Shown: positions 1 through 64,000 of the stretch, one piece after another
How the letters are laid out: each line of letters begins with the position of its first letter
Position numbering within the stretch: the first letter of the stretch is position 1
Source: Ostreococcus lucimarinus
Taxonomy: Eukaryota
Direction: 5' to 3' (one strand)
Assembly: GCA_000092065.1 (NCBI GenBank)
Contig: CP000594.1
Length of the DNA: 64,000 nt
Notes under the pieces: generated by a model
What the model was told of the DNA's origin: nothing
Databases searched by the model: none
The model's input: the letters and a program-made list of their open reading frames with translations, nothing else
Program-made: the position numbers and the translations under genes

Positions 1-26
1 TTCCCTCCGCCACGAGCGCCGCGACG

Positions 27-1499
27 ATGGTAGCCGACGATCGACAGCGAAATCGCGCGCTCGGACGGCGTCGTGCGACGGCAATACGCTTAGCCTTTAG
101 TGCGCTCATGTTCACGTGCGCGGCGAACTCGCTGGTGTGGCTTCAGGGATTGACGTCGAGCGCGGGTGCTACCGAACGCGAAGTGTCATCACGCGCGCGA
201 CGTCGAGATGCGGAGACGTGTAAAGTCGATGCGCCGACGAGGCTGGCTGAACGTACGGCGCGTGATAGACTTTTCGGGTACAGACGACGAGACGTAGGCG
301 CGCTCGCGGCGTTGCGAGGCGATGGTGTGACGCTCTCAACGTCGACGACGCGCTGGCGCGATCTCCAATATGGAGACGCACTGGATCGGTACGGGTTCTT
401 TGTTACGTCTGAACCGGTTTTAAGCGAGAAAGAGGCGGACAAGACGCGGGCGCACCTGCTCAGTCTGTTGCGAAGTACGGATGTGTACGAGCAAAACGAT
501 GGGTGTCTCGGCGAACTTGCGGACTGTCAGGAGAGATTTGATTTGTCTCTTCGACTCACAACGACTGTGACACGCGCGGTGAATAAGATTGTGTCCACAC
601 TTAAGCCCGCACTGGTGGATATATTCGGCGATGAAGACTGTGAACTCGTAGAACTGAGTGCGTTGATCACATGTAAAGGCTCACCCACGCAAGGCATCCA
701 CAGTGATGCGGAAGGGGTGAAAGGAGACGATCGACTTGTCAGCGTGTTCGTATCATTACAAGACACCCCCACGAATCTTGGTCCAACGCACGTTTTCTTT
801 AACTCACCGAATGCTGTAACAGAGTTTGACTACTATTCCGCACTCATGCTGATGAGGATTGTGGCGGCCGAGCTCAAGAACTCGACGGTTGCGTTAAGAG
901 ATCATGGTCTTGGTGATATTTATATCAAGCAAGGCGTCGCAGCCATCCCAGAAAACGAGGTTGCGACAGAAGAAGAACTAAAATTCTTCAATGCGCACTG
1001 TAGAGTCGATGAGAGGGATAATACACTGGCATTCTATCCCCCTTGGGAGTCCTCCCCAAACGCCCGTCTCGTGTTTGGCGTCGTCGCTGCTACGCGACAG
1101 GGAGCCGCTCTCGTGTATGACTCGCGGACTCAACACAGAGGTGGAGCTAACACAGTAGGAGCGCGAGTACAACTTATGTTTAGTTTTCAGACGAAGCGTG
1201 CTTTTGTGGCTGGGTCGACATTCACAATGCGACGTAGGTATCATCGCATTGAACGCATGCCACTGACCCTCATGGAGAGAGCGACTCTGACATCATTTGG
1301 GCATGAATACGAGAAAAGCAAGTCGAACCTTGCGTGGTACCTGCGAGTATTCGGAAAGATACGCCTTCGAGACTTCCCATTACGAGCTGACACCACTGAT
1401 CAGGAACGTGAATGGGTGAATGCTGACTTAGTGCAAAACTCTGAAAACAAGTCGGACTTTGATGTCGATAGGATGGGGTTACAAGGTGGAGTGTTGTGA
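27..1499 (+). CDS. Putative 2-oxoglutarate/Fe(II) oxygenase-like (PhyH-like) protein with an N-terminal hydrophobic signal or anchor
   Basis: 490-aa ORF. It has an HxD motif ('QGIHSDAEG') and a distal His/Arg cluster ('YDSRTQHRGGAN') at PhyH-like spacing, plus an N-terminal hydrophobic stretch 'LAFSALMFTCAANSLVWL'. No closer homolog recognised. Confidence 0.35.
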   Translation: MVADDRQRNRALGRRRATAIRLAFSALMFTCAANSLVWLQGLTSSAGATEREVSSRARRRDAETCKVDAPTRLAERTARDRLFGYRRRDVGALAALRGDGVTLSTSTTRWRDLQYGDALDRYGFFVTSEPVLSEKEADKTRAHLLSLLRSTDVYEQNDGCLGELADCQERFDLSLRLTTTVTRAVNKIVSTLKPALVDIFGDEDCELVELSALITCKGSPTQGIHSDAEGVKGDDRLVSVFVSLQDTPTNLGPTHVFFNSPNAVTEFDYYSALMLMRIVAAELKNSTVALRDHGLGDIYIKQGVAAIPENEVATEEELKFFNAHCRVDERDNTLAFYPPWESSPNARLVFGVVAATRQGAALVYDSRTQHRGGANTVGARVQLMFSFQTKRAFVAGSTFTMRRRYHRIERMPLTLMERATLTSFGHEYEKSKSNLAWYLRVFGKIRLRDFPLRADTTDQEREWVNADLVQNSENKSDFDVDRMGLQGGVL

Positions 1500-1666
1500 T
1501 GTAGATGTTGGTATAATTGCAGTTACCTCGACTACCGCTACATCATGCTCATGTTTGTTTTAAGTTCCTCTTCGAATCGAACGGTGCTCGGGTAATGCTC
1601 GGCGACCGGCGGCTCCTCAGAAATTTCTCCAGGTTCGTCAGAAGGCTCTTCAGATTGAACTGGATT

Positions 1667-3095
1667 CTTAACTATGATATTGTATGGTGTACCATCGGAC
1701 ATCGCGCGCAATATATTGGACATAACTTTTCATACTTAAAGGGGAGCCGCGTGATACACGAGGGACCATCTCACCACGAAGAAATGGGCACCTCTGGTAC
1801 CGAAAAACGTGGCACCCTCGTTCACGCGCGACCACTCTTGAGCCATGAACGGGAGCGACCCATCAAAGGAGACACGCGCACACCGATTCTCGACCACCCG
1901 TCTTCGCCGTGTGCTTTGCAGTACCCCGATCTCGTCGAAAAAGTAGCAAAATGTTGACCAGTGGGGCGTGCTGGCGTGCTTTTCCAGGCTGTTGAAAAAC
2001 TTGAAAATCAGTCATCGCGCCGATGTGACCAGGAAAAACACGGCTTAAAGAATTCTTTTCTTATGTGATATATATGGACGCCAGAGAATTTACGAACGGC
2101 ATGCATCTGATCCCACTCGACCAGGACAAGGAACCAACATGCGGCAGGGGGTTCCTCGATGAAGCAAACTATGAACAGAACACGCAGAAAGTCATCCCAG
2201 GAGAAATGTACGGCGTGCTGACAGGGCGACCGAACCGTGTCCTCGTCGTCGACTGGGATTGTTACGGTGGCAAGTGCGAGTTTGAACTCACGGAAGAAAT
2301 GTTGACGCGCAAGGTTGGCGGGGAAGGCGCGTACATCGTCAAAACGCGATCAGGCGGGTACCACACGTACTTCGCATGGGACGAAGAACGAGTCGGCGAT
2401 TGGAAAGGCACAGTAGGCATCGAAGGGTTCGTCGATATCCGTACGACGGGTAACTACGTGGTCGGTGCCCATGCCCCGGGCTACGAGCTACTCCGAGGAG
2501 ACATCAACAATTTACCACCAATGCCCAACGATTTGTACAGTTTCTTTGATGGCAAAGTCGGTCACAAGGTCGAACGCGCCGACACGGAGTGCAGCTTTAC
2601 GCAAGCATCTGTGACACCTTTGCTCGAGGACATGGGGTTCACCGGCATACATTGGCTCAGTGGAGCGACATCGTATGATTTTGAATGCGACCAATGTCGC
2701 CCACAGCGAGGCACCTCTGTGGGCCAATGTCCTTGCTGTGGGGGCTTCCACGAAGGCAATGGAAAGGGCGGCGGGAACCACTTTTACGTCGCCGAGGTCG
2801 GCCTCGGCGTGCTCACCGTGAAAAACCATGGCAACTGCAAGCCCAGGCAGTTTCGCTTTGAGGTTGGGTGTCTGGTGACCGGTATCACCGAAAAGGAGCA
2901 GAACGAAATCAAAGAGGGCACGTCTGCGGGCTACATCGAGGTCCGCCGTGAGTTCGAGAAGCACGTCGCAAAGATCTTGACCAAGGACCTCTTCTGCGAC
3001 GATAGCTGTTATGGAACCACCGGGGAGATCGCCAAATTCAGCGAGGCCGCTTTGGTGAGGCGCTATCGAGAACTCTCCTTTGTCGATGAGAACGG
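1667..3095 (+). mobile_element. Fragment A-left of the Prim-Pol/S3H + GIY-YIG element family. It carries the 5' terminus, the leader and the first ~343 codons of the primase-helicase, in + orientation.
   Basis: About 95% nucleotide identity to 18552..17364 and 47116..45682. Homology starts at the shared terminus 'CTTAACTATGA' and stops abruptly after 'gatgagaacgg' at 3095. Confidence 0.7.
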
Positions 3096-3345
3096 CGCGT
3101 CCGATGAGCGTCTTGCTCACGGTGCAACCGTCCTGTTGGACCTTGAACTGAATTTTGGCGAAAGAGAGAAAGTCCTCGGGATCATTTGTCTTTTCAAAGA
3201 GCGCATTCAGACGGTCGCAGAGGTCGTCGTTCTCCGCCCATTCGGCGATGCTCTTCCTCACTGCATCGGGCGCGACGGGCTTCGTCGCCTCGTACGCCTT
3301 GAGGAGCAGCGAACGCGAAACGAACCGGTGATATATATATATTAA
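2065..3345 (+). pseudogene. Truncated primase-helicase. The Prim-Pol domain is intact through 'ELSFVDENG', after which the frame runs into unrelated sequence.
   Basis: The first ~343 aa are near-identical to the 736-aa ORFs at 16183..18393 and 44501..46711. The remainder, 'ASDERLAHGATVLLD...', has no counterpart in the full copies. Confidence 0.75.
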
Positions 3346-3415
3346 GTAAAATTTGGCTATTGAGTCTTCATATGGGAAGCGTACCGATTACAAATTTCTA
3401 CTTCTGGCCCATCAC

Positions 3416-4132
3416 TTACTCAGCTGACTGGCACGAGGTGTACAGGTTCGCTGGGTCGTCCACCTTGACGAACTCGTACTTCGCGTGAGGGCTTATGGTA
3501 CCGGGGAAAGAGCACTCTTGCTTGCCACCCTTATCTTGACAGTACTTGTTCCGCTGCTGACTATAGATGGAGGTCTTGCCGTCTGCCAGCGTGGCGAGAG
3601 TAAACTTGGCGCCGACGAAAATTTCTTCGCCCTCAGCCTCCTTCGGCACGTCACACATAATTAGAGTCTTCCTCCATCCCGGGGGACCACGACTGAGGGT
3701 GTCATCAGCGTCCGTCGCGCAACGGAACTCGGCACCCGTCTCGTCCAAGCGAGTGAGGGTGTAAAAATTGCCCTCGTTCTTCAGGTACACGAGCTTTGGA
3801 GCGTTGTTCGCCGCCGAGGGATCCTCAGACGCAACGCATCGCTGCGAACAGGCGAAGCCCCACTGTCCATTTCCAGCGGTTCCGATGTTATAGTTGCAGA
3901 AGTTTTGATTCATCATGTTAGTCCCATACTTCGATGGGACCCAACCCCCTCGCATCAAGTACGCTCCGTCCTCGAGCGTCGCGCCTTGGCCGAGCGTCGG
4001 AAAGTGTGTTGAACCGACTCCCACGAGCGCGACGACACCGAGACAAGCGATCACGAGCGTTTTACCTCGGCGCACGTCGCTCGCCGCCTTGGCCGCGCGC
4101 ACTTCATCGCGCAGAGGCGTCGATTCGTCCAT
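3416..4132 (-). CDS. Hypothetical type-II (signal-anchor) membrane protein with a Cys-containing ectodomain
   Basis: ORF 3416..4270. The first ATG is at 4132..4130, giving 'MDESTPLRDEV...'. A single TM 'TLVIACLGVVALVGVGS' is followed by a ~190-aa Cys-containing domain. It lies between the two inverted element fragments of copy A. Confidence 0.35.
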   Translation of the reverse strand: MDESTPLRDEVRAAKAASDVRRGKTLVIACLGVVALVGVGSTHFPTLGQGATLEDGAYLMRGGWVPSKYGTNMMNQNFCNYNIGTAGNGQWGFACSQRCVASEDPSAANNAPKLVYLKNEGNFYTLTRLDETGAEFRCATDADDTLSRGPPGWRKTLIMCDVPKEAEGEEIFVGAKFTLATLADGKTSIYSQQRNKYCQDKGGKQECSFPGTISPHAKYEFVKVDDPANLYTSCQSAE

Positions 4133-4357
4133 CGAATTAGTGTTGAGCGAACCCCTTCCGGCTGCTGTTTCGATCCCGTCGACCACGATTAACGACGCGC
4201 GTGTTTCACTCGTGCGTCCGACGCGCTTTTTCCCGACGCGGTTCCCGACTGCACTGACGTGCGTCGTCAAGTGCCTCGTCGTCGAGGGTGCTCGAGTTTT
4301 ACTTTTACTGTTGACGCGCCACGTCGGATTCCGACAGGCCCAGGCGCGGCCGCAATG

Positions 4358-4489
4358 CTACTTTAAACTTAGTATATTTTTTTTGAAAAAAGAGTAGTAA
4401 GAGTAATAAAAACAAACTTTTTGCTACTTTAAACTTAGTATATTTTTTTTGAAAAAAGAGTAGTAAGAGTAATAAAAACAAACTTTTTT
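4358..4489. repeat. 2 x 66-bp tandem duplication in the element 3' terminus ('ctactttaaacttagtatattttttttgaaaaaagagtagtaagagtaataaaaacaaactttt')
   Basis: Direct reading shows two adjacent copies. Copy C (43413..43480) has a single unit. Confidence 0.8.
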
Positions 4490-4583
4490 TTGAGTTGCGG
4501 CACCCCAACATGATAAAACCGCACATCGACGTCGATGTACCACATGTAAGATTTCTCCAGAACCAATCGTGTGAGTGAAGTGG

Positions 4584-5081
4584 TCAAACCAAGCCACGCA
4601 ACTCGTCTACCGTAAATTGATACTTGTCGAGACTGCGCTTCGAAGGCAGCGTGCCGCGCGCTCGAGCATTCTTGAGGCACGTCTTACGCAGTATTCTTTT
4701 CGCGTGCTGCTTGTAATAATTGAGTTGTCTGTAGTTACCATCGCCGCCGTCCCGCTTCGGCGTATATTTAGCTCTGCCAAGGGTTCGACTCTCGTCCACG
4801 TTCTCGTGGCACGTGTGTTTCTGGCTGAGTCCAGCAGCTCGGGAGTTGAATAAGCCGTCACGCTTCTCTCTCATGTAGGCACTTTTACGTTGATGGAGCT
4901 CTCCAGCTGGAATGTCCTTTTCGAGAACTCTCACGTTCGCGTCGCCAAACTTGAAGATTGGATGCCGTGCGTATTTATGCGAGGCAAGGCGCGCTCTGAG
5001 CGAACCTGTCGTCGATCCGATGTACGTTTTGTTACATTTTGCATTATCGCTAAACATTTCGTACACGCATCCCGACGGCAT
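4584..5081 (-). CDS. GIY-YIG family nuclease (homing-endonuclease-like), 165 aa
   Basis: Canonical motifs are present: 'CVYEM' (GIY), 'YIGST' (YIG), 'RARLASH' (Arg/His), the catalytic Glu in 'EKDIPAGE' and Asn in 'LFNSR'. It is near-identical to 15262..15759. Confidence 0.8.
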   Translation of the reverse strand: MPSGCVYEMFSDNAKCNKTYIGSTTGSLRARLASHKYARHPIFKFGDANVRVLEKDIPAGELHQRKSAYMREKRDGLFNSRAAGLSQKHTCHENVDESRTLGRAKYTPKRDGGDGNYRQLNYYKQHAKRILRKTCLKNARARGTLPSKRSLDKYQFTVDELRGLV

Positions 5082-5514
5082 TTGTCCTGGTCACCTATCT
5101 ATCCCTAAGAAAATATAGTTGCCAAAAGTGCTCCTCTTGCGGTTTGCAGTCACATTCGAGAGATCATAGGTGCTCGTGTTGCTGCGTGGGGTGCAAGGTC
5201 TGGGATGTAGATATCGAACCGCCTGATTTCACACCTGGACGTTCGTGATCCGACGAGACCTGACGAAATGACGAACTTGTTTTGTCGTCCCCAAATTCGT
5301 CAGCCCGTCGTTCGGTCACACTTTGTGTGTACCAATGATGAAAATGACGAAATGTTAAAATATTTCAATGTTTATTTTTATTTTAGATCTATGAAAAGCA
5401 ACAGTGTAGACCTTTATGAAAACAGTTCGTCATTCGTCATTTCGTCAGGATCCAAACCATGGTCTTTTTGGTGTCTTGTTGAGTCTTCATATTGCAAATG
5501 TACGAATCACAAAA

Positions 5515-5655
5515 TTAGTATGAACACCAGACGACCGCCGGCGCGAGCTCCGTCTCCCCCGTTTACCCATTGTCCTTCAGCCACTCGAAGCACCCGTCGC
5601 GGTCAATTTCCCAATAGACGCCATTCTCGTCCCTAGCTTGCCTCAGGTGGTCCTC
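5515..5655 (-). pseudogene. C-terminal remnant of the primase-helicase (last 46 codons plus stop)
   Basis: Matches 16183..16320 and 44501..44640. It is cut off at the junction with the upstream-module repeat. Confidence 0.7.
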
Positions 5656-5889
5656 TTAATACACCAAAAAGTAAATGCAATTATGGTGTTTCATTATTCC
5701 ATACGAGTACCCCAGAACGACGAGTCGTGACCCATACGGTAAAAATATCACGTCCCGCCGGTCCGGTCCCCATAGTATATAGAATTTATACAATTCAGCC
5801 CGCGTCATTACGGGGGTACAGTAATCTATGTGTCCGACATTAAACTCGATTTTTGCTAGGGTTTAGCGTCCCCGGTGTCCCGCGCGCGC
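5656..5889 (+). promoter_or_regulatory. Conserved upstream module (copy 1). It ends with 'AAACTCGATTTTTGCTAGGGTTTAGCG' about 30 bp before the first ATG.
   Basis: It shares 'catacgagtac..gacgagtcgtgac..tacggtaaaaatatcacgtcccgccggtccggtcccc..atagtatat' and the 27-bp terminal box with 19750..20125 and 36130..36585. It contains a 'gtacagtaatc' half-palindrome. Confidence 0.55.
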
Positions 5890-6366
5890 ATGCGTTGGCG
5901 CCGTCGACACTCGTCGACGCCCCGGCCCGCGGTCGTTCGCGTCCACACGGTTCAAGTAGTGCCCTTGGACGACGAACGTGCGCTTGTGCACCCTTGCGCG
6001 GATGAAGTGCGTTTCCATCGTGCGTCGCCGCCGTTCGGTCCTTTAAGGGCGACCGTAGCGCAACCGGGCGATCTCCGTGCGGACGGCGCGATGCCGGCGT
6101 ACGCATCGCAAGGAGTGCACACCGGGGGCACTGCGCCATTCGCGACGTACCGTGCAGCACAACACGCGTTTGCAACGCCAGACGGCATGCATTGGCGCGG
6201 TGGACGCAGCGTTTCATTGAAAATTGCGCGCAGCACTAGTGGGCAAAGCGGCTCGTTGGCACCCCAACGGGTCTTAAACACAATACTTGTTTTGTTCGGA
6301 TACTCGCCCAGGGATCTAGACACACGTGAGGGTAGTCGAAGGGCTAGCGTCCGGTGCCAAAAGAAC

Positions 6367-9300
6367 ATGCTCTTTGCTACGGCCACGTGGATGCTGCTAT
6401 TGCTCACGTCGTTTGTCGATGGGGCAATAGTAGACCGCGACGCTTTGAAAGTTGCAGTGGACAACTGTTTGGCGGCAAATGCCACTGGTAACTGCGATTG
6501 TAGCAGTGACTCTGTGGACTGCGGTACCGCTGGAAGTCTTCCCATCTCGCAGTGGGATACGAGCCGCGTGAACGATATGAATAGACTATTCAGCAACCAG
6601 GGTTCATTTAACGCGAATATCTCCGCGTGGGACGTGAGCGGCGTGACGGACATGACTCGAATGTTCGAGGGCGCTAATAGTTTCGCTCAGGACATCAGCT
6701 CGTGGAACGTGGTGAACGTCACGAGCATGGACACTATGTTCTATCGCGCGGATGCGTTCAACGCGCCCATCGGCAGTTGGAACACAGACGGCGTGACAAA
6801 CATGTTTCAGATGTTCCACTCAGCACATTTGTTCGATCAACCGATCGGAAGCTGGAACACGGAACGGGTGACGACCATGCAGTGTATGTTCATGTATGCG
6901 CGTGAATTCAATCAGGATATCAGCTCCTGGAACACGGCCAACGTGGTAAATATGTGGGATATGTTTTATAGTGCGGATGCGTTCAACCAGAACATTGGGT
7001 CATGGAACACAGAGGAGGTGACGGATATGAGGTACATGTTTTATAGTGCGGATGCGTTCAACCAGAACATTGGGTCATGGAACACAGAGAAGGTGACGGA
7101 TCTGAGCGGAATGTTTCAGGGCGCAGCGGCGTTCAACCAGGACATTGGCTCATGGAACACAGAGGAGGTGACAGACATGAGCGGAATGTTTCAGGGCGCA
7201 GCGGCGTTCAACCAGGACATTGGTTCATGGACGACGACGTCGGTGAAGAACATGGAGAGCATGTTCGAGGATGCGACGGCGTTCAACCAGAACATTAGCT
7301 CCTGGAACGTCAGTGCCGTCACAGACTTCGATCGGATGTTCTACACAGCGACCGCCTTCAACAAAGGCATAATCACCACGAAAACGACATGGACTGGCGC
7401 CACCGGCGCGTCCGCGACAGACATGTTCTCCGCCGCCACGGCGTGGCTGCAGAGGTATGAGTACACGACGAATCCCAGCGGAAGCGTCGTGAATGGTCCC
7501 GCGTCGGCTTGGAGTGTGAAGAAGTGTTCGTCCAATCAGTACGTTTTGAGCAACACATGCAAGGCGTGTGCCTCTGGCAAATTTCGCAGTGCTGGTGACG
7601 ACCCTGATGGCTCCAATACGGCGTGTACGTACGCGTCGCCGTTTGCTTCAAATACCCAGCTGAAAGACACGATCGAGTCTTCGTACTGCTTGGGAGGCAG
7701 CGACGCCACGGGCGCGAATTGCACGGACGGCAAGGGTATGTATATAGCGCAGTGGGATACGAGCTTGATCACGGATATGAATCACTTGTTCTACAACAAA
7801 ATTTCATTCGACGCCAATATCAGCACGTGGAACACGGCGAAAGTGACAAAAATGGATAGCATGTTTTCTCAAGCACGTGCATTTAACCAGAGGATTAATG
7901 AATGGAATACATCGAGCGTGGTGACAATGGAAGCTATGTTCCGCTACGCCGAGTCCTTTGACCAGCCCATTGGTGAGTGGAATACCGGAAGAGTCACCAA
8001 TATGAAAGACATGTTTTCGCAGGCGTCTGAATTCAATCAGAATATCGGTAATTGGGATACATCGAGTGTGACGACGATGGATACTATGTTTCGCTACACC
8101 GAGTCCTTTAACCAGCCCATTAGTGAGTGGAATACCGGAAGAGTCACCAATATGAAAGACATGTTTTCGCATGCGTACGCATTCAATCATTCAATCGGTG
8201 ACTGGAACACGGGTGCCGTGGAGAATATGGAGCTTATGTTCCAAAATACCGGCGTTTTCAACCAGGACATCAGCAGTTGGAACACGGCGGCGGTGACTCA
8301 GATGGACTCAATGTTTTACGGTGCTTCAGCCTTCAATTATGACATCACTGGTTGGAGTTCAGCAAGCCTTACGTCGTCGACGGACATGTTTCTCTCCGCG
8401 ACGGCTTGGCTGGCGAGGTACAAGAACACCGCCTCCCCAGGTAGCAAAAATGGGCCATCGTCGAACTGGCTCGGTCCCGGTCCGTTCACGACCAAGTCGG
8501 CGTTGGAGACCGCTACATGGAACTGCTTGGCGGGGAGCGCCGATGCCGATGGCAACTGCGACTGTACGACCGTCGATTGTGGCGCGGCGGTGTATGAATC
8601 GATTTCGAACTGGAACACGAGTTTGATCACGGACATGACCGGTTTGTTTGAAGGTAAGTCTTCATTCAACGCGAATATCGGCGGATGGAACACGGGGAGC
8701 GTCACAAACATGCACCAGATGTTTAACGGCGCGACTGCTTTCAACCAAGACATCGGTTCTTGGGATGTCTCGGATGTAGCGGACATGTATCAAATGTTCG
8801 GTAGCGCGTCCTCGTTCAATCAAAACATTGGGTCGTGGAACACAGGCAGTGTGACGGATATGAGCGGTATGTTCATGAATGCATCTGCGTTTAACCAGCC
8901 CGTTGGTGACTGGAACACAGGCAGCGTCGTGGATATGAGCGGCATGTTTGAGAGCGTGTCTGCGTTTAACCAGCCCATTGGTGAGTGGAATACCGGAAGA
9001 GTCACCAATATGAAAGAAATGTTTTCGCAGGCGTCTGAATTCAATCAGAATATCGGTAATTGGGATACATCGAGTGTGACGACGATGGATACTATGTTTC
9101 GCTACACCGAGTCCTTTAACCAGCCCATTAGTGAGTGGAATACCGGAAGAGTCACCAATATGAAAGACATGTTTTCGCATGCGTACGCATTCAATCATTC
9201 AATCGGTGACTGGAACACGGGTGCCGTGGAGAATATGGAGCTTATGTTCCAAAATACCGGCGTTTTCAACCAGGACATCAGCAGTTGGAACACGGCGGCG

Positions 9301-12300
9301 GTGACTCAGATGGACTCAATGTTTTACGGTGCTTCAGCCTTCAATTATGACATCACTGGTTGGAGTTCAGCAAGCCTTACGTCGTCGGCGAGCATGTTTC
9401 TCGACGCGCCGGCTTGGCTGGCGAGGTACAAGAACACCGTCGCCTCTGGTAGCAAAAATGGGCCATCGTCGAACTGGCTCGGTCCCGGTCCGTTCACGAC
9501 CAAGTCGGCGTTGGAGACCGCTACATGGAACTGCTTGGCGGGGAGCGCCGATGCCGATGGCAACTGCGACTGTACGACCGTCGATTGTGGCGCGGCGGTG
9601 TATGAATCGATTTCGAACTGGAACACGAGTTTGATCACGGACATGACCGGTTTGTTTGAAGGTAAGTCTTCATTCAACGCGAATATCGGCGGATGGAACA
9701 CGGGGAGCGTCACAAACATGCACCAGATGTTTAACGGCGCGACTGCTTTCAACCAAGACATCGGTTCTTGGGATGTCTCGGATGTAGCGGACATGTATCA
9801 AATGTTCGGTAGCGCGTCGTCGTTCAATCAAAACATTGGGTCGTGGAACACAGGCAGTGTGACGGATATGAGCGGTATGTTCATGAATGCATCTGCGTTT
9901 AACCAGCCCGTTGGTGACTGGAACACAGGCAGCGTCGTGGATATGAGCGGCATGTTTGAGAGCGTGTCTGCGTTTAACCAGCCCATTGGTGAGTGGAACA
10001 CAGGTAGCGTGGCGGATATGAACGGTATGTTCAGGAGCGCATCCGCGTTTAACGAGCCCGTTGGTGCATGGAACACAGGCAGCGTGACGGATATGAGCGG
10101 CATGTTTGAGAGCGTGTCTGCGTTTAACCAGCCCATTGGTGAGTGGAACACAGGTAGCGTGGCGGATATGAACGGTATGTTCAGGAGCGCATCCGCGTTT
10201 AACCAGCCGATTGGTGAGTGGGCCACAGGAAGCGTGGCGGATATGAGCGGCATGTTTGAGAGTGCATCCGCGTTTAACCAGCCGATTGGTGAGTGGGACA
10301 CAGACAGCGTGACGGATATGAGCAGCATGTTTGAGAGCGCGTCTGAATTCAATTATAACATCACTGATTGGAGTTCAGCTAGTCTCACGACGGACATGTT
10401 TCTCGATGCGACAGCTTGGCTGGGAAGATTTGCACGCAAAGATGGCGAAGACACCACTGATGGCCCACCATCCAAGTGGGGCGAACCGTGTGGCAATGAG
10501 TGGTACGATGCGACCTTTGAGGAGAAGTGTGAGCCAAGAGTGAACGGGATTGAAGTGAAAGGATGCAATTCTACGTGCGGGATAAAAGACAACTGGCGGT
10601 GCGACAATTTCGACTTGCTACGCCCCCCCGGTGATGACTTAGATAGCTACAATTGTACGTGCGACAACCCGGCGGGCACGTACGCATCGCCTGATCTTGA
10701 TTGTGCTCGCACAGATTGCATTTACGGCGAGCGGTGTCTCGCTAACGGCCTAGGCTGTGCGCCCGGTGCCGGTGGAAACGCATGCGACCGGTGTTTGACG
10801 GCCGCTGATATTGCCGAGCTTCCACTCAACGAACGAAGTCTCAGCAAGAATGGCTATTACAAGACTGGGCAGATGTGCACGGCTTGTCCAGAGACATCGG
10901 CTGGTCAACTTTTCGCTGCGGCTGCGGTTGTCGTCGTCCTCGCTTTTTGTGGTTTCAAAGCCTCTCAATTGATGGGCGCTCAAGCGACGAACAATTTGAA
11001 GAAAATTGTCGAGTCGCTGCAGTTCTTCTCTCTTTCGCTCAGTATGAGTATCAAGTGGCCTGGACCCGTACTCAATCTCGGTAAATATTTGGAAGCTTTC
11101 ACGTTCAGTATTGAGTTTCTACGACCCGAATGCGTCGCTACGGGGCTGAATTGGCTCAATATATTTTTGTCCTCAGTGTTTTTCGTTCCCGCTCTCATCT
11201 TCATAATCATCGTCGTGAACAATAGACGGGCGAAGCACCGTTACAAAACAACGGTGCGCGCGATCGACAGTGAACGACACGAGGATGGCGAAACAGTCTA
11301 CTGGATCAAGAAACCAGGTTTCTTGTGGGGTACGCGGAGAGCTTACGAGTCCAAGGGTGGAGATAAGATTGTTCGCGAGTTGCAGCGCCAGTATCGGTTT
11401 CGAGCCGCGCTTCGATCTTTCGGCGTACTGTCGCTGACCGTCCTATACCTTCCCATCGTGCGTATGTGCCTTCAGTCATACGATTGCATAAAGATAGACG
11501 GCGTGGATGGGCTTCGATTGGAGCATGACATAGATATCCTCTGTGAAAGCGAAGGGCACGTGATCATCCAGGCCGCCGCCGCGGTGATGTTGGCCATTGT
11601 CGGTATCGGCATGCCAATTTACGTCATAATGCAAGTTCGTAAGATCCGTTTGAGCGGTAAACTGGATGATCCACAGACTATCGACTCGTATGGTCCGTTC
11701 TACGACGTCTACCGGCGCGAGGAGCTCACACACGATCACAAATTGGAGATTGCGAGCATTCGACAAACCGCGGTCGAGTCGTCCTCATTTCGACGAGGCG
11801 AAGGCACGAGCGACGAACGTCCTTTCGATGCAGCAACTGATGATATTGCAGAAGAAATCGCAAATGAAGCCAGGGTCGATACGGAAGAAGATTCAAGCGA
11901 CGTTGATCGTGTTGACGTCGAGGACGATAGTGATACTCCACCACCTCAGAAAGTTGCATCCGGTCTCGGTAAGCTCGCTCGGGCGTTAACGATGACGAAG
12001 TCTGCTTTAGGCCGGACGACGTCAGCGAAAGCGCGCGAACGGGCACATCGAATGCACTGGAAGGACAGGTTCGCGCTTCACTACCTGGCCGTTGAACTAG
12101 TGCAGAAGAGTTGCGTCATTTTGACGACGTCTCCGCTAGTGGCCGAAACCGCGGTGAGCGGTTGGGCTCTGGTTGTCGTACACTGGTTTACCGGCGCCTT
12201 CGTCTACGTGTGTCAGCCTTGGCGCATCATGACGCTCGGCTTCGGCAAATACAAGGTGCGAAATTGCTTAAACAAAGTCGAGTCCTTGGCTGGATTTTTG

Positions 12301-12597
12301 CAGGGCGTGGGACCGTTCTTGGCGATGATCTTCCCTGTTCAGAGAAACGAGTTGGGCGAGGTGAAGCAAACTGTGACACTCTCAGCCATAACTGTCCTGC
12401 TGACCATCATAATCACCGGGCTGCTTTCTATTCGTATCATTGTTTTCGTCGGCGAACGCGTCGCCGTCAAACGAAAGAAGATGGACATTGACAAGGATCC
12501 CGAGAAATGCATGCAAAATGTTCACAAACAACTGGTCAAGCTCGCAACCAACAGAGCGATTGTGAGCATGTTGCTTTCAAGGCAGATTTCGACATAA
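6367..12597 (+). CDS. Giant DUF285-repeat (BspA-like) cell-surface protein. It has a signal peptide, about 40 DUF285 units, Cys-rich EGF-like spacers and a C-terminal multi-pass TM region.
   Basis: The ORF is open from 5875 (GTG) and the first ATG is at 5890. A clear signal peptide 'MLFATATWMLLLLTSFVDGA' begins at 6367 and was chosen as the start; an upstream start or 5' intron is not excluded. The repeat 'AFNQxIGxWNTxxVTxMxxMF' occurs throughout. At least 7 hydrophobic helices follow aa ~1680 ('AAAAVVVVLAFCGF', 'FFVPALIFIIIVV', 'VIIQAAAAVMLAIVGIGMPIYVI' and others). Confidence 0.6.
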   Translation: MLFATATWMLLLLTSFVDGAIVDRDALKVAVDNCLAANATGNCDCSSDSVDCGTAGSLPISQWDTSRVNDMNRLFSNQGSFNANISAWDVSGVTDMTRMFEGANSFAQDISSWNVVNVTSMDTMFYRADAFNAPIGSWNTDGVTNMFQMFHSAHLFDQPIGSWNTERVTTMQCMFMYAREFNQDISSWNTANVVNMWDMFYSADAFNQNIGSWNTEEVTDMRYMFYSADAFNQNIGSWNTEKVTDLSGMFQGAAAFNQDIGSWNTEEVTDMSGMFQGAAAFNQDIGSWTTTSVKNMESMFEDATAFNQNISSWNVSAVTDFDRMFYTATAFNKGIITTKTTWTGATGASATDMFSAATAWLQRYEYTTNPSGSVVNGPASAWSVKKCSSNQYVLSNTCKACASGKFRSAGDDPDGSNTACTYASPFASNTQLKDTIESSYCLGGSDATGANCTDGKGMYIAQWDTSLITDMNHLFYNKISFDANISTWNTAKVTKMDSMFSQARAFNQRINEWNTSSVVTMEAMFRYAESFDQPIGEWNTGRVTNMKDMFSQASEFNQNIGNWDTSSVTTMDTMFRYTESFNQPISEWNTGRVTNMKDMFSHAYAFNHSIGDWNTGAVENMELMFQNTGVFNQDISSWNTAAVTQMDSMFYGASAFNYDITGWSSASLTSSTDMFLSATAWLARYKNTASPGSKNGPSSNWLGPGPFTTKSALETATWNCLAGSADADGNCDCTTVDCGAAVYESISNWNTSLITDMTGLFEGKSSFNANIGGWNTGSVTNMHQMFNGATAFNQDIGSWDVSDVADMYQMFGSASSFNQNIGSWNTGSVTDMSGMFMNASAFNQPVGDWNTGSVVDMSGMFESVSAFNQPIGEWNTGRVTNMKEMFSQASEFNQNIGNWDTSSVTTMDTMFRYTESFNQPISEWNTGRVTNMKDMFSHAYAFNHSIGDWNTGAVENMELMFQNTGVFNQDISSWNTAAVTQMDSMFYGASAFNYDITGWSSASLTSSASMFLDAPAWLARYKNTVASGSKNGPSSNWLGPGPFTTKSALETATWNCLAGSADADGNCDCTTVDCGAAVYESISNWNTSLITDMTGLFEGKSSFNANIGGWNTGSVTNMHQMFNGATAFNQDIGSWDVSDVADMYQMFGSASSFNQNIGSWNTGSVTDMSGMFMNASAFNQPVGDWNTGSVVDMSGMFESVSAFNQPIGEWNTGSVADMNGMFRSASAFNEPVGAWNTGSVTDMSGMFESVSAFNQPIGEWNTGSVADMNGMFRSASAFNQPIGEWATGSVADMSGMFESASAFNQPIGEWDTDSVTDMSSMFESASEFNYNITDWSSASLTTDMFLDATAWLGRFARKDGEDTTDGPPSKWGEPCGNEWYDATFEEKCEPRVNGIEVKGCNSTCGIKDNWRCDNFDLLRPPGDDLDSYNCTCDNPAGTYASPDLDCARTDCIYGERCLANGLGCAPGAGGNACDRCLTAADIAELPLNERSLSKNGYYKTGQMCTACPETSAGQLFAAAAVVVVLAFCGFKASQLMGAQATNNLKKIVESLQFFSLSLSMSIKWPGPVLNLGKYLEAFTFSIEFLRPECVATGLNWLNIFLSSVFFVPALIFIIIVVNNRRAKHRYKTTVRAIDSERHEDGETVYWIKKPGFLWGTRRAYESKGGDKIVRELQRQYRFRAALRSFGVLSLTVLYLPIVRMCLQSYDCIKIDGVDGLRLEHDIDILCESEGHVIIQAAAAVMLAIVGIGMPIYVIMQVRKIRLSGKLDDPQTIDSYGPFYDVYRREELTHDHKLEIASIRQTAVESSSFRRGEGTSDERPFDAATDDIAEEIANEARVDTEEDSSDVDRVDVEDDSDTPPPQKVASGLGKLARALTMTKSALGRTTSAKARERAHRMHWKDRFALHYLAVELVQKSCVILTTSPLVAETAVSGWALVVVHWFTGAFVYVCQPWRIMTLGFGKYKVRNCLNKVESLAGFLQGVGPFLAMIFPVQRNELGEVKQTVTLSAITVLLTIIITGLLSIRIIVFVGERVAVKRKKMDIDKDPEKCMQNVHKQLVKLATNRAIVSMLLSRQIST
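7962..9977 (+). repeat. Near-perfect 2 x 1008-bp in-frame tandem duplication inside the DUF285 gene (336 aa each)
   Basis: ORF-track artefacts 8321..8626 and 9329..9634 are identical in length and about 98% identical. The nucleotide text 7962–8969 repeats at 8970–9977. Smaller 126/252-bp DUF285 unit repeats follow to about 10330. Confidence 0.85.
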
Positions 12598-12641
12598 AGC
12601 GCCGTAAAGCACGCGCGAGGCTGGAAGATACCCGCCAAGCG

Positions 12642-14399
12642 ATGTTATCGCGCATCGATATCTTGAAGTCACAACAGACCGACGAGGACCATTCCGATAA
12701 AATTACCGCGTTGTACGAAGTGGCGAATGAAATGGCACACATCGTGAATACGATCGTACCCCAAGCACCCCCAACCGGTCCCAACGCAGAAGGGTCTATC
12801 GAATTGCTGGATGAACAACTGGCATCAATTCTCAAGGACGTCGACGTCCGAGCGCGGGCGAACGCGTTAGATGCCCCAAATTCTGCGGCAGTACATATCG
12901 TGATGAAAGTCCACGCGTTCGATACAATCATATGTCGACTTGACGAACATTTGCTCGAATTCGCGGCGGCAGAACTTGTGAGTGAGCTTGCCGAGCTGGG
13001 TCGAAGACACGCTGAATTACGACATACGCGAAGTTGTGTCGCGATAGGTTTCGGTGACGCAGAGCTTCGAGCTACTTTCGATGCGCTACGATCGTCTATC
13101 GAGACACTTCGCCATGCCGTTGAGAACGACGACTTCGAAGCTGTATTCACCACTTTGAATGGTGGGAAGGAGATCATTGATTCTCACTTACGATGGTGTC
13201 GGGATCAATGTGAATTGTTCAAGAGCGCCGAGGACGAGCACCCCGATTTCCTCGAGGACGAGCCTCCACTGACGACCAAGTTTTTCAAGGCGACAGTCAA
13301 GGTGATACAATCCCATGAAAAGCAACTGTCTAAATTCAAATCGGAGTGTATTCGTAACTGGCCCCCGCTTTTCAAGAACTTTGGCCGCGTCAAGTACATA
13401 CAAGGCTTTGCTGAGCAACTTCAGAATCAACTCCATCTCGATCTCAATGAAAGCACGCCGGAGGAGGCCAAGGCTGTTTTCGATCAGGTGTTGGCCTTCA
13501 CAGATGGCTTCGCGGTTTGGTGCGGCGATTTAGTGGCACAGGTCGAAGGCTCAGATGTCTTCATCTTGTTTGAGCCAATCGCCCGCGCGATGATGGAAAG
13601 CTTGAAAGCCATCAGAACAGACGCTGAGTCGCAAAGTGCACTCGCGAGGCAAGCATTGAGTATGATAGATTATGCGGTGACGCAACGGGCGTTGGCCGCA
13701 ACGACGCGATCGGGCTTGCAGACAGCACTCGCAGATGGTACGTCTGCGCTTGAAGACCAGCTCGCCGCAGAAATTGCACACATGGACGCTGCGAAGATTT
13801 CTCGAGAGACTACTTTCGAGACCGACAAGATGCGCATCGAGGAAGCTTTGACTACATCAGAGCAAGAGTCGGACGGTAGGCGAGCGGTTTTAGAGGATGA
13901 CATTCGATCGCAACAGGACACTATCGCGCGGCTACAAAACTTGAAACGGGAAGAGGCCGCGGCATCGAGCTCTATAAACCCGTTGAAATGGGAGCGTTTC
14001 AGTCGAAGCACTGAGCTCGCCGAAGCTGTAAGTGCACTCCGTATGAGCAAACAAAACTTGAAGAATGAAGAGCTTGCAAATGAGAAGGCCCGCGGGGATG
14101 CCCGTAAGGCTGTTCATTCGTTGGAACGGGGCCTGAAAAAGGACCTGGTCGAATGTGACGTCCGAGCAAAAAAAATCCGAGACGATGTGGCAAAGGAGCT
14201 GAAGAAACAAACTCTGGATGCTCAGAGGAAGACACCCGAAGACGCTAAAGCCCATAAGGCTAGTCTGGCTTCCAGGCGCGCGGTGTTCCAGCAACAACGC
14301 GCCGCCGCCAAACTCATCGCGAGCGAAAGTAGAGAAGCTACGCGAATCCAAGCACAGCTTGCATACTACATGCGAAATTTAAAGGCGCGCGAATCGTGA
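12642..14399 (+). CDS. Hypothetical coiled-coil protein
   Basis: 630-aa ORF from 12507 overlaps the end of the preceding gene by 90 nt. The in-frame Met at 12642 ('MLSRIDILK') avoids the overlap. It is rich in heptad-like charged segments with no recognisable enzymatic motif. The start is uncertain, and it could instead be a frameshifted or spliced cytoplasmic tail of the upstream gene. Confidence 0.35.
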   Translation: MLSRIDILKSQQTDEDHSDKITALYEVANEMAHIVNTIVPQAPPTGPNAEGSIELLDEQLASILKDVDVRARANALDAPNSAAVHIVMKVHAFDTIICRLDEHLLEFAAAELVSELAELGRRHAELRHTRSCVAIGFGDAELRATFDALRSSIETLRHAVENDDFEAVFTTLNGGKEIIDSHLRWCRDQCELFKSAEDEHPDFLEDEPPLTTKFFKATVKVIQSHEKQLSKFKSECIRNWPPLFKNFGRVKYIQGFAEQLQNQLHLDLNESTPEEAKAVFDQVLAFTDGFAVWCGDLVAQVEGSDVFILFEPIARAMMESLKAIRTDAESQSALARQALSMIDYAVTQRALAATTRSGLQTALADGTSALEDQLAAEIAHMDAAKISRETTFETDKMRIEEALTTSEQESDGRRAVLEDDIRSQQDTIARLQNLKREEAAASSSINPLKWERFSRSTELAEAVSALRMSKQNLKNEELANEKARGDARKAVHSLERGLKKDLVECDVRAKKIRDDVAKELKKQTLDAQRKTPEDAKAHKASLASRRAVFQQQRAAAKLIASESREATRIQAQLAYYMRNLKARES

Positions 14400-14883
14400 T
14401 ATAGCGGTCGTCTACGAGGAATACACGCATAGTCTAAACATGACCATCCTGTTGGAGAAGGAGCTGAGTTTCCGCTTCGTTACGGATGAGATTGTCGCGA
14501 GGAGATGAGCCTTCAAATTCGGGGCGATGGCTCACAAATCAGGCAAGGGAAGACAGGTGCACGTGCAAACTCTCAGCGGAAAGAGTTCATCGTCTCGAAG
14601 ATCTCGGTGTTTGGTGAGACAAACTCGACACACAGCAGGAGCACTTCACTGCCTGAGTGTACAGAAGATGTAACTAGCCTGAAGCGTTCGACCGTTGAGA
14701 CCTCAAGTTTTGGTGCCCTCGCTTAAGATTTCTTCAGAATAGAATCTCTGAAAGCAAGGGATGCTCAAAGCAGCAAAAATGACTTCCTACTACGGGCCAC
14801 ACAGGACGCCGAGCCCGATTTCTCTGTGCGTTCCGACCCCCCTTAACAGCGGACCCTTGGGTCTTAAGAAATTTCAACCTTTA

Positions 14884-14912
14884 AGGTTATAGGTTATATA
14901 GGTTATAGGTTT
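14884..14912. repeat. Short (aggttat)n-like microsatellite
   Basis: 'aggttataggttatataggttataggttt' read directly. Confidence 0.5.
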
Positions 14913-15261
14913 ATTTATAAAGTTTACATGTGACGTTTTTTTTCAAAAATGGAAAAAAAAGTGACGGAGAGAAAGTTCCTCACAGGACCTCCAACCACTA
15001 AACCCATAACCGGTCACTCTTCCTCGCCCCGTTCTTTGATACACGTTCGCCCCACGACGGTTCGACCTGAAATTTTTTTCGGTTTGGCTTCGAACCCGAG
15101 CTTGGTCAGCGCGCGTCCGATGAGCATCTTGCTCACGGTGCAGCCGTTAAAAATATCAACTTTTTTGTTTCAGTTGGGGCACCCCAACATGATAAAACGC
15201 TCATCGACGTTGATGTACCGCATGTACGATTTCTTCAGAACCAATCGTTCGAGTGAAGTGG

Positions 15262-15759
15262 TCAAACCAAGCCACGCAACTCATCTACCGTAAATTGATA
15301 CTTGTCGAGACTGCGCTTCGAAGGCAGCGTGCCGCGCGCTCGAGCATTCTTGAGACACGTCTTACGCAGTATTCTTTTCGCGTGCTGCTTGTAATAATTG
15401 AGTTGTCTGTAGTTACCATCGCCGCCGTCCCGCTTCGGCGTATATTGAGCTCTGCTGTAGGCCAGACTCTCGTCCACGTTCTCGTGGCACGCGTGTTTCC
15501 GACTGCGTCCAGGAACTCGGGAGTTGAATACGCCGTCGCGCTTCTCTCTCATGTATGCACTTTTACGTTGACGGAGCTCTCCAGCTGGAATGTCCTTTTC
15601 GAGAACTCTCACGTCCGCGTCGCCAAACGTGAAGATTGGATGCCGTGCGTATTTATGCGAGGCAAGGCGCGCTCTGAGCGAACCTGTCGTCGATCCGATG
15701 TACGTTTTGTCACATTTCGCATTATCGCTAAACATTTCGTACACGCATCCCGACGGCAT
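15262..15759 (-). CDS. GIY-YIG family nuclease, 165 aa
   Basis: Same motifs as 4584..5081. Confidence 0.8.
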   Translation of the reverse strand: MPSGCVYEMFSDNAKCDKTYIGSTTGSLRARLASHKYARHPIFTFGDADVRVLEKDIPAGELRQRKSAYMREKRDGVFNSRVPGRSRKHACHENVDESLAYSRAQYTPKRDGGDGNYRQLNYYKQHAKRILRKTCLKNARARGTLPSKRSLDKYQFTVDELRGLV

Positions 15760-15926
15760 TTGTCCTGGTTACCTGTCTATCCCTAAGAAAATATTGTTGT
15801 CAAAAGTCCTCCTGCTGCGGTTTGCAGTCGCATTCGAGAGACCGTATCGCTGCGTGGGCTGCAAGGTCTGGGATGTAGATATCGAACCGCCCGATTTCAC
15901 ACCTGGACGTTCGTGATCCGTCGAGA

Positions 15927-16117
15927 CCTGACGAAATGACGAACTTGTTTTGTCGTCCCGAAATTCGTCAGCCCGTCGTTCGGTCACACTTTGTGTGTAC
16001 CAATGATGAAAATGACGAAATGTTAAAATATTTTAATGTTTATTTTTATTTTAGATCTACGACAAGCAACAGTGTAGACCTTTATGAAAACAGTTCGTCA
16101 TTCGTCATTTCGTCAGG
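15927..16117. promoter_or_regulatory. Intra-element inverted repeat ('cctgacgaaatgacgaac' and 'gttcgtcattcgtcatttcgtcagg') around an AT-rich spacer, between the primase-helicase and GIY-YIG genes
   Basis: The arms are reverse complements at 15927..15944 and 16093..16117, with one extra heptamer in the right arm. The spacer contains 'atgatgaaaatgacgaaatgttaaaatattttaatgtttatttttattttag'. It is conserved in all three copies (5268–5460 and 44254–44440). Confidence 0.6.
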
Positions 16118-16182
16118 ATCCAAACCATGGTCTTTTCGGTGTCTTGTTGAGTCTTCATATTGCAAATGTACGAATCACAAAA

Positions 16183-18393
16183 TTAGTATGAACACCAGAC
16201 GACCGCCGGCGCGAGCTCCGTCTCCCCCGTGTACCCATTGTTCTTCAGCCACTCGAAGCACCCGTCGCGGTCAATTTCCCAATAGACGCCATTCTCGTCC
16301 CTACCTTGCCTCAGGTGGTCCTCGCGCATTGGGATCCTGTGGCCCTTTTCCTTCTTGAAGAAGTCCTTGAGCTTATTGCCGACCCTGGTCGCGCTATCTT
16401 GACCGCGCGTAGCCGCTGGCAACCACGTCTGGTATTCGATGAAGATGTCACTGTTGCGGATTTTATTTCCAACCCACTTCTCAGGGAATTCAACAGTGAC
16501 GCAATGCTCAAACCATCGAGTGAACTTGGGCATGCAGCCACGCTTCATTTCCGAATACGCGTCGGTCGTAGGTCTGTCTTTCACGTAGTCAAAAGTCGAT
16601 AGGTCGAGCCCCATGAGGTGGTCGTAGATCGCCCTCAAGTTCCTCAGATCCTTGATGTACACGTCGCGGAATTCCTTCAAGAATCCAGTCTGGTCGTTCA
16701 AGTGCGTGAGCAGTGGCTCCATAACGACGAACCGACGATCACTCATTTCCAGAAAAACGGGGTAGTCGTCGTTCGAGAAAAATAGGAACCCAACCAGATT
16801 CATGATGACGTACAGCTGCACGTGCTTCGGGTTGATTGTGAAACTCGTGTCCGTGAGCATCGATTTCAGCAACTTTCTATACATTTTCATGATGCACTCA
16901 TCTGCTTCGTTCAACGCGAGACACTTTTTGCCTTCAATCATGTTCGCATGCGTCCCAAATATGTCCTTTTTCGGATCAGCCGTCTCATGAAACGTCTTGC
17001 CCATGAGCGCATGAAGCAGGTGCAGGAAAGTGCCCTTGCCGGTACCTTGGACTCCTCGAAACACGAGCGACGTGATCGGCTTCTCTTCGGGTCTCTGGAA
17101 GAGACACGCGAACCAATTCAAAGCGTACTCGAGCGCATTTTCTGAACCGCCACATAGCACCAGGAGGAGCTCGAGGAAAGGCTTTACGTCGCCCTCTTTG
17201 CCCAGTTCACTGGGGATGCCTTCGACCGGATAGCCTCGCCACAGATTGTACGTCTTGTTGCTGCAGTTTTTCGGGACGACATCGAGGGTATCGTACACCC
17301 GTTTATTGTCGTCGTCGAGCCACTTTTCGATGAACCCGTTCTTCTTGCCTTTCCTCAAGACACCGTTCTCATCGACAAAGGAGAGTTCTCGATAGCGCCT
17401 CACCAAAGCGGCCTCGCTGAACTTGGTAATGTCCCCGGTGGTTCCATAACAGCTATCGTCGCAGAAGAGGTCCTTGGTTAAGATCTTTGCGACGTGCTTC
17501 TCGAACTCACGGCGGACCTCGATGTAGCCCGCAGACGTGCCCTCTTTGATTTCGTTCTGCTCCTTTTCGGTGATACCGGTCACCAAACACCCAACCTCAA
17601 AGCGAAACTGTCTGGGCTTGCAGTTGCCATGGTTTTTCACGGTGAGCACGCCGAGACCGACCTCGGCGACGTAAAAGTGATTCCCACCGCCCCTTCCATT
17701 GCCTTCGTGGAAGCCCCCACAGCAAGGACATTGGCCCACAGTGGTGCCTCGCTGTGGGCGACATTGGTCGCATTCAAAATCATACGATGTCGCTCCACTG
17801 AGCCAATGTATGCCCGTGAACCCCATTTCCTCGAGCAAAGGTGTCACAGATGCTTGCGTAAAGCTGCACTCCGTGTCCGCGCGTTCGACCTTGTGACCGA
17901 CTTTGCCATCAAGGAAACTGTACAAATCGTTGGGCATCGGTGGTAAATTGTTGATGTCGCCTCGGAGTAGCTCGTAGCCCGGGGCATCGGCACCGACCAC
18001 GTAGTTACCCGTCGTACGGATATCGACGAACCCTTCGATGCCCACCGTGCCTTTCCAATCGCCGAATCGTTCTTCGTCCCATGCGAAGTACGTGTGGTAC
18101 CCGCCTGATCGCGTTTTGACGATGTACGCGCCTTCCCCGCCAACCTTGCGCGTCAACATTTCTTCCGTCAGTTCAAACTCGCACTTGCCACCGTAACAAT
18201 CCCAGTCGATGACGAGGACACGGTTCGGTCGCCCTGTCAGCACGCCGTACATTTCTCCTGGGATGACTTTCTGCGTATTCTGTTCATAGTTTGCTTCATC
18301 GAGGAACCCTCTGCCGCATGTTGGCTCCTTGTTCTGGTCGAGTGGGATCAGATGCATGCCGTTCGTAAATTCTCTGGCGTCCATATATATCAC
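16183..18393 (-). CDS. Primase-polymerase (AEP/Prim-Pol) fused to a D5-like SF3 helicase, 736 aa
   Basis: AEP motifs are present: 'VLVIDWDCY' (DxD), 'SGGYHTYF' (motif II His) and 'VDIRTTGNYVVGADAPGY' (motif III). A Cys4 Zn-ribbon 'CDQC...CPCCGGFHEG' follows. Walker A is 'GVQGTGKGTFLHLL', Walker B is 'KKCLALNEADE', and SF3 motif C is 'FFSND'. Confidence 0.85.
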   Translation of the reverse strand: MIYMDAREFTNGMHLIPLDQNKEPTCGRGFLDEANYEQNTQKVIPGEMYGVLTGRPNRVLVIDWDCYGGKCEFELTEEMLTRKVGGEGAYIVKTRSGGYHTYFAWDEERFGDWKGTVGIEGFVDIRTTGNYVVGADAPGYELLRGDINNLPPMPNDLYSFLDGKVGHKVERADTECSFTQASVTPLLEEMGFTGIHWLSGATSYDFECDQCRPQRGTTVGQCPCCGGFHEGNGRGGGNHFYVAEVGLGVLTVKNHGNCKPRQFRFEVGCLVTGITEKEQNEIKEGTSAGYIEVRREFEKHVAKILTKDLFCDDSCYGTTGDITKFSEAALVRRYRELSFVDENGVLRKGKKNGFIEKWLDDDNKRVYDTLDVVPKNCSNKTYNLWRGYPVEGIPSELGKEGDVKPFLELLLVLCGGSENALEYALNWFACLFQRPEEKPITSLVFRGVQGTGKGTFLHLLHALMGKTFHETADPKKDIFGTHANMIEGKKCLALNEADECIMKMYRKLLKSMLTDTSFTINPKHVQLYVIMNLVGFLFFSNDDYPVFLEMSDRRFVVMEPLLTHLNDQTGFLKEFRDVYIKDLRNLRAIYDHLMGLDLSTFDYVKDRPTTDAYSEMKRGCMPKFTRWFEHCVTVEFPEKWVGNKIRNSDIFIEYQTWLPAATRGQDSATRVGNKLKDFFKKEKGHRIPMREDHLRQGRDENGVYWEIDRDGCFEWLKNNGYTGETELAPAVVWCSY

Positions 18394-18695
18394 ATAAGAA
18401 AAGAATTCTTTAAGCCGTGTTTTTCCTGGTCACATCGGCGCGATGACTGATTTTCAAGTTTTTCAACAGCCTGGAAAAGCACGCCAGCGCGCCCCACTGG
18501 TCAACGTTTTGCCACTTTTTCGACGAGATCGGGGTACTGCAAAGCACACGGCGAAGACCCGAGAGATCAGCAGATCGACGAACTCCGCAGTGAGCTCAGT
18601 GACATCGTGTCAAGACTGGAGGCGGTGGAGAGCGCCTAATCATCGTTTTTCTATATCGCGCCATTCGTGGACAACAAAATATACGTCCACATATA

Positions 18696-19693
18696 TTAAC
18701 TCCCCGTGCTTGCCTCGTCCAAATTGGCATCGCCCATGCGCCGTCGAAGCGAAGACGTGTCATCTCCCGAACCACTGAGCGCCTTTAGCGCGCCCTCTAC
18801 GCCACGAAGCGCGCTGTAAAGAAGGTCTTGGGCGCCAACTTTGTTGTACCAATCTTGGAAGCTTTTGCACGCACAAAATTGCTTCTCAGGTCCCCATTCA
18901 GGCTGCCACTTTGGTACGTTACACTGACCATAACCATCATAGTTAACGTATCCATCAACGCTGAGGTTACTGCCATCGCAGCCAATGACACCCACAGGAT
19001 GAACAATGAAGCTACTTGAGCCACTTCGGTGGCCAACATACTGGGGTGGACATGACCCATAATTCCCACGATAATTCCACAGTGTGAGCCTCTGTTGTTC
19101 CATTTTCGCCTCGTAGCTGCGCAACGCATCGCTCAACTCCTCGAGGTTGCGTTCCAAAGATACACTAGTCCTTTTTCTTTTGTGTTGCTGGAGTTGTTCA
19201 GAGGCGTGTTCTTTTATGTCGGCAATTTTATCGGGCAAGCCTTTCAAATCTGCGATAACCGCATCCACATCGGCGCACATCGCGTTCAATGAATTGTCTT
19301 TCTCTTTTAATTTCGCACGAGTGTCCTCGATGTGCTGCGGGATAACCGACCGTCGCGTTTCGGAGATATTCTCGTCTTGTAGCTGCGCTTCCAGAACTCG
19401 GATATCTTTATCGATGCGCTCTACGGTGCGAAGATAACTCGCCCGTAAGAGGCGCTTGAACTCCTCGAGGCCGTCGGGCGTCGGTTTGTCATACTCGTCT
19501 CGTGATCTGGCGAATTTCTCGTAGCATGGGTCCTTGAAGAATGGCTTGTTCTTGTACGAGCGCTCGAGATCATCCTCCGCTGTTTTGACCGCCTCTGACT
19601 CCGCCGTGCCGTTCATCCAGTCCGGTTGCAGCGACGGGTCTAATGAGTTCGTTCTCCATGTCGGTGAGGCGTGCGCGACTGAATCGGTCATCG
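18696..19693 (-). CDS. Hypothetical protein with a coiled-coil N-terminal half and a Cys-containing C-terminal half
   Basis: ORF 18696..19769 starts inside the conserved upstream box via TTG. The first ATG, 'MTDSVAHASP', is at 19693, about 60 bp downstream of the 27-bp box, the same spacing as gene 36586. Confidence 0.4.
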
Positions 19694-19719
19694 CGTGCGT
19701 CGATGAGTGGCGCCGACAC

Positions 19720-19749
<30 letters not shown>

Positions 19750-19751
<2 letters not shown>

Positions 19752-19753
19752 GC

Positions 19754-19786
<33 letters not shown>

Positions 19787-20125
19787 TTGTCGATTTTTAA
19801 CACGTTTACAGTGGAACCTCTGCGGTTTTTGACGCCTAAACCCTAATTTCTAAACCCTAATGTGTAAATACGAGTACGACGTTTCATTAACCCATACGAG
19901 TACCCCCGAACGACGAGTCGTGACTCATACGGTAAAAATATCACGTCCCGCCGGTCCGGTCCCCATATACTATGGAATTTATGCTATTCAGCCCGCGCAA
20001 ACAGTCGGGTAGATTACTGTACAGTAATCTACCCGTATCTTACTGTACAGTAATCTGTGCGCGGAATCAGTAATCTGTACCCGGAATGACGCGGGATGTG
20101 GCGTAATCTATACCCGACATCCCGT
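19750..20125 (-). promoter_or_regulatory. Conserved upstream module (copy 2), with telo-box-like AAACCCTAA x3, a perfect 18-bp palindrome GATTACTGTACAGTAATC and the 27-bp terminal box
   Basis: Read directly. The palindrome is at 20012..20029 with a second 14-bp palindrome at 20040..20053. 'ctaaaccctaatttctaaaccctaa' is at 19846..19868. Confidence 0.55.
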
Positions 20126-20437
20126 GTTCTGTACACTGTGGGGCTTCAGGCCGCCGAGTATGATTAAGCCTATTTTGCATCACAATTGTCGGTCTACTCT
20201 TAACATTTGGCGGACTCGCGTTACATGCTATTCTGATCGAGTGGAATTTTCCATAGTTATTGTCCGTATGTTGAACGGCCCTCTCTTAAGATTGGGTGCG
20301 CATCTGAAGCGAGGCTTCCAGGATCTGAACAGTCGTGTACAGGTGGTTCGGTTAACGGCGTCTTCTGTACCCTCAGGTGGCGAACTTCATCTCCAAGATA
20401 TCAGGTTTTTGTGCCAAAACACACTCACTTCTTCGAC

Positions 20438-23400
20438 TCAACGGCTTGATTCCAAGGTCGAGCCGTAATCATACGCTCGCGAGCCTACGAACACCGCATC
20501 GCACTCGTTTATTGGCGCGCGTCGCGACTTACGACGTACAATCGCCACAAACGCAACAAAGGTAAACATCGCAAGGTACAGAGTTAATGTGAAGGGTCGA
20601 GGCGCCCCCAATCTGGCTCTCGACTGTTGCACGGCGTTACATTCGCACAGTTCCAATGCCTTGCTTCGTTGCTCGGCATTTTTCCAGTTACGCGTGAAGC
20701 TGACATTAAAGTTTGCGACTCCACGAAACATTTCGTCGACGTTCGCGTCAGCGCTCAATACCCACGAATTCAGATCTTGATTGAAACTTTTGGCGAAAGC
20801 AAACATCCGATGAAAGCTCTTGACGTTGGAGACGTTCCAATCGCTTAGGTTTTGATTGAAATTTCGATTGTACGCGAACATTTCTGACATGTCCGTAGCA
20901 GACGCCGTGTTCCACGCACTGATGATGGTCGCCGCCGTCGATCCAACGCCATTCAGACTATCGTAATGTGTTTGAAATAGACTTCTGAAATTCCTCACCT
21001 CACTTGTATCCACCATGTTTAGAGGCCCAAATCTACAACAGTAGCTGTACTTCGAGAAATTCGACCCCATGCAGTTACTCCGAGCTGACTCTTGGCTTCG
21101 GCAGGAGCGTATCACTTGGTATAAACTCGAACGATCGCCACGAAGTGGTGATAAACCTTGCGCCGTACCAGAATACGCAAAGAGATCTATAAACTGTTGA
21201 TGATCGCTTCGGTGAGTATTGACTTGTTTTTCCTTGATATTTTCGGCAAATGACGGCGAACGATAGCTTGGATTCAGAAAGTAGGTGGAATGGAACATCC
21301 CGTAAGCGGTCGTAACCGAGGAAACATCCCACGTCCACTTTCGCAAATCGCGCGAGAATGCGCGCGCGCCATTGAACATGTATTGCATGTTCTGAACTTT
21401 TTTCACGTTCCATGACGACAAATCCTGATCAAAACTTGTCGCATATTGAAACATTTTCACCATCGTCCCGACTTGCGCGACATTCCAAGATCCGATTGAC
21501 GCGTTGAAGTCTCTCCGATTTTGGAAAAGTTCATTCATGTTCGTTACCCTACTGACATCCCACGTCTCCATGGTCCCAAACTGTAAGTCTCGACACATAC
21601 CTCCGACGGGATCGACTTCCAAACATTTATCTATGATATCATCGATGTTGTCGTTATCGATGTGCTCCATAACTTTGGTTTCAGCGATTTTCGGTTTCCA
21701 ATTGCACGGGGGGCCATGTCTCATGTTCGACTTGCTGATTGAGACGAGTTTGAAATCGAACGAGCTCCGTCTGCCTCTTGCATAGTGACTGAACCATTTG
21801 GTAACGCGAACTTCGTCCTTCAATGCGTACTTCACCTTCCACGCGGCGGCGTTCAGGAACATGTCACCCACGATTGGCTGCAGAACGGTCGATTGCGACG
21901 TTGCGTGCTGGGCGAGACAAACGTACTCGCCTCGAACGGCAGCTTCGCCGCGGCCCCAATTTGTAATGTCGGCATCAAACATCCAAGCGTCGTCAAACAT
22001 TTTATAAAAGTCTGTGACTGATCTCACGTTCCAATCCCCCAAGTCTCCGTTAAATTTATAGGCGTTGGAAAACATCTGGTTCATGTCTTCAACCTGGGCG
22101 ACGTTCCAAAGTTTCAAAGAGCCCCGGAATCGACGCGCGCCGTAGAACATGCGGAACATACTCGTGACTGAAGCAACGTTCCAGTTTTCGATATTGCCAT
22201 TGAAGTCGCGTGCGCCCGAGAAGGCTTCAGACATATCGAACACACCTGAAGTATTCCAGGTTGACATCGCGCCATACTTGGAGTCGACGCAAGCGCCATC
22301 AGTGGGATGTGTCTCCAAACATTTGCCGACGGCGTACAAGAAATTACCTTGATGTACTTCGGCGAAGGTTGATGAATTCGTTGAGTTCTTGCTCGTTGTA
22401 GGCACGGTGCACTTAGCTGGCGAAGCACGATTTGGTTTCTTCGCCAACCCAACACAGTCGACATCACCATATATGGCGTGGCGACCATATTTCCCGTCTT
22501 TGTCGCGCCCCCACTTGTAGCCAATTTTCGTATTGTATTCCAGGCAAGTGCGCGGCTTGCAGGTCCACTTCGACACGGGACCAGAGAGAGACCACGTTCT
22601 TCTACGTTCGTGGCCTTCGCGCGTGCATGCCTCAAGCCAGGCCGTCGCAAGACCAAACATATTGGCACTCCCCAACCTGTCCAGACTCGCGGAATCCCAC
22701 TTGGAGATATCTTGCGCAAACTTCGACGCGCCGTAAAACATCCCCTCCATATTGTACACGTTGCGTACGTCCCAATTGCCAATGTCTTGATTGAAACTCG
22801 AAGCGCCTTGAAACATGCGCAACATAAATGTTACGGAACTCACATCCCAAGCAGATATATCGCCATCGAACTGGTCTCTGCCCTTAAATGCCTCGCGCAT
22901 GTCGGTGACTCGGCTTACGTCCCAGCCAGACATACATCCGTGTCTAAATCCAGAGCAGTCTCCGTACTTTGGGTCTTCACTCAAGCATTCTTCAATCGCA
23001 TCATAGAAGACAGCATTTTCAATGTTTACGTGCTTTCGTTTCCAAACAATCGGTGGTCCATCACTTTTCCCTCCGACGGCGAGAGGATCGCGATAAAACT
23101 CCATTTGAAACTCCGTGATGCCGTCGAACATCTTCGTCGAAACTTCCAACGAAGCCGTCGACCAAGAAGTGACATCAGGAAAGTCTGGGACCACTACTCT
23201 GGAAAACATCTCGCGCATGTTTTTCACTTTTCGCACATTCCAGTGCGATATCTCTGATGGGATCTTTCCAAAGCGAACGCCCTTGAACATCATTTCCATA
23301 CTTGTAGCCGAACTCGTGTCCCATGAAGCAAATCCTGAAGGCAAGCGGGTAGTGCGATATCGCGATGAAAACATGCTCCTAAAGTTCGTTATACCAATGG

Positions 23401-26400
23401 TGCGCATGTTGGATACATCGCAGGTCGTCGACACGGGTGAATTCAAACCAGAAAACATGGAATCAGCATCGACGTTTGATCCGAAACTCCATGAGATGTT
23501 GACATCCGTGCACTCAGAACCCTTCATCATTGCCTTGATATCATTGGCAGAGTCTAGTTTCCACGCGCTCGCTTGACGAAGAATGGGTGGTTTTGAGAAA
23601 GCAAACGCGGATTGCATCTTCTGAACTCGTTTAGGATCCCATTTGCCAAGACCGTCGATGGCGTCGTGACCAATCCGAGCAAATGCAAGCTCCATGCTCT
23701 TCACATTCCTCACGTCCCAAGAACCAATATCGCCGATGCGTCCTTGATTTGTCATTTTGAAGAATATTCCGTCCATGTTGGTGACCGAGGAGACATCCCA
23801 ATGTTTGAACATATTGTGCCAATCACGCCCCAGACCACTGAAGGTGAACCGCATGCTCCGCACGCTACTTACATTCCACGCACCCAAGTTACCAAAAGTC
23901 GCTCCCGGTAGAATGACCACAGTGCGTGGAACATCTAATCTGAAACGCGTTTCGGAATGCGAAGATGCCTTCCATTCTCCCGTATCATTGAAATACCGTT
24001 CTCCATATCTGAAAATGTGGTAATTATAGCGCTGCATGAACATTGCATCCATGTTCACGACTGAACTCGTGTTCCACTGTGACAAGTCGCCCACGTCGCC
24101 TTCAAAATCCTCAAACATCGCACCCATGTCCGTCACGGAGCTCACGTCCCATCTCGACAGGTCACGTGAAAAGTTGGGCGCGTCCTTGTATGCAGCACCA
24201 AACTCTCCAGGGCTTGCTTGAAAGAATTTCCATCGCAAACATACGTAGCCGAACGTTCGGTAATGTCCCGGAAACGCGGCTTGGTCAAACTGAAAGTGGT
24301 TAACAGTACCAATTTTGAACGCGTACGACATGTCGGTTACTCGCGAGACATCCCATTCTGACATCGGCCCGTATCTCAATTCGCATGTCGTTAAATTCTT
24401 TCTGCATGCGATGATCGCGGTATAGAAATCATCATCTGTACGAGTCAAGTTGAGTGGTTTGGATACCAGAGCGCTCAAAAGTCGGCGTCCAAGTGGAAGC
24501 CGAACAGGATCGTCGATACTTTTACCCAAACGTGCGCTGACGCTCATCGCCGGCGACTTGGCGGAGGTGAGCTCCTCTTCGAGCCTTCGCAGCTTGGCCC
24601 GCAAACCTACAAGCCCTCGGTTCCTCGGATTGCGAGCCTCGATCCGCGCAATTTTTGTGCGGAGCTTTGTCATTTCCGGCGTCGGGCTCGGTGGCGGCGG
24701 GCTCGGACTTGTCGACGGCGTGTCGCCGAAGAGCTCCTCTTCGAGCCTTCGCAGCTTGGCCCGCAAACCTACAAGCCCTCGGTTCCTCGGATTGCGAGCC
24801 TCGATCCGCGCAATTTTTGTGCGAAGCTTTGTCATTTCCGGCGTCGGGCTCGGTGGCGGCGGGCTCGGACTTGTCGACGGCGTGTCGCCGAAGAGCTCCT
24901 CTTCGAGCCTTCGCAGCTTGGCCCGCAAACCTACAAGCCCTCGGTTCCTCGGATTGCGAGCCTCGATCCGCGCAATTTTTGTGCGGAGGTTTGTCATTTC
25001 CGGCGTCGGGCTCGGTGGCGGCGGGCTCGGACTTGGTGTAGTCGTCAGATAATCGATCGATGAGCTCGGCGATTGACTCGGACTCGGCGAGCTCTTCTCT
25101 TCGTCAGCGTCCTCCTCTTCGTCAGCATGTTCGACTTCGTCTTTGTCTGCCTCTTCGTCCTCCTCTTCGTCTGCATTGTAAGGCGATGGACTCGGACTCG
25201 GCGAGCTCTTCTCTTCGTCAGCGTCCTCCTCTTCGTCAGCATGTTCGACTTCGTCTTTGTCTGCCTCTTCGTCCTCCTCTTCGTCTGCATTGTAAGGCGA
25301 TGGACTCGGACTCGGCGAGCTCTTCTCTTCGTCAGCGTCCTCCTCTTCGTCAGCATCTTCGACTTCGTCTTTGTCTGCCTCTTCGTCCTCCTCTTCATCT
25401 GCATTGTAAGGCGATGGACTCGGACTCGGCGAGCTCTTCTCTTCGTCAGCGTCCTCCTCTTCGTCAGCATGTTCGACTTCGTCTTTGTCTGCCTCTTCGT
25501 CCTCCTCTTCGTCAGCATTGTAAGGCGATGGACTCGGACTCGGCGAGCTCTTCTCTTCGTCAGCGTCCTCCTCTTCGTCAGCATGTTCGACTTCGTCTTT
25601 GTCTACCTCTTCGTCCTCCTCTTCGTCAGCATTGTAAGGCGATGGACTCGGACTCGGCGCACTTGCTTGTGCGTCGATACCTGTATATTCTGGTTCATCG
25701 GATGGCGTGTAGTTCTGAAATGGTTCATACGAATCTGTGGTTGTATTCGTTTTACTCGACGCAGCACGATGACCGATGGTATCCGCGTCGACCTCAAAAC
25801 TAAAATTGCCATTAAGACGGAAACTGGACTCCTTAGAGTCAAGAATTGCTTGGTCGTCGTCACTCACGGATACTTTATCGAGAATTTTGAGCGAATGTAT
25901 CGTTGGTAGCGGAGCACCTAGTACACTGCGGCGTACGTCATGAAGACGATCGCGAGTGGACAGCAAACGACGGTGACTTGGGCTCGTGGCAGTACACATC
26001 TTGAACAGTTTCTCGTCGTGCAATGACGAATATAGTACCTTTTTGCTTCGGGCGAGCACATCAAAGCTTGAAGTAAGTAGCGCGTCTAAATGACTCGGTA
26101 TACCAACGCCCCTCACGGACGTTAACAATTCAAACGAAGAAGCTCGTGGCGGTAAACTTTTCAGCTTTTCACGCCTCGCCCACGGGAGAGGCTTGGCAAG
26201 GTCTACCATTTCTTCCTCACCGTCTTCATTTTCGCATTTCCCATCGTCGTCGTAGACGCACATTTGACAGGTTGTCTCGTTGATGCTTGCTACATACTTG
26301 AGCGGTAGTTCGGGCAGTACAATATTCTGTAAAAAGCCAGTCACGTTTCCCACGATACTCAAACCCTGCTCTGAATCGGGATATTTCCCCCAGAAATTGA

Positions 26401-29400
26401 GCACCGGTTTGACGTGAAGATCCAGAAGGGTCCCGAATCGACTCTTCACATCACGCGCACCGTGGAAATTACTCTTTGATCGGTTCACCATGGCGTACAA
26501 AGGCCGAAGCGCATCTGTTGGCTCGACAAGTCGAGTTTCACATTCACCCCATGCCGCGCGAATCAAATCTTCGTACACATACGTCACATCCGATGTGTTG
26601 AACCATTGGCGTTTGCAATTATGATTCAGCGTGTGCAGCATCCATTTTCGCGCTTCGATATCGCAGAACGGCCGAGTAACTTGAATGACATCCTCCATGA
26701 GAATTTTGTGTATCTCTGGGTCCTCTTTGCATTTTAATGTCATAGATACTGAGCGTATCATCTTGTAGAATGTGCTCGGGTAATACATCGCGTGTGGGCG
26801 AAATACGGCGTACACACGCTTGATGAGGGTTTGATTCGTGATTGACGCCACGTCGATGTGGTTAATGAGCGTCTCCCAAGCCTCGATGTTGTGTGGATTC
26901 GATTCTAACGCTGAGAGTAAAATCGCACCGACGCGATCGACAACTTGAGCGCCAGCATCCATGTACACGTTCTGGAACAAAAGCATCGCCAAGCGCGTCT
27001 CAACGTACGAATCCAACCCTTTGCTTACCGCTCTTGAAAGTGCACGGACATGGTCGACGGAAACGATGGCATTCTTCTTCACACCTGGCGCGTTACGATG
27101 TTCCAAAATACTCAACGTCGTTCTCGCAAACGTCGAGTTGGTGGGCCAATGCAGTGGTACCGTACGCCACAAGCGCGAGAGTTCATCAAATTTAAAGCTA
27201 ATACCTCCAGGAATGGCTCCCCTCTTTTTGGAAACTTTCGTCGGGATCCCGAGACATGTTTGCATACCGATGGACAGATAAGCGATCATCGCGGCGTCAC
27301 CGCCGTCTTGAGCGATCCGTGGAAGAGAATTCGGGTGCCAGTTTGACGCCTTGCATAGAGTTTCCGCGCGTTCGGTGACGTTTGCGTGATTCAACCTCAA
27401 CCAAGTTGTATTGAGATTCCTTCTGCTGGCAATGTGCATGCATTCACTCGTTGGAAAGTGCGCACCAGCGTGCATGGCTACGACTGGCCACGGAATTCGA
27501 CCAAAATTCATCGCTCCGTTGACGTTTGCATTCAACGTGCTGTGCATGTAGTGAATTGCCTGGAGCGGACTCGGATTCAATTCTCGACTTCCTGGCATGG
27601 CCAATGTCCCATTTATGAGCTTCTTCCTGATTTCACAGACATCGCCGACTTCTTCATCCCGAGACTGATCCAAAAGCGTTGAAGTAGAGTCTGCGATGAA
27701 ATTCATATGACGATAATTGAAAGCTGTCGCAAGGATAGCATCGGATATGTTCGCGGCATCACCTCTAAAATAATTTGCCAAATATCGCACGTGATCCAAC
27801 GCTTTCATGTGCGTCGGCATCGTTAGACTATAAAGTGCTTTTCGAAACGAAACGCCTTGGCTTAACTTGGTGTGTTCTATCCATTCCCAAATAGGGTCGC
27901 TCTGCGGTATTCTCGTCAGCCGCTTGCTGAGACGCTCGTTGGATTCGAGAACTTGTTTTGAAAGCGCCTCACTCCAAGCACCCTTTGCATTTTGAACAGC
28001 AATCAAGAGCTCGTCTTGTGGAAACGCTGTGAGGAAACCACGACGCATAAATGTGTGCTCAGCAGAAATGTCCGAACGTGATAGAGAGGACAAATCAAAT
28101 TGAAGATGATGAATGAGCCGACACGTACCCGCGGCCGCAAACCCAATGAAGACGAATCCTGGGCACTTGGGCGTGTTCATACACAGAGAAGAGCACACAT
28201 CGACGGACACAGACACCGGCGACACTGGATAACTCGTCATCGTCATTTGCGGGAGGAGAACAAAATGAGTTGCAGCCGCTCGTCGCGCTGTGGTGTTCCA
28301 TGCGTGCGGTAAATCCATGATCGGTGTTGACCCTGAGACGCTGATTCTCGGCCGCGAGCCTTTAAACAGATTTGAGGAGCACCCTGTCTGTTGTTCCGAG
28401 GGTTTTGTCACGGGGTCGCAGACGACATCGCAATGCGCGTCTTCGTCATCCCTTCGAACACACTCTACGTCACGAATACGGATGCCGTTGATGCACGCGC
28501 CCCACGTAGTTTTCACGCGCCAGGACGCGCCTACACATCTGGGAATCTGAACATCGCAAGCGCCAGTTTCACCGCGTGTCCAACCATTCAAGCAGGTACA
28601 CTTGTAGTCGTAAGTCCAAGGTTTCGTGTCGTGATAATGTTTCTCACATGCGCCATTCGCGCACGACGTTGCGCCTCTTCTGGTTAAAGAGCAAGCTTGA
28701 GGAGGACACTCTTCACGCGTGTTGCAACTCCGAATACTTTCTGGCCTCGCGAGGGGACATAGAGCGCTTCTGGCGAGAGTCCCATTGGCATACGTACACG
28801 ATAACGATCTGACTTGAAAGGGCCGAGCGTCGTAGTCCAAAGTAGCACACTGTGCGCTGCACTCGCCATATGGCATACTGATCCAGTCAGCGTCGTCTCG
28901 TGGAGGCGGCGCGTAACATTCACGTTCGCGAAAATCTGTCATGATTACCCCGTCAGGTCGAGGGACAAAGCAACATCCATGATCTTCGCATACCAAAGCA
29001 CGAACTTCAGGGCTCGTGGAGCCCCGTCGATCATCGCTCTCGTAGCCAGCACACACCATTCTTCCGGAGTCTTGTCTACACTGCGCATCGCAATGGAAAT
29101 GATTACAGAATTCCTTTTCAGTAGGCTTTTCTGCGTGCGTACAGTGATCATCGGGCAGCGTTATATTTGTGCCTCTTTCGTCTTCGTGCGAGCACCAGAC
29201 CCTACGAATGCGCACTCCACCACCACACGATTTGGAACAAGAGGTAAAAGGGGAGGATTTCCAACGCACGAATTTGAGCTTTGTGAAGAAGCTTGACTGG
29301 ACGGAACTCACCACGAATTCGCGTAGGCCGTCGATCGTGACTGGGTGTTCGTACTCGACATTCGTGTACAACGTTGATCCAGATTCGCTCTCAATCGGCT

Positions 29401-32400
29401 TTGGTAAATCACTTCGTGAACGCACACCGTGAGGTTGTTCGGCGTCACCGCACGCAGATGACCATAAAGTACACTGTCCACTCGGCGAATATTCAGCCGC
29501 CGTGCACGAATTCTCTAGCGCGCATAGCGAAACGCATTCACTTGAAGAATTTGCATCTCGTGTCGCACCATTTCCAGTACAACGCTTCTTCAAGCATGAA
29601 CGAGAGAAAGTGCCATCCCGAACTAGGTCCGGCTCGGTAAATTCAATGGTCGCACACAATGGTATCACTTCACTAGGATTTTCCATCGGCGATCCGGACT
29701 TTTTAACTTGTCTTGTACCCCAAGTACCGTAGATTGGTGGGAGTGTGGGTATGACGTTATCCATCGCGCTCCAAAAGAAGCCAATCGCCACGCTATCAGC
29801 GTCGCACGCAAGATGATCGATATCGGAACTTTCCGGTATATCGTGCTCGGTGTAGTCCTTGACGCTGAATCCTGCCGGCACCCCGCATCGAGGCATGACA
29901 CCTGTAGTGTTTTCCGAAGATCCAAGAATGCCGGCAATACCGGTGAGGACTTGGCCGGGTGGACATAAAATACGAATCATACTTTCACCTCGATTGCGAT
30001 AGGCAGCGTTAACACTACGAGGTTTCCATCCATCGGTGTTGTAAATCTTGTTGCCTTGAGCGCTACCGCTTAAAACCTCTCCGGTAGTGGGATCAGTATA
30101 TCCATAGCCTGAAGTGAGGCTCAACGGGTGCGCCAACATACGCGATGTCATACCATGAATCTCCCCATTGAATCCAGGCCAATGTTGGAACTCTGTGTAT
30201 CTTTCGCTTGAAACGCACAAAGAGCTGCGAAGACGAAGTCGACACGTGCGGCGTAAGTGCTCAGAGCCAACGTTTAGGAATGGCACACCACTGGAAGTGC
30301 GATAACTTCCTCCAAAACGATTAACTCCATTGTCACCGAATGTGTTGGCCTTGGCCTGAAAAGCCATCCACAGCGAGTTGTCGCACGCAATCGCGTCCAC
30401 GGGCGCGTGCCAATCATCGGTGAGCATTTGAACTTCGCCACCCCTAAATCGTGTGTTATGCGATGCCTTCTCGCGTCCAAAAGGTCTGGTCCATTGCTCC
30501 TTGACTATAGCTTCGCATTCGCAGTAACCCCATCGGGAAAGCTTTTTGTTTGTGAAACAAGCTAGACGCGTACGATTTGGATCAATGTCTATAGAACACT
30601 GCGGATTAATCACGTCAGCGTTGCGTGGGTCTCTACTGAACATGACGTTACACGGAGCGCCATTCGCGTTTCCACCACAGGTTCGTCTCGGTTTCGCTTG
30701 ATACAGTCCCCCCTTAATTTTAGTGACGCTTCGAGGGGCGGCGCACTTTTGCGATTCGTCAAGCGATCCAGGAACATCATCTGATTCTGTGATGACAACC
30801 GAGACGTTTGCAAGTCGACCTCGGTTTTCTTCAGACGCGTACGGATATACAATAACTTTGGAAATGTCGACAACCCGACCAAGATCAATCATGAGGAAGT
30901 TTTGAGGGGTGTCCATCCGCATCGTGCTATAACGTTGCCATGTGCTATAACGTTGCCATGATATAGCACGATCGCTATATCCCGGTGATTTCTCCCCGTC
31001 GATGAGTGCAGGCCAATTTCCGGTTGCAGGCCAATTTCCGGTTCCGGTTGCGCTGATGGCAACATTCTCACCATTTTTGTCAATGATTTCCAATTCAGCA
31101 ATGTAGTAGCGGTACTCTCTACAACAAGAATTCCTCCAAGAGCTGCAGCAACTGTACGCGTACGTTTGATGATCTCCAGGTTTGACGTGCTTCCGCACGA
31201 TGACGTATCGTCCCCGTCCCCCCGCCACGGTGTAGTTGTCGTGAACGCCACTCAACTCACGAGTAACGCAGGGGGCATGAGTACGCATGTTCTCTTTGAC
31301 GCAGGAATCAAGCCCACTACGCCGTGGTATTTTTTCACTTGTTGAGCCGATGAACACGCCCCCCGTGGGAGGCGAGAAAGAGCCAGTTCGCTGGGCGGGA
31401 AGAAAATCGAATATTTGACCGTCTCCAGAATGCACGCTGTAATGACGGTCTTCGACGCCATCAATATGATCAGTTCGATCACCTTCAGCACGAAGGTATT
31501 CCAAATTGGAATTCCGCACGTATCGGCGCTGAGCCATTCCGTATGGTTTCCGACCAAACACGTGCATTGACATGAAGAAGTTCCGTAAACGTCTAAAGGA
31601 GACAGCAGAGACGTTGAAGAAATGAGCTCGGAATCCAGCCAGGCCCTCTGGAAGCTCTTGATCAAATCCAGCGGGAATTTGAATAACTCTGCGAGACGCA
31701 TACGTTTCATTTACCGAAGGATACCAATCCCAGTCTTCTCTTCGTGCAATTGTATCGAAATAAAATTCGTGCAAGGCTGATGGTACCTTGTGCAGAACGT
31801 AATTTTCACCACGTAGTCGACAGAACCGTTGAATAAGTCCGCGTTCGTCGACGCTGTCGGCGTGTACGAATTCGCCCTTGAGCCAAGAGTGAGGCATATG
31901 CGTTCTCAACTGCGACCCGTCGTGATTCATCTCATCGAGAGAAAGCGCGCTCGGACCGTAATCAAATCCGACGCACAGCGCATTCGCCTTGCAGCGTTGC
32001 GCGCAGAATTCCTTGAAGACCCCATGTTGACGCGAAACACTCGTCTTCGAGAGCGCAAAAGCCGGGTAGTGCGGAAGAACATCCGACATTGTGTATCGTT
32101 CCAACAAGTCTCCGCCAAAACCAATCACCCCGCTGGTGATTCGTCTATCCTTGATCACACCAGTCGCGTCCGGGCGCGTGACGCTCGTCTTGTAGATTTG
32201 AGTTTTCTCCGGAATCGACCCTGTCGTATAGCCCTGAAACCACGTCATGTCGCGAAGATCGATTTCGAAGATACCGAGATCGTGCCAGTTCGCAGCCTTC
32301 GAACACCGACTTGAGTCAGAGGCGTCGCATAAGCAAACGTGACCCCGGCGATCAACAAACGAGTCGCTCTTTTGGGCGCTCATATCCAACTCGAGATCGC

Positions 32401-35400
32401 GCCATTCCAAAAACGGGCGCATGGACGTCTCAATCTTTTGGTCGCGGGAATACAACTCTCCCGACAACAAGCCCGCACAAGTGGATTGGTTTACAGACTG
32501 GACTGAATCGACAGCACCGGGAAAGCACTGGCTCAAGGGATATCGACGTCGTTCAAATGTATCCGGCAAACCTTTGTCTCGTAGTCTTTGGAGAGCCTTT
32601 TTGTCGTACCTGTATGGTGCACGCATGCTGTACGACAAGTCCTCTTCGACGGGTCGGCCGACCGGCCGGACAATGTGATCACTTTGCCGAGCGAGCGTAG
32701 TCTCGGCCCAAATGGTGGTAGTATCGTCCCACGCGCCCATACATCCGACGTTGTCGCCCGCAAGCAGTCGTATCCATGCCTTGCGAGGTATTATGGACGT
32801 CCCACCTTCAACAAAGATCATATTCGTACGCTGACCAGAGAGCAGCCGCTTCGGCCCAAATCGTATCTGCTGCTCATCATATTTGGGAATACAAACGCTA
32901 GCCTTGTCGTCAAAACCATACTTGGCGCCGATCCGACGCGCGCATTGCAATCCGTAAGCGCACTGGTCGTCGCTCATGCAATGTCCTTCGTACGCCTGGC
33001 ATACCTCTCCACCTCCGAGACCTCCACAGTAGTCGTAGTCACCATTCGTGAGATTGAATCGAGCGTTGTAAGCTTCCTTGTTTTCAAAGTAGCCATCAGA
33101 GCCCGAAAAATCGGCGCAACACGCGTACGGGTGAATTTCACTCTCCAGCGCGCACTGCTTTCCAGGAAGTCCCCCTCGAGAAGCGACGAAATATCCTCTG
33201 TCTGTAGCGTTTCCACACGTTTCGTTTGTCCAATAATACTTGCCGACGATATTTGGATCTCCATAACGTCTGGGGTTGCCTCCCCATTGCGTTCGTACGT
33301 AGCTGAGATCACATGTGTCACCGAATGCAAACCCACCGACGACGCCGCTAAGAAGTTCGTTCGCTGAACACAGACGCGTGCCAGCCTGCGCACACTGTCG
33401 CATGGCAAAATGACGCGAGCCAATGCTCTTGCCGCTCACGCCAGGCAAATTTCCTCTCGCGACGTGTTCCATATCACTCAATGCCTTTTTACACTGCTCC
33501 GATTTCTTTGCGCTCGCATCTCGATCAAAGCATGCGGAAGTGTCCGGAGCCACGGCTCTGAAGCCAGGCGCGCCGCACGTGTCAGAGCCTTGCCTCAGCG
33601 CAAAATAGTTTTTGAAAGTGAATCCGTCGGGCTGCATTCCGCCTTCAAGCTTTTCACAGTTCCGTGTCACGTTACACTCATTGTAGCATATTTGCTCAAT
33701 CTCGGGTGGCCCATGACCAACCAATAAACCAATCCAACCGCTGGTATAGCGGCTAGAGTTTTTCGTCAAACTTGCCTTATCGTACGCAATAAGCCCTTGA
33801 GGATCATATGAATGCCAGTCCAAGTCGTATCGCTTCTCGCAGTAGTGAAGTGGCACCTCGCGCACGCAAGGATTTATCATATCACCAGCCGCAAAACACT
33901 TTACCTCCCGACGACGCGACACTGAGCATGTTTCAAAATCGGACGTCCAGTTCCGTGCGAGGCATGGCGACCATTCACCGATAGAGTAAAAATGATTATG
34001 TTGAAACACAATTCTGACAGTGTCATCGTCACCCGTTTTCAGCCTCAGGCCGTAATGCCATCCTTTCATTTGTGCATCCGCAGCGCCATTCACCATCACA
34101 GAAAGATCGCCCTCCAAATCACCAACGCCGTACTTTTTCTGAGTTTTAAAGTCGGTGAAACTCGCCACACAAATGGACTCTCGCCTATTGAAGTTAAACG
34201 AGTTGCAAGCCATGTTGCGAGTTGGACCTTTTTTTAGCGAATCACAGAGCGCAATACACTCTGCCATAGTGAAGGCGGCGCTGCTCTCGATCGCAATGGC
34301 TGGTACGTACTTTTCCGGGTACAAGCGATAATTGTCCTTCATTTTGTTGTCAAATCGACTGCACGCTCCTCGATTACTTCCGAGCATCGCGGATCCAACA
34401 GTATGCGTACAGGGTCCAAGTTTCGTGTCACCTCTGCAGCATGAGCGACCACACTGTGTGACTACGTTGGTCTTCGTGCGAGGCGCCATAGTCCCAGTGA
34501 TTGTATTTCTTCTCTCAGGGCACTGTAAACGGTTCCATTCCAAGTGTATCGAAAGTCTTCCGCCGACGATGGGGTCAATACATCCAGTGTCATCAATCTC
34601 GTTGCCATGATAACACTCGTGACCGGTCAGATTCTTGGCGAAATCAAAGCAGCACCCGTAATCATGGCACGCGCGCGCGCGAGAATCAATGGACATGAAC
34701 TCACTTCGAACGTCGCCGTAGTACGCCGTACACTTGAAACGATCTTCCATTTTAAGCGCACAATCAGCTTTACAAGAGTGGGTGTTACACTCTCGAGAAG
34801 TCTGTGGTAAAACACCACAGATGTGATCTTGGAGCTGCTCGCCGGATGTGGTGTTGACGCAAATCGCGCTCCGCGTTTGTCCACCTCGCTCGCACTTTCG
34901 CGAACAGTTACTCCATTCGCTAATTTCCCATCGGAATCCAAGTGGGTCTTCACCGTAACAATCAGCGTAGCCCCACAAGCCAGGCTTGGAGGTGTAGCAC
35001 CAAGGTCTCGTGGAAGGCTCGGCCGGCGCACGACCCACAAGGGTTGGTTCAAAGAATTCAACGACTGTCTGCCTTTGACGCGCGTTATAGTCGGTGGTAA
35101 AGGGAAAGACGCACGGCGCGCCACCAGCTGTACCTTCACACGTCGGTATCGCTCTTGAATGCACGACAAAATCTGCATCATTGAGCATCGAAGAGCCATC
35201 GGTGACGCTCTTGAGCAACATCGCGCTCGTCGTCGACACATCAAACGGACGCGTTGTCGAAAGTCCAAGCGTGTCGTGCTTTTTGTACATCCGCGCGGCA
35301 CAGTCCGTCGTGTTTATGCACGTATAATACCCTTGGCATTGGGAATCGCTTGCACAAAGCGTTCGTAGCCCAGTCTCTGATTTCCCGTTCACCGCGCGCC

Positions 35401-35908
35401 AAGCGAGAAGATCTGGAAACGCAACCATTTTCCCCTTGTGCGCCTTCCACTTGGCCTTGGAGTGCACACTCTTCTTGCGATAAAAATCACTCTCCGCCGC
35501 TCGTTGTAACCCGAATCCGCGACCGACCAAAGTACAGAAGTCCGTGGTCAGATCCTTCTTGAAACCCGCGCAGGCGAACCCTTTCGCGTCGCACTCGCGT
35601 TCACACGCGTCGAAAGACTCATAAGTCTCCATCAGGTTACTCCCGACTGGAATGCGGCTTCCGTGCCACCAATAATTTGTTAAATCATCCTCCAACGACC
35701 CAAGAGCGGCTTCGGGAACGTTCACGCCCGCTTTTTTCATGGCGCGCCCCAAGCGTCCTTCGGGAACGCACCAAGCATATGCCGTTCGACCGTGAATTCC
35801 GATTAACACGAACGTAGCGACGAGGATGAACGCGGCCGAGTTCCACCCAATCCATCTATCGCGCGTTCTTGTTCTTCTCGTCGTCATCGGTGCGTCAACG
35901 CCCGTCAT
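20438..35908 (-). CDS. Giant (5156 aa) mosaic cell-surface protein. It combines an N-terminal signal anchor, kringle/FN2-like and PAN-like Cys modules, TSP1 repeats, acidic and coiled-coil tandem repeats, a C-terminal DUF285 array and a C-terminal TM.
   Basis: Single uninterrupted ORF. TSP1 signatures are '[25 protein letters not shown]' and '[24 protein letters not shown]'. A kringle/FN2-like module is 'CVFPFTTDY...[17 protein letters not shown]'. DUF285 units are '[34 protein letters not shown]' and others in the last ~1300 aa. TM segments are '[14 protein letters not shown]' (N-terminal) and '[17 protein letters not shown]' (C-terminal). Confidence 0.6.
   Translation of the reverse strand: [5156 protein letters not shown]
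24560..25045 (-). repeat. 3 x 162-bp coding tandem repeat (54-aa unit '...[46 protein letters not shown]')
   Basis: Visible in the ORF translation and in the antisense ORF 24450..25052. Confidence 0.8.
25065..25650 (-). repeat. 5 x 114-bp coding tandem repeat (38-aa acidic unit '[38 protein letters not shown]')
   Basis: Visible in the ORF translation. The antisense ORFs 25060..25803 and 25073..25909 are repeat artefacts. Confidence 0.8.
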
Positions 35909-36129
35909 GGGCGTTCGATTCTCGACCTCGTTGCCACGGATGGTGTTGGCGGAAACCTCGAGTGATAGCGCGGGTGAGTCTCGAACGAACGGGTGAGTTA
36001 CGGGTGAGTCTCGAACGACTGTTTCTTTTCTCGGCCACGCGCGCGTTTTCTTTTGTCCGCCTCTCTCTCTCGCGCGCGTCGTCGAGTGATGCTGGTGCCG
36101 CTCGTGACGGATTTAAGGGCTTGAACACC

Positions 36130-36585
36130 CGCGTGTAAAGGCAGACACTTTATATAGCACTTTGGGAGGTTAAAAGGTGTCCCAAAGTCTCATACATTGG
36201 CCTATACTTTGGCAACATCCCGCGCTTTGATTACAGTACAGTAATATAACCCCCGCCAATGCGCGGGATGAATGGCATACATTCCATAGTATATGGGGAC
36301 CGGACCGGCGGGACGTGTGATTTTTACCGTATGGGTCACGACTCGTCATTCGGAGTACTCGTATGGAATAATGAAACACCATAACTGCATTTACTTTTTG
36401 GTTCATTAAAAAAACCGTACGGGCATTTACTGCAGAATTGGCCACTTTTCGCGCGGGTTTCACTGGACACGTGTCAAAAACGTGGCTTTTCTGAAACTCG
36501 ATTTTTGCTAGGGTTTAGCGTCTCAGTGTCCCGACGGAGATACAGTGCGGGGATCCCGTCGGCAGCACTCTCCGTCGCGCACGCA
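36130..36585. promoter_or_regulatory. Bidirectional intergenic region between the two giant genes. It carries module copy 3, TATA-like 'ctatataaag', a hairpin 'ctttggg..ggttaaaa..cccaaag', a palindrome 'ttacagtacagtaa', and the 27-bp box 60 bp before ATG 36586.
   Basis: Read directly. The module sequence is conserved with 5656..5889 and 19750..20125. Confidence 0.55.
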
Positions 36586-39500
36586 ATGTCGAAGAAATCT
36601 GATCCACTGTATGTACCAGTCAACACGTGTGAAGACGACACAGTCGGTCTTCTTCGGACGATCGATGAAGTTCAAGTAGACGAGGGTGAAACCAACGTTA
36701 CTTCGCCCGAAGATAATAATTGTGACGGCGGCGTTCGAGTAGTAGACATGGTTGGGTTGATACGGAACGGGCTGCATGCGCGGAGGTGCGCGAGCAGACG
36801 ACGGTCCACCGCGATCATCCACGTTTTGTTAACTGTCGTTCTGGCAAGTTTTTTGCGTTCGACCTTGGCGTTTGAAAGGACAGATGGGTTTCAAGGCGAG
36901 CTTGAAGATACCGCACACGAAGGACCGGGAGCATCAAGGAGTTCGGTGGCGAACGAAACCGCGGCGCTGGGGTGTGCATGGGGGATACCTTGTCCGCCAG
37001 TGGCTCAGGCGGTGGTGGATGTCGTGTCAGATCCACATGGTGCTGCCGAAGATGCTGCGAACCTGGCTGGAGATGGACTCAATAGTGCTGTAGATGCAGC
37101 AGCGGCTGGGGCAACATTTTTGTACGATCAAGGGACGGCAGCCGCGAGCGCAGCAGCGGCAGCGGCGACAGAGTTGGCGTCGGCTGGATTTGAATTCGCC
37201 AAGGGTGCGGCCACAAGCGCATACGCGATGGGTTGCTCCGCGGCGGCGATGGCTTGGAACACGGCGACGGCGGTCTATGACCGTATGAGCGACCCAGAAA
37301 AATTTTTGTCAGACATGATTGACAGCTTTCCCACATCTTTGGGGGATTTGAAGTCGCTTTCGGGCAAGGCACTCGCAGTCGGTGGAGAAGCCTTCGTGGA
37401 GATGAATGCGAATAATCCCGTTGGACGCCAAGCGCTCGCTGCTGTCAAAAAGGCAAACGAAATCGGCGGCAAGTACGGTTTCGAGAACCTTCAGAAATTC
37501 ACCGCTGTGGGCGCGTCGTTGACGAATCGCGTTATCCCCGGCGGTGGCATAATTTTTGAAGCCGTGGACGTCGTCGGTGAAACGGCGCAAGATGCTGTGG
37601 ATACTGCGATTCTCATCGTGGAGTCTATGCTCAACGCTCTTGAGTGCAAAGTGTCGCCAGTCGATGTTATGGAGGTGATACAAAAAGTTGTCATCGAACA
37701 AATATCAAGCTGGAATGCGTTTGCGAAAATGTTCGAGGAGAAGAAGGGGACTGACTTCTTCTACAAACTCGATCATGTCATCTGCAATACTCTTTGGACA
37801 GTGGCTATGCCGCATGCGGACTTGATGGTGACGGCGATTGGCGTCCTCCTGGAAAAAGTCCAAGCCACTTGTCCAGGAGTTATCCCAGCGGATTCCAAAC
37901 CAGCAGCTACGCTGGGGTTGATTTTTGACGCGTCTGTAAAAGGGGGCTCAATGAAAGGTGTATCTGCTGAGGTTGGCATCGGTGCTGACATTGATGGGAA
38001 CAAATTTTGCTATTTCGGCTCCTGCGCTTACGCAGGTATATCGTTTGGTGGCTACGGTGCTGATGGGACGATGTTGGCGGGACTCAGTGTTTGGAAGTCT
38101 ATGGATTCAGTTCCGGGCACCTCGAGTACATTTGCGTTCGCGGCCGATATCACCATGCCATTACTCCCCTCGTTTGATCCCGGAGTCACGTTCGTTTCAA
38201 ACGACGCCGGGCTCATCGGCATCAGTGTCTCAAAAGAAATCCCCGGCGGCGACGAACCAAGTGGTGAATTTTCGGTCACGAAAGGGCGATGCGTAACGCC
38301 TGTTTGTGTCAAGACAGATGGTAATCCTTGTGGTGAGGGTCAGGCTGCTTGGTCCGACGTGGGCTCGCATGCGACTGCTGCAGTGGAGGCGATCAAGACG
38401 GATGAGTGCATAGTTGCTGGTGCCGGTGTGATTGAACAAAATGGTGGAATTTCCGTGAGTCGAGAAATCCGGTTACCGGCGTCTGGGGTGAACCTTCTTG
38501 CCGATGCTGAGGCAAACCCGACGGGAATGAAGAATTTTAAGCCCTCAAGCGTGAGGATTCCTGAGGGTAAATTCTTACTTGCGTTTACCGGTGGTGATGA
38601 AGCATTTAAGGGGAGCGAGACAGTGATTCGTAGCTATAAGTCAAAACTCAACAACCGTTTGTATTCAATGACGTCCTTTGTCGTTTCTGACATTGCAGCC
38701 GAGTTTCACGAAGAAGCGCCAAAATCAGTTGGCCCAGAACATGCTGGTTCAATCAGTAAATGTAAAGCGATGTGCGCGGTGAAGAAACACTGCTGCAATA
38801 CGGATGAATCCATCGGAAGTAACCAGTATCTAAGCTGCCTACAGGCATGCGTCGTCCGCGTGCGTGGAACCGACGAGCGGACATGTAACTCTTACTGTGC
38901 ATCTGCAACGACTTCTCGTCACATTAATGGTTACATGTACAACCTCGCAACATCTTGCGCTGATGTCGTTGCATCCGAAGGAAAGTTATGTTCTACTCGG
39001 TACGGTAGCGATCGTTCAACCTGCCTATACGGTTGTTCGATCGGACGCGACCCCGAACAATCGCTCGCAGTCGTCAAATCCACTGGATTCTATATGCAAC
39101 TTCCTGCGGCACATGTTACCCCCAGGTCGACGAATAATTTGCGCGATCGGACGTTGAGTAGTGTGATTGTTCGAGCCGGGTTTGTTGTTAAACTGTACGC
39201 CGGGCGCGACCTGAAAGGTCAATACCTGACGCTCGGGAGTTCGGCGACGCTGTATGGTAACCATGCGAGGTTCTATTCATCCTTACGCGGATCATTCCCG
39301 AACACGAAGTTTGCCTGGGCAAATTTCAATGACAGAACTCGGAGCATCGCCATCTTGGAGGCGCCTGTGACGCTTTATACGCAACCCAATTTCCATGGCG
39401 ATCATGAATCAAAACTTGAGCATGCATTTGACTACACCAGTCTCGGTCCGACAGTCGGGGACAGGCATGTTAATTCCATCTTTCTAAGAGAAGGATCTGT

Positions 39501-42500
39501 GGTTGAAGTATACGAGGGACGCAGTTTCAACGGTCGAGGCATGCAGTTCATATCCAGCGTATCAGATGTCCGCCGCGCAACTGAATCCATCGGTGACCTT
39601 TCTAGACCGACATGGCAAAGAGTTTATGGAACTGCAAGTATGGTTGACGCGGGTCGTGAAGAAGTATATAGTATTCACGCAGATGACGTCGCAAATACAA
39701 AGCCAGTTGATAATTCTGGTGACTGGTCGGACTTTTTGACACTGAAGTGGAGTCATATTTCTGTTGGGCCCACAGGCCATGTATGGGCGATTCGTAAACC
39801 TTACGGCAACGCTTATCACTGCATGCCACATCAAACCTCTTGCAAGACCAAATGGGAGTATACCAGGCTCACCCAGCTGGATGCTGGAAGTTTGTACGTT
39901 TGGGGGGTGACGTACTCGGGATACGTATACAGGCATCTCGTGAACACACACGAGGGTTCATGGACACGTGTAAATGCGCCAGATACGATGAAGCATATCT
40001 CAATAGGCCCAAGTGGCGATGTCTGGGCGGTATCGACGACGAATAAAGTATATTTCTGCGTGCATCCGTGTACTGGATCGTGGCGTGTCATCGGCGCATC
40101 CGCACCCGTAAAACGTCTCATATTTACTGTGAACAATGACAAATATATGGCTCGTGTCGATTTGAAGACTGACGGTAGTATTAATTTCAACGCTGGTCAT
40201 AAAGTAGCTGGCTGGTTGAGTCTAAGCGGAATCACGTACGCCACGAGCGGTCTCAACTATCTTTCCCTAAACTCGCGTTATTGGGAACATTATAGTGGCA
40301 TGAATGGCTACTGGTCGCCAGCCCAATACTCGTGCTCGAACGGCCTCGTTTCTGTGACTGGGCTCGTGAAGACAAAAAATCATGGCTGGGGGCAGGTCAT
40401 CGGTACTCTCCCGTCAGGGTGTCGTCCGACGAAAGCACTCATCTTCACCACGAATAACCACGATGAGCAGGCGCGAGTGAACGTATACGCCGACGGGACG
40501 ATCAAATGGGGTGCCGGCGGCAAGGGTCACGGATGGTTGAGCCTAAGTAACATTGTCTTTTCGACCAGTGGCAACGCGCTTTTACCTCTGAGCAATGGTT
40601 GGGCGCACTACAGTGGCACGAGTGGCTACTGGTCGCCTGCTGAGTACTCGTGCGCCGACGGCCTCGTGGTCTTGAGTGGATTAGTACGCGGTAGTAACTG
40701 GGGTTCTACTATCGGCACTCTTCCTCCGGGTTGTCGTCCGAAACAAGCTCTCATCTTCACCACGAACAACAGCGATAAGCAAGCGCGAGTGAACGTGTCA
40801 CCGGGGGGGGTGATCAAATGGTCACGTGGTGGCAAGGGCCACGGTTGGTTGAGCCTGAGCGGCATCGTATTTGCAATGACTGGGCTGCAGTTGATGCCTC
40901 TGAGCAACGGTTGGAAGTACTATAACGGCGCGAGAACGAGCGGGTATTGGGCACCCGCACAGGTCGCGTCTGTGCGCGGCCTCACCGTTGCTCAAGGCCT
41001 TATCAAAGGCGGTGGATGGGGTGGAACAATGGCAAAAATTACCGGTGGATGCGGATATATGAGTGATTTAATGTCCCTGACTAAGAAGAACGCGGGTCAA
41101 CATAGCACAGCACATAATGGCGTTGCAAGCCGCCCGTTGACGTCGACTCCAAATGGGCGCTGGGGGGGTGGCACGTGCACGCACACGAATCATGCGTCCG
41201 ACCCATGGTGGCGACTTGATATGGGGACGACGAGGACCTTGAGTTCGGTGGAGTTGTTGAATCGCAACGACTGCTGCAGTGACCGCTTTATCGGCCTCCG
41301 CGTCTACATCAGCAATCATAACTCCTACGTAAAGGATCATCCGAGTAACAAACAGTGCGGGCAGACGTTGGGATCGCCGAATACTGCCTGGAATATATTC
41401 GACTGCGGCGATGCCATCTCTGGGCGCTACGTATACGCCACCCTATATGGTAAAGCAGCACCGTTAACTATCTGCGGTGTCAGGATGTTCGAATCAAATA
41501 CGATGATAAAGCAGCTGGACGTTGGAAAGCGCTATGTTTACGGAACCAGTACGAATGGTCATCTTTTTAAAATCCGTGCCGATGGGGGCGAGGATAACTG
41601 GTCCCTCGTACATCGTTATAGCGAATTCGGCGGTATTGATGCCAATTATGTTTCAGTCTCACCGCATTCCGAACAATCGTCGTTCCTGTGGGTTACAAAC
41701 CAAGCGAACGAAATTTATCGCCAATCCATCGGAATACAAATCTCTTCCATGAGAGTCGCCTCGGCAATCGTAACTGCTTACAAAGGTGTGGGATTTACCG
41801 GTGATAGTCTGCCCCTGACTTCCGGTTTTTATAACTTTAAGACGCTCGAGGCAGACTCAGACGCCGGATTTAAGCTCACGAACCTCAGAGCGTTTGTGCG
41901 AAGCATCAAGTCTATAAGGATCCATCCAGACTACGAGGTTGAGCTGCGCGGTTATAATCAAGCACGAGCAGTCGTCACCTCTAGTACAATGGGAGTACAC
42001 GATTTTCATAAACTGGACACAGAGGGCAAGGAACACGAAGAGAATATAGTTGGAGCTACAAGATTTCCGCGACCGAGCGGTGTCTCACGCAAATCGACGT
42101 TTATGCCAATCGAAGCAACTACGCTAGGAACATGGATCCAAACACGAACTGCCAACGTTTACGTGATGTCAGATCTATCAGCCACCCCAAGTGCTCTCAT
42201 TAGGTACATTGCTGCGTACGGCGATGCAGAATATTGCAAAATGATCATGTTTCACGTGCGTCACGGCGATGAAGTCTCTGTTGTGCCTGAGGAGGCTGGA
42301 TATGCGACTTTTGGCATCAGAGATGCGTCTTCCGACAAGTGTCAGAATCGCGACGGTGTACTATCGCTCTGGCGTATAAAGCAAACTCCGAGATTGGCGC
42401 GCCGCGCGACAGATGCAGGCTACGGCATCGGAAAGTTGAAATTCTCGATTTTGGGAGGCTGGACGGGAGAAATAGCCTCAATGAAAGTGATGAGAAAACT

Positions 42501-42996
42501 CACTTATGTCCAAGGGTACTCCGGTGGCCGTCATCGTAATGAGGGAGGAAATCCAAAACGGACTCCACGAGAATGTCGGGACATCGCTAAAAGCAAGGGT
42601 TTACCTGCCTGGGGATTTCGAACCGGCCGTCATAATGATCCTAACTGGCGGTTTACGTGCTTCTTTTATGAGCACGGATTTGGGAGATTTGCGGGTAATG
42701 ATGACACAATGCATATGACAGGATGCGTCGATATATCCCGAAAGACCGCAAATGGCTGCGCACTGAGCGCATCAGCCAGCGCGCGGTTGGGTTCTGAAGA
42801 CTTAGAGACTTACCCTCGCGCGATGGCGAGACCAAAGGCGAGACTGCTAGAATCAGACTGGTACTATATCTCTGTCTGCTGTGTTCTCGTCAGCCTAGCG
42901 TCTGTGGTAGCGTTCGTCGCATTTCGACGCTCGCGAACGTCGGGCAAACGCATTCTACTTGAACGAGTCTCAACGAACTACGGTGCCACAATTTAA
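36586..42996 (+). CDS. Giant (2137 aa) lectin-like surface protein with a signal anchor, beta-gamma-crystallin-like and tectonin-like repeats, 3 x 105-aa repeats, a fucolectin/F5-8-type-C-like domain and a C-terminal TM
   Basis: The ORF is open from 36505 (TTG) and the first ATG is at 36586 ('MSKKSDPLYV'). The TM is 'AIIHVLLTVVLASFL'. Tectonin-like units are 'HISVGPTGHVWAIRK' and 'HISIGPSGDVWAVSTTNKVYFC'. The FTP/discoidin-like block is 'WWRLDMGTTRTLSSVELLNRNDCCSDRFIGLRVYISN...GRYVYATLYGKAAPLTICGVRMF'. The C-terminal TM is 'YYISVCCVLVSLASVVAFVAF'. Confidence 0.55.
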   Translation: MSKKSDPLYVPVNTCEDDTVGLLRTIDEVQVDEGETNVTSPEDNNCDGGVRVVDMVGLIRNGLHARRCASRRRSTAIIHVLLTVVLASFLRSTLAFERTDGFQGELEDTAHEGPGASRSSVANETAALGCAWGIPCPPVAQAVVDVVSDPHGAAEDAANLAGDGLNSAVDAAAAGATFLYDQGTAAASAAAAAATELASAGFEFAKGAATSAYAMGCSAAAMAWNTATAVYDRMSDPEKFLSDMIDSFPTSLGDLKSLSGKALAVGGEAFVEMNANNPVGRQALAAVKKANEIGGKYGFENLQKFTAVGASLTNRVIPGGGIIFEAVDVVGETAQDAVDTAILIVESMLNALECKVSPVDVMEVIQKVVIEQISSWNAFAKMFEEKKGTDFFYKLDHVICNTLWTVAMPHADLMVTAIGVLLEKVQATCPGVIPADSKPAATLGLIFDASVKGGSMKGVSAEVGIGADIDGNKFCYFGSCAYAGISFGGYGADGTMLAGLSVWKSMDSVPGTSSTFAFAADITMPLLPSFDPGVTFVSNDAGLIGISVSKEIPGGDEPSGEFSVTKGRCVTPVCVKTDGNPCGEGQAAWSDVGSHATAAVEAIKTDECIVAGAGVIEQNGGISVSREIRLPASGVNLLADAEANPTGMKNFKPSSVRIPEGKFLLAFTGGDEAFKGSETVIRSYKSKLNNRLYSMTSFVVSDIAAEFHEEAPKSVGPEHAGSISKCKAMCAVKKHCCNTDESIGSNQYLSCLQACVVRVRGTDERTCNSYCASATTSRHINGYMYNLATSCADVVASEGKLCSTRYGSDRSTCLYGCSIGRDPEQSLAVVKSTGFYMQLPAAHVTPRSTNNLRDRTLSSVIVRAGFVVKLYAGRDLKGQYLTLGSSATLYGNHARFYSSLRGSFPNTKFAWANFNDRTRSIAILEAPVTLYTQPNFHGDHESKLEHAFDYTSLGPTVGDRHVNSIFLREGSVVEVYEGRSFNGRGMQFISSVSDVRRATESIGDLSRPTWQRVYGTASMVDAGREEVYSIHADDVANTKPVDNSGDWSDFLTLKWSHISVGPTGHVWAIRKPYGNAYHCMPHQTSCKTKWEYTRLTQLDAGSLYVWGVTYSGYVYRHLVNTHEGSWTRVNAPDTMKHISIGPSGDVWAVSTTNKVYFCVHPCTGSWRVIGASAPVKRLIFTVNNDKYMARVDLKTDGSINFNAGHKVAGWLSLSGITYATSGLNYLSLNSRYWEHYSGMNGYWSPAQYSCSNGLVSVTGLVKTKNHGWGQVIGTLPSGCRPTKALIFTTNNHDEQARVNVYADGTIKWGAGGKGHGWLSLSNIVFSTSGNALLPLSNGWAHYSGTSGYWSPAEYSCADGLVVLSGLVRGSNWGSTIGTLPPGCRPKQALIFTTNNSDKQARVNVSPGGVIKWSRGGKGHGWLSLSGIVFAMTGLQLMPLSNGWKYYNGARTSGYWAPAQVASVRGLTVAQGLIKGGGWGGTMAKITGGCGYMSDLMSLTKKNAGQHSTAHNGVASRPLTSTPNGRWGGGTCTHTNHASDPWWRLDMGTTRTLSSVELLNRNDCCSDRFIGLRVYISNHNSYVKDHPSNKQCGQTLGSPNTAWNIFDCGDAISGRYVYATLYGKAAPLTICGVRMFESNTMIKQLDVGKRYVYGTSTNGHLFKIRADGGEDNWSLVHRYSEFGGIDANYVSVSPHSEQSSFLWVTNQANEIYRQSIGIQISSMRVASAIVTAYKGVGFTGDSLPLTSGFYNFKTLEADSDAGFKLTNLRAFVRSIKSIRIHPDYEVELRGYNQARAVVTSSTMGVHDFHKLDTEGKEHEENIVGATRFPRPSGVSRKSTFMPIEATTLGTWIQTRTANVYVMSDLSATPSALIRYIAAYGDAEYCKMIMFHVRHGDEVSVVPEEAGYATFGIRDASSDKCQNRDGVLSLWRIKQTPRLARRATDAGYGIGKLKFSILGGWTGEIASMKVMRKLTYVQGYSGGRHRNEGGNPKRTPRECRDIAKSKGLPAWGFRTGRHNDPNWRFTCFFYEHGFGRFAGNDDTMHMTGCVDISRKTANGCALSASASARLGSEDLETYPRAMARPKARLLESDWYYISVCCVLVSLASVVAFVAFRRSRTSGKRILLERVSTNYGATI
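40110..41060 (+). repeat. 3 x ~315-bp coding tandem repeats (105-aa unit 'ALIFTTNN..ARVNV..G.IKW..GGKGHGWLSLS.IVF...G..L.PLSNGW.HYSG.SGYWSPA.YSC..GLV...GLV')
   Basis: Visible in the translation. Confidence 0.7.
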
Positions 42997-43265
42997 ACAA
43001 ATCATTTCAAACCATCCTATTATTGGCATTGTGGTAAGTACAATCGACCTCACGGAAAAGGCAGGCGGTACTGGCGTCGAAGAGTCGCGTGAGATTTCGC
43101 TTAAGATTTCGGCACCCTCGCTTAAGATCTCTTCAGAATCGAATCTCTGAACGCAAGGCGTGGATGTACATTAAACCATGAACGAGGCGGGACACGGTTC
43201 GATTTTTGGATTACAAGTGTAGGTCTACTTTTACGTTTCGTGGACTCCGCTCGAGTCGGCCGATG

Positions 43266-44075
43266 TCACCATGTCAGGTGTTTCGAGTGCACTAGAGACG
43301 TGACCGCCGATACACAGGACGTCGAGCTCGGCGTGCCTGATTTCACGACTCGGCGACCATGGTTTGAAACCGAAATGACCATCGGCTTCAGGCCCAGGCG
43401 CGGCCGCAATGCTACTTTAAACTTAATTTTTTTTTTTTGAAAAAAGAGTAGTAAGAGTAATAAAAATAAACTTTTTTTTTGTTTGAGTTGGGGCCCCCCC
43501 AACATGATAAAACCGCACATCGACGTTGATGTACCACATGTAAGATTTCTCCGGGAACCAATCGTGTGAGTGAAGTGGTCAAACCAAGCCACGCAACTCA
43601 TCGACCGTAAATTGATACTTGTCGAGACTGCGCTTCGAAGGCAGCGTGCCGCGCGCTCGAGCATTCTTGAGGCACGTCTTACGCAGTATCTTTTCGCGTG
43701 CTGCTTGTAATAATTGAGTTGTCTGTAGTTACCATCGCCGCCGTCCCGCTTCGGCGTATATTGAGCTCTGCTGTAGGCCGGACTCTCGTCCACGTTCTCG
43801 TGGCACGCCTGCTTCTGGCTGCGTCCAGTAGCTCGGGAGTTGAATAAGCCGTCACGCTTCTCTCTCATGTAGGCACTTTTACGTTGATGGAGCTCTCCAG
43901 CTGGAATGTCCTTTTCGAGAACTCTCACGTCCGCGTCGCCAAACGTGAAGATTGGATGCCGTGCGTATTTATGCGAGGCAAGGCGCGCTCTGATCGAACC
44001 TGTCGTCGATCCGATGTACGTTTTGTCACATTTCGCATTATCGCTATACATTTCGTACACGCATCCCGACGGCAT
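43266..44075 (-). CDS. GIY-YIG nuclease, copy C. The catalytic core is intact, but the C-terminal third is frameshifted by a 1-bp deletion, making it a possible pseudogene.
   Basis: The first ~120 aa match copies A and B. 'cgcagtatcttttcgcg' lacks one T relative to 'cgcagtattcttttcgcg' in A and B, so the frame runs on to 269 aa. Confidence 0.6.
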   Translation of the reverse strand: MPSGCVYEMYSDNAKCDKTYIGSTTGSIRARLASHKYARHPIFTFGDADVRVLEKDIPAGELHQRKSAYMREKRDGLFNSRATGRSQKQACHENVDESPAYSRAQYTPKRDGGDGNYRQLNYYKQHAKRYCVRRASRMLERAARCLRSAVSTSINLRSMSCVAWFDHFTHTIGSRRNLTCGTSTSMCGFIMLGGPQLKQKKSLFLLLLLLFFQKKKIKFKVALRPRLGLKPMVISVSNHGRRVVKSGTPSSTSCVSAVTSLVHSKHLTW

Positions 44076-47000
44076 TTGTCCTGGTTACCTATCTATCCCT
44101 AAGAAAATATTGTTGCCTCCTCCTGCGGTTTGCAGTCACATTCGAGAGACCATAGGTACTCGTGTCGCTGCGTGGGGTGCAAGGTCCGGGATGTAGATAT
44201 CGAACCGCCCGATTTCACACCTGGACGTTCGTGATCCGTCGAGACCTGACGAAATGACGAACTTGTTTTGTCGTCCCGAAATTCGTCAGCCCGTCGTTCG
44301 GTCACACTTTGTGTGTACCAATGATGAAAATGACGAAATGTTAAAATATTTTAATGTTTATTTTTATTTTAGATCTATGACAAGCAACAGTGTAGACCTT
44401 TATGAAAACAGTTCGTCATTCGTCATTTCGTCAGGATCCAAACCATGGTCTTTTTGGTGTCTTGTTGAGTCTTCATATTGCAAATGTACGAATTACAAAA
44501 TTAGTATGAGCACCAGACGACCGCCGGCGCGAGCTCCGTCTCCCCCGTGTACCCATTGTTCTTCAGCCACTCGAAGCACCCGTCGCGGTCAATTTCCCAA
44601 TAAACGCCCTTCTCGTCCCTACCTTGCCTCAGGTGGTCCTCTTGCATTGGGACCCTGTGGCCCTTTTCCTTCTTGAAGAAGTCCTTGAGCTTATTACCGA
44701 CCTTCGTCGCGCTATCTTGACCGCGCGCAGCCGCTGGCAACCACGTCTGGTATTCGATGAAGATGTCACTGTTGCGGATTTTATTTCCAACCCACTTCTC
44801 AGGGAATTCAACAGTGACGCAATGCTCAAACCATCGAGTGAACTTGGGCATGCATCCACGCTTCATTTCCGAATACGCATCGGTCGTAGGTCTGTCTTTG
44901 ACGTAGTCAAAGGTCGATAGGTCGAGCCCCATGAGATGGTCGTAGATTGCCCTCAAGTTCCTCGGATCCCTGATGTAAACCTCGCGGAATTCCTTCAAGA
45001 ATCCAGTCTGGTCGTTCAAGTGCGTGAGCAGTGGCTCCATGACGACGAACCGACGATCACTCATTTCCAGAAAGACCGGGTAGTCGTCGTTCGAGAAAAA
45101 TAGGAACCCAACCAGATTCATGATGACGTACAGCTGCACGTGCTTCGGGTTGATTGTGAAACTCGTGTCCGTGAGCATCGACTTCAGCAACTTTCTATAC
45201 ATTTTCATGATGCACTCATCTGCTTCGTTCAACGCGAGGCACTTTTTGCCTTCAATCATGTTCGCATGCGTCCCAAATATGTCCTTTTTCGGATCAGCCG
45301 TCTCGTGAAACGTCTTGCCCATGAGCGCGTGAAGCAGGTGCAGGAAAGTGCCCTTGCCGGTACCTTGGACTCCTCGAAACACGAGCGACGTGATCGGCTT
45401 CTCTTCGGGTCTCTGGAAGAGACACGCGAACCAATTCGAAGCGTACTCGAGCGCATTTTCTGAACCGCCACATAGCACCAGGAGGAGCTCGAGGAAAGGC
45501 TTCACGTCGCCCTCTTTGCCCAGTTCACTGGGGATGCCTTCGACCGGGTAGCCTCGCCACAGATTGTACGTCTTGTTGCTGCAGTTTTTCGGGACGACGT
45601 CGAGGTTATCGTACACCCGTTTATTGTCGTCGTCGAGCCACTTTTCGATGAACCCGTTTTTCTTGCCTTTCCTCAAGACACCGTTCTCATCGACAAAGGA
45701 GAGCTCTCGATAGCGCCTCACCAAAGCGGCCTCGCTGTACTTGGTAATGTCCCCGGTGGTTCCATAACAGCTATCGTCGCAGAAGAGGTCCTTGGTTAAG
45801 ATCTTTGCGACGTGCTTCTCGAACTCACGGCGGACCTCGATGTAGCCCGCAGACGTGCCCTCTTTGATTTCGTTCTGCTCCTTTTCGGTGATACCGGTCA
45901 CCAAACACCCAACCTCAAAGCGAAACTGTCTGGGCTTGCAGTTGCCATGGTTTTTCACGGTGAGCACGCCGAGACCGACCTCGGCGACGTAAAAGTGATT
46001 CCCACCGCCCCTTCCATTGCCTTCGTGGAAGCCCCCACAGCAAGGACATTGGCCCACAGTGGTGCCTCGCTGTGGGCGACATTGGTCGCATTCAAAATCA
46101 TACGATGTCGCTCCACTGAGCCAATGTATGCCCGTGAACCCCATTTCCTCGAGCAAAGGTGTCACAGATGCTTGCGTAAAGCTGCACTCCGTGTCCGCGC
46201 GTTCGACCTTGTGACCGACTTTGCCATCAAGGAAACTGTACAAATCGTTGGGCATCGGTGGTAAATTGTTGATGTCGCCTCGGAGTAGCTCGTAGCCCGG
46301 GGCATCGGCACCGACCACGTAGTTACCCGTCGTACGGATATCGACGAACCCTTCGATGCCCACCGTGCCTTTCCAATCGCCGAATCGTTCTTCGTCCCAT
46401 GCGAAGTACGTGTGGTACCCGCCTGATCGCGTTTTGACGATATACGCGCCTTCCCCGCCGACCTTGCGCGTCAACATTTCTTCCGTGAGTTCAAACTCGC
46501 ACTTGCCACCGTAACAATCCCAGTCGATGACGAGGACACGGTTCGGTCGCCCTGTCAGCACGCCGTACATTTCTCCTGGGATGACTTTCTGCGTATTCCG
46601 TTCATAGTTTGCTTCATCGAGGAACCCCCTGCCGCATGTTGGCTCCTTGTCCTGGTCGAGTGGGATCAGATGCATGCCGTTCGTAAATTCTCTGGCGTCC
46701 ATATATATCACATAAGAAAAGAATTCTTTAAGCCGTGTTTTTCCTGGTCACATCGGCGCGATGACTGATTTTCAAGTTTTTCAACAGCCTGGAAAAGCAC
46801 GCCAGCACGCCCCACTGGTCAACATTTTGCCACTTTTTCGACGAGATCGGGGTACTGCAAAGCACACGGCGAAGACGGGTGGCCGATGATCCATGTGTCC
46901 GTGTCTTCTCTGATGATTCGCTCCCGTTCATGGCTCAAGTGGTCGCGCGACCTCGCGCGTGAACGAAGGTGCCAAATTTTAGGTACCAGAGGTGCCCATT

Positions 47001-47116
47001 TCTTCGTGGTGAGATGGTCCCTCGTGTACCACGCCGCTCCCCTTTAAGTATGAAAAGTTATGTCCAATATATTGCGCGCGATGTCCGATGGTACACCATA
47101 CAATTTCATAGTTAAG
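43389..47116 (-). mobile_element. Copy C, the longest copy of the Prim-Pol/S3H + GIY-YIG element (about 3.73 kb), in minus orientation
   Basis: Termini are 'caggcccaggcgcggccgcaatgctactttaaactta...' (3' end, shared with copy A-right) and '...tcatagTTAAG' (5' end, shared with copy A-left). Internal order is 5' leader (~405 bp), primase-helicase, inverted-repeat spacer (~420 bp), GIY-YIG, 3' region (~320 bp). Confidence 0.75.
44501..46711 (-). CDS. Primase-polymerase/SF3 helicase, copy C (736 aa, intact)
   Basis: About 98% amino-acid identity to 16183..18393, with the same motifs. Confidence 0.85.
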   Translation of the reverse strand: MIYMDAREFTNGMHLIPLDQDKEPTCGRGFLDEANYERNTQKVIPGEMYGVLTGRPNRVLVIDWDCYGGKCEFELTEEMLTRKVGGEGAYIVKTRSGGYHTYFAWDEERFGDWKGTVGIEGFVDIRTTGNYVVGADAPGYELLRGDINNLPPMPNDLYSFLDGKVGHKVERADTECSFTQASVTPLLEEMGFTGIHWLSGATSYDFECDQCRPQRGTTVGQCPCCGGFHEGNGRGGGNHFYVAEVGLGVLTVKNHGNCKPRQFRFEVGCLVTGITEKEQNEIKEGTSAGYIEVRREFEKHVAKILTKDLFCDDSCYGTTGDITKYSEAALVRRYRELSFVDENGVLRKGKKNGFIEKWLDDDNKRVYDNLDVVPKNCSNKTYNLWRGYPVEGIPSELGKEGDVKPFLELLLVLCGGSENALEYASNWFACLFQRPEEKPITSLVFRGVQGTGKGTFLHLLHALMGKTFHETADPKKDIFGTHANMIEGKKCLALNEADECIMKMYRKLLKSMLTDTSFTINPKHVQLYVIMNLVGFLFFSNDDYPVFLEMSDRRFVVMEPLLTHLNDQTGFLKEFREVYIRDPRNLRAIYDHLMGLDLSTFDYVKDRPTTDAYSEMKRGCMPKFTRWFEHCVTVEFPEKWVGNKIRNSDIFIEYQTWLPAAARGQDSATKVGNKLKDFFKKEKGHRVPMQEDHLRQGRDEKGVYWEIDRDGCFEWLKNNGYTGETELAPAVVWCSY

Positions 47117-47181
47117 CCACACTTATTATATGACGACAGTGCCTACCTGTCGGTGGTCACGGAAAAGTTGCGTCTCAGACT

Positions 47182-47329
47182 GAGGATGGCGTGGCTCATG
47201 CGAGCTATATATACCTCATATATACATATATTAACACTTATAACACTATTAATGTACAATTGATTGGATGAGGTGCTCAGTCCACCCGCGCGAGGTCAAC
47301 AGCAGCAATTGTCTATGCACTTGGAGCAT
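47182..47329. repeat. Direct repeat DR-1 (~150 bp). It contains TA-rich 'gctatatatacctcatatatacatatattaacac' and the 3' coding end of the metallothionein-like gene.
   Basis: About 88% identical to 48858..49006. Confidence 0.8.
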
Positions 47330-47595
47330 GAGTTTTTGCACTCGCACGACGGACACGCGCAGGAGGTGCATCCGCACGACTTACACGTGGTCGCATCGGG
47401 ACACGCGCATTTGTCGGGGCCACAAGCATCACAGTCTTTCGGGCAGCACGCCTTGTCCGTGGACTCAGATTGTACCGTCCGTGCTGCAACCCGCGTCGGG
47501 CGCGAGACGACGCGCACGGCGCGTGGCGCGGTTCTTGACAATACGAAATCTGGTATCTGCGTACTCTTTACCTTAACGGCGGAGACTTTGAGCAT
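47296..47595 (-). CDS. Metallothionein-like Cys-rich protein
   Basis: ORF 47296..47643. The last ~52 aa are about 40% Cys: 'ACCPKDCDACGPDKCACPDATTCKSCGCTSCACPSCECKNSCSKCIDNCCC'. The Met at 47595 ('MLKVSAV') was taken as the start. The N-terminal ~45 aa are non-Cys, so the true start or exon structure is uncertain. Confidence 0.4.
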   Translation of the reverse strand: MLKVSAVKVKSTQIPDFVLSRTAPRAVRVVSRPTRVAARTVQSESTDKACCPKDCDACGPDKCACPDATTCKSCGCTSCACPSCECKNSCSKCIDNCCC

Positions 47596-47810
47596 TGTTG
47601 CGTCGAGGAATGGGCCAAGGGTAAGTAACCTCGTGGTCGGCACGTGCCCGCCTTATACAATCGACGCCTGAAAAGGGAGACTGGATGAGATCGAGGGCAC
47701 CCCGTGAGCGATCACTCTTCGACGCGGAACTCGTTCCTGTAGACGGCCAGCCACCACTCGAACGACCATACGGCAGCACAAAAGTACATCCACAACGTGT
47801 ACGTATCGAA

Positions 47811-48542
47811 ATGGCTGCCTATACTCAAGCGACGTTAACAGCACCTTCGTCGTCGACAGCCGTAAGCAATTCGAAGATAAGACTACGCCGTTCACGAACA
47901 ACTACGCGCACACATTCTGATCCGTCCGAAAGTACGCCGTTGAGTGAAGAGGCGCAAATCATAGTTGATGCATCGGAGGCGTACCCAGCGCAGACAAGCG
48001 TGGATTATTCGTTCGCAAGGAGTGGGTTCAGTAACCAGTGTGAACGAGCACTCAACGAGCAAATCAATGTCGAGTACAATATTTCGTACGTCTATCACGC
48101 CATGTGGGCGTACTTCAATCGTGACAATATCGCATTGGCTGGCTTTGCTGAACACTTTCGAAAAGAGTCACTGGAGGAGCGTGCGCATGCGGAACAACTC
48201 ATGGAGTACATGAACTTACGAGGCGGCAAAGTTGAGCTCCAACAATTGTTACCACCACAGAGTGAATACGATCGCCCGGAGAAAGGATGCGCACTATTAG
48301 CCCTGGAGCTGAGTTTGAGTCTCGAAAAGTTGAATAAAGAGAAACTGTGTGAACTGCATCGCGTCGCTGAGGATGCAGGAGACGCACATATGTGCGATTT
48401 TATTGAAGGCGAGTTATTAGACTCGCAGGTTCAAAGTGTGCGACAGGTTAGCGAGATGGTCGCCACGCTATTACGCATGGGACCGCCAGCAGATGGTATG
48501 GCAACTTGGCACTTCGATCAAACCTTACTTGAGGTGGCATAG
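47811..48542 (+). CDS. Ferritin with an N-terminal transit-peptide-like extension
   Basis: Classic ferritin signature: 'CERALNEQINVEYNISYVYHAMWAYFNRDNIALAGFAEHFRKESLEERAHAEQLMEYMNLRGG'. The ORF is open from 47685, the first ATG is at 47811 ('MAAYTQATLTAPSSS...'), and the Ser/Thr/Arg-rich leader is consistent with organellar targeting. Confidence 0.8.
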   Translation: MAAYTQATLTAPSSSTAVSNSKIRLRRSRTTTRTHSDPSESTPLSEEAQIIVDASEAYPAQTSVDYSFARSGFSNQCERALNEQINVEYNISYVYHAMWAYFNRDNIALAGFAEHFRKESLEERAHAEQLMEYMNLRGGKVELQQLLPPQSEYDRPEKGCALLALELSLSLEKLNKEKLCELHRVAEDAGDAHMCDFIEGELLDSQVQSVRQVSEMVATLLRMGPPADGMATWHFDQTLLEVA

Positions 48543-48640
48543 AAGCGGATTGTATCTCGTTGAGTCTAGTCACTTTCGTGTGCTCGTTTCGTTGGTTTCT
48601 GGTTACGAGTTCTTCCGTTGTTCTAAATATAACATATATT

Positions 48641-48862
48641 TAGACATATCCAAACCCTAGTACAATCACCCTAGGGTTTAGTCAAACTTTAATCAGTTTT
48701 ATCTAAATTAATTTTCATCTGTCGTCGCGAAAGATGAATCCTCGCGACAGAAAAACAGGTCTAAACCTTAAACCCTAACTTCGGTTGGGCTATATAGCAC
48801 TTTGGGCGGTTAAAACCGCGCCCAAAGCCCCATATATTGTCCCATGTTTCGGCCAAATCCCG
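48641..48862. promoter_or_regulatory. Partial copy of the upstream-module repeat, with telo-box-like 'aaaccctag', 'ccctagggtttag', 'taaaccttaaaccctaac', TATA 'gggctatatagc' and hairpin 'ctttgggcggttaaaaccgcgcccaaag'
   Basis: Similar to 36130..36240. It sits just 5' of direct repeat DR-2. Confidence 0.45.
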
Positions 48863-49006
48863 CGCTTTGAGGATGGCGTGGCTCATGCGACCTATATATG
48901 CCTCATGCGTACATATATTAACATTTATAAGGGTATTAATACATAATTGATTGGATGGGGTGCTCAGTCCACCCGCGCGAGGTCAACAGCAGCAATTGTC
49001 TTTGCA
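48858..49006. repeat. Direct repeat DR-2, partner of 47182..47329
   Basis: Aligned by eye. The minus strand here again ends an ORF with '...CKDNCCC*'. Confidence 0.8.
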
Positions 49007-49177
49007 CTGATCAGTCCGTGTTTGACAAGGAGACGTTCGCGCGAAAGTGAGTGGAGTGAGATAAGCAAAATTGGGATTTTTTGTTATTTAAAATGACTTC
49101 TTTTATATCGACGATCTTGTCTCGATTATACGCTGACCTTCGCGGGTGCTTGTTGTACTTGTACGTACACGACCCAG

Positions 49178-50968
49178 CTAGTCCGCTTTGTTGTGGATCT
49201 TGTCGCACTTGTCGAAAGCGTATGCGGCGACGGTACTGCTGACCCCGGACGGATCAAAGACTGATGCGAGCTCAGCTGCCGCGCGGACCGCATCCGTCTC
49301 TGATTCCGCGCTGTTTACGTTTTTCATCGCAGAAAAATAGCCGGTAGTCTTACCAACCGCCTCCATACCTTGGTCGAGACTATTTGCCGCCTTTTTCAAA
49401 GCAGCAAGCTTACTCCCAGCTTCGGCAACGTTAGCACCGGCACGGGCTGCAGCCTTGGCCCCAGTTGTCGCAGCTCCACTACTCCCAGCGGTCGCTACAA
49501 ATGCAATAATTTCCAACGGCCCGAGAATCATATTAGTTACCGCGGAGCCACAAGCGGCGTCATCTTTTGCGGCACCCATACCGCAGTTCACCCACTTCTC
49601 ACCGCTCACTGTTGGAGGTTGGCCCCAGCAAACTGGACCGACGCCATTGTAACCACTGCGACATTTCTTGTAACACAAACCAGCGTCGTACTCCAAACCA
49701 GGAGGACACGTGGCTGCTTCAAAGCCGTGTGAGCAGTATATCTTTTTCGGGCAACTCGGCGCAATTCCATGTGCGTACCCATTGCCGGTGCAAGAAACGC
49801 CGCACAAGTTGCAGCCAATCCGGTTCGGATGACTGCTAGGGCAAGGAGGATAACAAAGTCCAAGACAGTCTTGTCTTCCTTTTCTGCTACAGTGCCTTCC
49901 GCCGCATACGAGTCTTGTCCTCGCGTTCCCCAAAAGGCGTCGACCGTTGGCCGCATGTTCGCCAAGGGTGGATGATGATGATGACCAGTACTCCCAGCCA
50001 CACTGGACGGTACCAACACCACGACCGCGGTTACCTCTGTTACAAAAAAGACCATGATCATTCCAGCCCGAGCCGCAGCGTTGATGGCAGTCGTAGCCAA
50101 ATCTGGCATAATTACCGAGGTGGTGGCATTTGGTATAGCACAAGACGCCCCCTGCAATTGTTTCTTTATTGGAAGGGCAATGAGACGGGACTTTGCCCAC
50201 ATCGCGGCCGTATGAGTTTTTCCAACAGAACTCGACGGTGATGGCGTTCGCAACGACAGCACCCTTCGCATTCGACGCAGCACTTACACCATCACTAAAG
50301 CTGTCCCATTTTCCGCCCAACCGAGCAGATAGCATCGCTTCGTGTACCTCCAATAATGCCTTGTCTTGCTCAATCTCTTCGTGCAGTTTTTGCATATATG
50401 CTGAGACGTTCACTGGCGCCGGTTGCGTCGCACCCTCATCCACCGTGGCCTGCCAAACGAAGTTCGAATGCTCATCATTAGCAAGATTTTCATCGTCACG
50501 CCTGCGCAAATGTTGTTTAAGCATCTTAATTCGTAATAGCGTCGCGTTTCTTCCGCCCTTGGTCGATATGAACATGCCATCCTCGGCTCCTGCCGCATTC
50601 AACCTGGGTTCGGCACCTGGGATCACCTCCCCAGGACCCGCACTCCCGAGCAACGCGTGGACTTCTGGACCGAATTCCATCTCGTCAACGAATTCGTCCA
50701 AGTGATCAGGGAGATCAAATTCACCCTGGATCGAGTGCGCGGACAATCCCAGCAACGCAGACGGCCCTTTCGGTGCACTTTCACGGTACGAGAACGAAAT
50801 CACACCCACAGCAAACAGCACAGCGGCCTGCTTCACGGTACACCAGCCGCATGCCGCCGCTTTTCGCCCTTCACGTTCCTCCGTTTGTTGCCAACTGCGA
50901 GCGCCGTCGTTCGACGAGCCGGGCGCGCCGTATGTCTCACTAATCGCCGCCGCTTCGTACGTCGGCAT
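49178..50968 (-). CDS. Hypothetical Cys-rich type-II membrane protein
   Basis: 596-aa ORF. It has the N-terminal TM 'AAVLFAVGVISFSY', repeated 'C..C...G...G..C' modules ('CYTKCHHLGNYARFGYDC', 'CYKKCRSGYNGVGPVC') and an Ala/Gly-rich C-terminus. Confidence 0.4.
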   Translation of the reverse strand: MPTYEAAAISETYGAPGSSNDGARSWQQTEEREGRKAAACGWCTVKQAAVLFAVGVISFSYRESAPKGPSALLGLSAHSIQGEFDLPDHLDEFVDEMEFGPEVHALLGSAGPGEVIPGAEPRLNAAGAEDGMFISTKGGRNATLLRIKMLKQHLRRRDDENLANDEHSNFVWQATVDEGATQPAPVNVSAYMQKLHEEIEQDKALLEVHEAMLSARLGGKWDSFSDGVSAASNAKGAVVANAITVEFCWKNSYGRDVGKVPSHCPSNKETIAGGVLCYTKCHHLGNYARFGYDCHQRCGSGWNDHGLFCNRGNRGRGVGTVQCGWEYWSSSSSTLGEHAANGRRLLGNARTRLVCGGRHCSRKGRQDCLGLCYPPCPSSHPNRIGCNLCGVSCTGNGYAHGIAPSCPKKIYCSHGFEAATCPPGLEYDAGLCYKKCRSGYNGVGPVCWGQPPTVSGEKWVNCGMGAAKDDAACGSAVTNMILGPLEIIAFVATAGSSGAATTGAKAAARAGANVAEAGSKLAALKKAANSLDQGMEAVGKTTGYFSAMKNVNSAESETDAVRAAAELASVFDPSGVSSTVAAYAFDKCDKIHNKAD

Positions 50969-51222
50969 AGTTTGTTCCTTTAGTCGAGCGTCGGATTGTG
51001 GCGAAACGGCGGGTGCCCTCGGTCGGTCGGACGGACTTTCGCGGTCGGTCGGACGAGGGGCCCGTTGGCGCCCCGCGGGTGTGTGTACCAGCCCTTAGGG
51101 TTTAATGTATATTAATGTATTTATGGGTATCATCCCGCGCAATTCGAGGGGTAGATTACTGTACTGTACAGTAACCCTCTAGTAGAACACGCTAGGTGAA
51201 ATCAAGCGCCGCGACCGTACGC

Positions 51223-51304
51223 TTATTCTCGTCGGCGTTTGCCGCTGCCGCTGCTACTGCTACTGCTACTGCTACTGCTCGAGGACGAGCTCGAAGACGA
51301 ACTT

Positions 51305-51342
<38 letters not shown>

Positions 51343-51912
51343 CCACGTCGATTCATCCTCGTCTTCATCCTCTCTTAATTCATCCGCAAACTCGCGCGAA
51401 CTGCGCACCAAAGCCTCTTCAAACTGCCGCTGCGCCTCGCTCCGCGCGCCTTCGAATCGAAACACCAACCGCGGCGTGTGTTTCATCGTCAACATCTTCG
51501 ACAGCATCGTCCGTATTTTCTGCGCGTTCCGCTCCAACGCGTTCCCCGCGATGTGTTCCTCCCCCATCCGCGTCGTTCCGTACAGCACGTGCACCGTCTT
51601 AAAATCTTTCGACACGCGCGCGTCCATCACGTTCGCCCCCGTGCCGTCAAACTTGTGCGCCAGCTCCTCGTGCACCACGCGCTTCAGCGCTTTGCGCACG
51701 CGCGCGCTCTGTCGAATCTGCGCCTTGTCCTGATCGATCGTCGTCCGCTCCACCTCGATCGGGCGTCGCGCCGCGCGCGGGCGCCGCGTCGTCGTCCCCG
51801 CGAAGTGCGCGCCGCTCGCCGCGCTCGCCGCGCCGCGCTCGCGCGCGCCCGCGCGCGCCGACGACGCCGTCGCGGTCAGGCGCATCAGCGCTCGCGTCGC
51901 GCGTCGACGCAT
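51223..51912 (-). CDS. rbfA: Ribosome-binding factor A (RbfA)-like protein with an Arg/Ala-rich presequence and an acidic poly-Asp/poly-Ser tail
   Basis: RbfA-like core: 'RQSARVRKALKRVVHEELAHKFDGTGANVMDARVSKDFKTVHVLYGT'. The first Met in the Arg-rich leader is at 51912..51910. The rest of the 399-aa ORF upstream is a high-GC open frame. The (GTC)n and (GCTACT)n microsatellites at 51246–51352 encode the D/S tail. Confidence 0.45.
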
Positions 51913-52008
51913 CGTCGCGTCCCGCGTCGCGTCGCGTCGCGTCCCGAGCGCCGCGATGTCCCGAGCGCCAATCGCCGCCGCGCCGCTCGGCGCCGCGCGC
52001 GGGACGCG

Positions 52009-52887
52009 ATGCCACCGCCGACGCGCGCGACGCCCGCGCGCGGCGCGCCCGACGTCGCCCGCGAGTGGGCGGCCGCGGGCGTCGGGTGCGCGCTCGCGGA
52101 CACGGTGTTCAACCCGCTCGAGGTGCTCAAGGTTCGCGCGCAACAACGACCGGACGCGGTCGCGCTGCGAGCGCTCGCGCGCGAGGCGATCGCGCGCGAT
52201 GGATTCGCGCGGGGCTTGCTCGCGCCGGGACTCGCGGCGACGTGGATGCGAGGGCTGTCGTACACGGGGTTTCGAATCGGGCTGTACCCGACGACGCGGG
52301 ACGAGGCGCTGCGCGTCTTCGGCGGCGACGGCGTCGGCGCGCGAGTGCTCGCGGGGGCGGTCACGGGCGGGATAGGCGCGGTGGTGTTTAATCCGATCGA
52401 CGTCGTGCGAGTGCGGATGCAATCGAGCGAGTGCGGGTATCGAAGCACGGTGGGGGCGTTCGCGGAGGTGGCGAGAGAGGAAGGCGTGAGACGCGGATTG
52501 TGGCGAGGCGCGGGGGCGTGCGTGGCGCGCGCGATGACGCTGTCGGGGTCGCAGTTAGCGACGTATGATGTCAGTAAACGATGGTTGTTGAAAAATGGGA
52601 CGTTTAGCGAGGACGCGCCGCCGTTGCACTTTACGTGCTCGTTCGCGAGCGGCGTCGTCGCGCAAACCGTCACGCAACCCGTGGACACGCTCAAGACGCT
52701 CGTCATGTCCAACGTCGGCGACAAGCGAGGCGCGATGACCATCGCGCGCGATGTCATCGCCAATCACGGCGTTCGCGGGTTATACAGGGGCTACTTTGCC
52801 GCAGCCGCGCGACAAGGTCCAGTCATGACGCTCCAAATGCCCATAGTAGAGGCGCTCAGAAGATTTTTGGGCCTCGAATACTTTTGA
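52009..52887 (+). CDS. Mitochondrial carrier family (SLC25) protein
   Basis: There are three tandem ~100-aa repeats, each with a carrier signature: 'PLEVLKVRAQ', 'PIDVVRVRMQ' and 'PVDTLKTLVM'. The Met at 52009 precedes the first helix. The longer ORF from 51478 is a GC artefact. Confidence 0.75.
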   Translation: MPPPTRATPARGAPDVAREWAAAGVGCALADTVFNPLEVLKVRAQQRPDAVALRALAREAIARDGFARGLLAPGLAATWMRGLSYTGFRIGLYPTTRDEALRVFGGDGVGARVLAGAVTGGIGAVVFNPIDVVRVRMQSSECGYRSTVGAFAEVAREEGVRRGLWRGAGACVARAMTLSGSQLATYDVSKRWLLKNGTFSEDAPPLHFTCSFASGVVAQTVTQPVDTLKTLVMSNVGDKRGAMTIARDVIANHGVRGLYRGYFAAAARQGPVMTLQMPIVEALRRFLGLEYF

Positions 52888-52926
52888 ACTTTCGAGCGCG
52901 CGAGATTCGACGCTCGCAGCGATTCG

Positions 52927-53808
52927 TTGTATTTATCATCTATTCTTTCAGCGCGCTCGAAGCCTTCCCTCGCGCGTCGCGGTGCCAGAGCGCGGCCAAC
53001 CTCGTCCGTACCTCACACCTCGACGCGCCGAAGCATGCGCGCCGCGACGTCGCCGCGGGTTCGCGCCGCCCTACGGCCGTCGACGCGTCTTTCGCGCGTG
53101 CGCACATCGCGCGCGACTCACACGCGCGCGGAGCCGTCGAAAAGCGAGGAAAAGGCGTCGAAAGACGCGCAAGATGAAGATGACGCGTTCGCGATTGATT
53201 TATCCGTCGACGTCGAAAAGGAGTTCAAACGCGGCCTGGAGTTCGGGAACACTGAAGTGCGCGCGCGCTTCCGCCCAGAGGCGATCTCTGAAGTCGACCG
53301 CGGGTTGCCGATCGCGGATTCGCTCGTCGCGGTGTCCGCGCAGGTGCTCGTGGCGGTGGCGGCGCTCAGCGCGGGAAACATTCCGTCGTGGTTGGCGCCG
53401 ATTGGACCGAGGTGGCGTGGATTAGCGTATTTGTTGCCCGCAATCGTGCATGGGGCGAAATTAGCGAGCGTGTGGGTCGTGGGGGGGCTGGCGGGGAAGG
53501 CGTACGAGCGGAAGGCGTTCGATGGGACGTTTCGGGAGGCTATGCGACGAACGGTGAGCGGCGGATGTTTCGCCGTGGGGCTGCTGATATTTATCACGCA
53601 GATTGAAGTGGCGCATAAGTTTCACGAGTTAGGGTTGGGAGATCCCGTGCTTGAATCGTCGCCCGAGGGTGATTTAGTGATAAATGGAGCACTGTCTGAG
53701 CTTTTGGTTGACATCTTCAGCGAAGCCGGCGCGTTGCTGACGTGGCGAGCGATTAGGTGGAACACGTCGCCGACTGATCCGGCATCATTGCTGGAGGAGG
53801 AAGAGTAG
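52927..53808 (+). CDS. Hypothetical organelle-targeted membrane protein
   Basis: A Ser/Arg/Thr-rich presequence is followed by hydrophobic segments ('LVAVSAQVLVAVAALSAG', 'LAYLLPAIVHGAKLASVWVVGGLAG', 'GGCFAVGLLIFI'). No named domain was recognised. Confidence 0.3.
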   Translation: MYLSSILSARSKPSLARRGARARPTSSVPHTSTRRSMRAATSPRVRAALRPSTRLSRVRTSRATHTRAEPSKSEEKASKDAQDEDDAFAIDLSVDVEKEFKRGLEFGNTEVRARFRPEAISEVDRGLPIADSLVAVSAQVLVAVAALSAGNIPSWLAPIGPRWRGLAYLLPAIVHGAKLASVWVVGGLAGKAYERKAFDGTFREAMRRTVSGGCFAVGLLIFITQIEVAHKFHELGLGDPVLESSPEGDLVINGALSELLVDIFSEAGALLTWRAIRWNTSPTDPASLLEEEE

Positions 53809-53887
53809 CGATTAATTGTTGTGATTCGATTCTTGTATTATATTATTTTCAACTTTCAATTCGTGTGTGTGTATTTGAGCGCACGCG

Positions 53888-56425
53888 TCATTCTTCGCCC
53901 CACGCTTGGTCGGCACTGCCCGCGTTCTCTTGGTCTTGTTGCGCGGCGCCTCGCAAGTGAGGCGGAACCCATTTCACCTGGGACGAAGTCGGGCGATCTT
54001 GTTCGTTGGAGATATCGTTTGACGTGGACTTTGTGAACGCACTGTCCATCATGATCTTTCCGGGAGGCTTCGCCGGTGCGGGCGCCTTCTCGGGTTCGGG
54101 TTCGGGTTCGGGCGCACGCCCACCTCCCCTCTTCTTTTCGGCTTTTCGTTTCTCCGACAACAAGTTGCCGCCCGAAAACTCTTCGCGCAACTTGGCTTTG
54201 TAATCGTCGAACGATCCATTGAAAACTTGTACGCTTCCTGGGACCGGAGGATTGGATTTCATGTCGCCCTTCGTGACAATCCAAATTTCATCGACGACGA
54301 GCGAAATGAGACGCTCGTCGTGCGAGACTAACACGACGCCGCCTTCGAAGTTGTTGAGCGCCATGGCAAGTGACTCGATCGTTTCCAAGTCAAGATGGTT
54401 AGTAGGTTCATCCAAAAGGAGAATGTGAGGTTGCTTCCACGCGAGTTCGGCAAATGCTAGACGTGACTTTTGCCCGCCGGACAAAACTTTAATCGGCTTT
54501 GTCGCGAGCTCGCCAGACAGGCCGAATCGACCCAAGTACGCTCGCGCCGTCTCTATAGGCATTTCGCTGTCTAGTCTCTTCATGTGCGCTACGCAATCTT
54601 CCTCCAAGTTCATCGTCTCCAAGTGATGTTGAGAGAAACGCGCTAGCCGAAGCTTGGTGTGACGATTAATCCAACCTTTGGTGGGCAAAATGTCACCCTC
54701 GAGAAGCTTCAAAAACGTCGATTTACCAGCCCCGTTCGGTCCGACGATTGCGACTCGGCTATCCATGTCTAACCCAAAGTCTAAGTTTTGGTACAAGGTT
54801 TGATAGCCTTCGTAACCGAACGCGACGTTCATCACGGAGATGCACGGTGGCGGCAACGGCGACGCGGATGGGAAATTGATGCGTAGATACGGATCATCGT
54901 AATCCACGTCCACCCGCTCGCTCTGTAATTTTTCGAGCATCTTCATGCGACATTGTGCCTGACGCACCATTTTCTTGTGACCTTGCCCAAATCGCTGAAT
55001 GAATTGCTTCAGAGATGACTCTCGCAAACTTTGGTTTCGCTGCATCGCCTCCTCGTTGGCTCGGTGCTCAGCGCGCACCTTGAGGAAGGTATCGTAGGAT
55101 CCGCCGTAGTAGCGCAACTTTTTGTGGTGCAAGAAAATTGTTGCCGTCGTGCAATCGTTCAAAAAGCCGCGATCGTGCGACACGATGAGGACCGTCTTTT
55201 CCCACTTTCGTAAAAACTCTTCGAGCCACGTCAAAGCGTGCACGTCCAAGTGATTCGTCGGTTCGTCCAGCAACAACAAATCCGGCGTCATGAACAGCGC
55301 CGCCGCGAGCGCGATGCGCATGCGCCAACCACCGGAAAATTCTTTCGTCGCCTTCATTTGCTCCTCGGGATCGAAACCGAGACCGCCCAGAATTTGTCCC
55401 GCGCGCGCCGTCGCCGTGTCGGCGTCTATTTCGTCCAGGCGCTCGTACACCTCGTTCAAGTCGATGCCATCGATTTGATCGAGTTCTTCGTCCAACATTC
55501 GCTTCTCTAGATTGAGCAAGTACAGACGCTCGGTGTCGGTCTCCACGACGGTCTGCAACGCGGACCGCTCGTCCGGTGACGCCTCTTGCTCGACGTGAAT
55601 GATGTGCAAAAATTCTGGCAACTTGATGACGCGTTCGGAAATCGCTCGCAACAGCGTCGACTTGCCGCATCCATTTCGACCGACCAAACCGTACTTCGTC
55701 CCGAACACTAACTTCAAAACCCCTTCCTGAATCAACTCATCGCGTCCGCCGTAGAGCTGAATACCGCTGATGTGAATGTCCATGTTACAGTTGGCGCGAC
55801 GATTCGCATCCGGGCCGCTTCGAATGTGAAAGCCCAAATCCTCCGAGCTCAACCGCCCCCCGTTCGCCGCGATTCGCGCCTCCCGCTCCTTCCTCGCCCG
55901 CTCCTCCTTTTTCTTCCTCGCTTGTTCCTCTTGCTCTTGCTTCACGCTCAACATTTTCCTCGTCTTCGCCTTGCCTCGCACGACTTTTTCCTCCGGCAGC
56001 GTCTCGCCGTTCGCCACCCTCTCCCCGTTTTCCCTCGCTCGCTTCACCCTCGCCAGCATCACCCTGTACTGCTGACAGCACTCCATCGCGTCTCGTCCAT
56101 CGACGTGCGTCGCGATCGCCTCCCACCTCTCCTCATCGCTCGTCGCCGCGTCCCTCGCCGCCGACGTCCCTCGCGCTCGCAAGCCCTCCACGAGCGCCAG
56201 GTCCTCCGCCTCGTCCCACGCCCCACCGCGTCGCGCGTCCTCGCGCGTCCGTCCCTCGTCCCGCGTCTCGCCCGCGTCGCCCGCGTCCTCGCGCGCCTCC
56301 GCGCGCGTCGCCTTGGCCGCGTCGCGCGCCGCGCGCTTCGCCGCGAGCGCCGCGCGCTTCGCCTCCTTCTCTCGATTCTTCTGTTCGAGCGCTTCGAGTC
56401 GCTCGCGCTCCTTCCGCGTGCTCAT
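53888..56425 (-). CDS. ABC-F family ATPase (GCN20/ABCF1/EF3-like) with two ABC cassettes and no TM domains
   Basis: Two Walker A motifs ('GRNGCGKSTLL', 'GPNGAGKSTFL') and two signature/Walker B blocks ('LSGGQKSRLAFA...LLLDEPTNHLD'). The N-terminus is Lys/Glu/Ala-rich, typical of ABCF. Confidence 0.85.
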   Translation of the reverse strand: MSTRKERERLEALEQKNREKEAKRAALAAKRAARDAAKATRAEAREDAGDAGETRDEGRTREDARRGGAWDEAEDLALVEGLRARGTSAARDAATSDEERWEAIATHVDGRDAMECCQQYRVMLARVKRARENGERVANGETLPEEKVVRGKAKTRKMLSVKQEQEEQARKKKEERARKEREARIAANGGRLSSEDLGFHIRSGPDANRRANCNMDIHISGIQLYGGRDELIQEGVLKLVFGTKYGLVGRNGCGKSTLLRAISERVIKLPEFLHIIHVEQEASPDERSALQTVVETDTERLYLLNLEKRMLDEELDQIDGIDLNEVYERLDEIDADTATARAGQILGGLGFDPEEQMKATKEFSGGWRMRIALAAALFMTPDLLLLDEPTNHLDVHALTWLEEFLRKWEKTVLIVSHDRGFLNDCTTATIFLHHKKLRYYGGSYDTFLKVRAEHRANEEAMQRNQSLRESSLKQFIQRFGQGHKKMVRQAQCRMKMLEKLQSERVDVDYDDPYLRINFPSASPLPPPCISVMNVAFGYEGYQTLYQNLDFGLDMDSRVAIVGPNGAGKSTFLKLLEGDILPTKGWINRHTKLRLARFSQHHLETMNLEEDCVAHMKRLDSEMPIETARAYLGRFGLSGELATKPIKVLSGGQKSRLAFAELAWKQPHILLLDEPTNHLDLETIESLAMALNNFEGGVVLVSHDERLISLVVDEIWIVTKGDMKSNPPVPGSVQVFNGSFDDYKAKLREEFSGGNLLSEKRKAEKKRGGGRAPEPEPEPEKAPAPAKPPGKIMMDSAFTKSTSNDISNEQDRPTSSQVKWVPPHLRGAAQQDQENAGSADQAWGEE

Positions 56426-56563
56426 GCCGTCGTCGAGCGCCGCGCGTTTCGCGTAACGTCGCGTCGCGCGTCCTCGCTCGACGTCGCGATCGCGCGCCGC
56501 GCCGCGCCACGCGCCGACGAGTGCGCGCGACGACGACGTCTCGAGCGATTCGCAATCCGCACC

Positions 56564-57031
56564 ATGACGCGCGTCGTGCGCGGCGTGCGCCTGCGCGCCG
56601 CCTTCGTCGCGCCCGACGTCGACGCCGACGTCCTCGACGCGTCGAGCGATCTCGCGCGGCGCTTCCGGCGACGCCGCGACGCGACGCGCGACGCGCGGTC
56701 GTCGACGCCGTCGCTCTTTTCGTCGTCGACCGACGCCGACGCGCGCGCGATCGCGACGTCGAGCGACGCGCGCGACGCGCGCGACGACGACGCGGTCGAA
56801 CGCAGGGAGGCGGCGATCGCGACGACGCGGGTCTCGAACGCGTGCGATCGCGCGACGGCGGCGCTGGCGGTGGATTTAAGGATCGATCCGACGCGCGTCG
56901 GCGATTTCGCGCGCGGGTTGGAGGAGATGGCGCGGATGGGGTTCGTCGACGACGGGACGTGCGCGGGCGCGCTGGTGCGGTGCGGCATGGACGTCGCGCG
57001 CGCGGTGGAGACGGTGCTCGCGTCGCGGTGA
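56564..57031 (+). CDS. Small UBA/CUE-like domain protein (tentative)
   Basis: The C-terminal 'DFARGLEEMARMGFVDDGTCAGALVRCGMDVARAVETVL' fits the UBA pattern (MGF, Gly, AL, VE.AV..L). The N-terminal ~110 aa are low-complexity Arg/Asp/Ala. The start is taken at the Met at 56564 within the longer GC-artefact ORF from 55772. Confidence 0.3.
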   Translation: MTRVVRGVRLRAAFVAPDVDADVLDASSDLARRFRRRRDATRDARSSTPSLFSSSTDADARAIATSSDARDARDDDAVERREAAIATTRVSNACDRATAALAVDLRIDPTRVGDFARGLEEMARMGFVDDGTCAGALVRCGMDVARAVETVLASR

Positions 57032-57185
57032 CGCGCGAACGCGGAGACGGTGACGCGCGCGCGACGATCAGGCATTCGTCATTCGTTGTAACGCACTCGT
57101 AACGAACTCGACATCGCGCGACGCGCGGGCGACGCGCGGGCGACGGCGACGGTGGACGACGACGCGGATCGACGCGCGACGGTCG

Positions 57186-60143
57186 ATGGACTTCGTCGCG
57201 CGCGCGCGGGCGAGGGAGACGCCGCGCGGAGGAGGACAGGAGGCGACGACGTCGGCGACGTCGGGAAGGGAGATTTTGCTGCGCGAGGCGAGGGACGCGA
57301 GAGACGCGCGGCGGTGGGCGCGCGAGCGCGCGAGCGCGGCGGTGCGGTGTCAACGCGCGCGTCGGAGGCACGTGGCGCGACGGGAGGCGACGCGGCGGGA
57401 GATCGAGGCGTTGGACGCGGTGATTGAGAGAATGGCGAGGGAGGCGAACGCGAACGCGAACGCGAACGCGAAGGCGACCGTCGCGTTTTTCGACGTCGCG
57501 ATCGCGATCTTGCGCAGGAGGGGAAGTTTTAAGGAAATGGGACTCGAACGTGCGTTCCGAGCGTACGCGCTGGCGCTGAAGTGGGTGGAGGGATTGCGAA
57601 TGGGATACGACGCCGGGACGCTCGAGGCGCTCGCGACGAACGCGTTGGCGACGGCGAGCGACGAAGACGCGAGGGCGCGTTTACCGGCACTCGTGGCGTG
57701 TGCGGTGAAATTCGCGTGCGGATTGTGTGATGCGGATGAAAATTTGGCGGCGCGCGTGCACGGTGCGGTGTGTGAGGCGTTGACGGTGGTGTTGGAGGCG
57801 GACGGGTTCGAGCATCGCGCCGTCGTGGCGCGAGCGCTCGCGCCGTCGGCGTTTGCGCCGTTGACGAGCGGTGGTGACGACGCGTCGTTCAGCGCGCTCG
57901 CTGTGCGTTTGCTCGGCATACCGCAGTTGCGAACAAATCTACCTGCCGATGCCGTGCGCATTCTGGAAGAGCCGAAAACGTTGACGCGCGTGCTCCGCGC
58001 GTGTTCGGCGAGACGCAATCGAGGCGCCGAGTGCGCGATTGAAAACGTTCTCGCGTTGATGTGCAAAGGCAGTAAGGGAGGCGAAAACGTTCGAGCTTTC
58101 GCGGAAGCGGATGATGATAACAGTGTCACGGCATTGCGCGCGCTCGCAGAGTTGTCCGCGAGCGCGCGAGCGCAATCAGCGAATTGGCACAGTCGACTGT
58201 CAAGCGAAAGTCGATTTCGAGCGAGCGCGACGAACGCGATGAGCGAGACGTGGTTTTTGGCGAGCTTAGTCGGCGGAAACGACGGGTGCATCGCATCGCC
58301 CGATAAAGCAGCCGAAGTGGCGTCGCTTTACGCCGAGTTGTCGCGCGCGAATAAAGATGGAGTGTATTCGGCGTGCGCTTTTTCACCTGGCTACTTGCAC
58401 TCGCTGTGGAACCATCTCGCGCGAGCGTTGTCGCTGCCAAGCAAAGTCTCAGACTCTGATCGTGCGTCGTGGGTCGCCTCGACGTTCGCGCACCGAGGCA
58501 TATTAGATTTATCACACTCCGAGCTGGAGAGATTTGGTTATTTCTGCTCGGCGTACACGTACCTTCTCGTCGTTTTGCGAGACAAGCAATTCTTTGAAGA
58601 GCAAAAGCCGTTCTCGCTGGACGAGCAGCGAGCCATAGCGGTGGCTGTGAACACTTTGATTGTTCGCTCGCATGCGTCGAATCAAGTACACTTAATCACA
58701 GAAGATATGAAGCGGTCTATAAATGCCGCGAGTGAGTTACTTCACGCGCTCACCACGCGCGATGCGCGACGCGCCTTTGCGCCGAAGGAATTGTGGCTTG
58801 CGCCGAATTCCATGGAGCTCGAGCCAGCAGTCGCCGCGTCGGCTTTGCAATCACAAATCGACGGCGGCGCGCCGACACAAATCACGGGTTTGCTGAACGA
58901 TTGTCCACATGCTTTGTCCTTCGACGAACGAGTGAAGATATTTCGTGAACTCATCAAGGCCGACAGACTCAAGGCTGGATATAGACCACAAGCCGGCGGT
59001 GCGGACGCGGCGCACGGCGATACATTTGCGCGGCCGGTGGCGCAGGTGACACTGCGACGCGAGAGCGTACTAGAGGATACGCTCACGTCAGTTTTACCTC
59101 TCGGTGCGAAAGCTCGAGGACGCATACTCGTGAAATTCGTCAACGCTGCGGGTCAAGAAGAGGCTGGCATTGACGCCGGAGGTTTATTCAAAGAGCTCCT
59201 CAGTCAAGTCACCGAACAAGGCCTCGACCCGAACCGCGGGTTGTTTCAGTCCAACGCCACTGGACTGATTTATCCGAGCCCTCGCGCAGGAGACACGCAC
59301 GAAGGGATATTGCTTCTTGAGATGATTGGAATGATGATCGGAAAGGGAATGTACGAAGGTATTTTGCAGGACATAAACATGGCACCATTCTTCGCGGCGC
59401 ACGTTTTGGGAACAGCGCGAACGATTGACGACATTCCCAGCCTTGATGAAGATCTGGCGCGATCGATCGTACAAATATTAGAATATGAAGGTGATGTCGC
59501 CGATCTGTGTTTAGACTTCACTTGCAGCGAAGAGATTTATGGCGAGCTTGTGACCAGAGAACTCGTCGCCGGCGGGAGAGACGTTGAAGTGACGGCGGCG
59601 AACAAATTATTCTACGTCTTCTCACTAGCAGATTACCACTTGAATCGACGCATTGCGACGCCAATGCTCGCTTTCATGCGAGGTCTAACGAAAATCATCA
59701 ATCAACGCTGGCTCAGGCTGTTCAATGTGACAGAGTTGAGTCTACTTCTCAGCGGCGGTGAATCCGCGATAGACGTCGACGATTGGGAGCTCCACACAAG
59801 ATACTCGGGTGGATATTCGTCCTCGAGCGCGACGGTGCGCAACTTTTGGCGCGTGATGCGAAAATTTACCCCAAAACAGCGCCAAGACGTCTTAAAATTC
59901 GTTACGTCGTCACCAAGACCACCGCTCCAAGGATTCAAGCACCTCAATCCGCCCTTTGTCATTCACAAAGTTCGCTGTGAGGCTTCGATGTTCGCCTACT
60001 TCGGCGCTACCGACGTGCGTCGCCTTCCCAGCGCCAGCACGTGTTTCAATATGCTCAAGCTTCCAAATTACCGCCGCGCGTCGACGCTGGAAAAATCCGT
60101 GTCGTACGCCTCGCAATCTCGAGCCGGTTTCGAGCTTAGTTAA
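57186..60143 (+). CDS. HECT-domain E3 ubiquitin ligase, Hul5/UBE3C-like, with an N-terminal IQ-like motif
   Basis: C-terminal HECT domain: 'GIDAGGLFKELL', and the catalytic Cys context 'SASTCFNMLKLPNYRRASTLEKSVSYA'. N-terminal 'AAVRCQRARRRHVARREATRR' is IQ-like. Confidence 0.8.
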   Translation: MDFVARARARETPRGGGQEATTSATSGREILLREARDARDARRWARERASAAVRCQRARRRHVARREATRREIEALDAVIERMAREANANANANAKATVAFFDVAIAILRRRGSFKEMGLERAFRAYALALKWVEGLRMGYDAGTLEALATNALATASDEDARARLPALVACAVKFACGLCDADENLAARVHGAVCEALTVVLEADGFEHRAVVARALAPSAFAPLTSGGDDASFSALAVRLLGIPQLRTNLPADAVRILEEPKTLTRVLRACSARRNRGAECAIENVLALMCKGSKGGENVRAFAEADDDNSVTALRALAELSASARAQSANWHSRLSSESRFRASATNAMSETWFLASLVGGNDGCIASPDKAAEVASLYAELSRANKDGVYSACAFSPGYLHSLWNHLARALSLPSKVSDSDRASWVASTFAHRGILDLSHSELERFGYFCSAYTYLLVVLRDKQFFEEQKPFSLDEQRAIAVAVNTLIVRSHASNQVHLITEDMKRSINAASELLHALTTRDARRAFAPKELWLAPNSMELEPAVAASALQSQIDGGAPTQITGLLNDCPHALSFDERVKIFRELIKADRLKAGYRPQAGGADAAHGDTFARPVAQVTLRRESVLEDTLTSVLPLGAKARGRILVKFVNAAGQEEAGIDAGGLFKELLSQVTEQGLDPNRGLFQSNATGLIYPSPRAGDTHEGILLLEMIGMMIGKGMYEGILQDINMAPFFAAHVLGTARTIDDIPSLDEDLARSIVQILEYEGDVADLCLDFTCSEEIYGELVTRELVAGGRDVEVTAANKLFYVFSLADYHLNRRIATPMLAFMRGLTKIINQRWLRLFNVTELSLLLSGGESAIDVDDWELHTRYSGGYSSSSATVRNFWRVMRKFTPKQRQDVLKFVTSSPRPPLQGFKHLNPPFVIHKVRCEASMFAYFGATDVRRLPSASTCFNMLKLPNYRRASTLEKSVSYASQSRAGFELS

Positions 60144-60205
60144 ACGTAGCCGCTTGTAGCAAGCTCGAGCGCACGAGCCAAACCACACACATCGCCGCTC
60201 GCGCG

Positions 60206-60535
60206 ATGCCCAAACGCCGCGGTAAATCCGGTCGTAAACACGACGGTCCGACGCTCCCCGGCGTGCTGTTCCGCCAGCTCGACGGTTTCGACGACGGCGG
60301 CACCGACGGTGTCCCGACCAAAAAGCGCACCGACCCGAAACTCGACCGAAAGGCGCGCCGAAACGCCGCCAAGGCGGAAGCGGCGAAGAAACGCCAGGCG
60401 AGCGCGAAGTGGAAGGCTGACGGCGCGGCGCGGCGCCGAGAATCGCGGCAGACGAGCGACGACAAACGCACGGTGGCGACGAACGCGCACGCCGGCGGCG
60501 GCTCGAAGATTTCCGTCGACGACGACGATGGACGC

Positions 60536-60572
<37 letters not shown>

Positions 60573-62617
60573 AAAGAGATAGAGCTGAAAAGAAACGTGC
60601 GGTCAATACGTCGGAGGCCGCGGTGAAGCGGGTCAAGACGGTGAAGGAGTCGAAGACGACCATGCGCGCTTCGATGCGAGAGGCGTATGAGCGGGACGAG
60701 GCGAACGCGAGACGGTTGGAGAAGAAGCTGAAGGGAAGGAAAGGACCGGACGATGGGTTGGATTCTTTGTTCGAGGGATTGCCCGGTATGGACTTTTTGG
60801 AGGAGGAATACGGCGAGGATGATGAAGAGGCAGAGGGGAGCGAAGACGATGAAGAGGGCGAGGACGACGAGAGCGATGAGAGCGATGAGAGCGATGACGA
60901 AGAGGAAGAAGAGAGCGGAGACGAAGATTTGGGCGACGAGGACGCTGAAAACGAGATACAAGGGCATGAAACAAAAATGTCTGATCCGACGGCGAACACG
61001 GGGAAGTATATACCGCCGGCACAACGTGCATTGATGGCGGCCGCCGCGGGGAAATCGCCCGGCTTTGAGCAGTGCGCGAGGCAAATCAGAGGTTTGATGA
61101 ATAGAATGGGCGAGGCGAACGTGGCCGGCATCGTCAACGATGTCTCAGATTTAGCGCAAAAGTATCCTCGCTTGGAAGTGTGCGACGCAGCGACGAAAGA
61201 AATCATGGTTGCCCTCACCGAGGGGCCTCGCGCGAGCGACCAATACTCCGCCGCCATCGCGGGCTTCGTCGCCGGCATTGCGGGCTCCATCGGGCCTGAA
61301 GCTGGCGCGCGCTTCGGCTCGGCCATTTGCGTAAGATTAGAACAAGAGCAAATGGATGGAAAGGCGAGATCATGTAGCAACATAGTGAACGTTCTCGCGA
61401 GATTGTACACGTGCGGGCTGTTTCCGTCGGCGTGTTGTTACGGTTTTCTAGTCACCTTGGCCAAGAGTTTGAGTGAGCTCGACTCTACGCTCATGCTCAC
61501 CTTGCTTCGCATCGCAGGGAACCGCTTGCGTTCAGAAGATCCAGTGGGGATGAAAGAGTTCATCTTGGCTTTGCAAGCACGCGTGGCTGAGTTACAGAAG
61601 GAGCGCGGCGACGGCGAAGACGGCGGCCAACTCTCAAAGCGCGCACGCTTGATGCTCGAGATGGTCATCGATTTGAAAAACAACAAGAAGCGAGACAGCG
61701 CACAAGATGTCGGTAAAGATCAGTGGGGCTTCCCTGTCGCGCTCAGCAAGTGGTTGCGGGGGACAAACGTGGGCGAGGCTACCGTGGCGCTTCGCGCATT
61801 GACGTACGAAAAGCTCATCAAAACTGAGAGTCAGAAAGGCCAGTGGTGGTTACCCGACGCCGCAGGAACTGCAGAGTGGTTCGCGGCGCGTGCAGCGCAA
61901 GGTGCGATCACCGAACAAGCTGGGAAGACACGCGAGGGTGGTGAGTTGCTTCAACTTGCGAAGAAGATGCGAATGAACACAGAAACGCGTCGAGCCATTT
62001 TTTGCGTCGTCATGGGCGCAGATGATTTTGCCGATGCTCTCGAGCGTTTACTGCGCTTACCACTCGCTGACAAGCAAGATCGTGAAATTCCTCGCGTTCT
62101 GCTCGAGTGCTGTCTTCAAGAAAAGGCGTACAATCCGTACTACGAGGTTCTCGCCAGCAAATTGTGCGAGCGTCAGCGCTCGCATCGGCTGACGTTTCAG
62201 CTCTGCATTTGGGATCAGCTCAAAGAGATCGACGATCCGTCATCTTCGGTCAGACGCATATCGAACATGGCGCGATTTTTTGCCGGATTGGTGCTTTCAG
62301 GTGCGCTCGCACCGACTGCGCTCAAGGCTTTGGAATTCGGCGTCGACATCGCGCCGCGCGTCGCGCTCCATCACAAGCTCTTCCTCCAAACTGTCCTAGA
62401 CGATCGCTCGCGAACGTCTGCCGCAGATAGCCTCTTCCAAAGGATTGCTGTCCACCCAGAACTCATGTCCGCCAAGGCTGGCTTCTTACGACTTCTTCGT
62501 GATCCTGCGTCGCTGGCCGCCGTCGCCGTCGGCGGCTCGAGCGATCCTAAAGCCGCCGCCAAGCGGCTCGCTGCGCGCGCCGGTGCGGCGCGCAACCTCC
62601 TCGGTGGCGTCTCGTGA
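60206..62617 (+). CDS. NOM1/Sgd1-like nucleolar MIF4G plus MA3 domain protein
   Basis: The N-terminal region is basic with acidic stretches. The MIF4G-like block is 'VNVLARLYTCGLFPSACCYGFLVTLAKSL'. The MA3-like block is 'ETRRAIFCVVMGADDFADALERLLRL...EIPRVLLECCLQEKAYNPYYEVLASKLCE'. A (GAC)n tract at 60527–60580 encodes poly-Thr. Confidence 0.65.
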
Positions 62618-62764
62618 TGATAGCACTATTTAGTAATTCACATTCCTAGCGAAATATACACATCCTCGGCGAATGCATCGGCACCGAAGTCGTCCGAATC
62701 CGTCGCGACGGCGCGACTTCGATGCTAACCCTCGTCGCTCGACCACTCTGGCGCTCGCGCGACG

Positions 62765-63772
62765 ATGTCGTCGTCGTCCGTCGCGACTCGATGCGCGCGC
62801 CTCGCACGAGCGATGGTCACGCCGCTCATCGAACGCCCCGCGCGCGCGCTATCGTCCTCGTGCGCGCACGCCGACGCGGCGGCGCGCGACGTCGCGACGA
62901 TCGCCGGCGGCTCGACCGCGAGTTCGACCGCGAATCCAGCGCGCGCACGACGCGAACGCGCGAGCGGCGCGCGCGCGAGCGCGACTGGGATGTTTGTGCG
63001 CGAGTACGCGGCGCGTGGGCGGACGTTCGCGTCGACGTCGGGGTCGGGAGACGAGGGCGAAGGCGCCGAAGGCGACGCGAGTGAAGCCGCCGCGAGCGAA
63101 AGCGTGACGGAGGAGAAAACGATGACCACGGAGAGCGCTGAGGATGGTGGGTGGGTGTTCGGGATAAAAAACCAGCGAAGACCGACCAGGAGGGATAAAG
63201 GGTCGTACGATGGATTCTTGACGGAGATGGATTCGTATCCCACGCGTCACGACGTTCGGGACGTGTACAACGCTCGAGAGTGGGTGGAGGCGAGTCTGGA
63301 AGAGAGCTGCGCGCGAGCGGAGGAACTCATCGATAAGATGATGCGTGGTGTGAGAGAGGGCGAAGAGTTGGCGGCGAAGTACGCCGATGTGTTCCCGAAG
63401 ACGCTCGGTGAAGAAGTCGATCCGGAAGCGGTGTTGACGTGGACGAGCGAATTCATCATGGAGCCGGGAGACGAGCAGGAGCACCCGCTCAACTGGAAGG
63501 TTTCGATGGAAGTGAACCTGAGCGAGTTACAGCGCGTCACTGGTTTAAGCGATGAGGCTATCGAGTACATCAAGCTGTTGGTGGACAAGAGGTACAACGC
63601 GAAGCAAGACGTATTGCGGATTGTGTGCCGAAGAAACGCCAATCGCGAGCACAACAGACAGTGGTGCTTAAAGGTGCTGTACGATTTAATTCAAGAAGGC
63701 AATAGAGAGTACCCTAGCGACTCTTATCAGTTTACTGGGAATTTAGGAGGCGACAACGCGGGCGAGGCGTAA
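62765..63772 (+). CDS. Hypothetical protein, possibly organelle-targeted
   Basis: 335-aa ORF. It has an Arg/Ala/Ser-rich N-terminus and a conserved-looking C-terminal half ('DKGSYDGFLTEMDSYPTRHDVRDVYNAREWVEASLEE...'). No family assigned. Confidence 0.3.
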   Translation: MSSSSVATRCARLARAMVTPLIERPARALSSSCAHADAAARDVATIAGGSTASSTANPARARRERASGARASATGMFVREYAARGRTFASTSGSGDEGEGAEGDASEAAASESVTEEKTMTTESAEDGGWVFGIKNQRRPTRRDKGSYDGFLTEMDSYPTRHDVRDVYNAREWVEASLEESCARAEELIDKMMRGVREGEELAAKYADVFPKTLGEEVDPEAVLTWTSEFIMEPGDEQEHPLNWKVSMEVNLSELQRVTGLSDEAIEYIKLLVDKRYNAKQDVLRIVCRRNANREHNRQWCLKVLYDLIQEGNREYPSDSYQFTGNLGGDNAGEA

Positions 63773-63891
63773 ACTCACTTTTATTAATATCATCGGAGCG
63801 CCGATTTTAGAAAATAATTCTTGGTTTGTTTTATTGACACCGTACACTTGTTCGCGATCTACCCGACCAGCGAATGAATGAATGGAAGCGT

Positions 63892-64000
63892 TTACTTCTT
63901 CGATTCATCCGCATACTTGCCCTTCATGACCCCGTACAAGCCCGCACCGACGATGGCGATGGCGGAACCGACCAGCGTTTGCGTGGAAATCTTGTTTCCG
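63892..64000 (-). CDS. Partial C-terminus of a drug/metabolite-transporter superfamily protein (TPT/nucleotide-sugar-transporter-like). The gene continues beyond the window.
   Basis: The minus-strand translation ends '...GNKISTQTLVGSAIAIVGAGLYGVMKGKYADESKK*', matching the conserved last TM helix of plastidic phosphate translocators and NSTs. Confidence 0.45.
   Translation of the reverse strand, partial: GNKISTQTLVGSAIAIVGAGLYGVMKGKYADESKK

Follow-up and report, generated by a model that had tools for sequence, protein, structure and literature searches.

Three copies of a primase-helicase and GIY-YIG repeat

The window, that is, the whole 64,000-nt stretch of Ostreococcus lucimarinus CCE9901 DNA analysed here, contains three copies (A, B and C) of a repeat encoding a primase-helicase and a GIY-YIG protein (Table 1). 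Self-blastn of the window confirmed this repeat, which had been proposed in a sequence-only reading, at 94–97% identity: B (15161-18558) matched C (43475-46876) at 97.2% over 3411 nt, A-left (1667-3095) matched C (47116-45681) in inverted orientation at 95.9%, and A-right (4422-5657) matched C (43410-44643) at 94.9%, with a tandemly duplicated tail taking A-right to 4335. The proposed gene order, from a leader through a 736-aa ORF and an inverted-repeat spacer to a 165-aa ORF, was also borne out. The 736-aa ORF is intact in B and C and the 165-aa ORF in A and B, while in C the latter carries the frameshift noted before, a 1-nt deletion. As in the earlier reading, reverse transcriptase, DDE transposase, tyrosine recombinase and capsid domains were found neither within nor beside the three copies.

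Table 1 Positions of the repeat copies and their parts in the window
Feature	Position	Strand	Details
Copy C, full-length compact element, ~4.2 kb	43093..47292	-	L060 match; L025 and L073 overrun the ends claimed earlier
5' end region and leader	46712..47292	-	three left flanks; motif census; upstream homology in metagenome copies
Primase-helicase ORF, copy C	44501..46711	-	736 aa from GTG; 733 aa from ATG at 46702
Origin-like spacer	44076..44500	-	seven TGACGAA iterons, AT-rich core, perfect 17-nt inverted repeat
GIY-YIG, copy C, pseudogene	43576..44075	-	1-nt deletion at nt 387
A/C-type 3' tail, after A-run	43389..43477	-	tandemly duplicated in copy A; same type in L025
Frameshifted remnant of 65-72-aa membrane/Cys-rich ORF	43175..43365	+	phmmer E=3.5e-15
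3' end motif TTCAGAGATTCGATTCTGAAGAGATCTTAAGCGAG	43117..43151	-	within the window, downstream of B and C only
Solo copy of 5' end region	48868..49008	-	90% identity to 47181-47321
Copy B, 5'-truncated, both genes intact, alternative B-type tail	14694..18558	-	
Primase-helicase ORF, copy B, intact	16183..18393	-	
GIY-YIG, copy B, intact, 165 aa	15262..15759	-	XP_001421474 / UniRef A4S7L6
B-type 3' tail, ~390 nt	14767..15161	-	common to L002-L010
Further small-ORF remnant	20153..20234	+	79% identity to L036 1011-1090
Copy A-left, leader from CTTAAC and first ~343 primase-helicase codons	1667..3095	+	both ends are breakpoints
Antisense B-type tail fragment, fused to A-left breakpoint	3096..3302	.	
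Copy A-right, last ~47 primase-helicase codons, spacer, intact GIY-YIG, tandemly duplicated A/C-type tail	4335..5657	-	
GIY-YIG, copy A-right, intact	4584-5081	-	

Read 5' to 3', copy C consists of an end region and leader (with a TATA-like GGTATATATAG), the primase-helicase gene, the origin-like spacer, the frameshifted GIY-YIG gene, a tail, a small-ORF remnant and a 3' motif. The motif recurs in copies from other assemblies (L002-L010, L025 and L060) and in the miniatures L075, L078 and L079; the small ORF is disrupted in L060 too. The description of the other two copies required revision. Copy B, thought to be truncated at both ends, is indeed short of ~730 nt at its 5' side (end region and leader). 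On the 3' side, however, it carries an alternative tail that many copies elsewhere share, and beyond this tail come a decayed trace of the small ORF and the 3' motif at 14718-14752. Copy A had been described as split and inverted; A-left does match C in inverted orientation, but A combines two partial copies with an antisense B-type tail fragment (97.6% identity to L025 16216-16422, its first 36 nt corresponding to window 15112-15147). The A-left junction also recurs in L066, L076 and L079. Contrary to what had been assumed, the loci are not all unrelated: downstream of both B and C lie remnants of one and the same small ORF, a shared 34-nt motif and a giant gene in convergent orientation.

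Boundaries of the compact unit

We judged the termini from 40 more copies in other assemblies, which defined a ~4.2-kb unit corresponding to window positions 47292 to ~43093. The termini claimed earlier, 47116 and 43389, turned out to mark only the ends of the match between copies A and C: about 28 of the 33 further metagenome copies have homology upstream of 47116, and L025 and L060 extend beyond both positions. L060 is 96.4% identical to window 47292 to 43093 over 4204 nt, and its flanks differ from those in the window on either side, so that it sits in a new context. The outer 5' boundary lies at 47292, where the unit begins with CGCGCGGGTGGACTGAGCACC and three unrelated left flanks adjoin the same point. 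The 3' boundary is fuzzy. In addition, ~0.7-kb miniature derivatives retain both end regions, and solo ends occur; in the window, one such solo end and the end of copy C bracket a Cys-rich ORF and a ferritin gene. Thus, a discrete compact multi-copy unit is supported by the recurrent 5' boundary and the miniatures, although not with the termini first given. Full and miniature copies have one of the three 5' flank types in common, and this flank could therefore be part of an even larger block. Neither the window nor the further copies yielded a TIR, TSD, integrase or empty site for the compact unit.

The primase-helicase is complete and under purifying selection

The assignment of the larger protein as an AEP Prim-Pol joined to a Cys/His cluster and a D5-type SF3 helicase was upheld, with all catalytic residues present; D63xD65, SGGxH100, D124/R126, the Cys/His cluster, Walker A/B, motif C N541 and R553R554 are invariant. 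Pfam recognised DUF5906 alone in the window protein (E=2e-14), its homologs carry both PF09250 (Prim-Pol) and PF19263 (DUF5906), and PHROG returned 'DNA primase' (E=2e-30). The best matches of the family are all unannotated metagenome proteins, and the family is distinct in sequence. A primase, a Zn-binding module and an SF3 helicase are likewise combined in one polypeptide in NCLDV D5, Sputnik V13/OLV25 (TVpol-S3H), phage P4 alpha and ORF904 of the archaeal plasmid pRN1, but Sputnik and OLV use TVpol, whereas the Ostreococcus unit uses an AEP Prim-Pol. Walker A/B, motif C, the Arg finger and the location of the gene beside a presumed origin are further features shared with small-replicon initiators. 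The dN/dS values of 0.04–0.19 indicate strong purifying selection, which includes the window's own copies (B versus C: dN/dS 0.13, dS 0.06).

An origin-like spacer downstream of the primase-helicase gene

In the spacer of copy C, the inverted-repeat arms (44245-44261 and 44419-44435) lie 157 nt apart. The lineage with 81% aa identity to the window protein (hereafter the sister lineage) has the same spacer architecture with seven TGATGAA repeats, and other relatives have different repeats (ACTTGCC x8 in L015 and a 24/48-nt inverted repeat in L013). Since the repeat sequence co-varies with the protein lineage while the architecture is kept, the cluster looks like a candidate origin. Its position in the sister lineage, between two convergent 3' ends, argues against a promoter. 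SF3-helicase origins of the SV40/papillomavirus type have short, inversely arranged repeats on either side of an AT-rich tract. The putative Ostreococcus origin resembles them in having seven iterons in inverted groups around an AT-rich core beside an SF3 initiator gene, although its arms are further apart than in those core origins. The earlier suggestion of self-replication gains support from the way the cluster tracks the helicase lineage.

The GIY-YIG protein is unlikely to act as an integrase

The small protein has the GIY-YIG fold and is a genuine member of that family, of the virophage/giant-virus type (best BFVD match 7.6e-8; mavirus 7.2e-6). It shares the motifs GxxY, YIG, Arg, His and Asn with mavirus MV06, OLV1/OLV24 (PMC3671162) and I-TevI, and like them it can be a free-standing cassette. 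In distant members of its family the protein ends, like MV06 and OLV1, with a C2H2-like Zn motif, whereas the window protein has a helical C-terminal half lacking this motif. Unlike in these proteins, a Lys (Lys66 in copy B) occupies the position of the catalytic Glu75 of I-TevI in every copy, and the gene is weakly constrained (dN/dS 0.25-0.62), with the invariant Arg85 missing in several copies. In contrast to I-TevI homing, there is no sign of an intron, intein or homing site, and the gene also occurs solo, as a cassette at a stable locus.

These properties bear on the model of the sequence-only reading, an autonomous two-gene transposon-like element of a new class in which the Prim-Pol/helicase copies the DNA and the GIY-YIG protein nicks the target and integrates. 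The discrete multi-copy unit with an initiator and an origin-like site, and the lack of any integrase or capsid gene in or beside the compact copies, agree with this model, as does the age of the primase-helicase/GIY-YIG pairing, which is old, both genes being present in the distant relative L013 (33%). A role of GIY-YIG as integrase or nickase is, however, unlikely in view of the Lys substitution, the weak constraint and the solo cassette. Together with the incorrect termini, the lack of a detected TSD and the larger multi-gene element that holds the same replication module in the sister lineage, this makes the autonomous model improbable.

Relatives carry the same module among additional genes

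In independent contigs of the sister lineage, the primase-helicase and spacer are followed by the small ORF, a P-loop ATPase and proteins of 139 aa, 369 aa and 436 aa. The gene for the 436-aa protein occurs in multiple copies, spread over at least 10 Bathycoccus chromosomes. L013 shares the primase-helicase, GIY-YIG, small ORF and ATPase. The 436-aa and 369-aa proteins are putative capsid proteins; they had no Pfam, PDB or PHROG match, an AlphaFold model was unusable (pLDDT 35), and the ATPase gave a marginal terminase match only (PHROG, E=0.0099). Neighbouring virion genes, which the earlier reading had named as the mark of a mere viral fragment, thus exist in a looser sense, as putative structural genes beyond the primase-helicase and spacer of the sister lineage. 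Accordingly, the unit is not an isolated two-gene novelty, although no capsid gene lies beside the compact copies. A motif census did not find the end motifs of the compact unit in sister-lineage loci, so its direct descent by internal deletion is tentative.

Endogenous polinton-like viruses (PLVs) bearing a primase-helicase were reported earlier, with one to two capsid genes in Ostreococcus at survey level (PMC10120064). PLVs and virophage-like elements (Bellas et al. 2023, PMC10120064; Yutin et al. 2015, PMC4642659) share with this family the primase-helicase, a virophage/giant-virus-type GIY-YIG, a small P-loop ATPase like that of the sister lineage, integration into protist genomes in multiple copies and a GC content unlike host core DNA. 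They measure 14-40 kb, however, versus ~4.2 kb for the window unit, which lacks genes for a capsid, ATPase, protease or integrase and has no detected TIRs, and the family of the unit is absent from IMG/VR. Transpovirons, ~7-kb linear plasmid-like elements associated with mimiviruses (PMC3671162), are likewise small, capsid-less and helicase-centred, belong to the virophage/polinton gene network and presumably depend on a helper virus to spread. They differ in their SF1 helicase, long TIRs and presence in giant-virus particles; the present unit has SF3 fused to AEP and is found as integrated copies only.

Spread and genomic setting of the copies

O. lucimarinus copies and those on reef contigs, assigned to a different species (clade B) in the source paper (PMC13558084), differ by a dS of 0.04-0.08, versus 1.07-1.96 for host genes between Ostreococcus species; the nearest HECT orthologs are 62-67% identical. 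A link of the reef contigs to a diverged host ortholog was sought but not made. At 90% identity, the compact unit formed clusters of 601 and 898 members, compared with 46-73 for sister-lineage genes and 45-217 for single-copy host genes. The copies sit close to contig ends or in a low-GC island specific to the lineage, at positions that differ between genomes, among giant lectin and surface-protein genes and typically beside their 3' ends.

This setting raises the possibility of passive debris, in which broken endogenous PLVs have been multiplied and homogenised by segmental duplication, ectopic recombination and gene conversion in hypervariable low-GC/subtelomeric islands, the unit having no life of its own. 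The shared but diverged 3' flanks of B and C around cores of 97% identity would fit, as would the composite copy A, the fragment mosaic of L025, and the reef genomes, in which four different left flanks meet one and the same right flank, the breaks falling inside the leader. The lack of a detected TIR, TSD or integrase also agrees. We nevertheless consider this unlikely, because, even when the compact copies alone are compared, the primase-helicase is intact and subject to strong purifying selection, one outer 5' boundary meets three unrelated flanks, L060 is a full copy in a new context, and the miniatures keep both end regions. Moreover, the compact unit outnumbers its full-length relative in sequence databases, and near-identical copies occur across genomes whose host genes are synonymously saturated.

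Alternatively, the primase-helicase and its binding sites might have been co-opted by the host, for example for anti-viral or anti-PLV interference in virus-resistance islands, with copies kept by selection. The GC3 of the primase-helicase (0.69), close to that of host core genes (0.65-0.70) versus 0.53 for island genes, fits domestication too, as does the strength of the purifying selection; island regions with such surface-protein genes have been tied to viral susceptibility in Mamiellales (bioRxiv 10.1101/2025.04.21.649811). However, the copies are variably truncated, rearranged and pseudogenised, their positions vary between genomes, the low dS across genomes with host-gene dS above 1 is at odds with a vertically inherited host gene, and miniatures and solo ends are what selfish elements typically leave behind, making domestication quite improbable.

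A capsid-less replicon cassette of probable polinton-like origin

On balance, the repeat is probably, though by no means certainly, a ~4.2-kb capsid-less replicon cassette derived from a larger, polinton-like (virophage/PLV-type) family of virus-like elements in Mamiellales, which are tiny marine green algae. The cassette would have kept the AEP primase-polymerase/D5-type SF3 helicase initiator with its presumed cognate origin just downstream, a virophage-type GIY-YIG lacking the catalytic Glu, and a small membrane ORF in decay, and would have lost the ATPase and putative structural genes seen in the sister lineage. As its motifs and the iteron/protein co-variation suggest, the primase-helicase would bind the iterons, open the AT-rich core, unwind and prime, leading to amplification. 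Copies land in low-GC islands particular to a lineage, as a rule next to the 3' end of a giant surface-protein gene, and decay there through truncation, inversion, tail swapping, internal deletion (giving miniatures) and frameshifts, as observed in A, B and C. Lacking its own capsid and integrase, the cassette may spread from cell to cell, and apparently across Ostreococcus species, as the near-identity of copies against saturated host-gene divergence suggests, with the help of a full-length relative or another virus.

A repeated primase-helicase unit within a lineage-specific island

Self-blastn of the window recovered a three-copy repeat pairing a primase-helicase gene with a GIY-YIG gene, with 94.9-97.2% identity between copies (Table), confirming that the repeat proposed by the sequence-only reading is real. 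The 736-aa primase-helicase ORF is unbroken in copies B and C, and the 165-aa GIY-YIG ORF is unbroken in copies A and B and disrupted in copy C by a single-base deletion at nt 387. These ORFs, the inverted-repeat spacer and the frameshift were all seen in the window as that reading had described them; it was largely right, and erred in the boundaries and in some copy descriptions. Copy B, described as truncated at both ends, is indeed truncated at its 5' side, but its 3' side is an alternative tail of ~390 nt that is common to the external loci L002-L010.

Table. Coordinates of the repeat copies, their ends and neighboring features (window positions unless a locus is named)
Feature	Coordinates	Strand	Remarks
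Lineage-specific island	1-51200		contains all copies
Copy A-left	1667-3095	+	= C 47116-45681, inverted; 95.9%, 1437 nt
Copy A-right	4335-5657	-	4422-5657 = C 43410-44643; 94.9%, 1243 nt
Copy B	14694-18558	-	15161-18558 = C 43475-46876; 97.2%, 3411 nt
Copy C, full-length type	43093-47292	-	
Ends claimed earlier	47116 and 43389		
Common outer 5' boundary	47292		CGCGCGGGTGGACTGAGCACC
L060, full copy elsewhere	= 47292→43093		96.4%, 4204 nt
Small-ORF homolog of copy C	43365→43175		frameshifted
Direct copies of the 5' end region	47181-47321, 48868-49008		~140 bp, 90% identical; the second is a solo 5' end
Conserved non-coding 5'-end stretch	47224-47299, 48911-48986		~77 nt; 80-84% identical to L013 1475-1550
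Cys-rich ORF, 115 aa	47296-47643	-	
Ferritin gene	47685-48542		
XP_001421481, 596-aa orphan	49178-50968	-	relative in L025, 17990-20038
Repeat upstream of giant-gene starts	5656-5817, 19881-20029, 36229-36409		~150 bp, 86-92% identical
In-frame tandem repeats of giant ORFs	6727-10372, 24954-25773		
Stretch outside the 5' end of copy B	18560-18634		58-75 nt match L017 3166-3223 and L002 501-561 at 92-95%
~360-aa orphan ORF	18696-19769		
bZIP-domain gene in other loci	L001 2992-3426, L002 2367-3062, L017 665-1360		

Right of ~51.2 kb lie ordinary host genes (ABC-F, HECT, eIF4G-like and MRP-S28), whose synteny is conserved in other members of the genus Ostreococcus (L026, L027 and L041). The sequence to the left has a lower GC content, with a GC3 of ~0.53 versus 0.65-0.70 in the adjoining host genes, and no synteny of this part to other Ostreococcus species was found. 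It is a lineage-specific island, and all three copies are inside it. The island is packed with giant lectin- or surface-type ORFs that lack introns (5156, 2240 and 2163 aa), one with Tectonin and F5/8 type C domains and another with 13 DUF285 repeats. No tRNA or Rfam features that could serve as integration targets were found within the window.

Several other features of the island were observed. It resembles outlier-chromosome sequence, yet it is on a chromosome with ordinary genes adjoining. A repeat upstream of giant-gene starts, one copy of which directly abuts the inner breakpoint of A-right at 5657, may serve the giant-gene family as a common promoter or 5' UTR module. Giant ORFs also carry long in-frame tandem repeats: in the DUF285 gene their period is 75 nt, and they include a 1-kb duplication that is 98.7% identical; in the 5156-aa ORF the period is 114 nt, with up to 99% identity. 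At the island edge, the orphan XP_001421481 has a 29%-identical counterpart (E=1e-40) in the external locus L025, a 682-aa ORF that comes directly after a diverged spacer and a small-ORF fragment; it may be another traveler with the element family. The short stretch outside the truncated 5' end of copy B is found in other genomes, where it separates a solo GIY cassette from a 364-aa ORF, and in both contexts it adjoins the stop codon of a ~360-aa orphan ORF.

The primase-helicase is conserved and kept functional

A 10-sequence family alignment (34-84% identity) shows full conservation of the AEP motifs (D63xD65, S96-G97-G98-H100 and D124/R126) and of the SF3 motifs (Walker A G450/G452/K453, Walker B E496, motif C N541 and R553R554); C208, C222, C225 and H229, plus H255 and C258, are likewise invariant. 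A zinc ribbon would call for four conserved Cys/His ligands in the region linking the primase domain to the helicase domain, and the C208/C222/C225/H229 cluster is a candidate zinc-binding linker. The sole Pfam family matched by the window protein was DUF5906 (E=2.2e-14, above the cut-off), and residues 402-688 matched the PHROG "DNA primase" profile phrog_1156 (E=2.1e-30). The protein does not reach the Prim-Pol profile PF09250 in hmmscan; precomputed matches to it, several of them marked weak, exist in eight homologs among P0002-P0010 (32-84% identical), which combine PF09250 with DUF5906. The protein is thus predicted to be an SF3 (D5-type) helicase from its motifs and profiles, and an AEP primase-polymerase from its catalytic motifs, in agreement with the original call of an AEP primase joined to a D5-like helicase.

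The pairwise dN/dS between primase-helicase copies was 0.04-0.19 (0.13 at a dS of 0.06 for B versus C), indicating that the gene has been kept functional. An origin from prasinoviruses or NCLDVs was considered and rejected, with zero named viral proteins among the primase-helicase homologs.

The spacer carries an iteron array that changes with the primase-helicase

The spacer of each copy contains seven TGACGAA repeats: three forward, an AT-rich core, and then reversed copies, which form a perfect 17-nt inverted repeat whose arms are separated by 157 nt. TGACGAA occurs 46 times in the window, where chance would give 16.5. In the loci with an 81%-identical primase-helicase, here called the sister lineage, the layout is the same but the repeat is TGATGAA (x7), with both arms changed. 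The spacer of a 35%-identical relative (L015) has eight ACTTGCC repeats within an inverted repeat, and that of the distant relative L013 has a 48-nt inverted repeat directly after the primase-helicase. Iterons that track the neighboring SF3 initiator in this way have the look that would be expected of a cognate origin. A promoter role, the other explanation considered for such a cluster, is unlikely, since the sister-lineage cluster sits between two convergent gene ends.

A bZIP-domain gene was observed beside element debris in several reef and metagenome loci, and the iterons of the element (TGACGAA, TGATGAA) include a half-site of bZIP type, TGACG. This may be a coincidence, or the gene may be an element-encoded regulator.

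A larger element as the probable relative of the reduced, compact unit

The sister-lineage loci (L001 and L035-L040), from reef, Tara and other projects, share an order of primase-helicase, spacer, a 65-72-aa membrane or Cys-rich ORF on the opposite strand, and a 308-aa P-loop ATPase, followed by 139-aa Pro-rich, 369-aa and 436-aa proteins. The ATPase, with Walker A "KQSGKT" and Walker B "VIIDDA", is conserved in L013 (E=1.3e-7), and its sole library match was a terminase large subunit (E=0.0099). The 369-aa and 436-aa genes are conserved in the position expected for capsid genes, and we consider their products putative capsid or structural proteins; they had zero matches in Pfam, PDB or PHROGs, including profile searches of the latter two, and an AF2 model of the putative structural protein built from homologs was unusable (pLDDT 35). 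Homologs ~44% identical to the 436-aa protein are present on at least 10 Bathycoccus prasinos chromosomes (P0282-P0296), annotated only as "unnamed protein product", which suggests that Bathycoccus holds a sizeable uncharacterized endogenous element family.

The 21-kb contig L013, with a 33%-identical primase-helicase, also carries a GIY gene (46%), the small ORF and the ATPase. In copy C, a frameshifted homolog of the small ORF sits past the GIY gene and tail, and in copy B only a trace of it is left. The sister-lineage order, the gene set of L013 and these remnants together point to a larger multi-gene element, to which the compact unit is related in reduced form. An FtsK/A32-type packaging ATPase is absent from the window, a double jelly-roll major capsid or penton protein was found neither in the window nor beside any compact copy, and neither the window nor the neighboring ORFs of the related loci yielded an integrase (rve or tyrosine recombinase). 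The family is not represented in IMG/VR, where scans with the primase-helicase, a 380-aa protein and the family profile gave remote Prim-Pol matches at most. One or two capsid genes of polinton-like viruses (PLVs) or virophages have been reported for Ostreococcus, and the primase-helicase is a common PLV replication gene (Bellas et al., PMC10120064).

Taken together, our best reading of the unit is that of a capsid-less cassette for replication, comprising an initiator and an origin-like site and derived from a Mamiellales PLV-type family. On this reading it is not a categorically new class of mobile element; the same replication module is in the larger sister-lineage element.

The ends of the unit are shared beyond the window

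The ends first claimed for the unit are only the points where copy A ceases to match copy C. Ends inferred from the three window copies alone were misleading, and we replaced them with those from 40 external copies. L025 matches copy C past both claimed ends, and a leader scan of JGI metagenomes gave 33 further loci, in ~28 of which the sequence upstream of "CTTAAC" is homologous to the flank of copy C itself. Three unrelated flanks abut at the common outer 5' boundary, which is recurrent; the 3' boundary is approximate. L060 is a full copy in other surroundings. L075 and L078/L079, considered as clean empty sites, have ~160 nt of unrelated sequence between the leader and the 3' motif and are instead miniatures of ~0.7 kb, in which the 5' region (to 46825) is joined to the 3' motif through this ~160-nt stretch, which is their own and contains an inverted repeat. 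Leader-only fragments also exist, as does a solo 5' end in the window.

The unit differs from classical DNA transposons, in that terminal inverted repeats were not found in copy C or L013-L015, and neither inverted complementarity between the ends nor a duplicated flank was found in copy C, L060 or L078. The end motifs of the compact unit were not found in the sister-lineage loci. A constant A-run at the 3' core limit and variable 5' truncation prompted us to consider a retroposition-like origin, which we rejected on three grounds: what follows the A-run is still part of the unit, in either of two tail variants; most copies reach the common 5' boundary; and there is no reverse transcriptase. 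L011, tried as a circular or episomal contig, has an end that fails to match the leader, and no sign of such a form was found.

The direct copies of the 5' end region flank the Cys-rich ORF and the ferritin gene; in L025, 1.76 kb of inserted sequence instead separates the Cys-rich region from the unit. A question posed by this arrangement is whether element ends capture or shuffle host genes between them. A stretch within the 5' end resembles an intergenic part of L013, an unusually high conservation for non-coding DNA, given that the L013 primase-helicase is only 33% identical. At one reef chromosome end (~850-870 kb), L002, L003, L005 and L007 share one right flank and the element but have four different left flanks in different reef samples, with the breakpoints within the leader. 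The pattern suggests a hotspot, marked by the element, where natural populations exchange chromosome ends; assembly chimeras at the repeat are also possible.

The GIY-YIG protein lacks a catalytic residue

The 165-aa protein (XP_001421474; UniRef A4S7L6, "GIY-YIG domain-containing") alone gave a sub-threshold Pfam match (E=0.0067). A full HMMER scan of 1.8 billion representatives yielded a small family of 33 clusters; 17 of 22 aligned members matched PF01541 (best E=5.7e-11), and the family profile matched the I-TevI catalytic domain (1MK0/1LN0, E=3e-5). The AF2 model (pLDDT 90) had 66 BFVD matches at E<=1e-3, every one a GIY-YIG protein, the best viral structures being giant-virus proteins, with a mavirus virophage protein also present; the top PDB Foldseek matches were GIY-YIG domains, but were not significant. 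By profile and fold, the protein is a member of the GIY-YIG superfamily (PF01541), and the original assignment stands.

The complete GIY-YIG catalytic set comprises Tyr, Tyr, Arg, His, Glu and Asn (Y6, Y17, R27, E75 and N90 in I-TevI). Y7, Y20, R31, H35 and N79 are present in the protein, but the column equivalent to Glu75 is occupied by Lys66 in all eight copies examined, so that the set is incomplete; the relatives P0301 and L013 retain Glu there. The dN/dS of the gene is 0.25-0.62, the invariant Arg85 is gone from several copies, and reef and other metagenomes also contain the 572-nt GIY cassette on its own, at a locus that is stable. The role in nicking or integration that had been envisaged for this protein is therefore doubtful.

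Compared with the sister lineage, the GIY gene and its tail are inserted between spacer and small ORF, bordered by a diverged ~50-nt duplication. A free-standing homing endonuclease gene would encode an active nuclease and come and go at a site that is otherwise conserved; the insertion and the solo occurrence make this a possible reading of the cassette, against which the missing catalytic Glu counts.

Near-identical copies in other Ostreococcus genomes

The window copies have counterparts of 96-98% identity on chromosome-scale reef contigs, with a primase-helicase dS of 0.04-0.08. Host genes of O. lucimarinus and other Ostreococcus lineages have 73-82% DNA identity and a dS of 1.07-1.96, and the nearest non-self HECT clusters are 62-67% identical; the HECT clusters and loci retrieved for the reef species check came from other projects. 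All reef Ostreococcus genomes have been assigned to the RCC809-like clade B (PMC13558084). If the reef contigs belong where that study places them, near-identical copies are apparently present across species. At 90% identity, the primase-helicase and GIY clusters have 601 and 898 members, respectively; those of sister-lineage genes have 46-73 and those of single-copy host genes 45-217.

Discussion

Ostreococcus, the smallest free-living eukaryote, is a model for alga-virus coexistence, and virus resistance is linked to the hypervariable low-GC regions of its genome. The cassette described here is still under selection and apparently still moves, by a mechanism that would need outside help.

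A bolder proposal, which we hold to be rather improbable, is that the unit is a living capsid-less "hitch-hiker" replicon, relying on its AEP-primase/SF3-helicase and its own iteron origin. Infection by a helper, either a full-length PLV relative or a prasinovirus, would amplify the unit as an episome; the helper's particles would ferry it between Ostreococcus species; and its preferred sites of reinsertion would be next to the giant surface-protein genes in the hypervariable islands linked to virus resistance, with miniature non-autonomous derivatives left behind. Such a capsid-less, helper-dependent replicon would be akin to the transpovirons, built here on an AEP-primase/SF3-helicase and iterons. 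If true, it would shape the hypervariable islands and possibly interfere with its helper.

If the copies are debris instead, they still document a Mamiellales-wide endogenous virus-like family, with multi-copy relatives on many Bathycoccus chromosomes and missing from viral catalogs. As a conserved, selected, apparently horizontally moving cassette beside giant surface-protein genes, and one with miniature derivatives, the unit would be a concrete agent of island turnover. It would also offer a tractable two-component system, an initiator and its iterons, for polinton-like replication, and would help in studying how capsid-less derivatives persist and travel.

Follow-up and report, generated by a model that had tools for sequence, protein, structure and literature searches.

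Probable mosaic origin of a head-to-head metallothionein-type and ferritin gene pair at the edge of a low-GC island in Ostreococcus lucimarinus CCE9901

Analysis of a 64-kb stretch of Ostreococcus lucimarinus DNA (64,000 nucleotides, referred to as the window) indicated that the locus carrying a Cys-rich metallothionein-type (MT) gene and a ferritin gene is probably a strain-specific mosaic, situated at the margin of a repeat-rich, low-GC island in strain CCE9901, and not a jointly mobile metal module. The Cys-rich ORF on the minus strand and the ferritin gene on the plus strand lie head-to-head, with their ATGs 215 bp apart, between two direct repeats of 141 nt (47181-47321 and 48868-49008) that are 90% identical and have a spacing of 1687 bp (Table 1). 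An initial annotation had described a divergent pair over an upstream region of about 200 bp, adjoining a repeated element (copy C) and flanked by repeats of ~150 bp, and had read it as a co-mobilised metal module. The ferritin, the MT-type ORF, the head-to-head layout, the adjacency to copy C and the repeats were all recovered, the limits of the repeats being moved from 47182-47329 and 48858-49006 to those given above, while conserved or joint mobilisation did not hold up.

The island (GC ~0.50-0.53 vs 0.58-0.70) abuts normal-GC core genes and resembles the low-GC outlier regions of Mamiellales, the big and small outlier chromosomes, in its repeated elements, giant surface-type ORFs and strain-to-strain structural variation. 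A literature search found no report of a ferritin gene in a low-GC outlier region. Ferritin plays a central part in the day/night recycling of iron in Ostreococcus (PMC4855317). In one ecotype this gene sits in a variable, element-rich, low-GC island, with neighbours that differ in closely related populations; such a variable location suggests that iron-gene regulation differs between strains, with a possible bearing on niche partitioning.

Table 1. Features of the MT/ferritin locus, in window coordinates
Feature	Position	Strand	Remarks
PrimPol/helicase element copy C, right end and spacer	46977-47180		46977-47116 repeats 1667-1806 in inverted orientation (97%)
Repeat R1	47181-47321	-	Final 8 codons and stop of the intact MT gene, with its AT-rich 3' flank (115 nt)
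Cys-rich ORF	47296-47595	-	99 codons and stop
MT-type domain, ACCPKDC...DNCCC and stop	47296-47451	-	50 residues after Ala, with 18 Cys and no aromatics or His
Leader, 48 codons, basic, Ser/Thr/Arg/Val-rich	47452-47595	-	Homology to short MT genes ends at 47452
Native MT 5' flank, 59 nt	47596-47654	-	Common to L010, L038 and L039
Ferritin upstream region	47655-47810	+	MT/ferritin junction at 47654/47655
Ferritin CDS	47811-48542	+	243 aa; ~62-aa presequence or extension, then plant-type ferritin domain
Ferritin 3' flank	48543-48677	+	Part of the ferritin unit; telobox-like AAACCCTA motifs
Intergenic module, D16-like	48765-48867		Also at 36151-36230 and 3' of ferritin in L032-L036
Repeat R2	48868-49008	-	5'-truncated MT relic CKDNCCC, stop at 48983-48985, and MT-type 3' flank
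596-aa Cys-rich ORF, family unassigned	49178-50968	-	Between MT-type promoter module P and relic R2
Module P, promoter-proximal/5'UTR	50999-51104	-	Directly upstream of short MT genes at 8 other loci
D14, CCCGCGC and GGGTAGATTACTGTAC palindromic intergenic motif	51108-51168		6 matches in the window vs 0.12 expected

One JGI metagenome contig (L011) matches window positions 46395-51168 at 99.96%, both repeats included, and the segment between the repeats is matched at 99.9-100% by four more contigs (L028-L031). An assembly artefact was ruled out, the locus being reproduced in these independent assemblies.

Within the window the 141-nt repeat occurs in just two copies, and its 45-nt core and its first 23 nt each gave 2 exact occurrences against 0.00 expected from shuffles. 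The search for other copies of the repeat returned 17 metagenome loci that carry the core as an MT 3' end; two copies were present only in L011, which is the same locus, and elsewhere the MT end lies in unrelated contexts. Alignment identified the repeats as 3' ends of two MT-family units, one intact and one a stump, and not as the termini of an element. Both hold the last MT codons on the minus strand, as the initial annotation had noticed, reading CIDNCCC-stop in the left copy (R1) and CKDNCCC-stop in the right copy (R2). A 3' flank of the R1 type is also present behind the short MT genes of L021 and L023. R2 begins 170 nt beyond the 3' end of the 596-aa ORF and is a fragment, because in-frame stops precede its MT codons; its K variant is the common allele of full-length MT genes. 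Neither ARAGORN nor Rfam at E<=0.1 gave a tRNA or ncRNA in the repeats or spacers, and a scan of the repeat core against IMG/VR for a viral origin gave no match. Short direct repeats around genes can be reused gene-family 3' ends, not marks of transposition.

The 596-aa ORF gave no Pfam match, and its best NCBIfam hit (E=0.046) scored 13 bits vs a 336-bit cutoff. Module P, on its upstream side, showed 92-98% identity in L013, L015, L018, L020, L021, L023, L024 and L026, the homology stopping ~30 nt short of either ATG. Each MT family unit comprises promoter module P, followed by an ORF and then by a 3' flank rich in AT. R1 ends the intact MT gene, and R2 would be the stump of a second unit whose body, on grounds of parsimony, was replaced by the 596-aa ORF; bracketed by P and an MT 3' end, this ORF probably uses both, and R1 and R2 may serve as terminators. 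A parallel case with the same architecture, an independent MT relic of 13 codons, was identified in L014, L016, L017, L019, L022 and L027, where the truncated tail follows an unrelated bHLH-like gene and its breakpoint differs from that of R2.

The Cys-rich ORF proved to be real, but its Cys content, put at ~40% in the initial annotation, is 36% (18/50) in the C-terminal domain and 18% when the entire ORF is counted. The domain contains no F, W, Y or H, and its Cys residues occur in CC, CxC, CxxC and terminal CCC motifs. Nine distinct alleles or paralogues retain every one of the 18 Cys, and their amino-acid changes are confined to non-Cys positions; the changes in Cys codons are all synonymous (TGC to TGT) and affect 2/18 codons. 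A free-standing 51-aa gene, MACCPKDC...DNCCC, is carried by 10 of the 17 loci with an MT 3' end, 8 of them with the 5' module P and 2 with another 5' region. In being small (50-51 residues), aromatic-free, composed of ~30% or more Cys (here 36%) in CxC, CC and CxxC motifs and invariant at Cys among paralogues, the domain is like metallothioneins as an operational class. Unlike described metallothioneins, it has no detectable sequence relationship to the Pfam MT families, NCBIfam, PDB chains or human MT2A.

Comparison of the MT domain with Pfam (E<=10) and NCBIfam (E<=1) gave no match, comparison with the PDB gave a chance match only and with human MT2A E=3.3, and HMMER searches with the MT protein, covering 5.8 and 1.8 billion proteins, recovered nothing beyond its own cluster. 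Since there is no match in Pfam, NCBIfam or PDB, the name metallothionein is assigned here by composition, and the domain is a putative metal binder. It belongs to a lineage-restricted multi-copy family of 51-aa MT-type genes. The family appears to be undescribed, and no report of it was found in a literature search.

Alignment of the window copy with the short 51-aa genes revealed that the last codon of its leader (AAG) takes the position of their ATG. The 48-residue presequence-like leader sets this copy apart from metallothioneins; to our knowledge such a leader is unusual among them, and a literature search found no example of a natural algal metallothionein with a chloroplast transit peptide. 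The ATG and frame of the leader-MT are kept in four alleles, the L038 leader showing 4 non-synonymous and 3 synonymous changes, and the window copy differs from environmental alleles at three polymorphic non-Cys residues (15, 48 and 94). The limits of the leader-MT unit (47214/47219-47654) are identical in L010, L038 and L039, where D14/P is found upstream and no ferritin is present. The MERC catalogue, built from Tara eukaryotic metatranscriptomes, holds an allele of the leader-containing MT (cluster member P0221), and the leader-MT ORF is transcribed in nature. Transcription of the Cys-rich ORF, on which the earlier reading depended, is in this way confirmed for the leader form; the metatranscriptome-derived protein is an L010-type allele (E48, K94) and not the ferritin-adjacent window copy.

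The leader would send a metal-thiolate protein into an organelle. We suggest, tentatively and with the balance of probability against it, a natural organelle-targeted metallothionein that arose when a cytosolic 51-aa MT gained a presequence at its start codon, recombination within the mobile-element-associated island having placed the gene head-to-head with a relocated plastid ferritin. If true, this would be a strain-specific plastid metal-buffering pair, with genes shuffled as promoter-ORF-terminator cassettes between strains. The leader-bearing variant offers a testable case of a targeting sequence added to a tiny protein.

The ferritin gene is genuine and has the N-terminal extension of ~60 residues that had been proposed for it. 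By domain and motif content it is a bona fide plant-type ferritin: PF00210 was matched at E=5.7e-30 over its full length (profile positions 3-141 of 142), and in the PDB the best solved relatives were ferritins of plants (E~1e-59), soybean chloroplastic ferritin-4 among them, with the alignment beginning at residue 63. With the ferroxidase centre taken as Glu/Tyr in helix A, Glu-x-x-His in helix B, Glu in helix C and Gln in helix D, the motifs NEQINVEYN, EERAHAE, LELSLSLEK and DSQV were conserved in an alignment to 7XZ4 that was read by eye. The 62 residues ahead of the aligned domain are Ser/Thr/Arg-rich, and the partial O. lucimarinus protein XP_001421298.1 (180 aa) agrees with residues 62-241 at every position. 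The gene resembles the plastid ferritins of plants and green algae (soybean ferritin-4, PDB 3A68; O. tauri FTN) in its full-length PF00210 domain, its 50-60% identity to plant ferritins, its ferroxidase-centre motifs and the position of the extension before the four-helix bundle.

Unlike the ferritin of O. tauri and other Ostreococcus, the window gene lies outside the COG3/AAA slot, has a GC3 of 0.50 and not ~0.8 (0.77-0.86 in relatives), and has diverged faster. At positions invariant among other Ostreococcus-type ferritins it carries 13 lineage-specific changes, vs 0-6 in other non-basal lineages and 17 in the basal O. mediterraneus, and it is the most distant from both outgroups. In O. tauri, as in five or more uncultured relatives, ferritin lies in this conserved COG3/AAA-ATPase slot with no MT nearby; the gene order in L001-L008 is cNMP-kinase/MFS/COG3 <-> ferritin/AAA/kinase/Pol-zeta, and the ferritins of the slot relatives are 80-85% identical to that of the window. 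On O. tauri chromosome 2 (CAID01000002.2, 654-669 kb) the slot gene is without a Pfam tag and its translation aligns as ferritin; COG3 and ferritin are head-to-head there, 273 bp apart. The O. lucimarinus COG3 was not found among the named cluster members, which were just O. tauri and O. mediterraneus.

Without MT, a ferritin allele of 97% identity was present in at least three other contexts. Like the alternative contexts of the MT unit, these come from short metagenome contigs with repeats at their ends, so that some junctions may be chimeric, although each junction recurs in independent assemblies. The ferritin unit (47648-48677) is common to L032-L035 at 97.3% identity, and homology to the ferritin-only loci (L009 and L032-L036) begins at 47648-47658. 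The gene could have been relocated from the COG3/AAA slot, or duplicated with the original kept or lost; no report of ferritin relocation was found in a literature search. In the order of events that we favour, ferritin would have left the slot in this lineage, entered the island, drifted to low GC3 and outpaced its orthologues in divergence.

Analysis showed the spacer to be chimeric, with 59 nt from the MT flank and 156 nt from the ferritin flank. Upstream of the 59-nt flank there is a P/D14-type promoter region in L010, L038 and L039, and ferritin upstream sequence in the window. One recombination junction, at 47654/47655, would have produced the head-to-head pairing, leaving the MT gene with 59 nt of its own 5' flank and removing the D14/P promoter present elsewhere; any shared regulation of MT and ferritin would therefore be a by-product of juxtaposition. 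It is possible, though doubtful, that the ferritin-adjacent leader-MT is an inactive remnant that lost its promoter by recombination, ferritin being the only functional gene here. The missing D14/P of the three other loci and the origin of the transcript-derived sequence in another allele are consistent with this. However, the ORF is intact, with its ATG, frame and all 18 Cys kept and only the three non-Cys differences from environmental alleles, an identical sequence is kept in independent samples, and an intergenic region of ~200 bp also serves the ancestral COG3/ferritin pair.

The setting next to copy C raises another explanation, an unlikely one, namely that MT, ferritin and the 596-aa ORF are cargo of this PrimPol/D5-helicase element, whose right terminus would be D14 (51108-51168) and with which a captured ferritin would move. 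All three window copies of the element end their post-helicase segment at a D14/D11 motif, and the content before it varies from none at all through a 357-aa ORF to the MT, ferritin and 596-aa genes. MT units adjoin element ends in L015, L020, L021, L023, L024, L038 and L039; in L032, L035 and L036 the ferritin unit is joined directly to the same element end (47019-47210, 92%), and contexts diverge just past the D14 palindrome. Yet D14 is also found upstream of genes away from element copies (36236-36251), where it resembles a shared promoter motif, and ferritin has non-element upstream flanks in L009/L034 and L033. The cargo explanation is compatible with, and not exclusive of, a mosaic locus.

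It is improbable that MT and ferritin work together as a metal-homeostasis module under a dedicated bidirectional promoter, duplicated or mobilised as a unit between the 141-bp repeats. Both genes are metal-related, both N-termini are presequence-like, the repeats bracket exactly this head-to-head pair with its 215-bp distance, and the arrangement is stable across several independent samples. Neither the pairing nor the spacer is conserved, however: the pairing is absent from all relatives examined, ferritin being paired with COG3 in O. tauri and L001-L008, and from the 97%-identical ferritin alleles, while the MT unit stands without ferritin in L010, L038 and L039. The intergenic region joins two unrelated flanks, and the repeats, as MT 3' ends, also occur after MT genes unlinked to ferritin. 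Neither 47181 nor 49008 showed a target-site duplication, and the whole repeat-bounded module had no second copy among the 17 metagenome loci; with each gene found without the other, the initial proposal that the module was duplicated or mobilised as a whole was not supported. Compared with L032, L035 and L036, the MT unit takes the place of ~50 nt of filler, with no clean insertion or empty site. The dedicated bidirectional promoter fared no better, because the ancestral COG3/ferritin pair is similarly spaced (273 bp in O. tauri) and the ~200-bp spacing alone is no sign of one.

It is highly improbable that R2 is a spliced terminal exon giving the 596-aa membrane protein a CKDNCCC tail, for which a CAG directly 5' of the TGC opening the tail (at the R2 edge, minus strand) and the Cys-rich nature of the ORF itself could be cited, since no in-frame donor was seen by eye near the end of the ORF, the one GT tried put the tail out of the MT frame, and the truncated tail with a different breakpoint after the bHLH-like gene suits relics better than exons.

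Matches to CCCGCGCGAGGTCAACAGCAGCAATTGTCT, alongside P modules, would index the number of MT units in the strain.

Analysis of the locus confirmed the arrangement proposed in the initial annotation, in that a Cys-rich ORF and a ferritin ORF lie between the two copies of a direct repeat (left copy R1, right copy R2) and that both copies include the terminal codons of the Cys-rich frame (Table). The Cys-rich ORF, of metallothionein type (MT), has 18 Cys in its C-terminal 50 residues; the right repeat copy holds just ...CKDNCCC and the stop, with in-frame stops ahead of it. The 45-nt core of the repeat and its first 23 nt each had exactly two occurrences in the window, where shuffled sequences gave an expectation of 0. 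Metagenome contig L011 matched window 46395-51168 at 99.96% and loci L028-L031 matched the inter-repeat segment at 99.9-100%, indicating that the arrangement is independently reproduced. The accompanying proposal of a co-mobilised module failed the tests of recurrence, conservation and target-site duplication: the R-MT-ferritin-R unit had no second occurrence in the metagenome loci compared, and no target-site duplication was seen at the repeat-bounded unit.

Table. Features of the window and the loci that share them
Feature	Window position	Remarks
Element copies (PrimPol/DUF5906-helicase)	1667-5474, 15162-18558, 43389-47116	one rearranged and inverted
Giant intronless ORFs	5875-12597, 20438-35908, 36505-42996	2240, 5156 and 2163 aa
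D14 palindrome	5816-5831, 20007-20034, 20045-20060, 36236-36251, 51149-51164	also in L009, L032-L036, L038, L039
Direct repeat R1, R2	47181-47321, 48868-49008	141 nt, 90% identical, 1687 bp apart
Cys-rich (MT) ORF	47296-47595	minus strand, 99 codons
Ferritin ORF	47811-48542	plus strand, 243 codons, PF00210 E=5.7e-30
Leader-MT unit	~47214-47654	limits alike in L010, L038, L039
Ferritin unit	47648-48677	
Ferritin unit, setting 1		L032/L035/L036, joined to same element end and first ~30 nt of R1
Ferritin unit, setting 2		L009/L034, behind D14-like motif and 228-aa gene
Ferritin unit, setting 3		L033, behind another sequence
Window-specific spacer	48678-48764	87 nt
Telobox-like motifs	48650-48780, 51085-51095	ferritin 3' flank; just upstream of P
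Module P	50999-51104	105 nt
13-codon MT relic		L014, L016, L017, L019, L022, L027; SLAISRKNSCSKCKDNCCC
Core genes	right of ~51 kb	RbfA, mitochondrial carrier, ABC-F, HECT ligase, MIF4G/MA3 protein, MRP-S28

The MT and ferritin units join at 47654/47655, so that the 215-bp spacer consists of 59 nt of MT flank and 156 nt of ferritin flank. In L010, L038 and L039 the leader-MT unit (MT with a 48-codon N-terminal leader) is preceded by sequence like P, the MT-type promoter-proximal module, with the palindromic intergenic motif D14 also present in L038 and L039, and is followed by inserts and then an element end. At least three other settings hold the ferritin unit (97.3% identical) with no MT, and its downstream neighbours vary (giant ORF, ABM-domain gene, among others). 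MT and ferritin may be co-regulated, but this would be incidental to a recombination junction; a head-to-head pair with a spacer of ~200-270 bp also exists at the ancestral locus (COG3/ferritin).

R1 comprises the last 8 codons and stop of the intact MT gene and 115 nt of AT-rich 3' flank; in L021 and L023 the same flank lies behind the short MT gene, and the other short genes have a diverged form of it. R2 is a 5'-truncated copy, its K variant being identical to the common MT allele, and is located 170 nt after a 596-aa ORF. Module P precedes the short MT gene in eight loci (92-98% identity to the window copy) and in the window precedes the 596-aa ORF instead, homology stopping ~30 nt before either ATG. 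In the simplest reading, P and R2 would be what is left at either end of a second MT unit after the 596-aa ORF took the place of its body, with the ORF borrowing the MT promoter and MT 3' end; R1 and R2 probably act as 3'-end/terminator modules of the two minus-strand genes. A parallel supports this replacement: six other loci have a bHLH-like gene followed by a 13-codon MT relic with a different breakpoint. ORF translations read by eye placed the relic between this gene and an apparent flavodoxin gene with a presequence-like N-terminus, so that MT units have another iron-economy gene beside them. In L014 the bHLH-like ORF begins MATYEA... and the 596-aa ORF MPTYEA..., and a 5' module is common to both (window 51002-50951). 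For splicing of R2 onto the 596-aa ORF, no frame-compatible donor was found by eye. The MT 3' flank is interrupted, at the positions equivalent to window 47231 and 47284, by an 885-bp insert with a 163-aa ORF (L024:1590-2081, also L015 and L020); the ORF has a GIY-YIG nuclease domain and a CCHC zinc-knuckle and resembles a small mobile gene of homing-endonuclease-like type.

Scanning metagenomes with 30 nt across the MT stop codon retrieved 17 loci, 10 of which carry a free-standing 51-codon MT gene encoding M(A/T)CCPKDCDACGPD(K/N)CACPD(A/T)(T/S)TCKSCGCTSCACPSCECK(N/I)SCSKC(K/I)DNCCC. Alignment of nine distinct alleles/paralogues revealed that all 18 Cys are invariant; Cys-codon changes are synonymous (TGC>TGT, 2 of 18 codons) and amino-acid changes are confined to non-Cys positions. 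The domain is Cys-rich without aromatic or His residues and thus fits the operational definition of a metallothionein. It matched no Pfam or NCBIfam model, PDB chain or human MT2A, and when the 99-aa leader form was searched with HMMER against 5.8 and 1.8 billion proteins, its own cluster alone was retrieved. Judged by composition and Cys conservation, it should bind Zn, Cu or Cd via the 18 thiolates.

Homology of the window MT to the short genes ends at 47452; their ATG position is AAG in the window copy and GAG in another allele, and the window frame stays open for 47 further upstream codons, to an ATG at 47595. The leader (MLKVSAVKVKSTQIPDFVLSRTAPRAVRVVSRPTRVAARTVQSESTDK) is basic, rich in Ser, Thr, Arg and Val and without a hydrophobic core, and by its sequence is transit/presequence-like, not signal-peptide-like. 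It would send the MT to an organelle, a prediction put forward tentatively and at somewhat less than even confidence. Four leader-MT alleles retain the ATG and frame, with both synonymous and non-synonymous leader changes. MERC, a catalogue built from Tara eukaryotic metatranscriptomes, is the source of cluster member P0221, which indicates that the leader-containing ORF is transcribed in natural populations; P0221 matches the L010-type allele, not the ferritin-adjacent copy. The latter is without the promoter module present upstream at other loci and may be transcriptionally dead. P0221 (ERR1712159_198179) has Cys at the MT stop position (…DNCCC-C-PRAGGVGS…) and continues into sequence that is 3' flank in L013/L026; this readthrough could be a TGA>TGY variant or a quirk of protein-level assembly.

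Among solved structures, plant ferritins were closest to the ferritin; soybean chloroplastic ferritin-4 was one of them (E~1e-59). The alignment starts at residue 63 and shows the ferroxidase-centre motifs to be conserved, leaving ~62 N-terminal residues as a presequence/extension. The alignments identify it as a plant-type ferritin that, from family knowledge and the motif check, is expected to act in plastid Fe oxidation and storage like those of other green algae. It is ordinary and already annotated, albeit as a partial protein, residues 62-241 being identical to the 180-aa partial O. lucimarinus CCE9901 protein XP_001421298.1 (708,927-bp record).

Every other Ostreococcus-type lineage examined, including L001-L008 and O. 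tauri, holds ferritin in a conserved slot (cNMP-dependent kinase, MFS transporter, divergent COG3, ferritin, AAA ATPase, kinase, DNA polymerase zeta), and none of the relatives examined has a Cys-rich gene there. The L001-L008 ferritins are 80-85% identical to the window ferritin in BLASTP local alignments; the slot gene of O. tauri chromosome 2 (CAID01000002.2, ~660 kb; 242 aa, without a Pfam tag on the record) was called ferritin after translation and alignment in this analysis. The window ferritin is located outside the COG3/AAA slot. Its GC3 is 0.50 versus 0.77-0.86 in relatives, it carries 13 private changes at positions invariant in other Ostreococcus-type ferritins (0-6 in other non-basal lineages, 17 in basal O. 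mediterraneus), and its identity to both outgroups is the lowest. With the slots of the other lineages as reference, we infer an old relocation into the low-GC island, or duplication followed by loss. No report of the MT family, leader variant, ferritin displacement or module reuse was found in the literature, and the lineage-restricted MT-type family, the variant of it that is fused to a leader, the move of ferritin to a variable low-GC island and the reuse of MT promoter/terminator modules around other ORFs appear to be new.

The window is bipartite, with ordinary core genes from ~51 kb rightwards (GC 0.54-0.71 in 2-kb windows) and a left 50 kb of GC ~0.49-0.55 in which the PrimPol/DUF5906-helicase element is present three times, along with giant ORFs. 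The MT/ferritin locus lies within the final 4 kb of this low-GC part, immediately after the rightmost element copy (copy C). Three giant ORFs with internal tandem repeats occupy most of the low-GC part; a domain search of the 2240- and 2163-aa ORFs matched 13 DUF285 repeats in one and tectonin and F5/8-type-C domains in the other, and these two look like surface or adhesion-type proteins. The element encodes a 736-aa PrimPol/DUF5906-helicase protein and a 269-aa ORF, and its copies are mutually 93-98% identical. D14 (CCCGCGC-N8-GGGTAGATTACTGTAC; AGTAATCTACCC) occurs six times in the window against 0.12 expected, always in the low-GC part and 40-200 nt upstream of a gene start; it may serve as a promoter element common to several genes, mark a recombination hotspot or be the terminus of an element. 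A D14/D11 motif closes each of the three element copies, the content ahead of it being variable, and MT units are found repeatedly beside element ends, as would suit MT and ferritin being cargo of the element; however, D14 has the look of a generic island promoter motif as well, and we consider the cargo explanation unlikely.

Further element copies were seen in L023, L024, L038 and L039, often adjoining MT units. In the metagenome contigs, flanking contexts differ immediately past D14, and in L011 window position 51168 is joined to the D14 copy at 20040. The window-specific spacer between the ferritin unit and a D16-like module contains the short inverted repeat GTCGCGA-N11-TCGCGAC; the variant ferritin loci L032-L035 lack this spacer. 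The ferritin 3' flank and the sequence just ahead of module P contain telobox/telomere-like AAACCCTA motifs, one form being the palindrome AAACCCTAGGGTTT, and the same motif precedes P in L013 and L023.

What the first reader, a model, noticed from the sequence alone, without database searches (positions are those of the whole stretch)
50900..51300. Abrupt compositional boundary from about 50% to above 70% GC, separating a repeat- and giant-gene-rich domain from compact housekeeping genes
Left of about 51 kb the DNA is comparatively AT-rich and carries mobile elements, dispersed cassettes and giant surface-protein genes. Right of it nearly every codon third position is G or C. ORFs are open in all six frames, a high-GC artefact. 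Genes are separated by only about 40–100 bp, for example RbfA-like versus mitochondrial carrier starts about 96 bp apart. Such sharp isochore-like boundaries, with transposons confined to the low-GC side, resemble the low-GC 'outlier' chromosome regions described in Mamiellophyceae picoalgae. They could equally mark an introgressed or horizontally acquired island.
Basis: partly seen in the sequence, partly recalled or inferred. Interest (0 to 1): 0.6.

Follow-up and report, generated by a model that had tools for sequence, protein, structure and literature searches.

The report
Edge of a mobile low-GC gene island
The GC jump at about 51.16 kb is real but smaller and patchier than described: it is the right-hand end of a large low-GC island on an ordinary chromosome of the picoalga Ostreococcus lucimarinus, built of roughly 15-kb gene cassettes, which some wild relatives of the same species lack.

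Summary
The window is Ostreococcus lucimarinus CCE9901 chromosome 14, a standard chromosome, not outlier chromosome 2 or 18.

**Composition.** GC rises from 51.6% to 60.4%, and GC3 from 58% to 71%. The best single change-point is at about 50.6 kb. The right side is not above 70% overall. Only two patches reach 72-84% (51.7-52.4 kb and 56.0-57.5 kb). Both lie on gene 5' ends and divergent promoters. Gene bodies fall back to 52-58%.

**Structure.** The structural boundary is exact. At 51,149-51,161 sits the inverted-repeat tip GGGTAGATTACTG of the last of at least four abutting cassettes, each joined through a TA. Host DNA resumes at 51,183.

**Comparative evidence.**
- O. tauri, a more distant relative and empty-site contigs of the same species have poly(A) polymerase next to RbfA, with no island.
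- The empty site shows a single TA. That TA flanks both outer ends of the island.
- Ocean metagenomes show other cassettes joined to the same flank. I found 36 distinct tip junctions.

**Verdict.** This is an acquired, population-variable island made of outlier-like DNA. The joining mechanism is unresolved: transposon-like cut-and-paste or site-specific recombination.

The parts
1..5816 (.). Cassette 0, partial; it continues left of the window. Contents: ORF490 (27-1499 +), PrimPol fragment (2065-3345 +), secreted Cys-rich ORF284 (3416-4270 -), GIY-YIG 165 aa (4584-5081 -, ABO99766). The right terminal arm is at 5745-5816 and has lost its last ~10 nt.
   Evidence: ORFs and Pfam. Arm found with an nhmmer profile of metagenome tips. 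In L056/L113 the same arm carries the full tip. Accessions.
5819..20019 (.). Cassette 1, 14.2 kb, 52.0% GC. Contents: giant DUF285/PARCEL protein (5875-12597 +), coiled-coil ORF630 (12507-14399 +), GIY-YIG (15262-15759 -), PrimPol-DUF5906 helicase 736 aa (16183-18393 -), ORF357 (18696-19769 -). The left tip CAGTAATCTA starts at 5819. The right arm covers ~19760-20019 and ends in GGGTAGATTACTG at 20007-20019.
20020..20047 (.). Junction between cassettes 1 and 2: TA, then a 24-bp collapsed mini-element CAGTAATCTACCCGTATCTTACTG (20022-20045), then TA. Positions 20007-20034 form a perfect 28-bp palindrome.
   Evidence: Sequence. Motif count 4 against 0.01 expected. Metagenome contigs L006, L007, L012 and L018 join cassette 3 to cassette 2 without this 24-mer.
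20048..36236 (.). Cassette 2, 16.2 kb, 51.2% GC. It holds a single 5156-aa ORF (20438-35908 -) with TSP1, PAN and DUF285 repeats. The ends are related (30 of 39 positions).
   Evidence: It is found inverted next to cassette 0 in L056/L113.
36239..51161 (.). Cassette 3, 14.9 kb, 51.6% GC. Contents: giant tectonin/discoidin protein (36505-42996 +), GIY-YIG-containing ORF (43266-44075 -), PrimPol-DUF5906 helicase (44501-46711 -), ferritin (47685-48542 +) between 141-bp direct repeats, and Cys-rich 596-aa protein (49178-50968 -). The terminal inverted repeats match at 48 of 67 positions. The right arm covers 50999-51161.
   Evidence: The inverted-repeat alignment scores 20 against a shuffle maximum of 11.
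51149..51184 (+). The structural boundary. In order: last tip GGGTAGATTACTG (51149-51161), TA, CTG, TA, CAG, TA, ACCCTCTAG (51174-51182), then TA (51183-51184). That final TA matches the single TA of the empty site.
   Evidence: Sequence. Homology with empty-site contigs L130/L131 begins at 51183. The left outer junction shows the same TA.
51185..64000 (.). Standard core genome, 60.4% GC. Genes: RbfA (51223-51885 -), mitochondrial carrier (52009-52887 +), 257-aa protein (53035-53808 +), ABCF ATPase (53888-56425 -), UBA-like 155 aa (56564-57031 +), HECT ligase (57186-60143 +), MIF4G/MA3 (60206-62617 +), MRP-S28 (62765-63772 +).
   Evidence: Gene calls on identical metagenome contigs. Pfam. Synteny with L127-L132.
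51700..52400 (.). GC spike of up to 84% over the divergent RbfA / carrier promoter and both 5' coding ends. A second spike at 56000-57500 reaches about 74% over the ABCF / UBA-like / HECT starts.

Best explanation
The boundary is the right-hand insertion junction of a large island. At least 51 kb of it lies in the window, and the total is probably 70-90 kb. The island sits in the 3'-3' spacer between a small gene next to poly(A) polymerase and RbfA, on O. lucimarinus chromosome 14.

**What the island is made of.** It is a chain of roughly 14-16-kb cassettes.
- Each cassette is bounded by inverted terminal arms whose tips read 5'-CAGTAATCTACCC.
- Adjacent tips meet across a single TA (…GGGTAGATTACTG TA CAGTAATCTACCC…).
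- The arms appear to carry promoter and leader sequence that reads inward into the first gene (inferred).
- The cargo is giant adhesin-like surface proteins, Cys-rich secreted proteins, ferritin, and three copies of a GIY-YIG plus PrimPol-helicase module.

**Why the composition changes.**
- The two sides have different histories. The island belongs to a mobile, strain-variable pool of about 52% GC with its own dinucleotide signature.
- As established for Mamiellales outlier regions, such DNA is expected to escape the GC-biased gene conversion that holds the core genome near 60% (inferred here).
- The core side shows the usual steep 5'-to-3' GC decline within genes.

**How cassettes move (inferred).** Cassettes are inserted, excised, inverted and swapped at the TA-centred palindromic core.
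- The sequence details favour a Tc1/mariner-like cut-and-paste reaction supplied in trans. These details are the CAGT tips, the TA flanks, strings of the form TA-C(A/T)G-TA, and a 24-bp collapsed element.
- A site-specific recombinase is the main alternative.
For: **Insertion**
- O. tauri (L126), a relative at 73% amino-acid identity (L127-129) and conspecific contigs L130/L131 have RbfA next to a small gene, poly(A) polymerase, RRS1, PDZ and RRP12, with no island.
- L130 has about 62% GC on both sides of the site, so there is no GC step there.
- The empty site reads …TTATACATA|TA|GAACACGC. The window's right junction reads …CCCTCTAG|TA|GAACACGC.
- The left junction, on ten contigs that carry the CCE9901-identical poly(A) polymerase, reads …TTATACA|TA|CTTTGGGAGG…GATTACTG TA, followed by giant DUF285 ORFs.
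- The same GC step is seen at the left edge.

**Not an artefact**
- L005 spans window 53068-46105 at 99.8% identity.

**Cassette structure**
- The tip motif occurs 4 times, against 0.01 expected.
- The profile search finds arms at 5.8, 20.0, 36.3 and 51.1 kb and none to the right.
- The inverted repeats of cassette 3 match at 48 of 67 positions.

**Mobility in nature**
- L001-L004 and L107 join the same right flank to the end of cassette 1.
- L006, L007, L012 and L018 join the end of cassette 3 to the start of cassette 2.
- L056 and L113 have cassette 2 inverted.
- There are 36 distinct tip junctions: 23 tip-TA-tip, 4 with a C(A/T)G-TA string, and 9 other.

**Composition**

**Standard chromosome**
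- See and PMC2996958.
Against: - No transposase or recombinase was found in the window, or in 20 ORFs from tip-bearing metagenome contigs.
- The outermost pieces of the island are not canonical tips facing the host TA. The left one is an 85-bp arm pointing inward. The right one is a 9-bp stub, ACCCTCTAG.
- The TA duplication is only 2 bp, so it could be chance.
- The metagenome scans required the tip followed by TA (plus C in the first scan). The TA at those junctions is therefore partly imposed by the search.
- Cassettes 1 and 2 have weak inverted repeats.
- The island's total size and left part rest on accession order and on metagenome contigs, not on the chromosome sequence itself.
- The role of gene conversion in the GC difference is inferred from the literature (PMC8557840), not measured here.
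Confidence: 0.75

Rival explanations
1. The cassettes are exchanged by a site-specific recombinase, not a transposase. The array would then work like an integron or shufflon. The core would be read either as 11-bp arms around a TGTACA spacer, or as 13-bp half-sites around a central TA.
For: - There is a perfect 28-bp palindrome at 20007-20034, and related cores sit at every cassette boundary.
- Most junctions in nature are cassette-to-cassette: 23 of 36.
- Deletion-type, circle- or tandem-type, and inversion-type joins are all seen.
- Related elements next to such tips (L037, L117, L144) encode a conserved 476-499-aa protein. Its invariant residues R320, K353, R420, H446 and the nearly invariant Y454 are spaced as in tyrosine recombinases.
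- The best hhalign segment places K353 on Cre K201.
Against: - The recombinase assignment has no statistical support. There is no Pfam hit and no significant match to solved structures (nothing for the single sequence; one chance-level pilin hit at E=0.69 for the profile).
- The structure model has pLDDT 47.5, and hhalign probability is 0.6%.
- That gene is absent from the window.
- The TA-CTG-TA and TA-CAG-TA strings, truncated tips and the 24-bp collapsed element look like repair scars, not conservative recombination.
- The observed deletion-type and circle-type joins are not reciprocal products of the window's arrangement.
Confidence: 0.3
2. The left side is part of a described Mamiellophyceae outlier region: the big outlier chromosome (mating-type region) or the small outlier chromosome.
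For: - The GC drop of about 9 points is at the low end of the published 9-17% range (PMC8557840).
- The region is repeat-rich and variable between individuals.
- The O. tauri ferritin orthologue lies on chromosome 2 (PMC4855317).
Against: - The flanks are syntenic with O. tauri chromosome 15, and O. lucimarinus chromosome 14 is its partner.
- The outlier chromosomes of O. lucimarinus are 2 and 18.
- The window contains no housekeeping gametolog-type genes and no glycosyltransferases.
- Conspecific haplotypes simply lack the region.
Confidence: 0.04
3. The island is an integrated virus or a set of integrated virus-like elements, either giant-virus or polinton-like.
For: - There are three copies of a PrimPol plus superfamily-3 helicase gene with a GIY-YIG nuclease gene.
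- Homologues at 33% identity lie on 4-21-kb contigs made of small unannotated genes.
- Relatives at 81% identity sit in larger gene clusters in L117 and L144.
Against: - No capsid, packaging ATPase or other viral hallmark was detected.
- A scan of 2.9 million viral contigs gave one relative at 26% identity.
- The tip motif gave only two unrelated hits there.
- Most of the island is giant cellular-type surface-protein genes.
Confidence: 0.12
4. There was no acquisition. The low GC arose in place, because a hemizygous, non-recombining stretch lost GC-biased gene conversion. The 'empty' haplotypes would then be deletions.
For: - The published mutational equilibrium in O. tauri is 36% GC against 60% observed, so non-recombining DNA should decay (PMC8557840).
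- The flank next to the junction is strongly diverged between haplotypes, which suggests an old polymorphism.
Against: - O. tauri and a second, more distant relative both have the uninterrupted arrangement. The empty state is therefore ancestral.
- The island ends at element tips and a TA.
- Cassettes at 99-100% identity occur in other arrangements.
- The signature differs beyond plain GC content.
Confidence: 0.08
5. The junction is a chimeric assembly.
For: Many metagenome contigs end at or near the boundary.
Against: - L005 crosses the boundary at 99.8% identity.
- The contig ends are explained by alternative neighbours and repeats.
- The breakpoint falls exactly on a conserved tip.
Confidence: 0.02

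Closest known systems
Low-GC outlier regions of Mamiellales (BOC1 on the big outlier chromosome; the small outlier chromosome, SOC)
   Same: - The lineage is the same.
- GC is about 9 points lower, with a sharp edge.
- The region is rich in repeats and mobile elements and carries giant genes.
- Structure varies between individuals.
- Gene content is unrelated to housekeeping.
   Different: - It lies inside a standard chromosome (chromosome 14).
- It is tens of kb long, not hundreds.
- It is absent from sister haplotypes and from O. tauri.
- It lacks mating-type core genes and the glycosyltransferase content typical of the SOC.
- It is organised as TA-joined cassettes bounded by inverted repeats. 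I did not find this organisation described for BOC or SOC in the papers searched.
Tc1/mariner-superfamily DNA transposons and their non-autonomous, cargo-carrying derivatives
   Same: - The inverted-repeat tips begin with CAGT.
- A TA sits at every junction and at both outer ends of the island.
- Strings of the form TA-C(A/T)G-TA match the canonical excision footprint (from my own knowledge of Tc1 and Sleeping Beauty).
- There is a collapsed 24-bp mini-element.
   Different: - The units are 14-16 kb and carry giant host-type genes.
- No DD(E/D) transposase was found.
- The elements sit almost only end-to-end in arrays rather than dispersed.
- The outermost ends of the island are not canonical tips.
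Bacterial integron cassette arrays, shufflons, and eukaryotic tyrosine-recombinase elements (Cryptons)
   Same: - A palindromic core lies at each cassette boundary.
- Cassettes occur in different orders and orientations in different individuals.
- A possible tyrosine-recombinase-like gene is present in related elements.
   Different: - The organism is a eukaryote.
- The cassettes are about 15 kb and carry their own terminal promoters.
- No recombinase is confirmed.
- Repair-scar-like microheterogeneity is present at the junctions.
Presence/absence of giant genes on standard chromosomes of O. tauri (Blanc-Mathieu et al. 2017, PMC5498103)
   Same: Giant genes on standard chromosomes vary between strains of one Ostreococcus species.
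   Different: - Those cases are single polyketide synthase gene deletions.
- No cassette or inverted-repeat structure, and no compositional island, was described for them.

Membership tests
Mamiellales big outlier chromosome low-GC region (candidate mating-type locus) | Lies on the big outlier chromosome (chromosome 2 in O. lucimarinus) | tested here: not met
   The flank orthologues are on O. tauri CAID01000015.2. O. lucimarinus chromosome 14 pairs with O. tauri chromosome 15 (PMC2996958).
Mamiellales big outlier chromosome low-GC region (candidate mating-type locus) | Sharp 9-17% drop in GC relative to the flanks | tested here: inconclusive
   GC is 51.6% against 60.4%, a difference of 8.8 points, at the lower edge of the published range. 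The transition is smeared over about 600 bp.
Mamiellales big outlier chromosome low-GC region (candidate mating-type locus) | Contains conserved housekeeping 'core MT' genes present in all species | tested here: not met
   Pfam on all large ORFs finds only surface-protein domains, PrimPol/DUF5906 and ferritin. O. tauri and conspecific haplotypes lack the whole region.
Mamiellales small outlier chromosome | A separate small chromosome, hypervariable between strains | tested here: not met
   The region is embedded between syntenic core genes on a 708,927-bp record. The hypervariability itself is met.
Tc1/mariner-superfamily transposon | TA target-site duplication | tested here: inconclusive
   The empty site has one TA, and the island has a TA at both outer junctions. 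All internal junctions in the window are TA. A 2-bp match is weak, and the metagenome scans imposed the TA.
Tc1/mariner-superfamily transposon | Terminal inverted repeats with conserved tips | tested here: met
   Cassette 3 matches at 48 of 67 positions, scoring 20 against a shuffle maximum of 11. The profile built from 25 unique tip sequences drawn from metagenome contigs finds four arms in the window.
Tc1/mariner-superfamily transposon | DD(E/D) transposase, in the element or in an autonomous partner with the same ends | tested here: not met
   No such domain was found in window ORFs or in 20 ORFs from tip-bearing contigs. The rest of the genome could not be searched.
Tc1/mariner-superfamily transposon | Excision footprints TA-C(A/T)G-TA | tested here: met
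   Window 51162-51173 reads TA CTG TA CAG TA. The same form occurs in L021/L040/L113 and L125, and by eye in L087 (which one search counted as a degenerate tip), plus L001-4/L107. That these strings are footprints is an interpretation.
Site-specific recombinase cassette system (integron-, shufflon- or Crypton-like) | Recombinase gene with the catalytic residues | tested here: inconclusive
   None is in the window. The 476-aa protein in L037/L117/L144 shows an R..K..R..H..Y pattern. It has no Pfam hit and no significant match to solved structures (one chance-level hit at E=0.69 for the profile), a model with pLDDT 47.5, and hhalign probability 0.6%.
Site-specific recombinase cassette system (integron-, shufflon- or Crypton-like) | Conserved palindromic core at each cassette boundary, with cassettes reordered between individuals | tested here: met
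Endogenous polinton-like virus or giant-virus insertion | Capsid and packaging genes; relatives in viral sequence collections | tested here: not met
   There are no hallmark domains. The best viral-contig relative of the primase-helicase is at 26% identity. The fold-level search for capsids was not done.

The most novel reading that the evidence does not exclude
A picoalga would keep, on an ordinary chromosome, an array of about 15-kb cassettes that encode giant cell-surface proteins. Cassettes would be inserted, excised, inverted and swapped at a TA-centred 28-bp palindromic core. This would be a eukaryotic counterpart of integron or shufflon cassette arrays. The array would persist in ocean populations as an old presence/absence and order polymorphism, with suppressed recombination beside it. 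The plausible benefit would be to vary the cell surface against viruses or grazers. It would also show that 'outlier-type' DNA in Mamiellales is a mobile compartment, not a property of two particular chromosomes.
Probability: 0.3. Interest if true: 0.8.

Novelty: new variant of a known kind. Interest (0 to 1): 0.6.

Why it matters
**Why it matters for Mamiellales genome biology**
- Low-GC, hypervariable compartments in Mamiellales are currently treated as a feature of two outlier chromosomes, tied to mating type and virus resistance.
- This locus shows the same kind of DNA as a discrete island with exact ends inside a standard chromosome. It also has an empty allele in the same species.
- That gives a small, tractable system to ask how such DNA arrives, why it stays AT-richer, and what moves it.

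**What it offers experimentally**
- The exact junction sequences allow haplotype frequencies to be read directly from Tara-type metagenomes.
- The ferritin gene, central to iron physiology, rides inside one cassette.
- The giant adhesin-like cargo suggests a link to virus or grazer interactions.

**If the mechanism proves to be cassette exchange**
- It would be an unusual mechanism for a eukaryote.

Tried and rejected
- **tRNA and Rfam scans of the window:** nothing found, so there is no tRNA integration target.
- **Tip motif in viral contigs:** two unrelated chance hits.
- **Primase-helicase in viral contigs:** one relative at 26% identity.
- **Pfam on small island ORFs and on 20 ORFs from tip-bearing metagenome contigs:** no transposase or integrase.
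- **Search of solved structures with ORF490 and with the 476-aa protein (single sequence and profile):** nothing significant.
- **AlphaFold2 model of the 476-aa protein:** pLDDT 47.5, too poor for a fold search, so none was run.
- **hhalign against XerD and Cre:** not significant.
- **The O. lucimarinus genome paper (Palenik 2007):** not held in the library. Whether it mentions this island is unknown.
- **The O. lucimarinus chromosome record:** The island's left part was therefore inferred from accession order and metagenome contigs.
- **Search of tip-bearing loci for the left host flank:** none found.
- **Single reciprocal crossover:** I considered and rejected this as the origin of the alternative joins, because the deletion-type and circle-type junctions are not reciprocal relative to the window.
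Full report
**Observation.** A profile in 1-kb windows shows 46-55% GC from 1 to 51 kb and 52-74% from 51 to 64 kb. A maximum-likelihood single change-point falls at 50,580, with 51.6% GC to the left and 60.4% to the right. The left side is homogeneous: the standard deviation of 500-bp windows is 3.3 points. The right side is patchy: the standard deviation is 7.5 points and the range is 52-77%, and 62% of its windows fall within the left-hand range. Only 51.8-52.4 kb (72-84%) and 56.0-57.5 kb (71-75%) exceed 70%. Pooled GC3 is 57.6% on the left and 71.1% on the right. Every right-hand gene falls from a GC3 of about 0.8-0.95 in its first 100 codons to about 0.6 further on. Divergent spacers are 75-81% GC, while the convergent spacer at 53809-53887 is 34%. 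So the boundary is real. However, 'above 70% GC' describes gene 5' ends, not a domain.

**Identity of the DNA.** The 596-aa ORF at 49178-50968 is identical to XP_001421481.1 of Ostreococcus lucimarinus CCE9901, on a 708,927-bp record. Further ORFs carry CCE9901 accessions in an order that matches the window:
- Plus strand: ABO99584 (ORF490), 99591 (ferritin), 99592 (carrier), 99593 and 99595.
- Minus strand: 99766 and 99767 (GIY-YIG), 99774 (596-aa ORF) and 99776 (ABCF).

The O. tauri orthologue of the mitochondrial carrier lies on CAID01000015.2, which is 511,330 bp. Published chromosome pairing puts O. lucimarinus chromosome 14 opposite O. tauri chromosome 15. It also lists two DUF285/PARCEL ORFs on the former and none on the latter (PMC2996958). 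The window is therefore on a standard chromosome, not on outlier chromosome 2 or 18.

**What lies on each side.**

The right side holds compact core genes: RbfA, a mitochondrial carrier, an ABCF ATPase, a HECT ligase, a MIF4G/MA3 protein and MRP-S28.

The left side holds the following:
- Three giant ORFs of 2240, 5156 and 2163 aa with DUF285, TSP1, PAN, tectonin and discoidin domains.
- Cys-rich secreted-type proteins.
- Ferritin.
- Three copies, 94-98% identical, of a 3.4-kb module. It encodes a 165-aa GIY-YIG protein and a 736-aa PrimPol-DUF5906 helicase.

There are no tRNA genes and no Rfam families.

**The exact boundary.** Metagenome contigs that carry the right-hand genes at 99.6-99.7% identity (L001-L004) run from 64000 down to 51162. 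They then continue at 20027 going down, at 99.7-100% identity. Other contigs (L006, L007, L012, L018) join 51168 to 20040. L005 is colinear with the window from 53068 to 46105.

The break-points carry a shared sequence. GGGTAGATTACTGTAC occurs at 20007, at 20019 on the minus strand, and at 51149. A two-mismatch copy occurs at 36236. That is four matches against 0.01 expected. Positions 20007-20034 form a perfect 28-bp palindrome.

Reading the four sites together shows inverted terminal arms whose tips meet across a TA. An nhmmer profile built from metagenome tips finds arms at 5745-5818, 19938-20019, 36321-36239 and 51086-51161, and none further right.

The low-GC DNA is thus a chain of cassettes:
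- Cassette 0: up to 5816.
- Cassette 1: 5819-20019.
- Cassette 2: 20048-36236.
- Cassette 3: 36239-51161.

The three complete cassettes are 14.2, 16.2 and 14.9 kb, with 52.0, 51.2 and 51.6% GC. The ends of cassette 3 match at 48 of 67 positions, scoring 20 against a shuffle maximum of 11. The long arms end in a shared box, AAACTCGATTTTTGCTAGGGTTTAG, directly upstream of giant1, giant3 and ORF357. This suggests terminal promoters that read inward (inference).

**Insertion relative to relatives.** Three sets of contigs have RbfA followed by a small gene, poly(A) polymerase, RRS1, PDZ and RRP12:
- O. tauri (L126).
- A relative at 73% amino-acid identity (L127-L129).
- Contigs L130 and L131.

Homology of L130 and L131 with the window starts at 51183. 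The junctions compare as follows:
- The empty site reads …GTTGTTATACATA TA GAACACGC.
- The window reads …GATTACTG TA CTG TA CAG TA ACCCTCTAG TA GAACACGC.
- Ten contigs carrying the CCE9901-identical poly(A) polymerase show the left edge: …GTTGTTATACA TA CTTTGGGAGG…GCGCTTTGATTACTG TA…, followed by giant DUF285 ORFs.

The same GC change appears at that left edge. At the empty site GC is about 62% on both sides.

Accession order places poly(A) polymerase (ABO99758) about seven minus-strand genes left of the window start. It places RRS1 and the Apple-domain gene (ABO99580, 99581) about two plus-strand genes left of it. The island is therefore probably 70-90 kb in total (inference).

**Population structure.** In the first 800 bp right of the junction, the island-bearing contigs (window, L001-L005) are identical to each other. 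They differ by 5.7-6.4% from the empty-site contigs (L130-L132). The difference is 3.8-4.2% at 52-54.5 kb and 2.2% at 54.5-56 kb. Beyond 57.3 kb, L131 is window-like (0.1-0.4%). L130 becomes window-like beyond 59 kb. L132 stays 4-5% diverged. On the left flank, L131 is 99.7-99.8% identical to island-bearing contigs.

These are mosaic haplotypes of interbreeding lineages, with divergence concentrated next to the structural difference. In the protein collection, the island-linked carrier allele is on 147 contigs, while the sequence that stands for the empty-site type is on 3.

**Mobility.** A scan of JGI metagenomes for the 16-nt tip gave 101 loci. Among the contigs in hand there are 36 distinct junctions in which the tip has the characteristic arm:
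- 23 are tip-TA-tip.
- 4 have a C(A/T)G-TA string before unrelated or stub sequence.
- 9 are other, including a second tip type, CCCTAGTCTACTGACGGAAT.

Cassette 2 occurs inverted next to cassette 0 in L056 and L113. Cassette 0 has other neighbours in L119-L125.

Several details resemble Tc1/mariner ends, TA targets and excision scars. They are the TA-CTG-TA-CAG-TA string at 51162-51173, the 24-bp collapsed element at 20022-20045, and truncated tips (L010 and the arm at 5.8 kb). The resemblance rests on my own knowledge of that family.

No transposase was found. A site-specific recombinase is the main alternative. Related elements in L037, L117 and L144 carry, next to such tips and next to the primase-helicase, a conserved 476-499-aa protein. 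Its invariant residues R320, K353, R420, H446 and the nearly invariant Y454 are spaced as in tyrosine recombinases. This could not be confirmed:
- Pfam gives nothing.
- The search of solved structures gives nothing significant (one chance-level hit at E=0.69 for the profile).
- The structure model has pLDDT 47.5.
- hhalign probability is 0.6%.

**Why the composition differs.** The island's dinucleotide signature differs from the right flank by a delta* of 137-189. Island chunks differ from each other by 24-62. The right flank differs from O. tauri by only 86, and from the other host flank by 51. The island is therefore compositionally foreign beyond its GC content.

Published work gives a mutational equilibrium of 36% GC for O. 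tauri, against 60% observed. It attributes the difference to GC-biased gene conversion, and attributes low GC in the mating-type region to suppressed recombination (PMC8557840). DNA that circulates as hemizygous, variable cassettes would escape that drive. This step is inferred, not measured.

The O. tauri ferritin gene is ostta02g03400, on the big outlier chromosome (PMC4855317). The ferritin here rides in cassette 3. This links the island to outlier-type DNA.

**Comparison and novelty.** The closest known things are the Mamiellales outlier regions and strain-variable giant genes on standard O. tauri chromosomes (PMC5498103). This locus differs in four ways:
- It lies within a standard chromosome.
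- It has exact ends.
- An empty allele exists in the same species.
- It has a TA-joined cassette architecture.

In the papers searched I found no description of that architecture. The original genome paper could not be read.

I rate this a new variant of a known kind, with interest 0.6. The compositional boundary itself is explained. The cassette mechanism is the open and interesting part.

Noticed in passing
window 51223-63772 (right-hand genes): GC3 declines steeply from 5' to 3' within every core gene, from about 0.8-0.95 to about 0.6. Divergent promoters are 75-81% GC, and a convergent spacer is 34% GC. This resembles the gradients described in grasses. I found no description of it for Ostreococcus in the library.
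   Followed up: partly
window 56200-57200: The GC-rich stretch over the ABCF N-terminus, the UBA-like 155-aa gene and the spacer is hypervariable between haplotypes (80-83% identity, with indels). The neighbouring sequence is 97-100% identical.
   Followed up: partly
window 47181-49008: The ferritin gene (47685-48542) lies inside cassette 3, between 141-bp direct repeats at 47181-47321 and 48868-49008 (90% identical). Its O. tauri orthologue, ostta02g03400, is on chromosome 2, the big outlier chromosome.
   Followed up: partly
window 15148-18558; 43410-47116; 1667-3095 plus 4356-5474: A 3.4-kb module (GIY-YIG 165 aa plus PrimPol-DUF5906 helicase 736 aa) occurs in three copies at 94-98% identity. 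One copy is split and partly inverted. Its protein clusters are very abundant in marine metagenomes (601 and 898 members).
   Followed up: partly
L037:4701-6128; L117:7222-8721; L144:10001-11431: A conserved 476-499-aa protein lies next to the primase-helicase and next to element tips in related contigs. It has a tyrosine-recombinase-like residue pattern (R320, K353, R420, H446, Y454) that no statistical test confirmed. A homologue at 26% identity exists in Bathycoccus prasinos.
   Followed up: partly
CCE9901 record outside the window; L133-L142, L135: Poly(A) polymerase and RRS1 each have two identical copies on the 708,927-bp record (ABO99724/99758 and ABO99545/99580). One copy of poly(A) polymerase sits in a different context (ZIP transporter, LHC) that is also next to a giant ORF. 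This suggests a second island edge or a segmental duplication about 35 genes away. The record is about 200 kb longer than O. tauri chromosome 15.
   Followed up: no
window 19836-19863; 5845-5871; 36494-36520; 19760-19790: The long terminal arm holds two telomere-like CCCTAAA units. It also holds a conserved box, AAACTCGATTTTTGCTAGGGTTTAG (telo-box-like), just upstream of giant1, giant3 and ORF357.
   Followed up: no
window 6727-10372; 24551-25773: The giant ORFs contain in-frame tandem repeats. There are 75-bp (25-codon) DUF285 units in several blocks, six 114-bp units at 24954-25773 (four of them 98-100% identical), and three 162-bp units at 24551-25036.
   Followed up: no
L119:10552-15079: In one metagenome contig, the right part of cassette 0 is followed by cobW, GTP cyclohydrolase II and an FMN-dependent dehydrogenase, in DNA of about 52% GC. 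This is either another insertion context or metabolic genes carried as cargo.
   Followed up: no
L144:5700-5760; L037:1748-1790; L047: A second tip type, CCCTAGTCTACTGACGGAAT, also meets its partner across a TA (GACTAGGG TA CCCTAGTC). It lies directly beside core genes in a 590-kb contig.
   Followed up: partly
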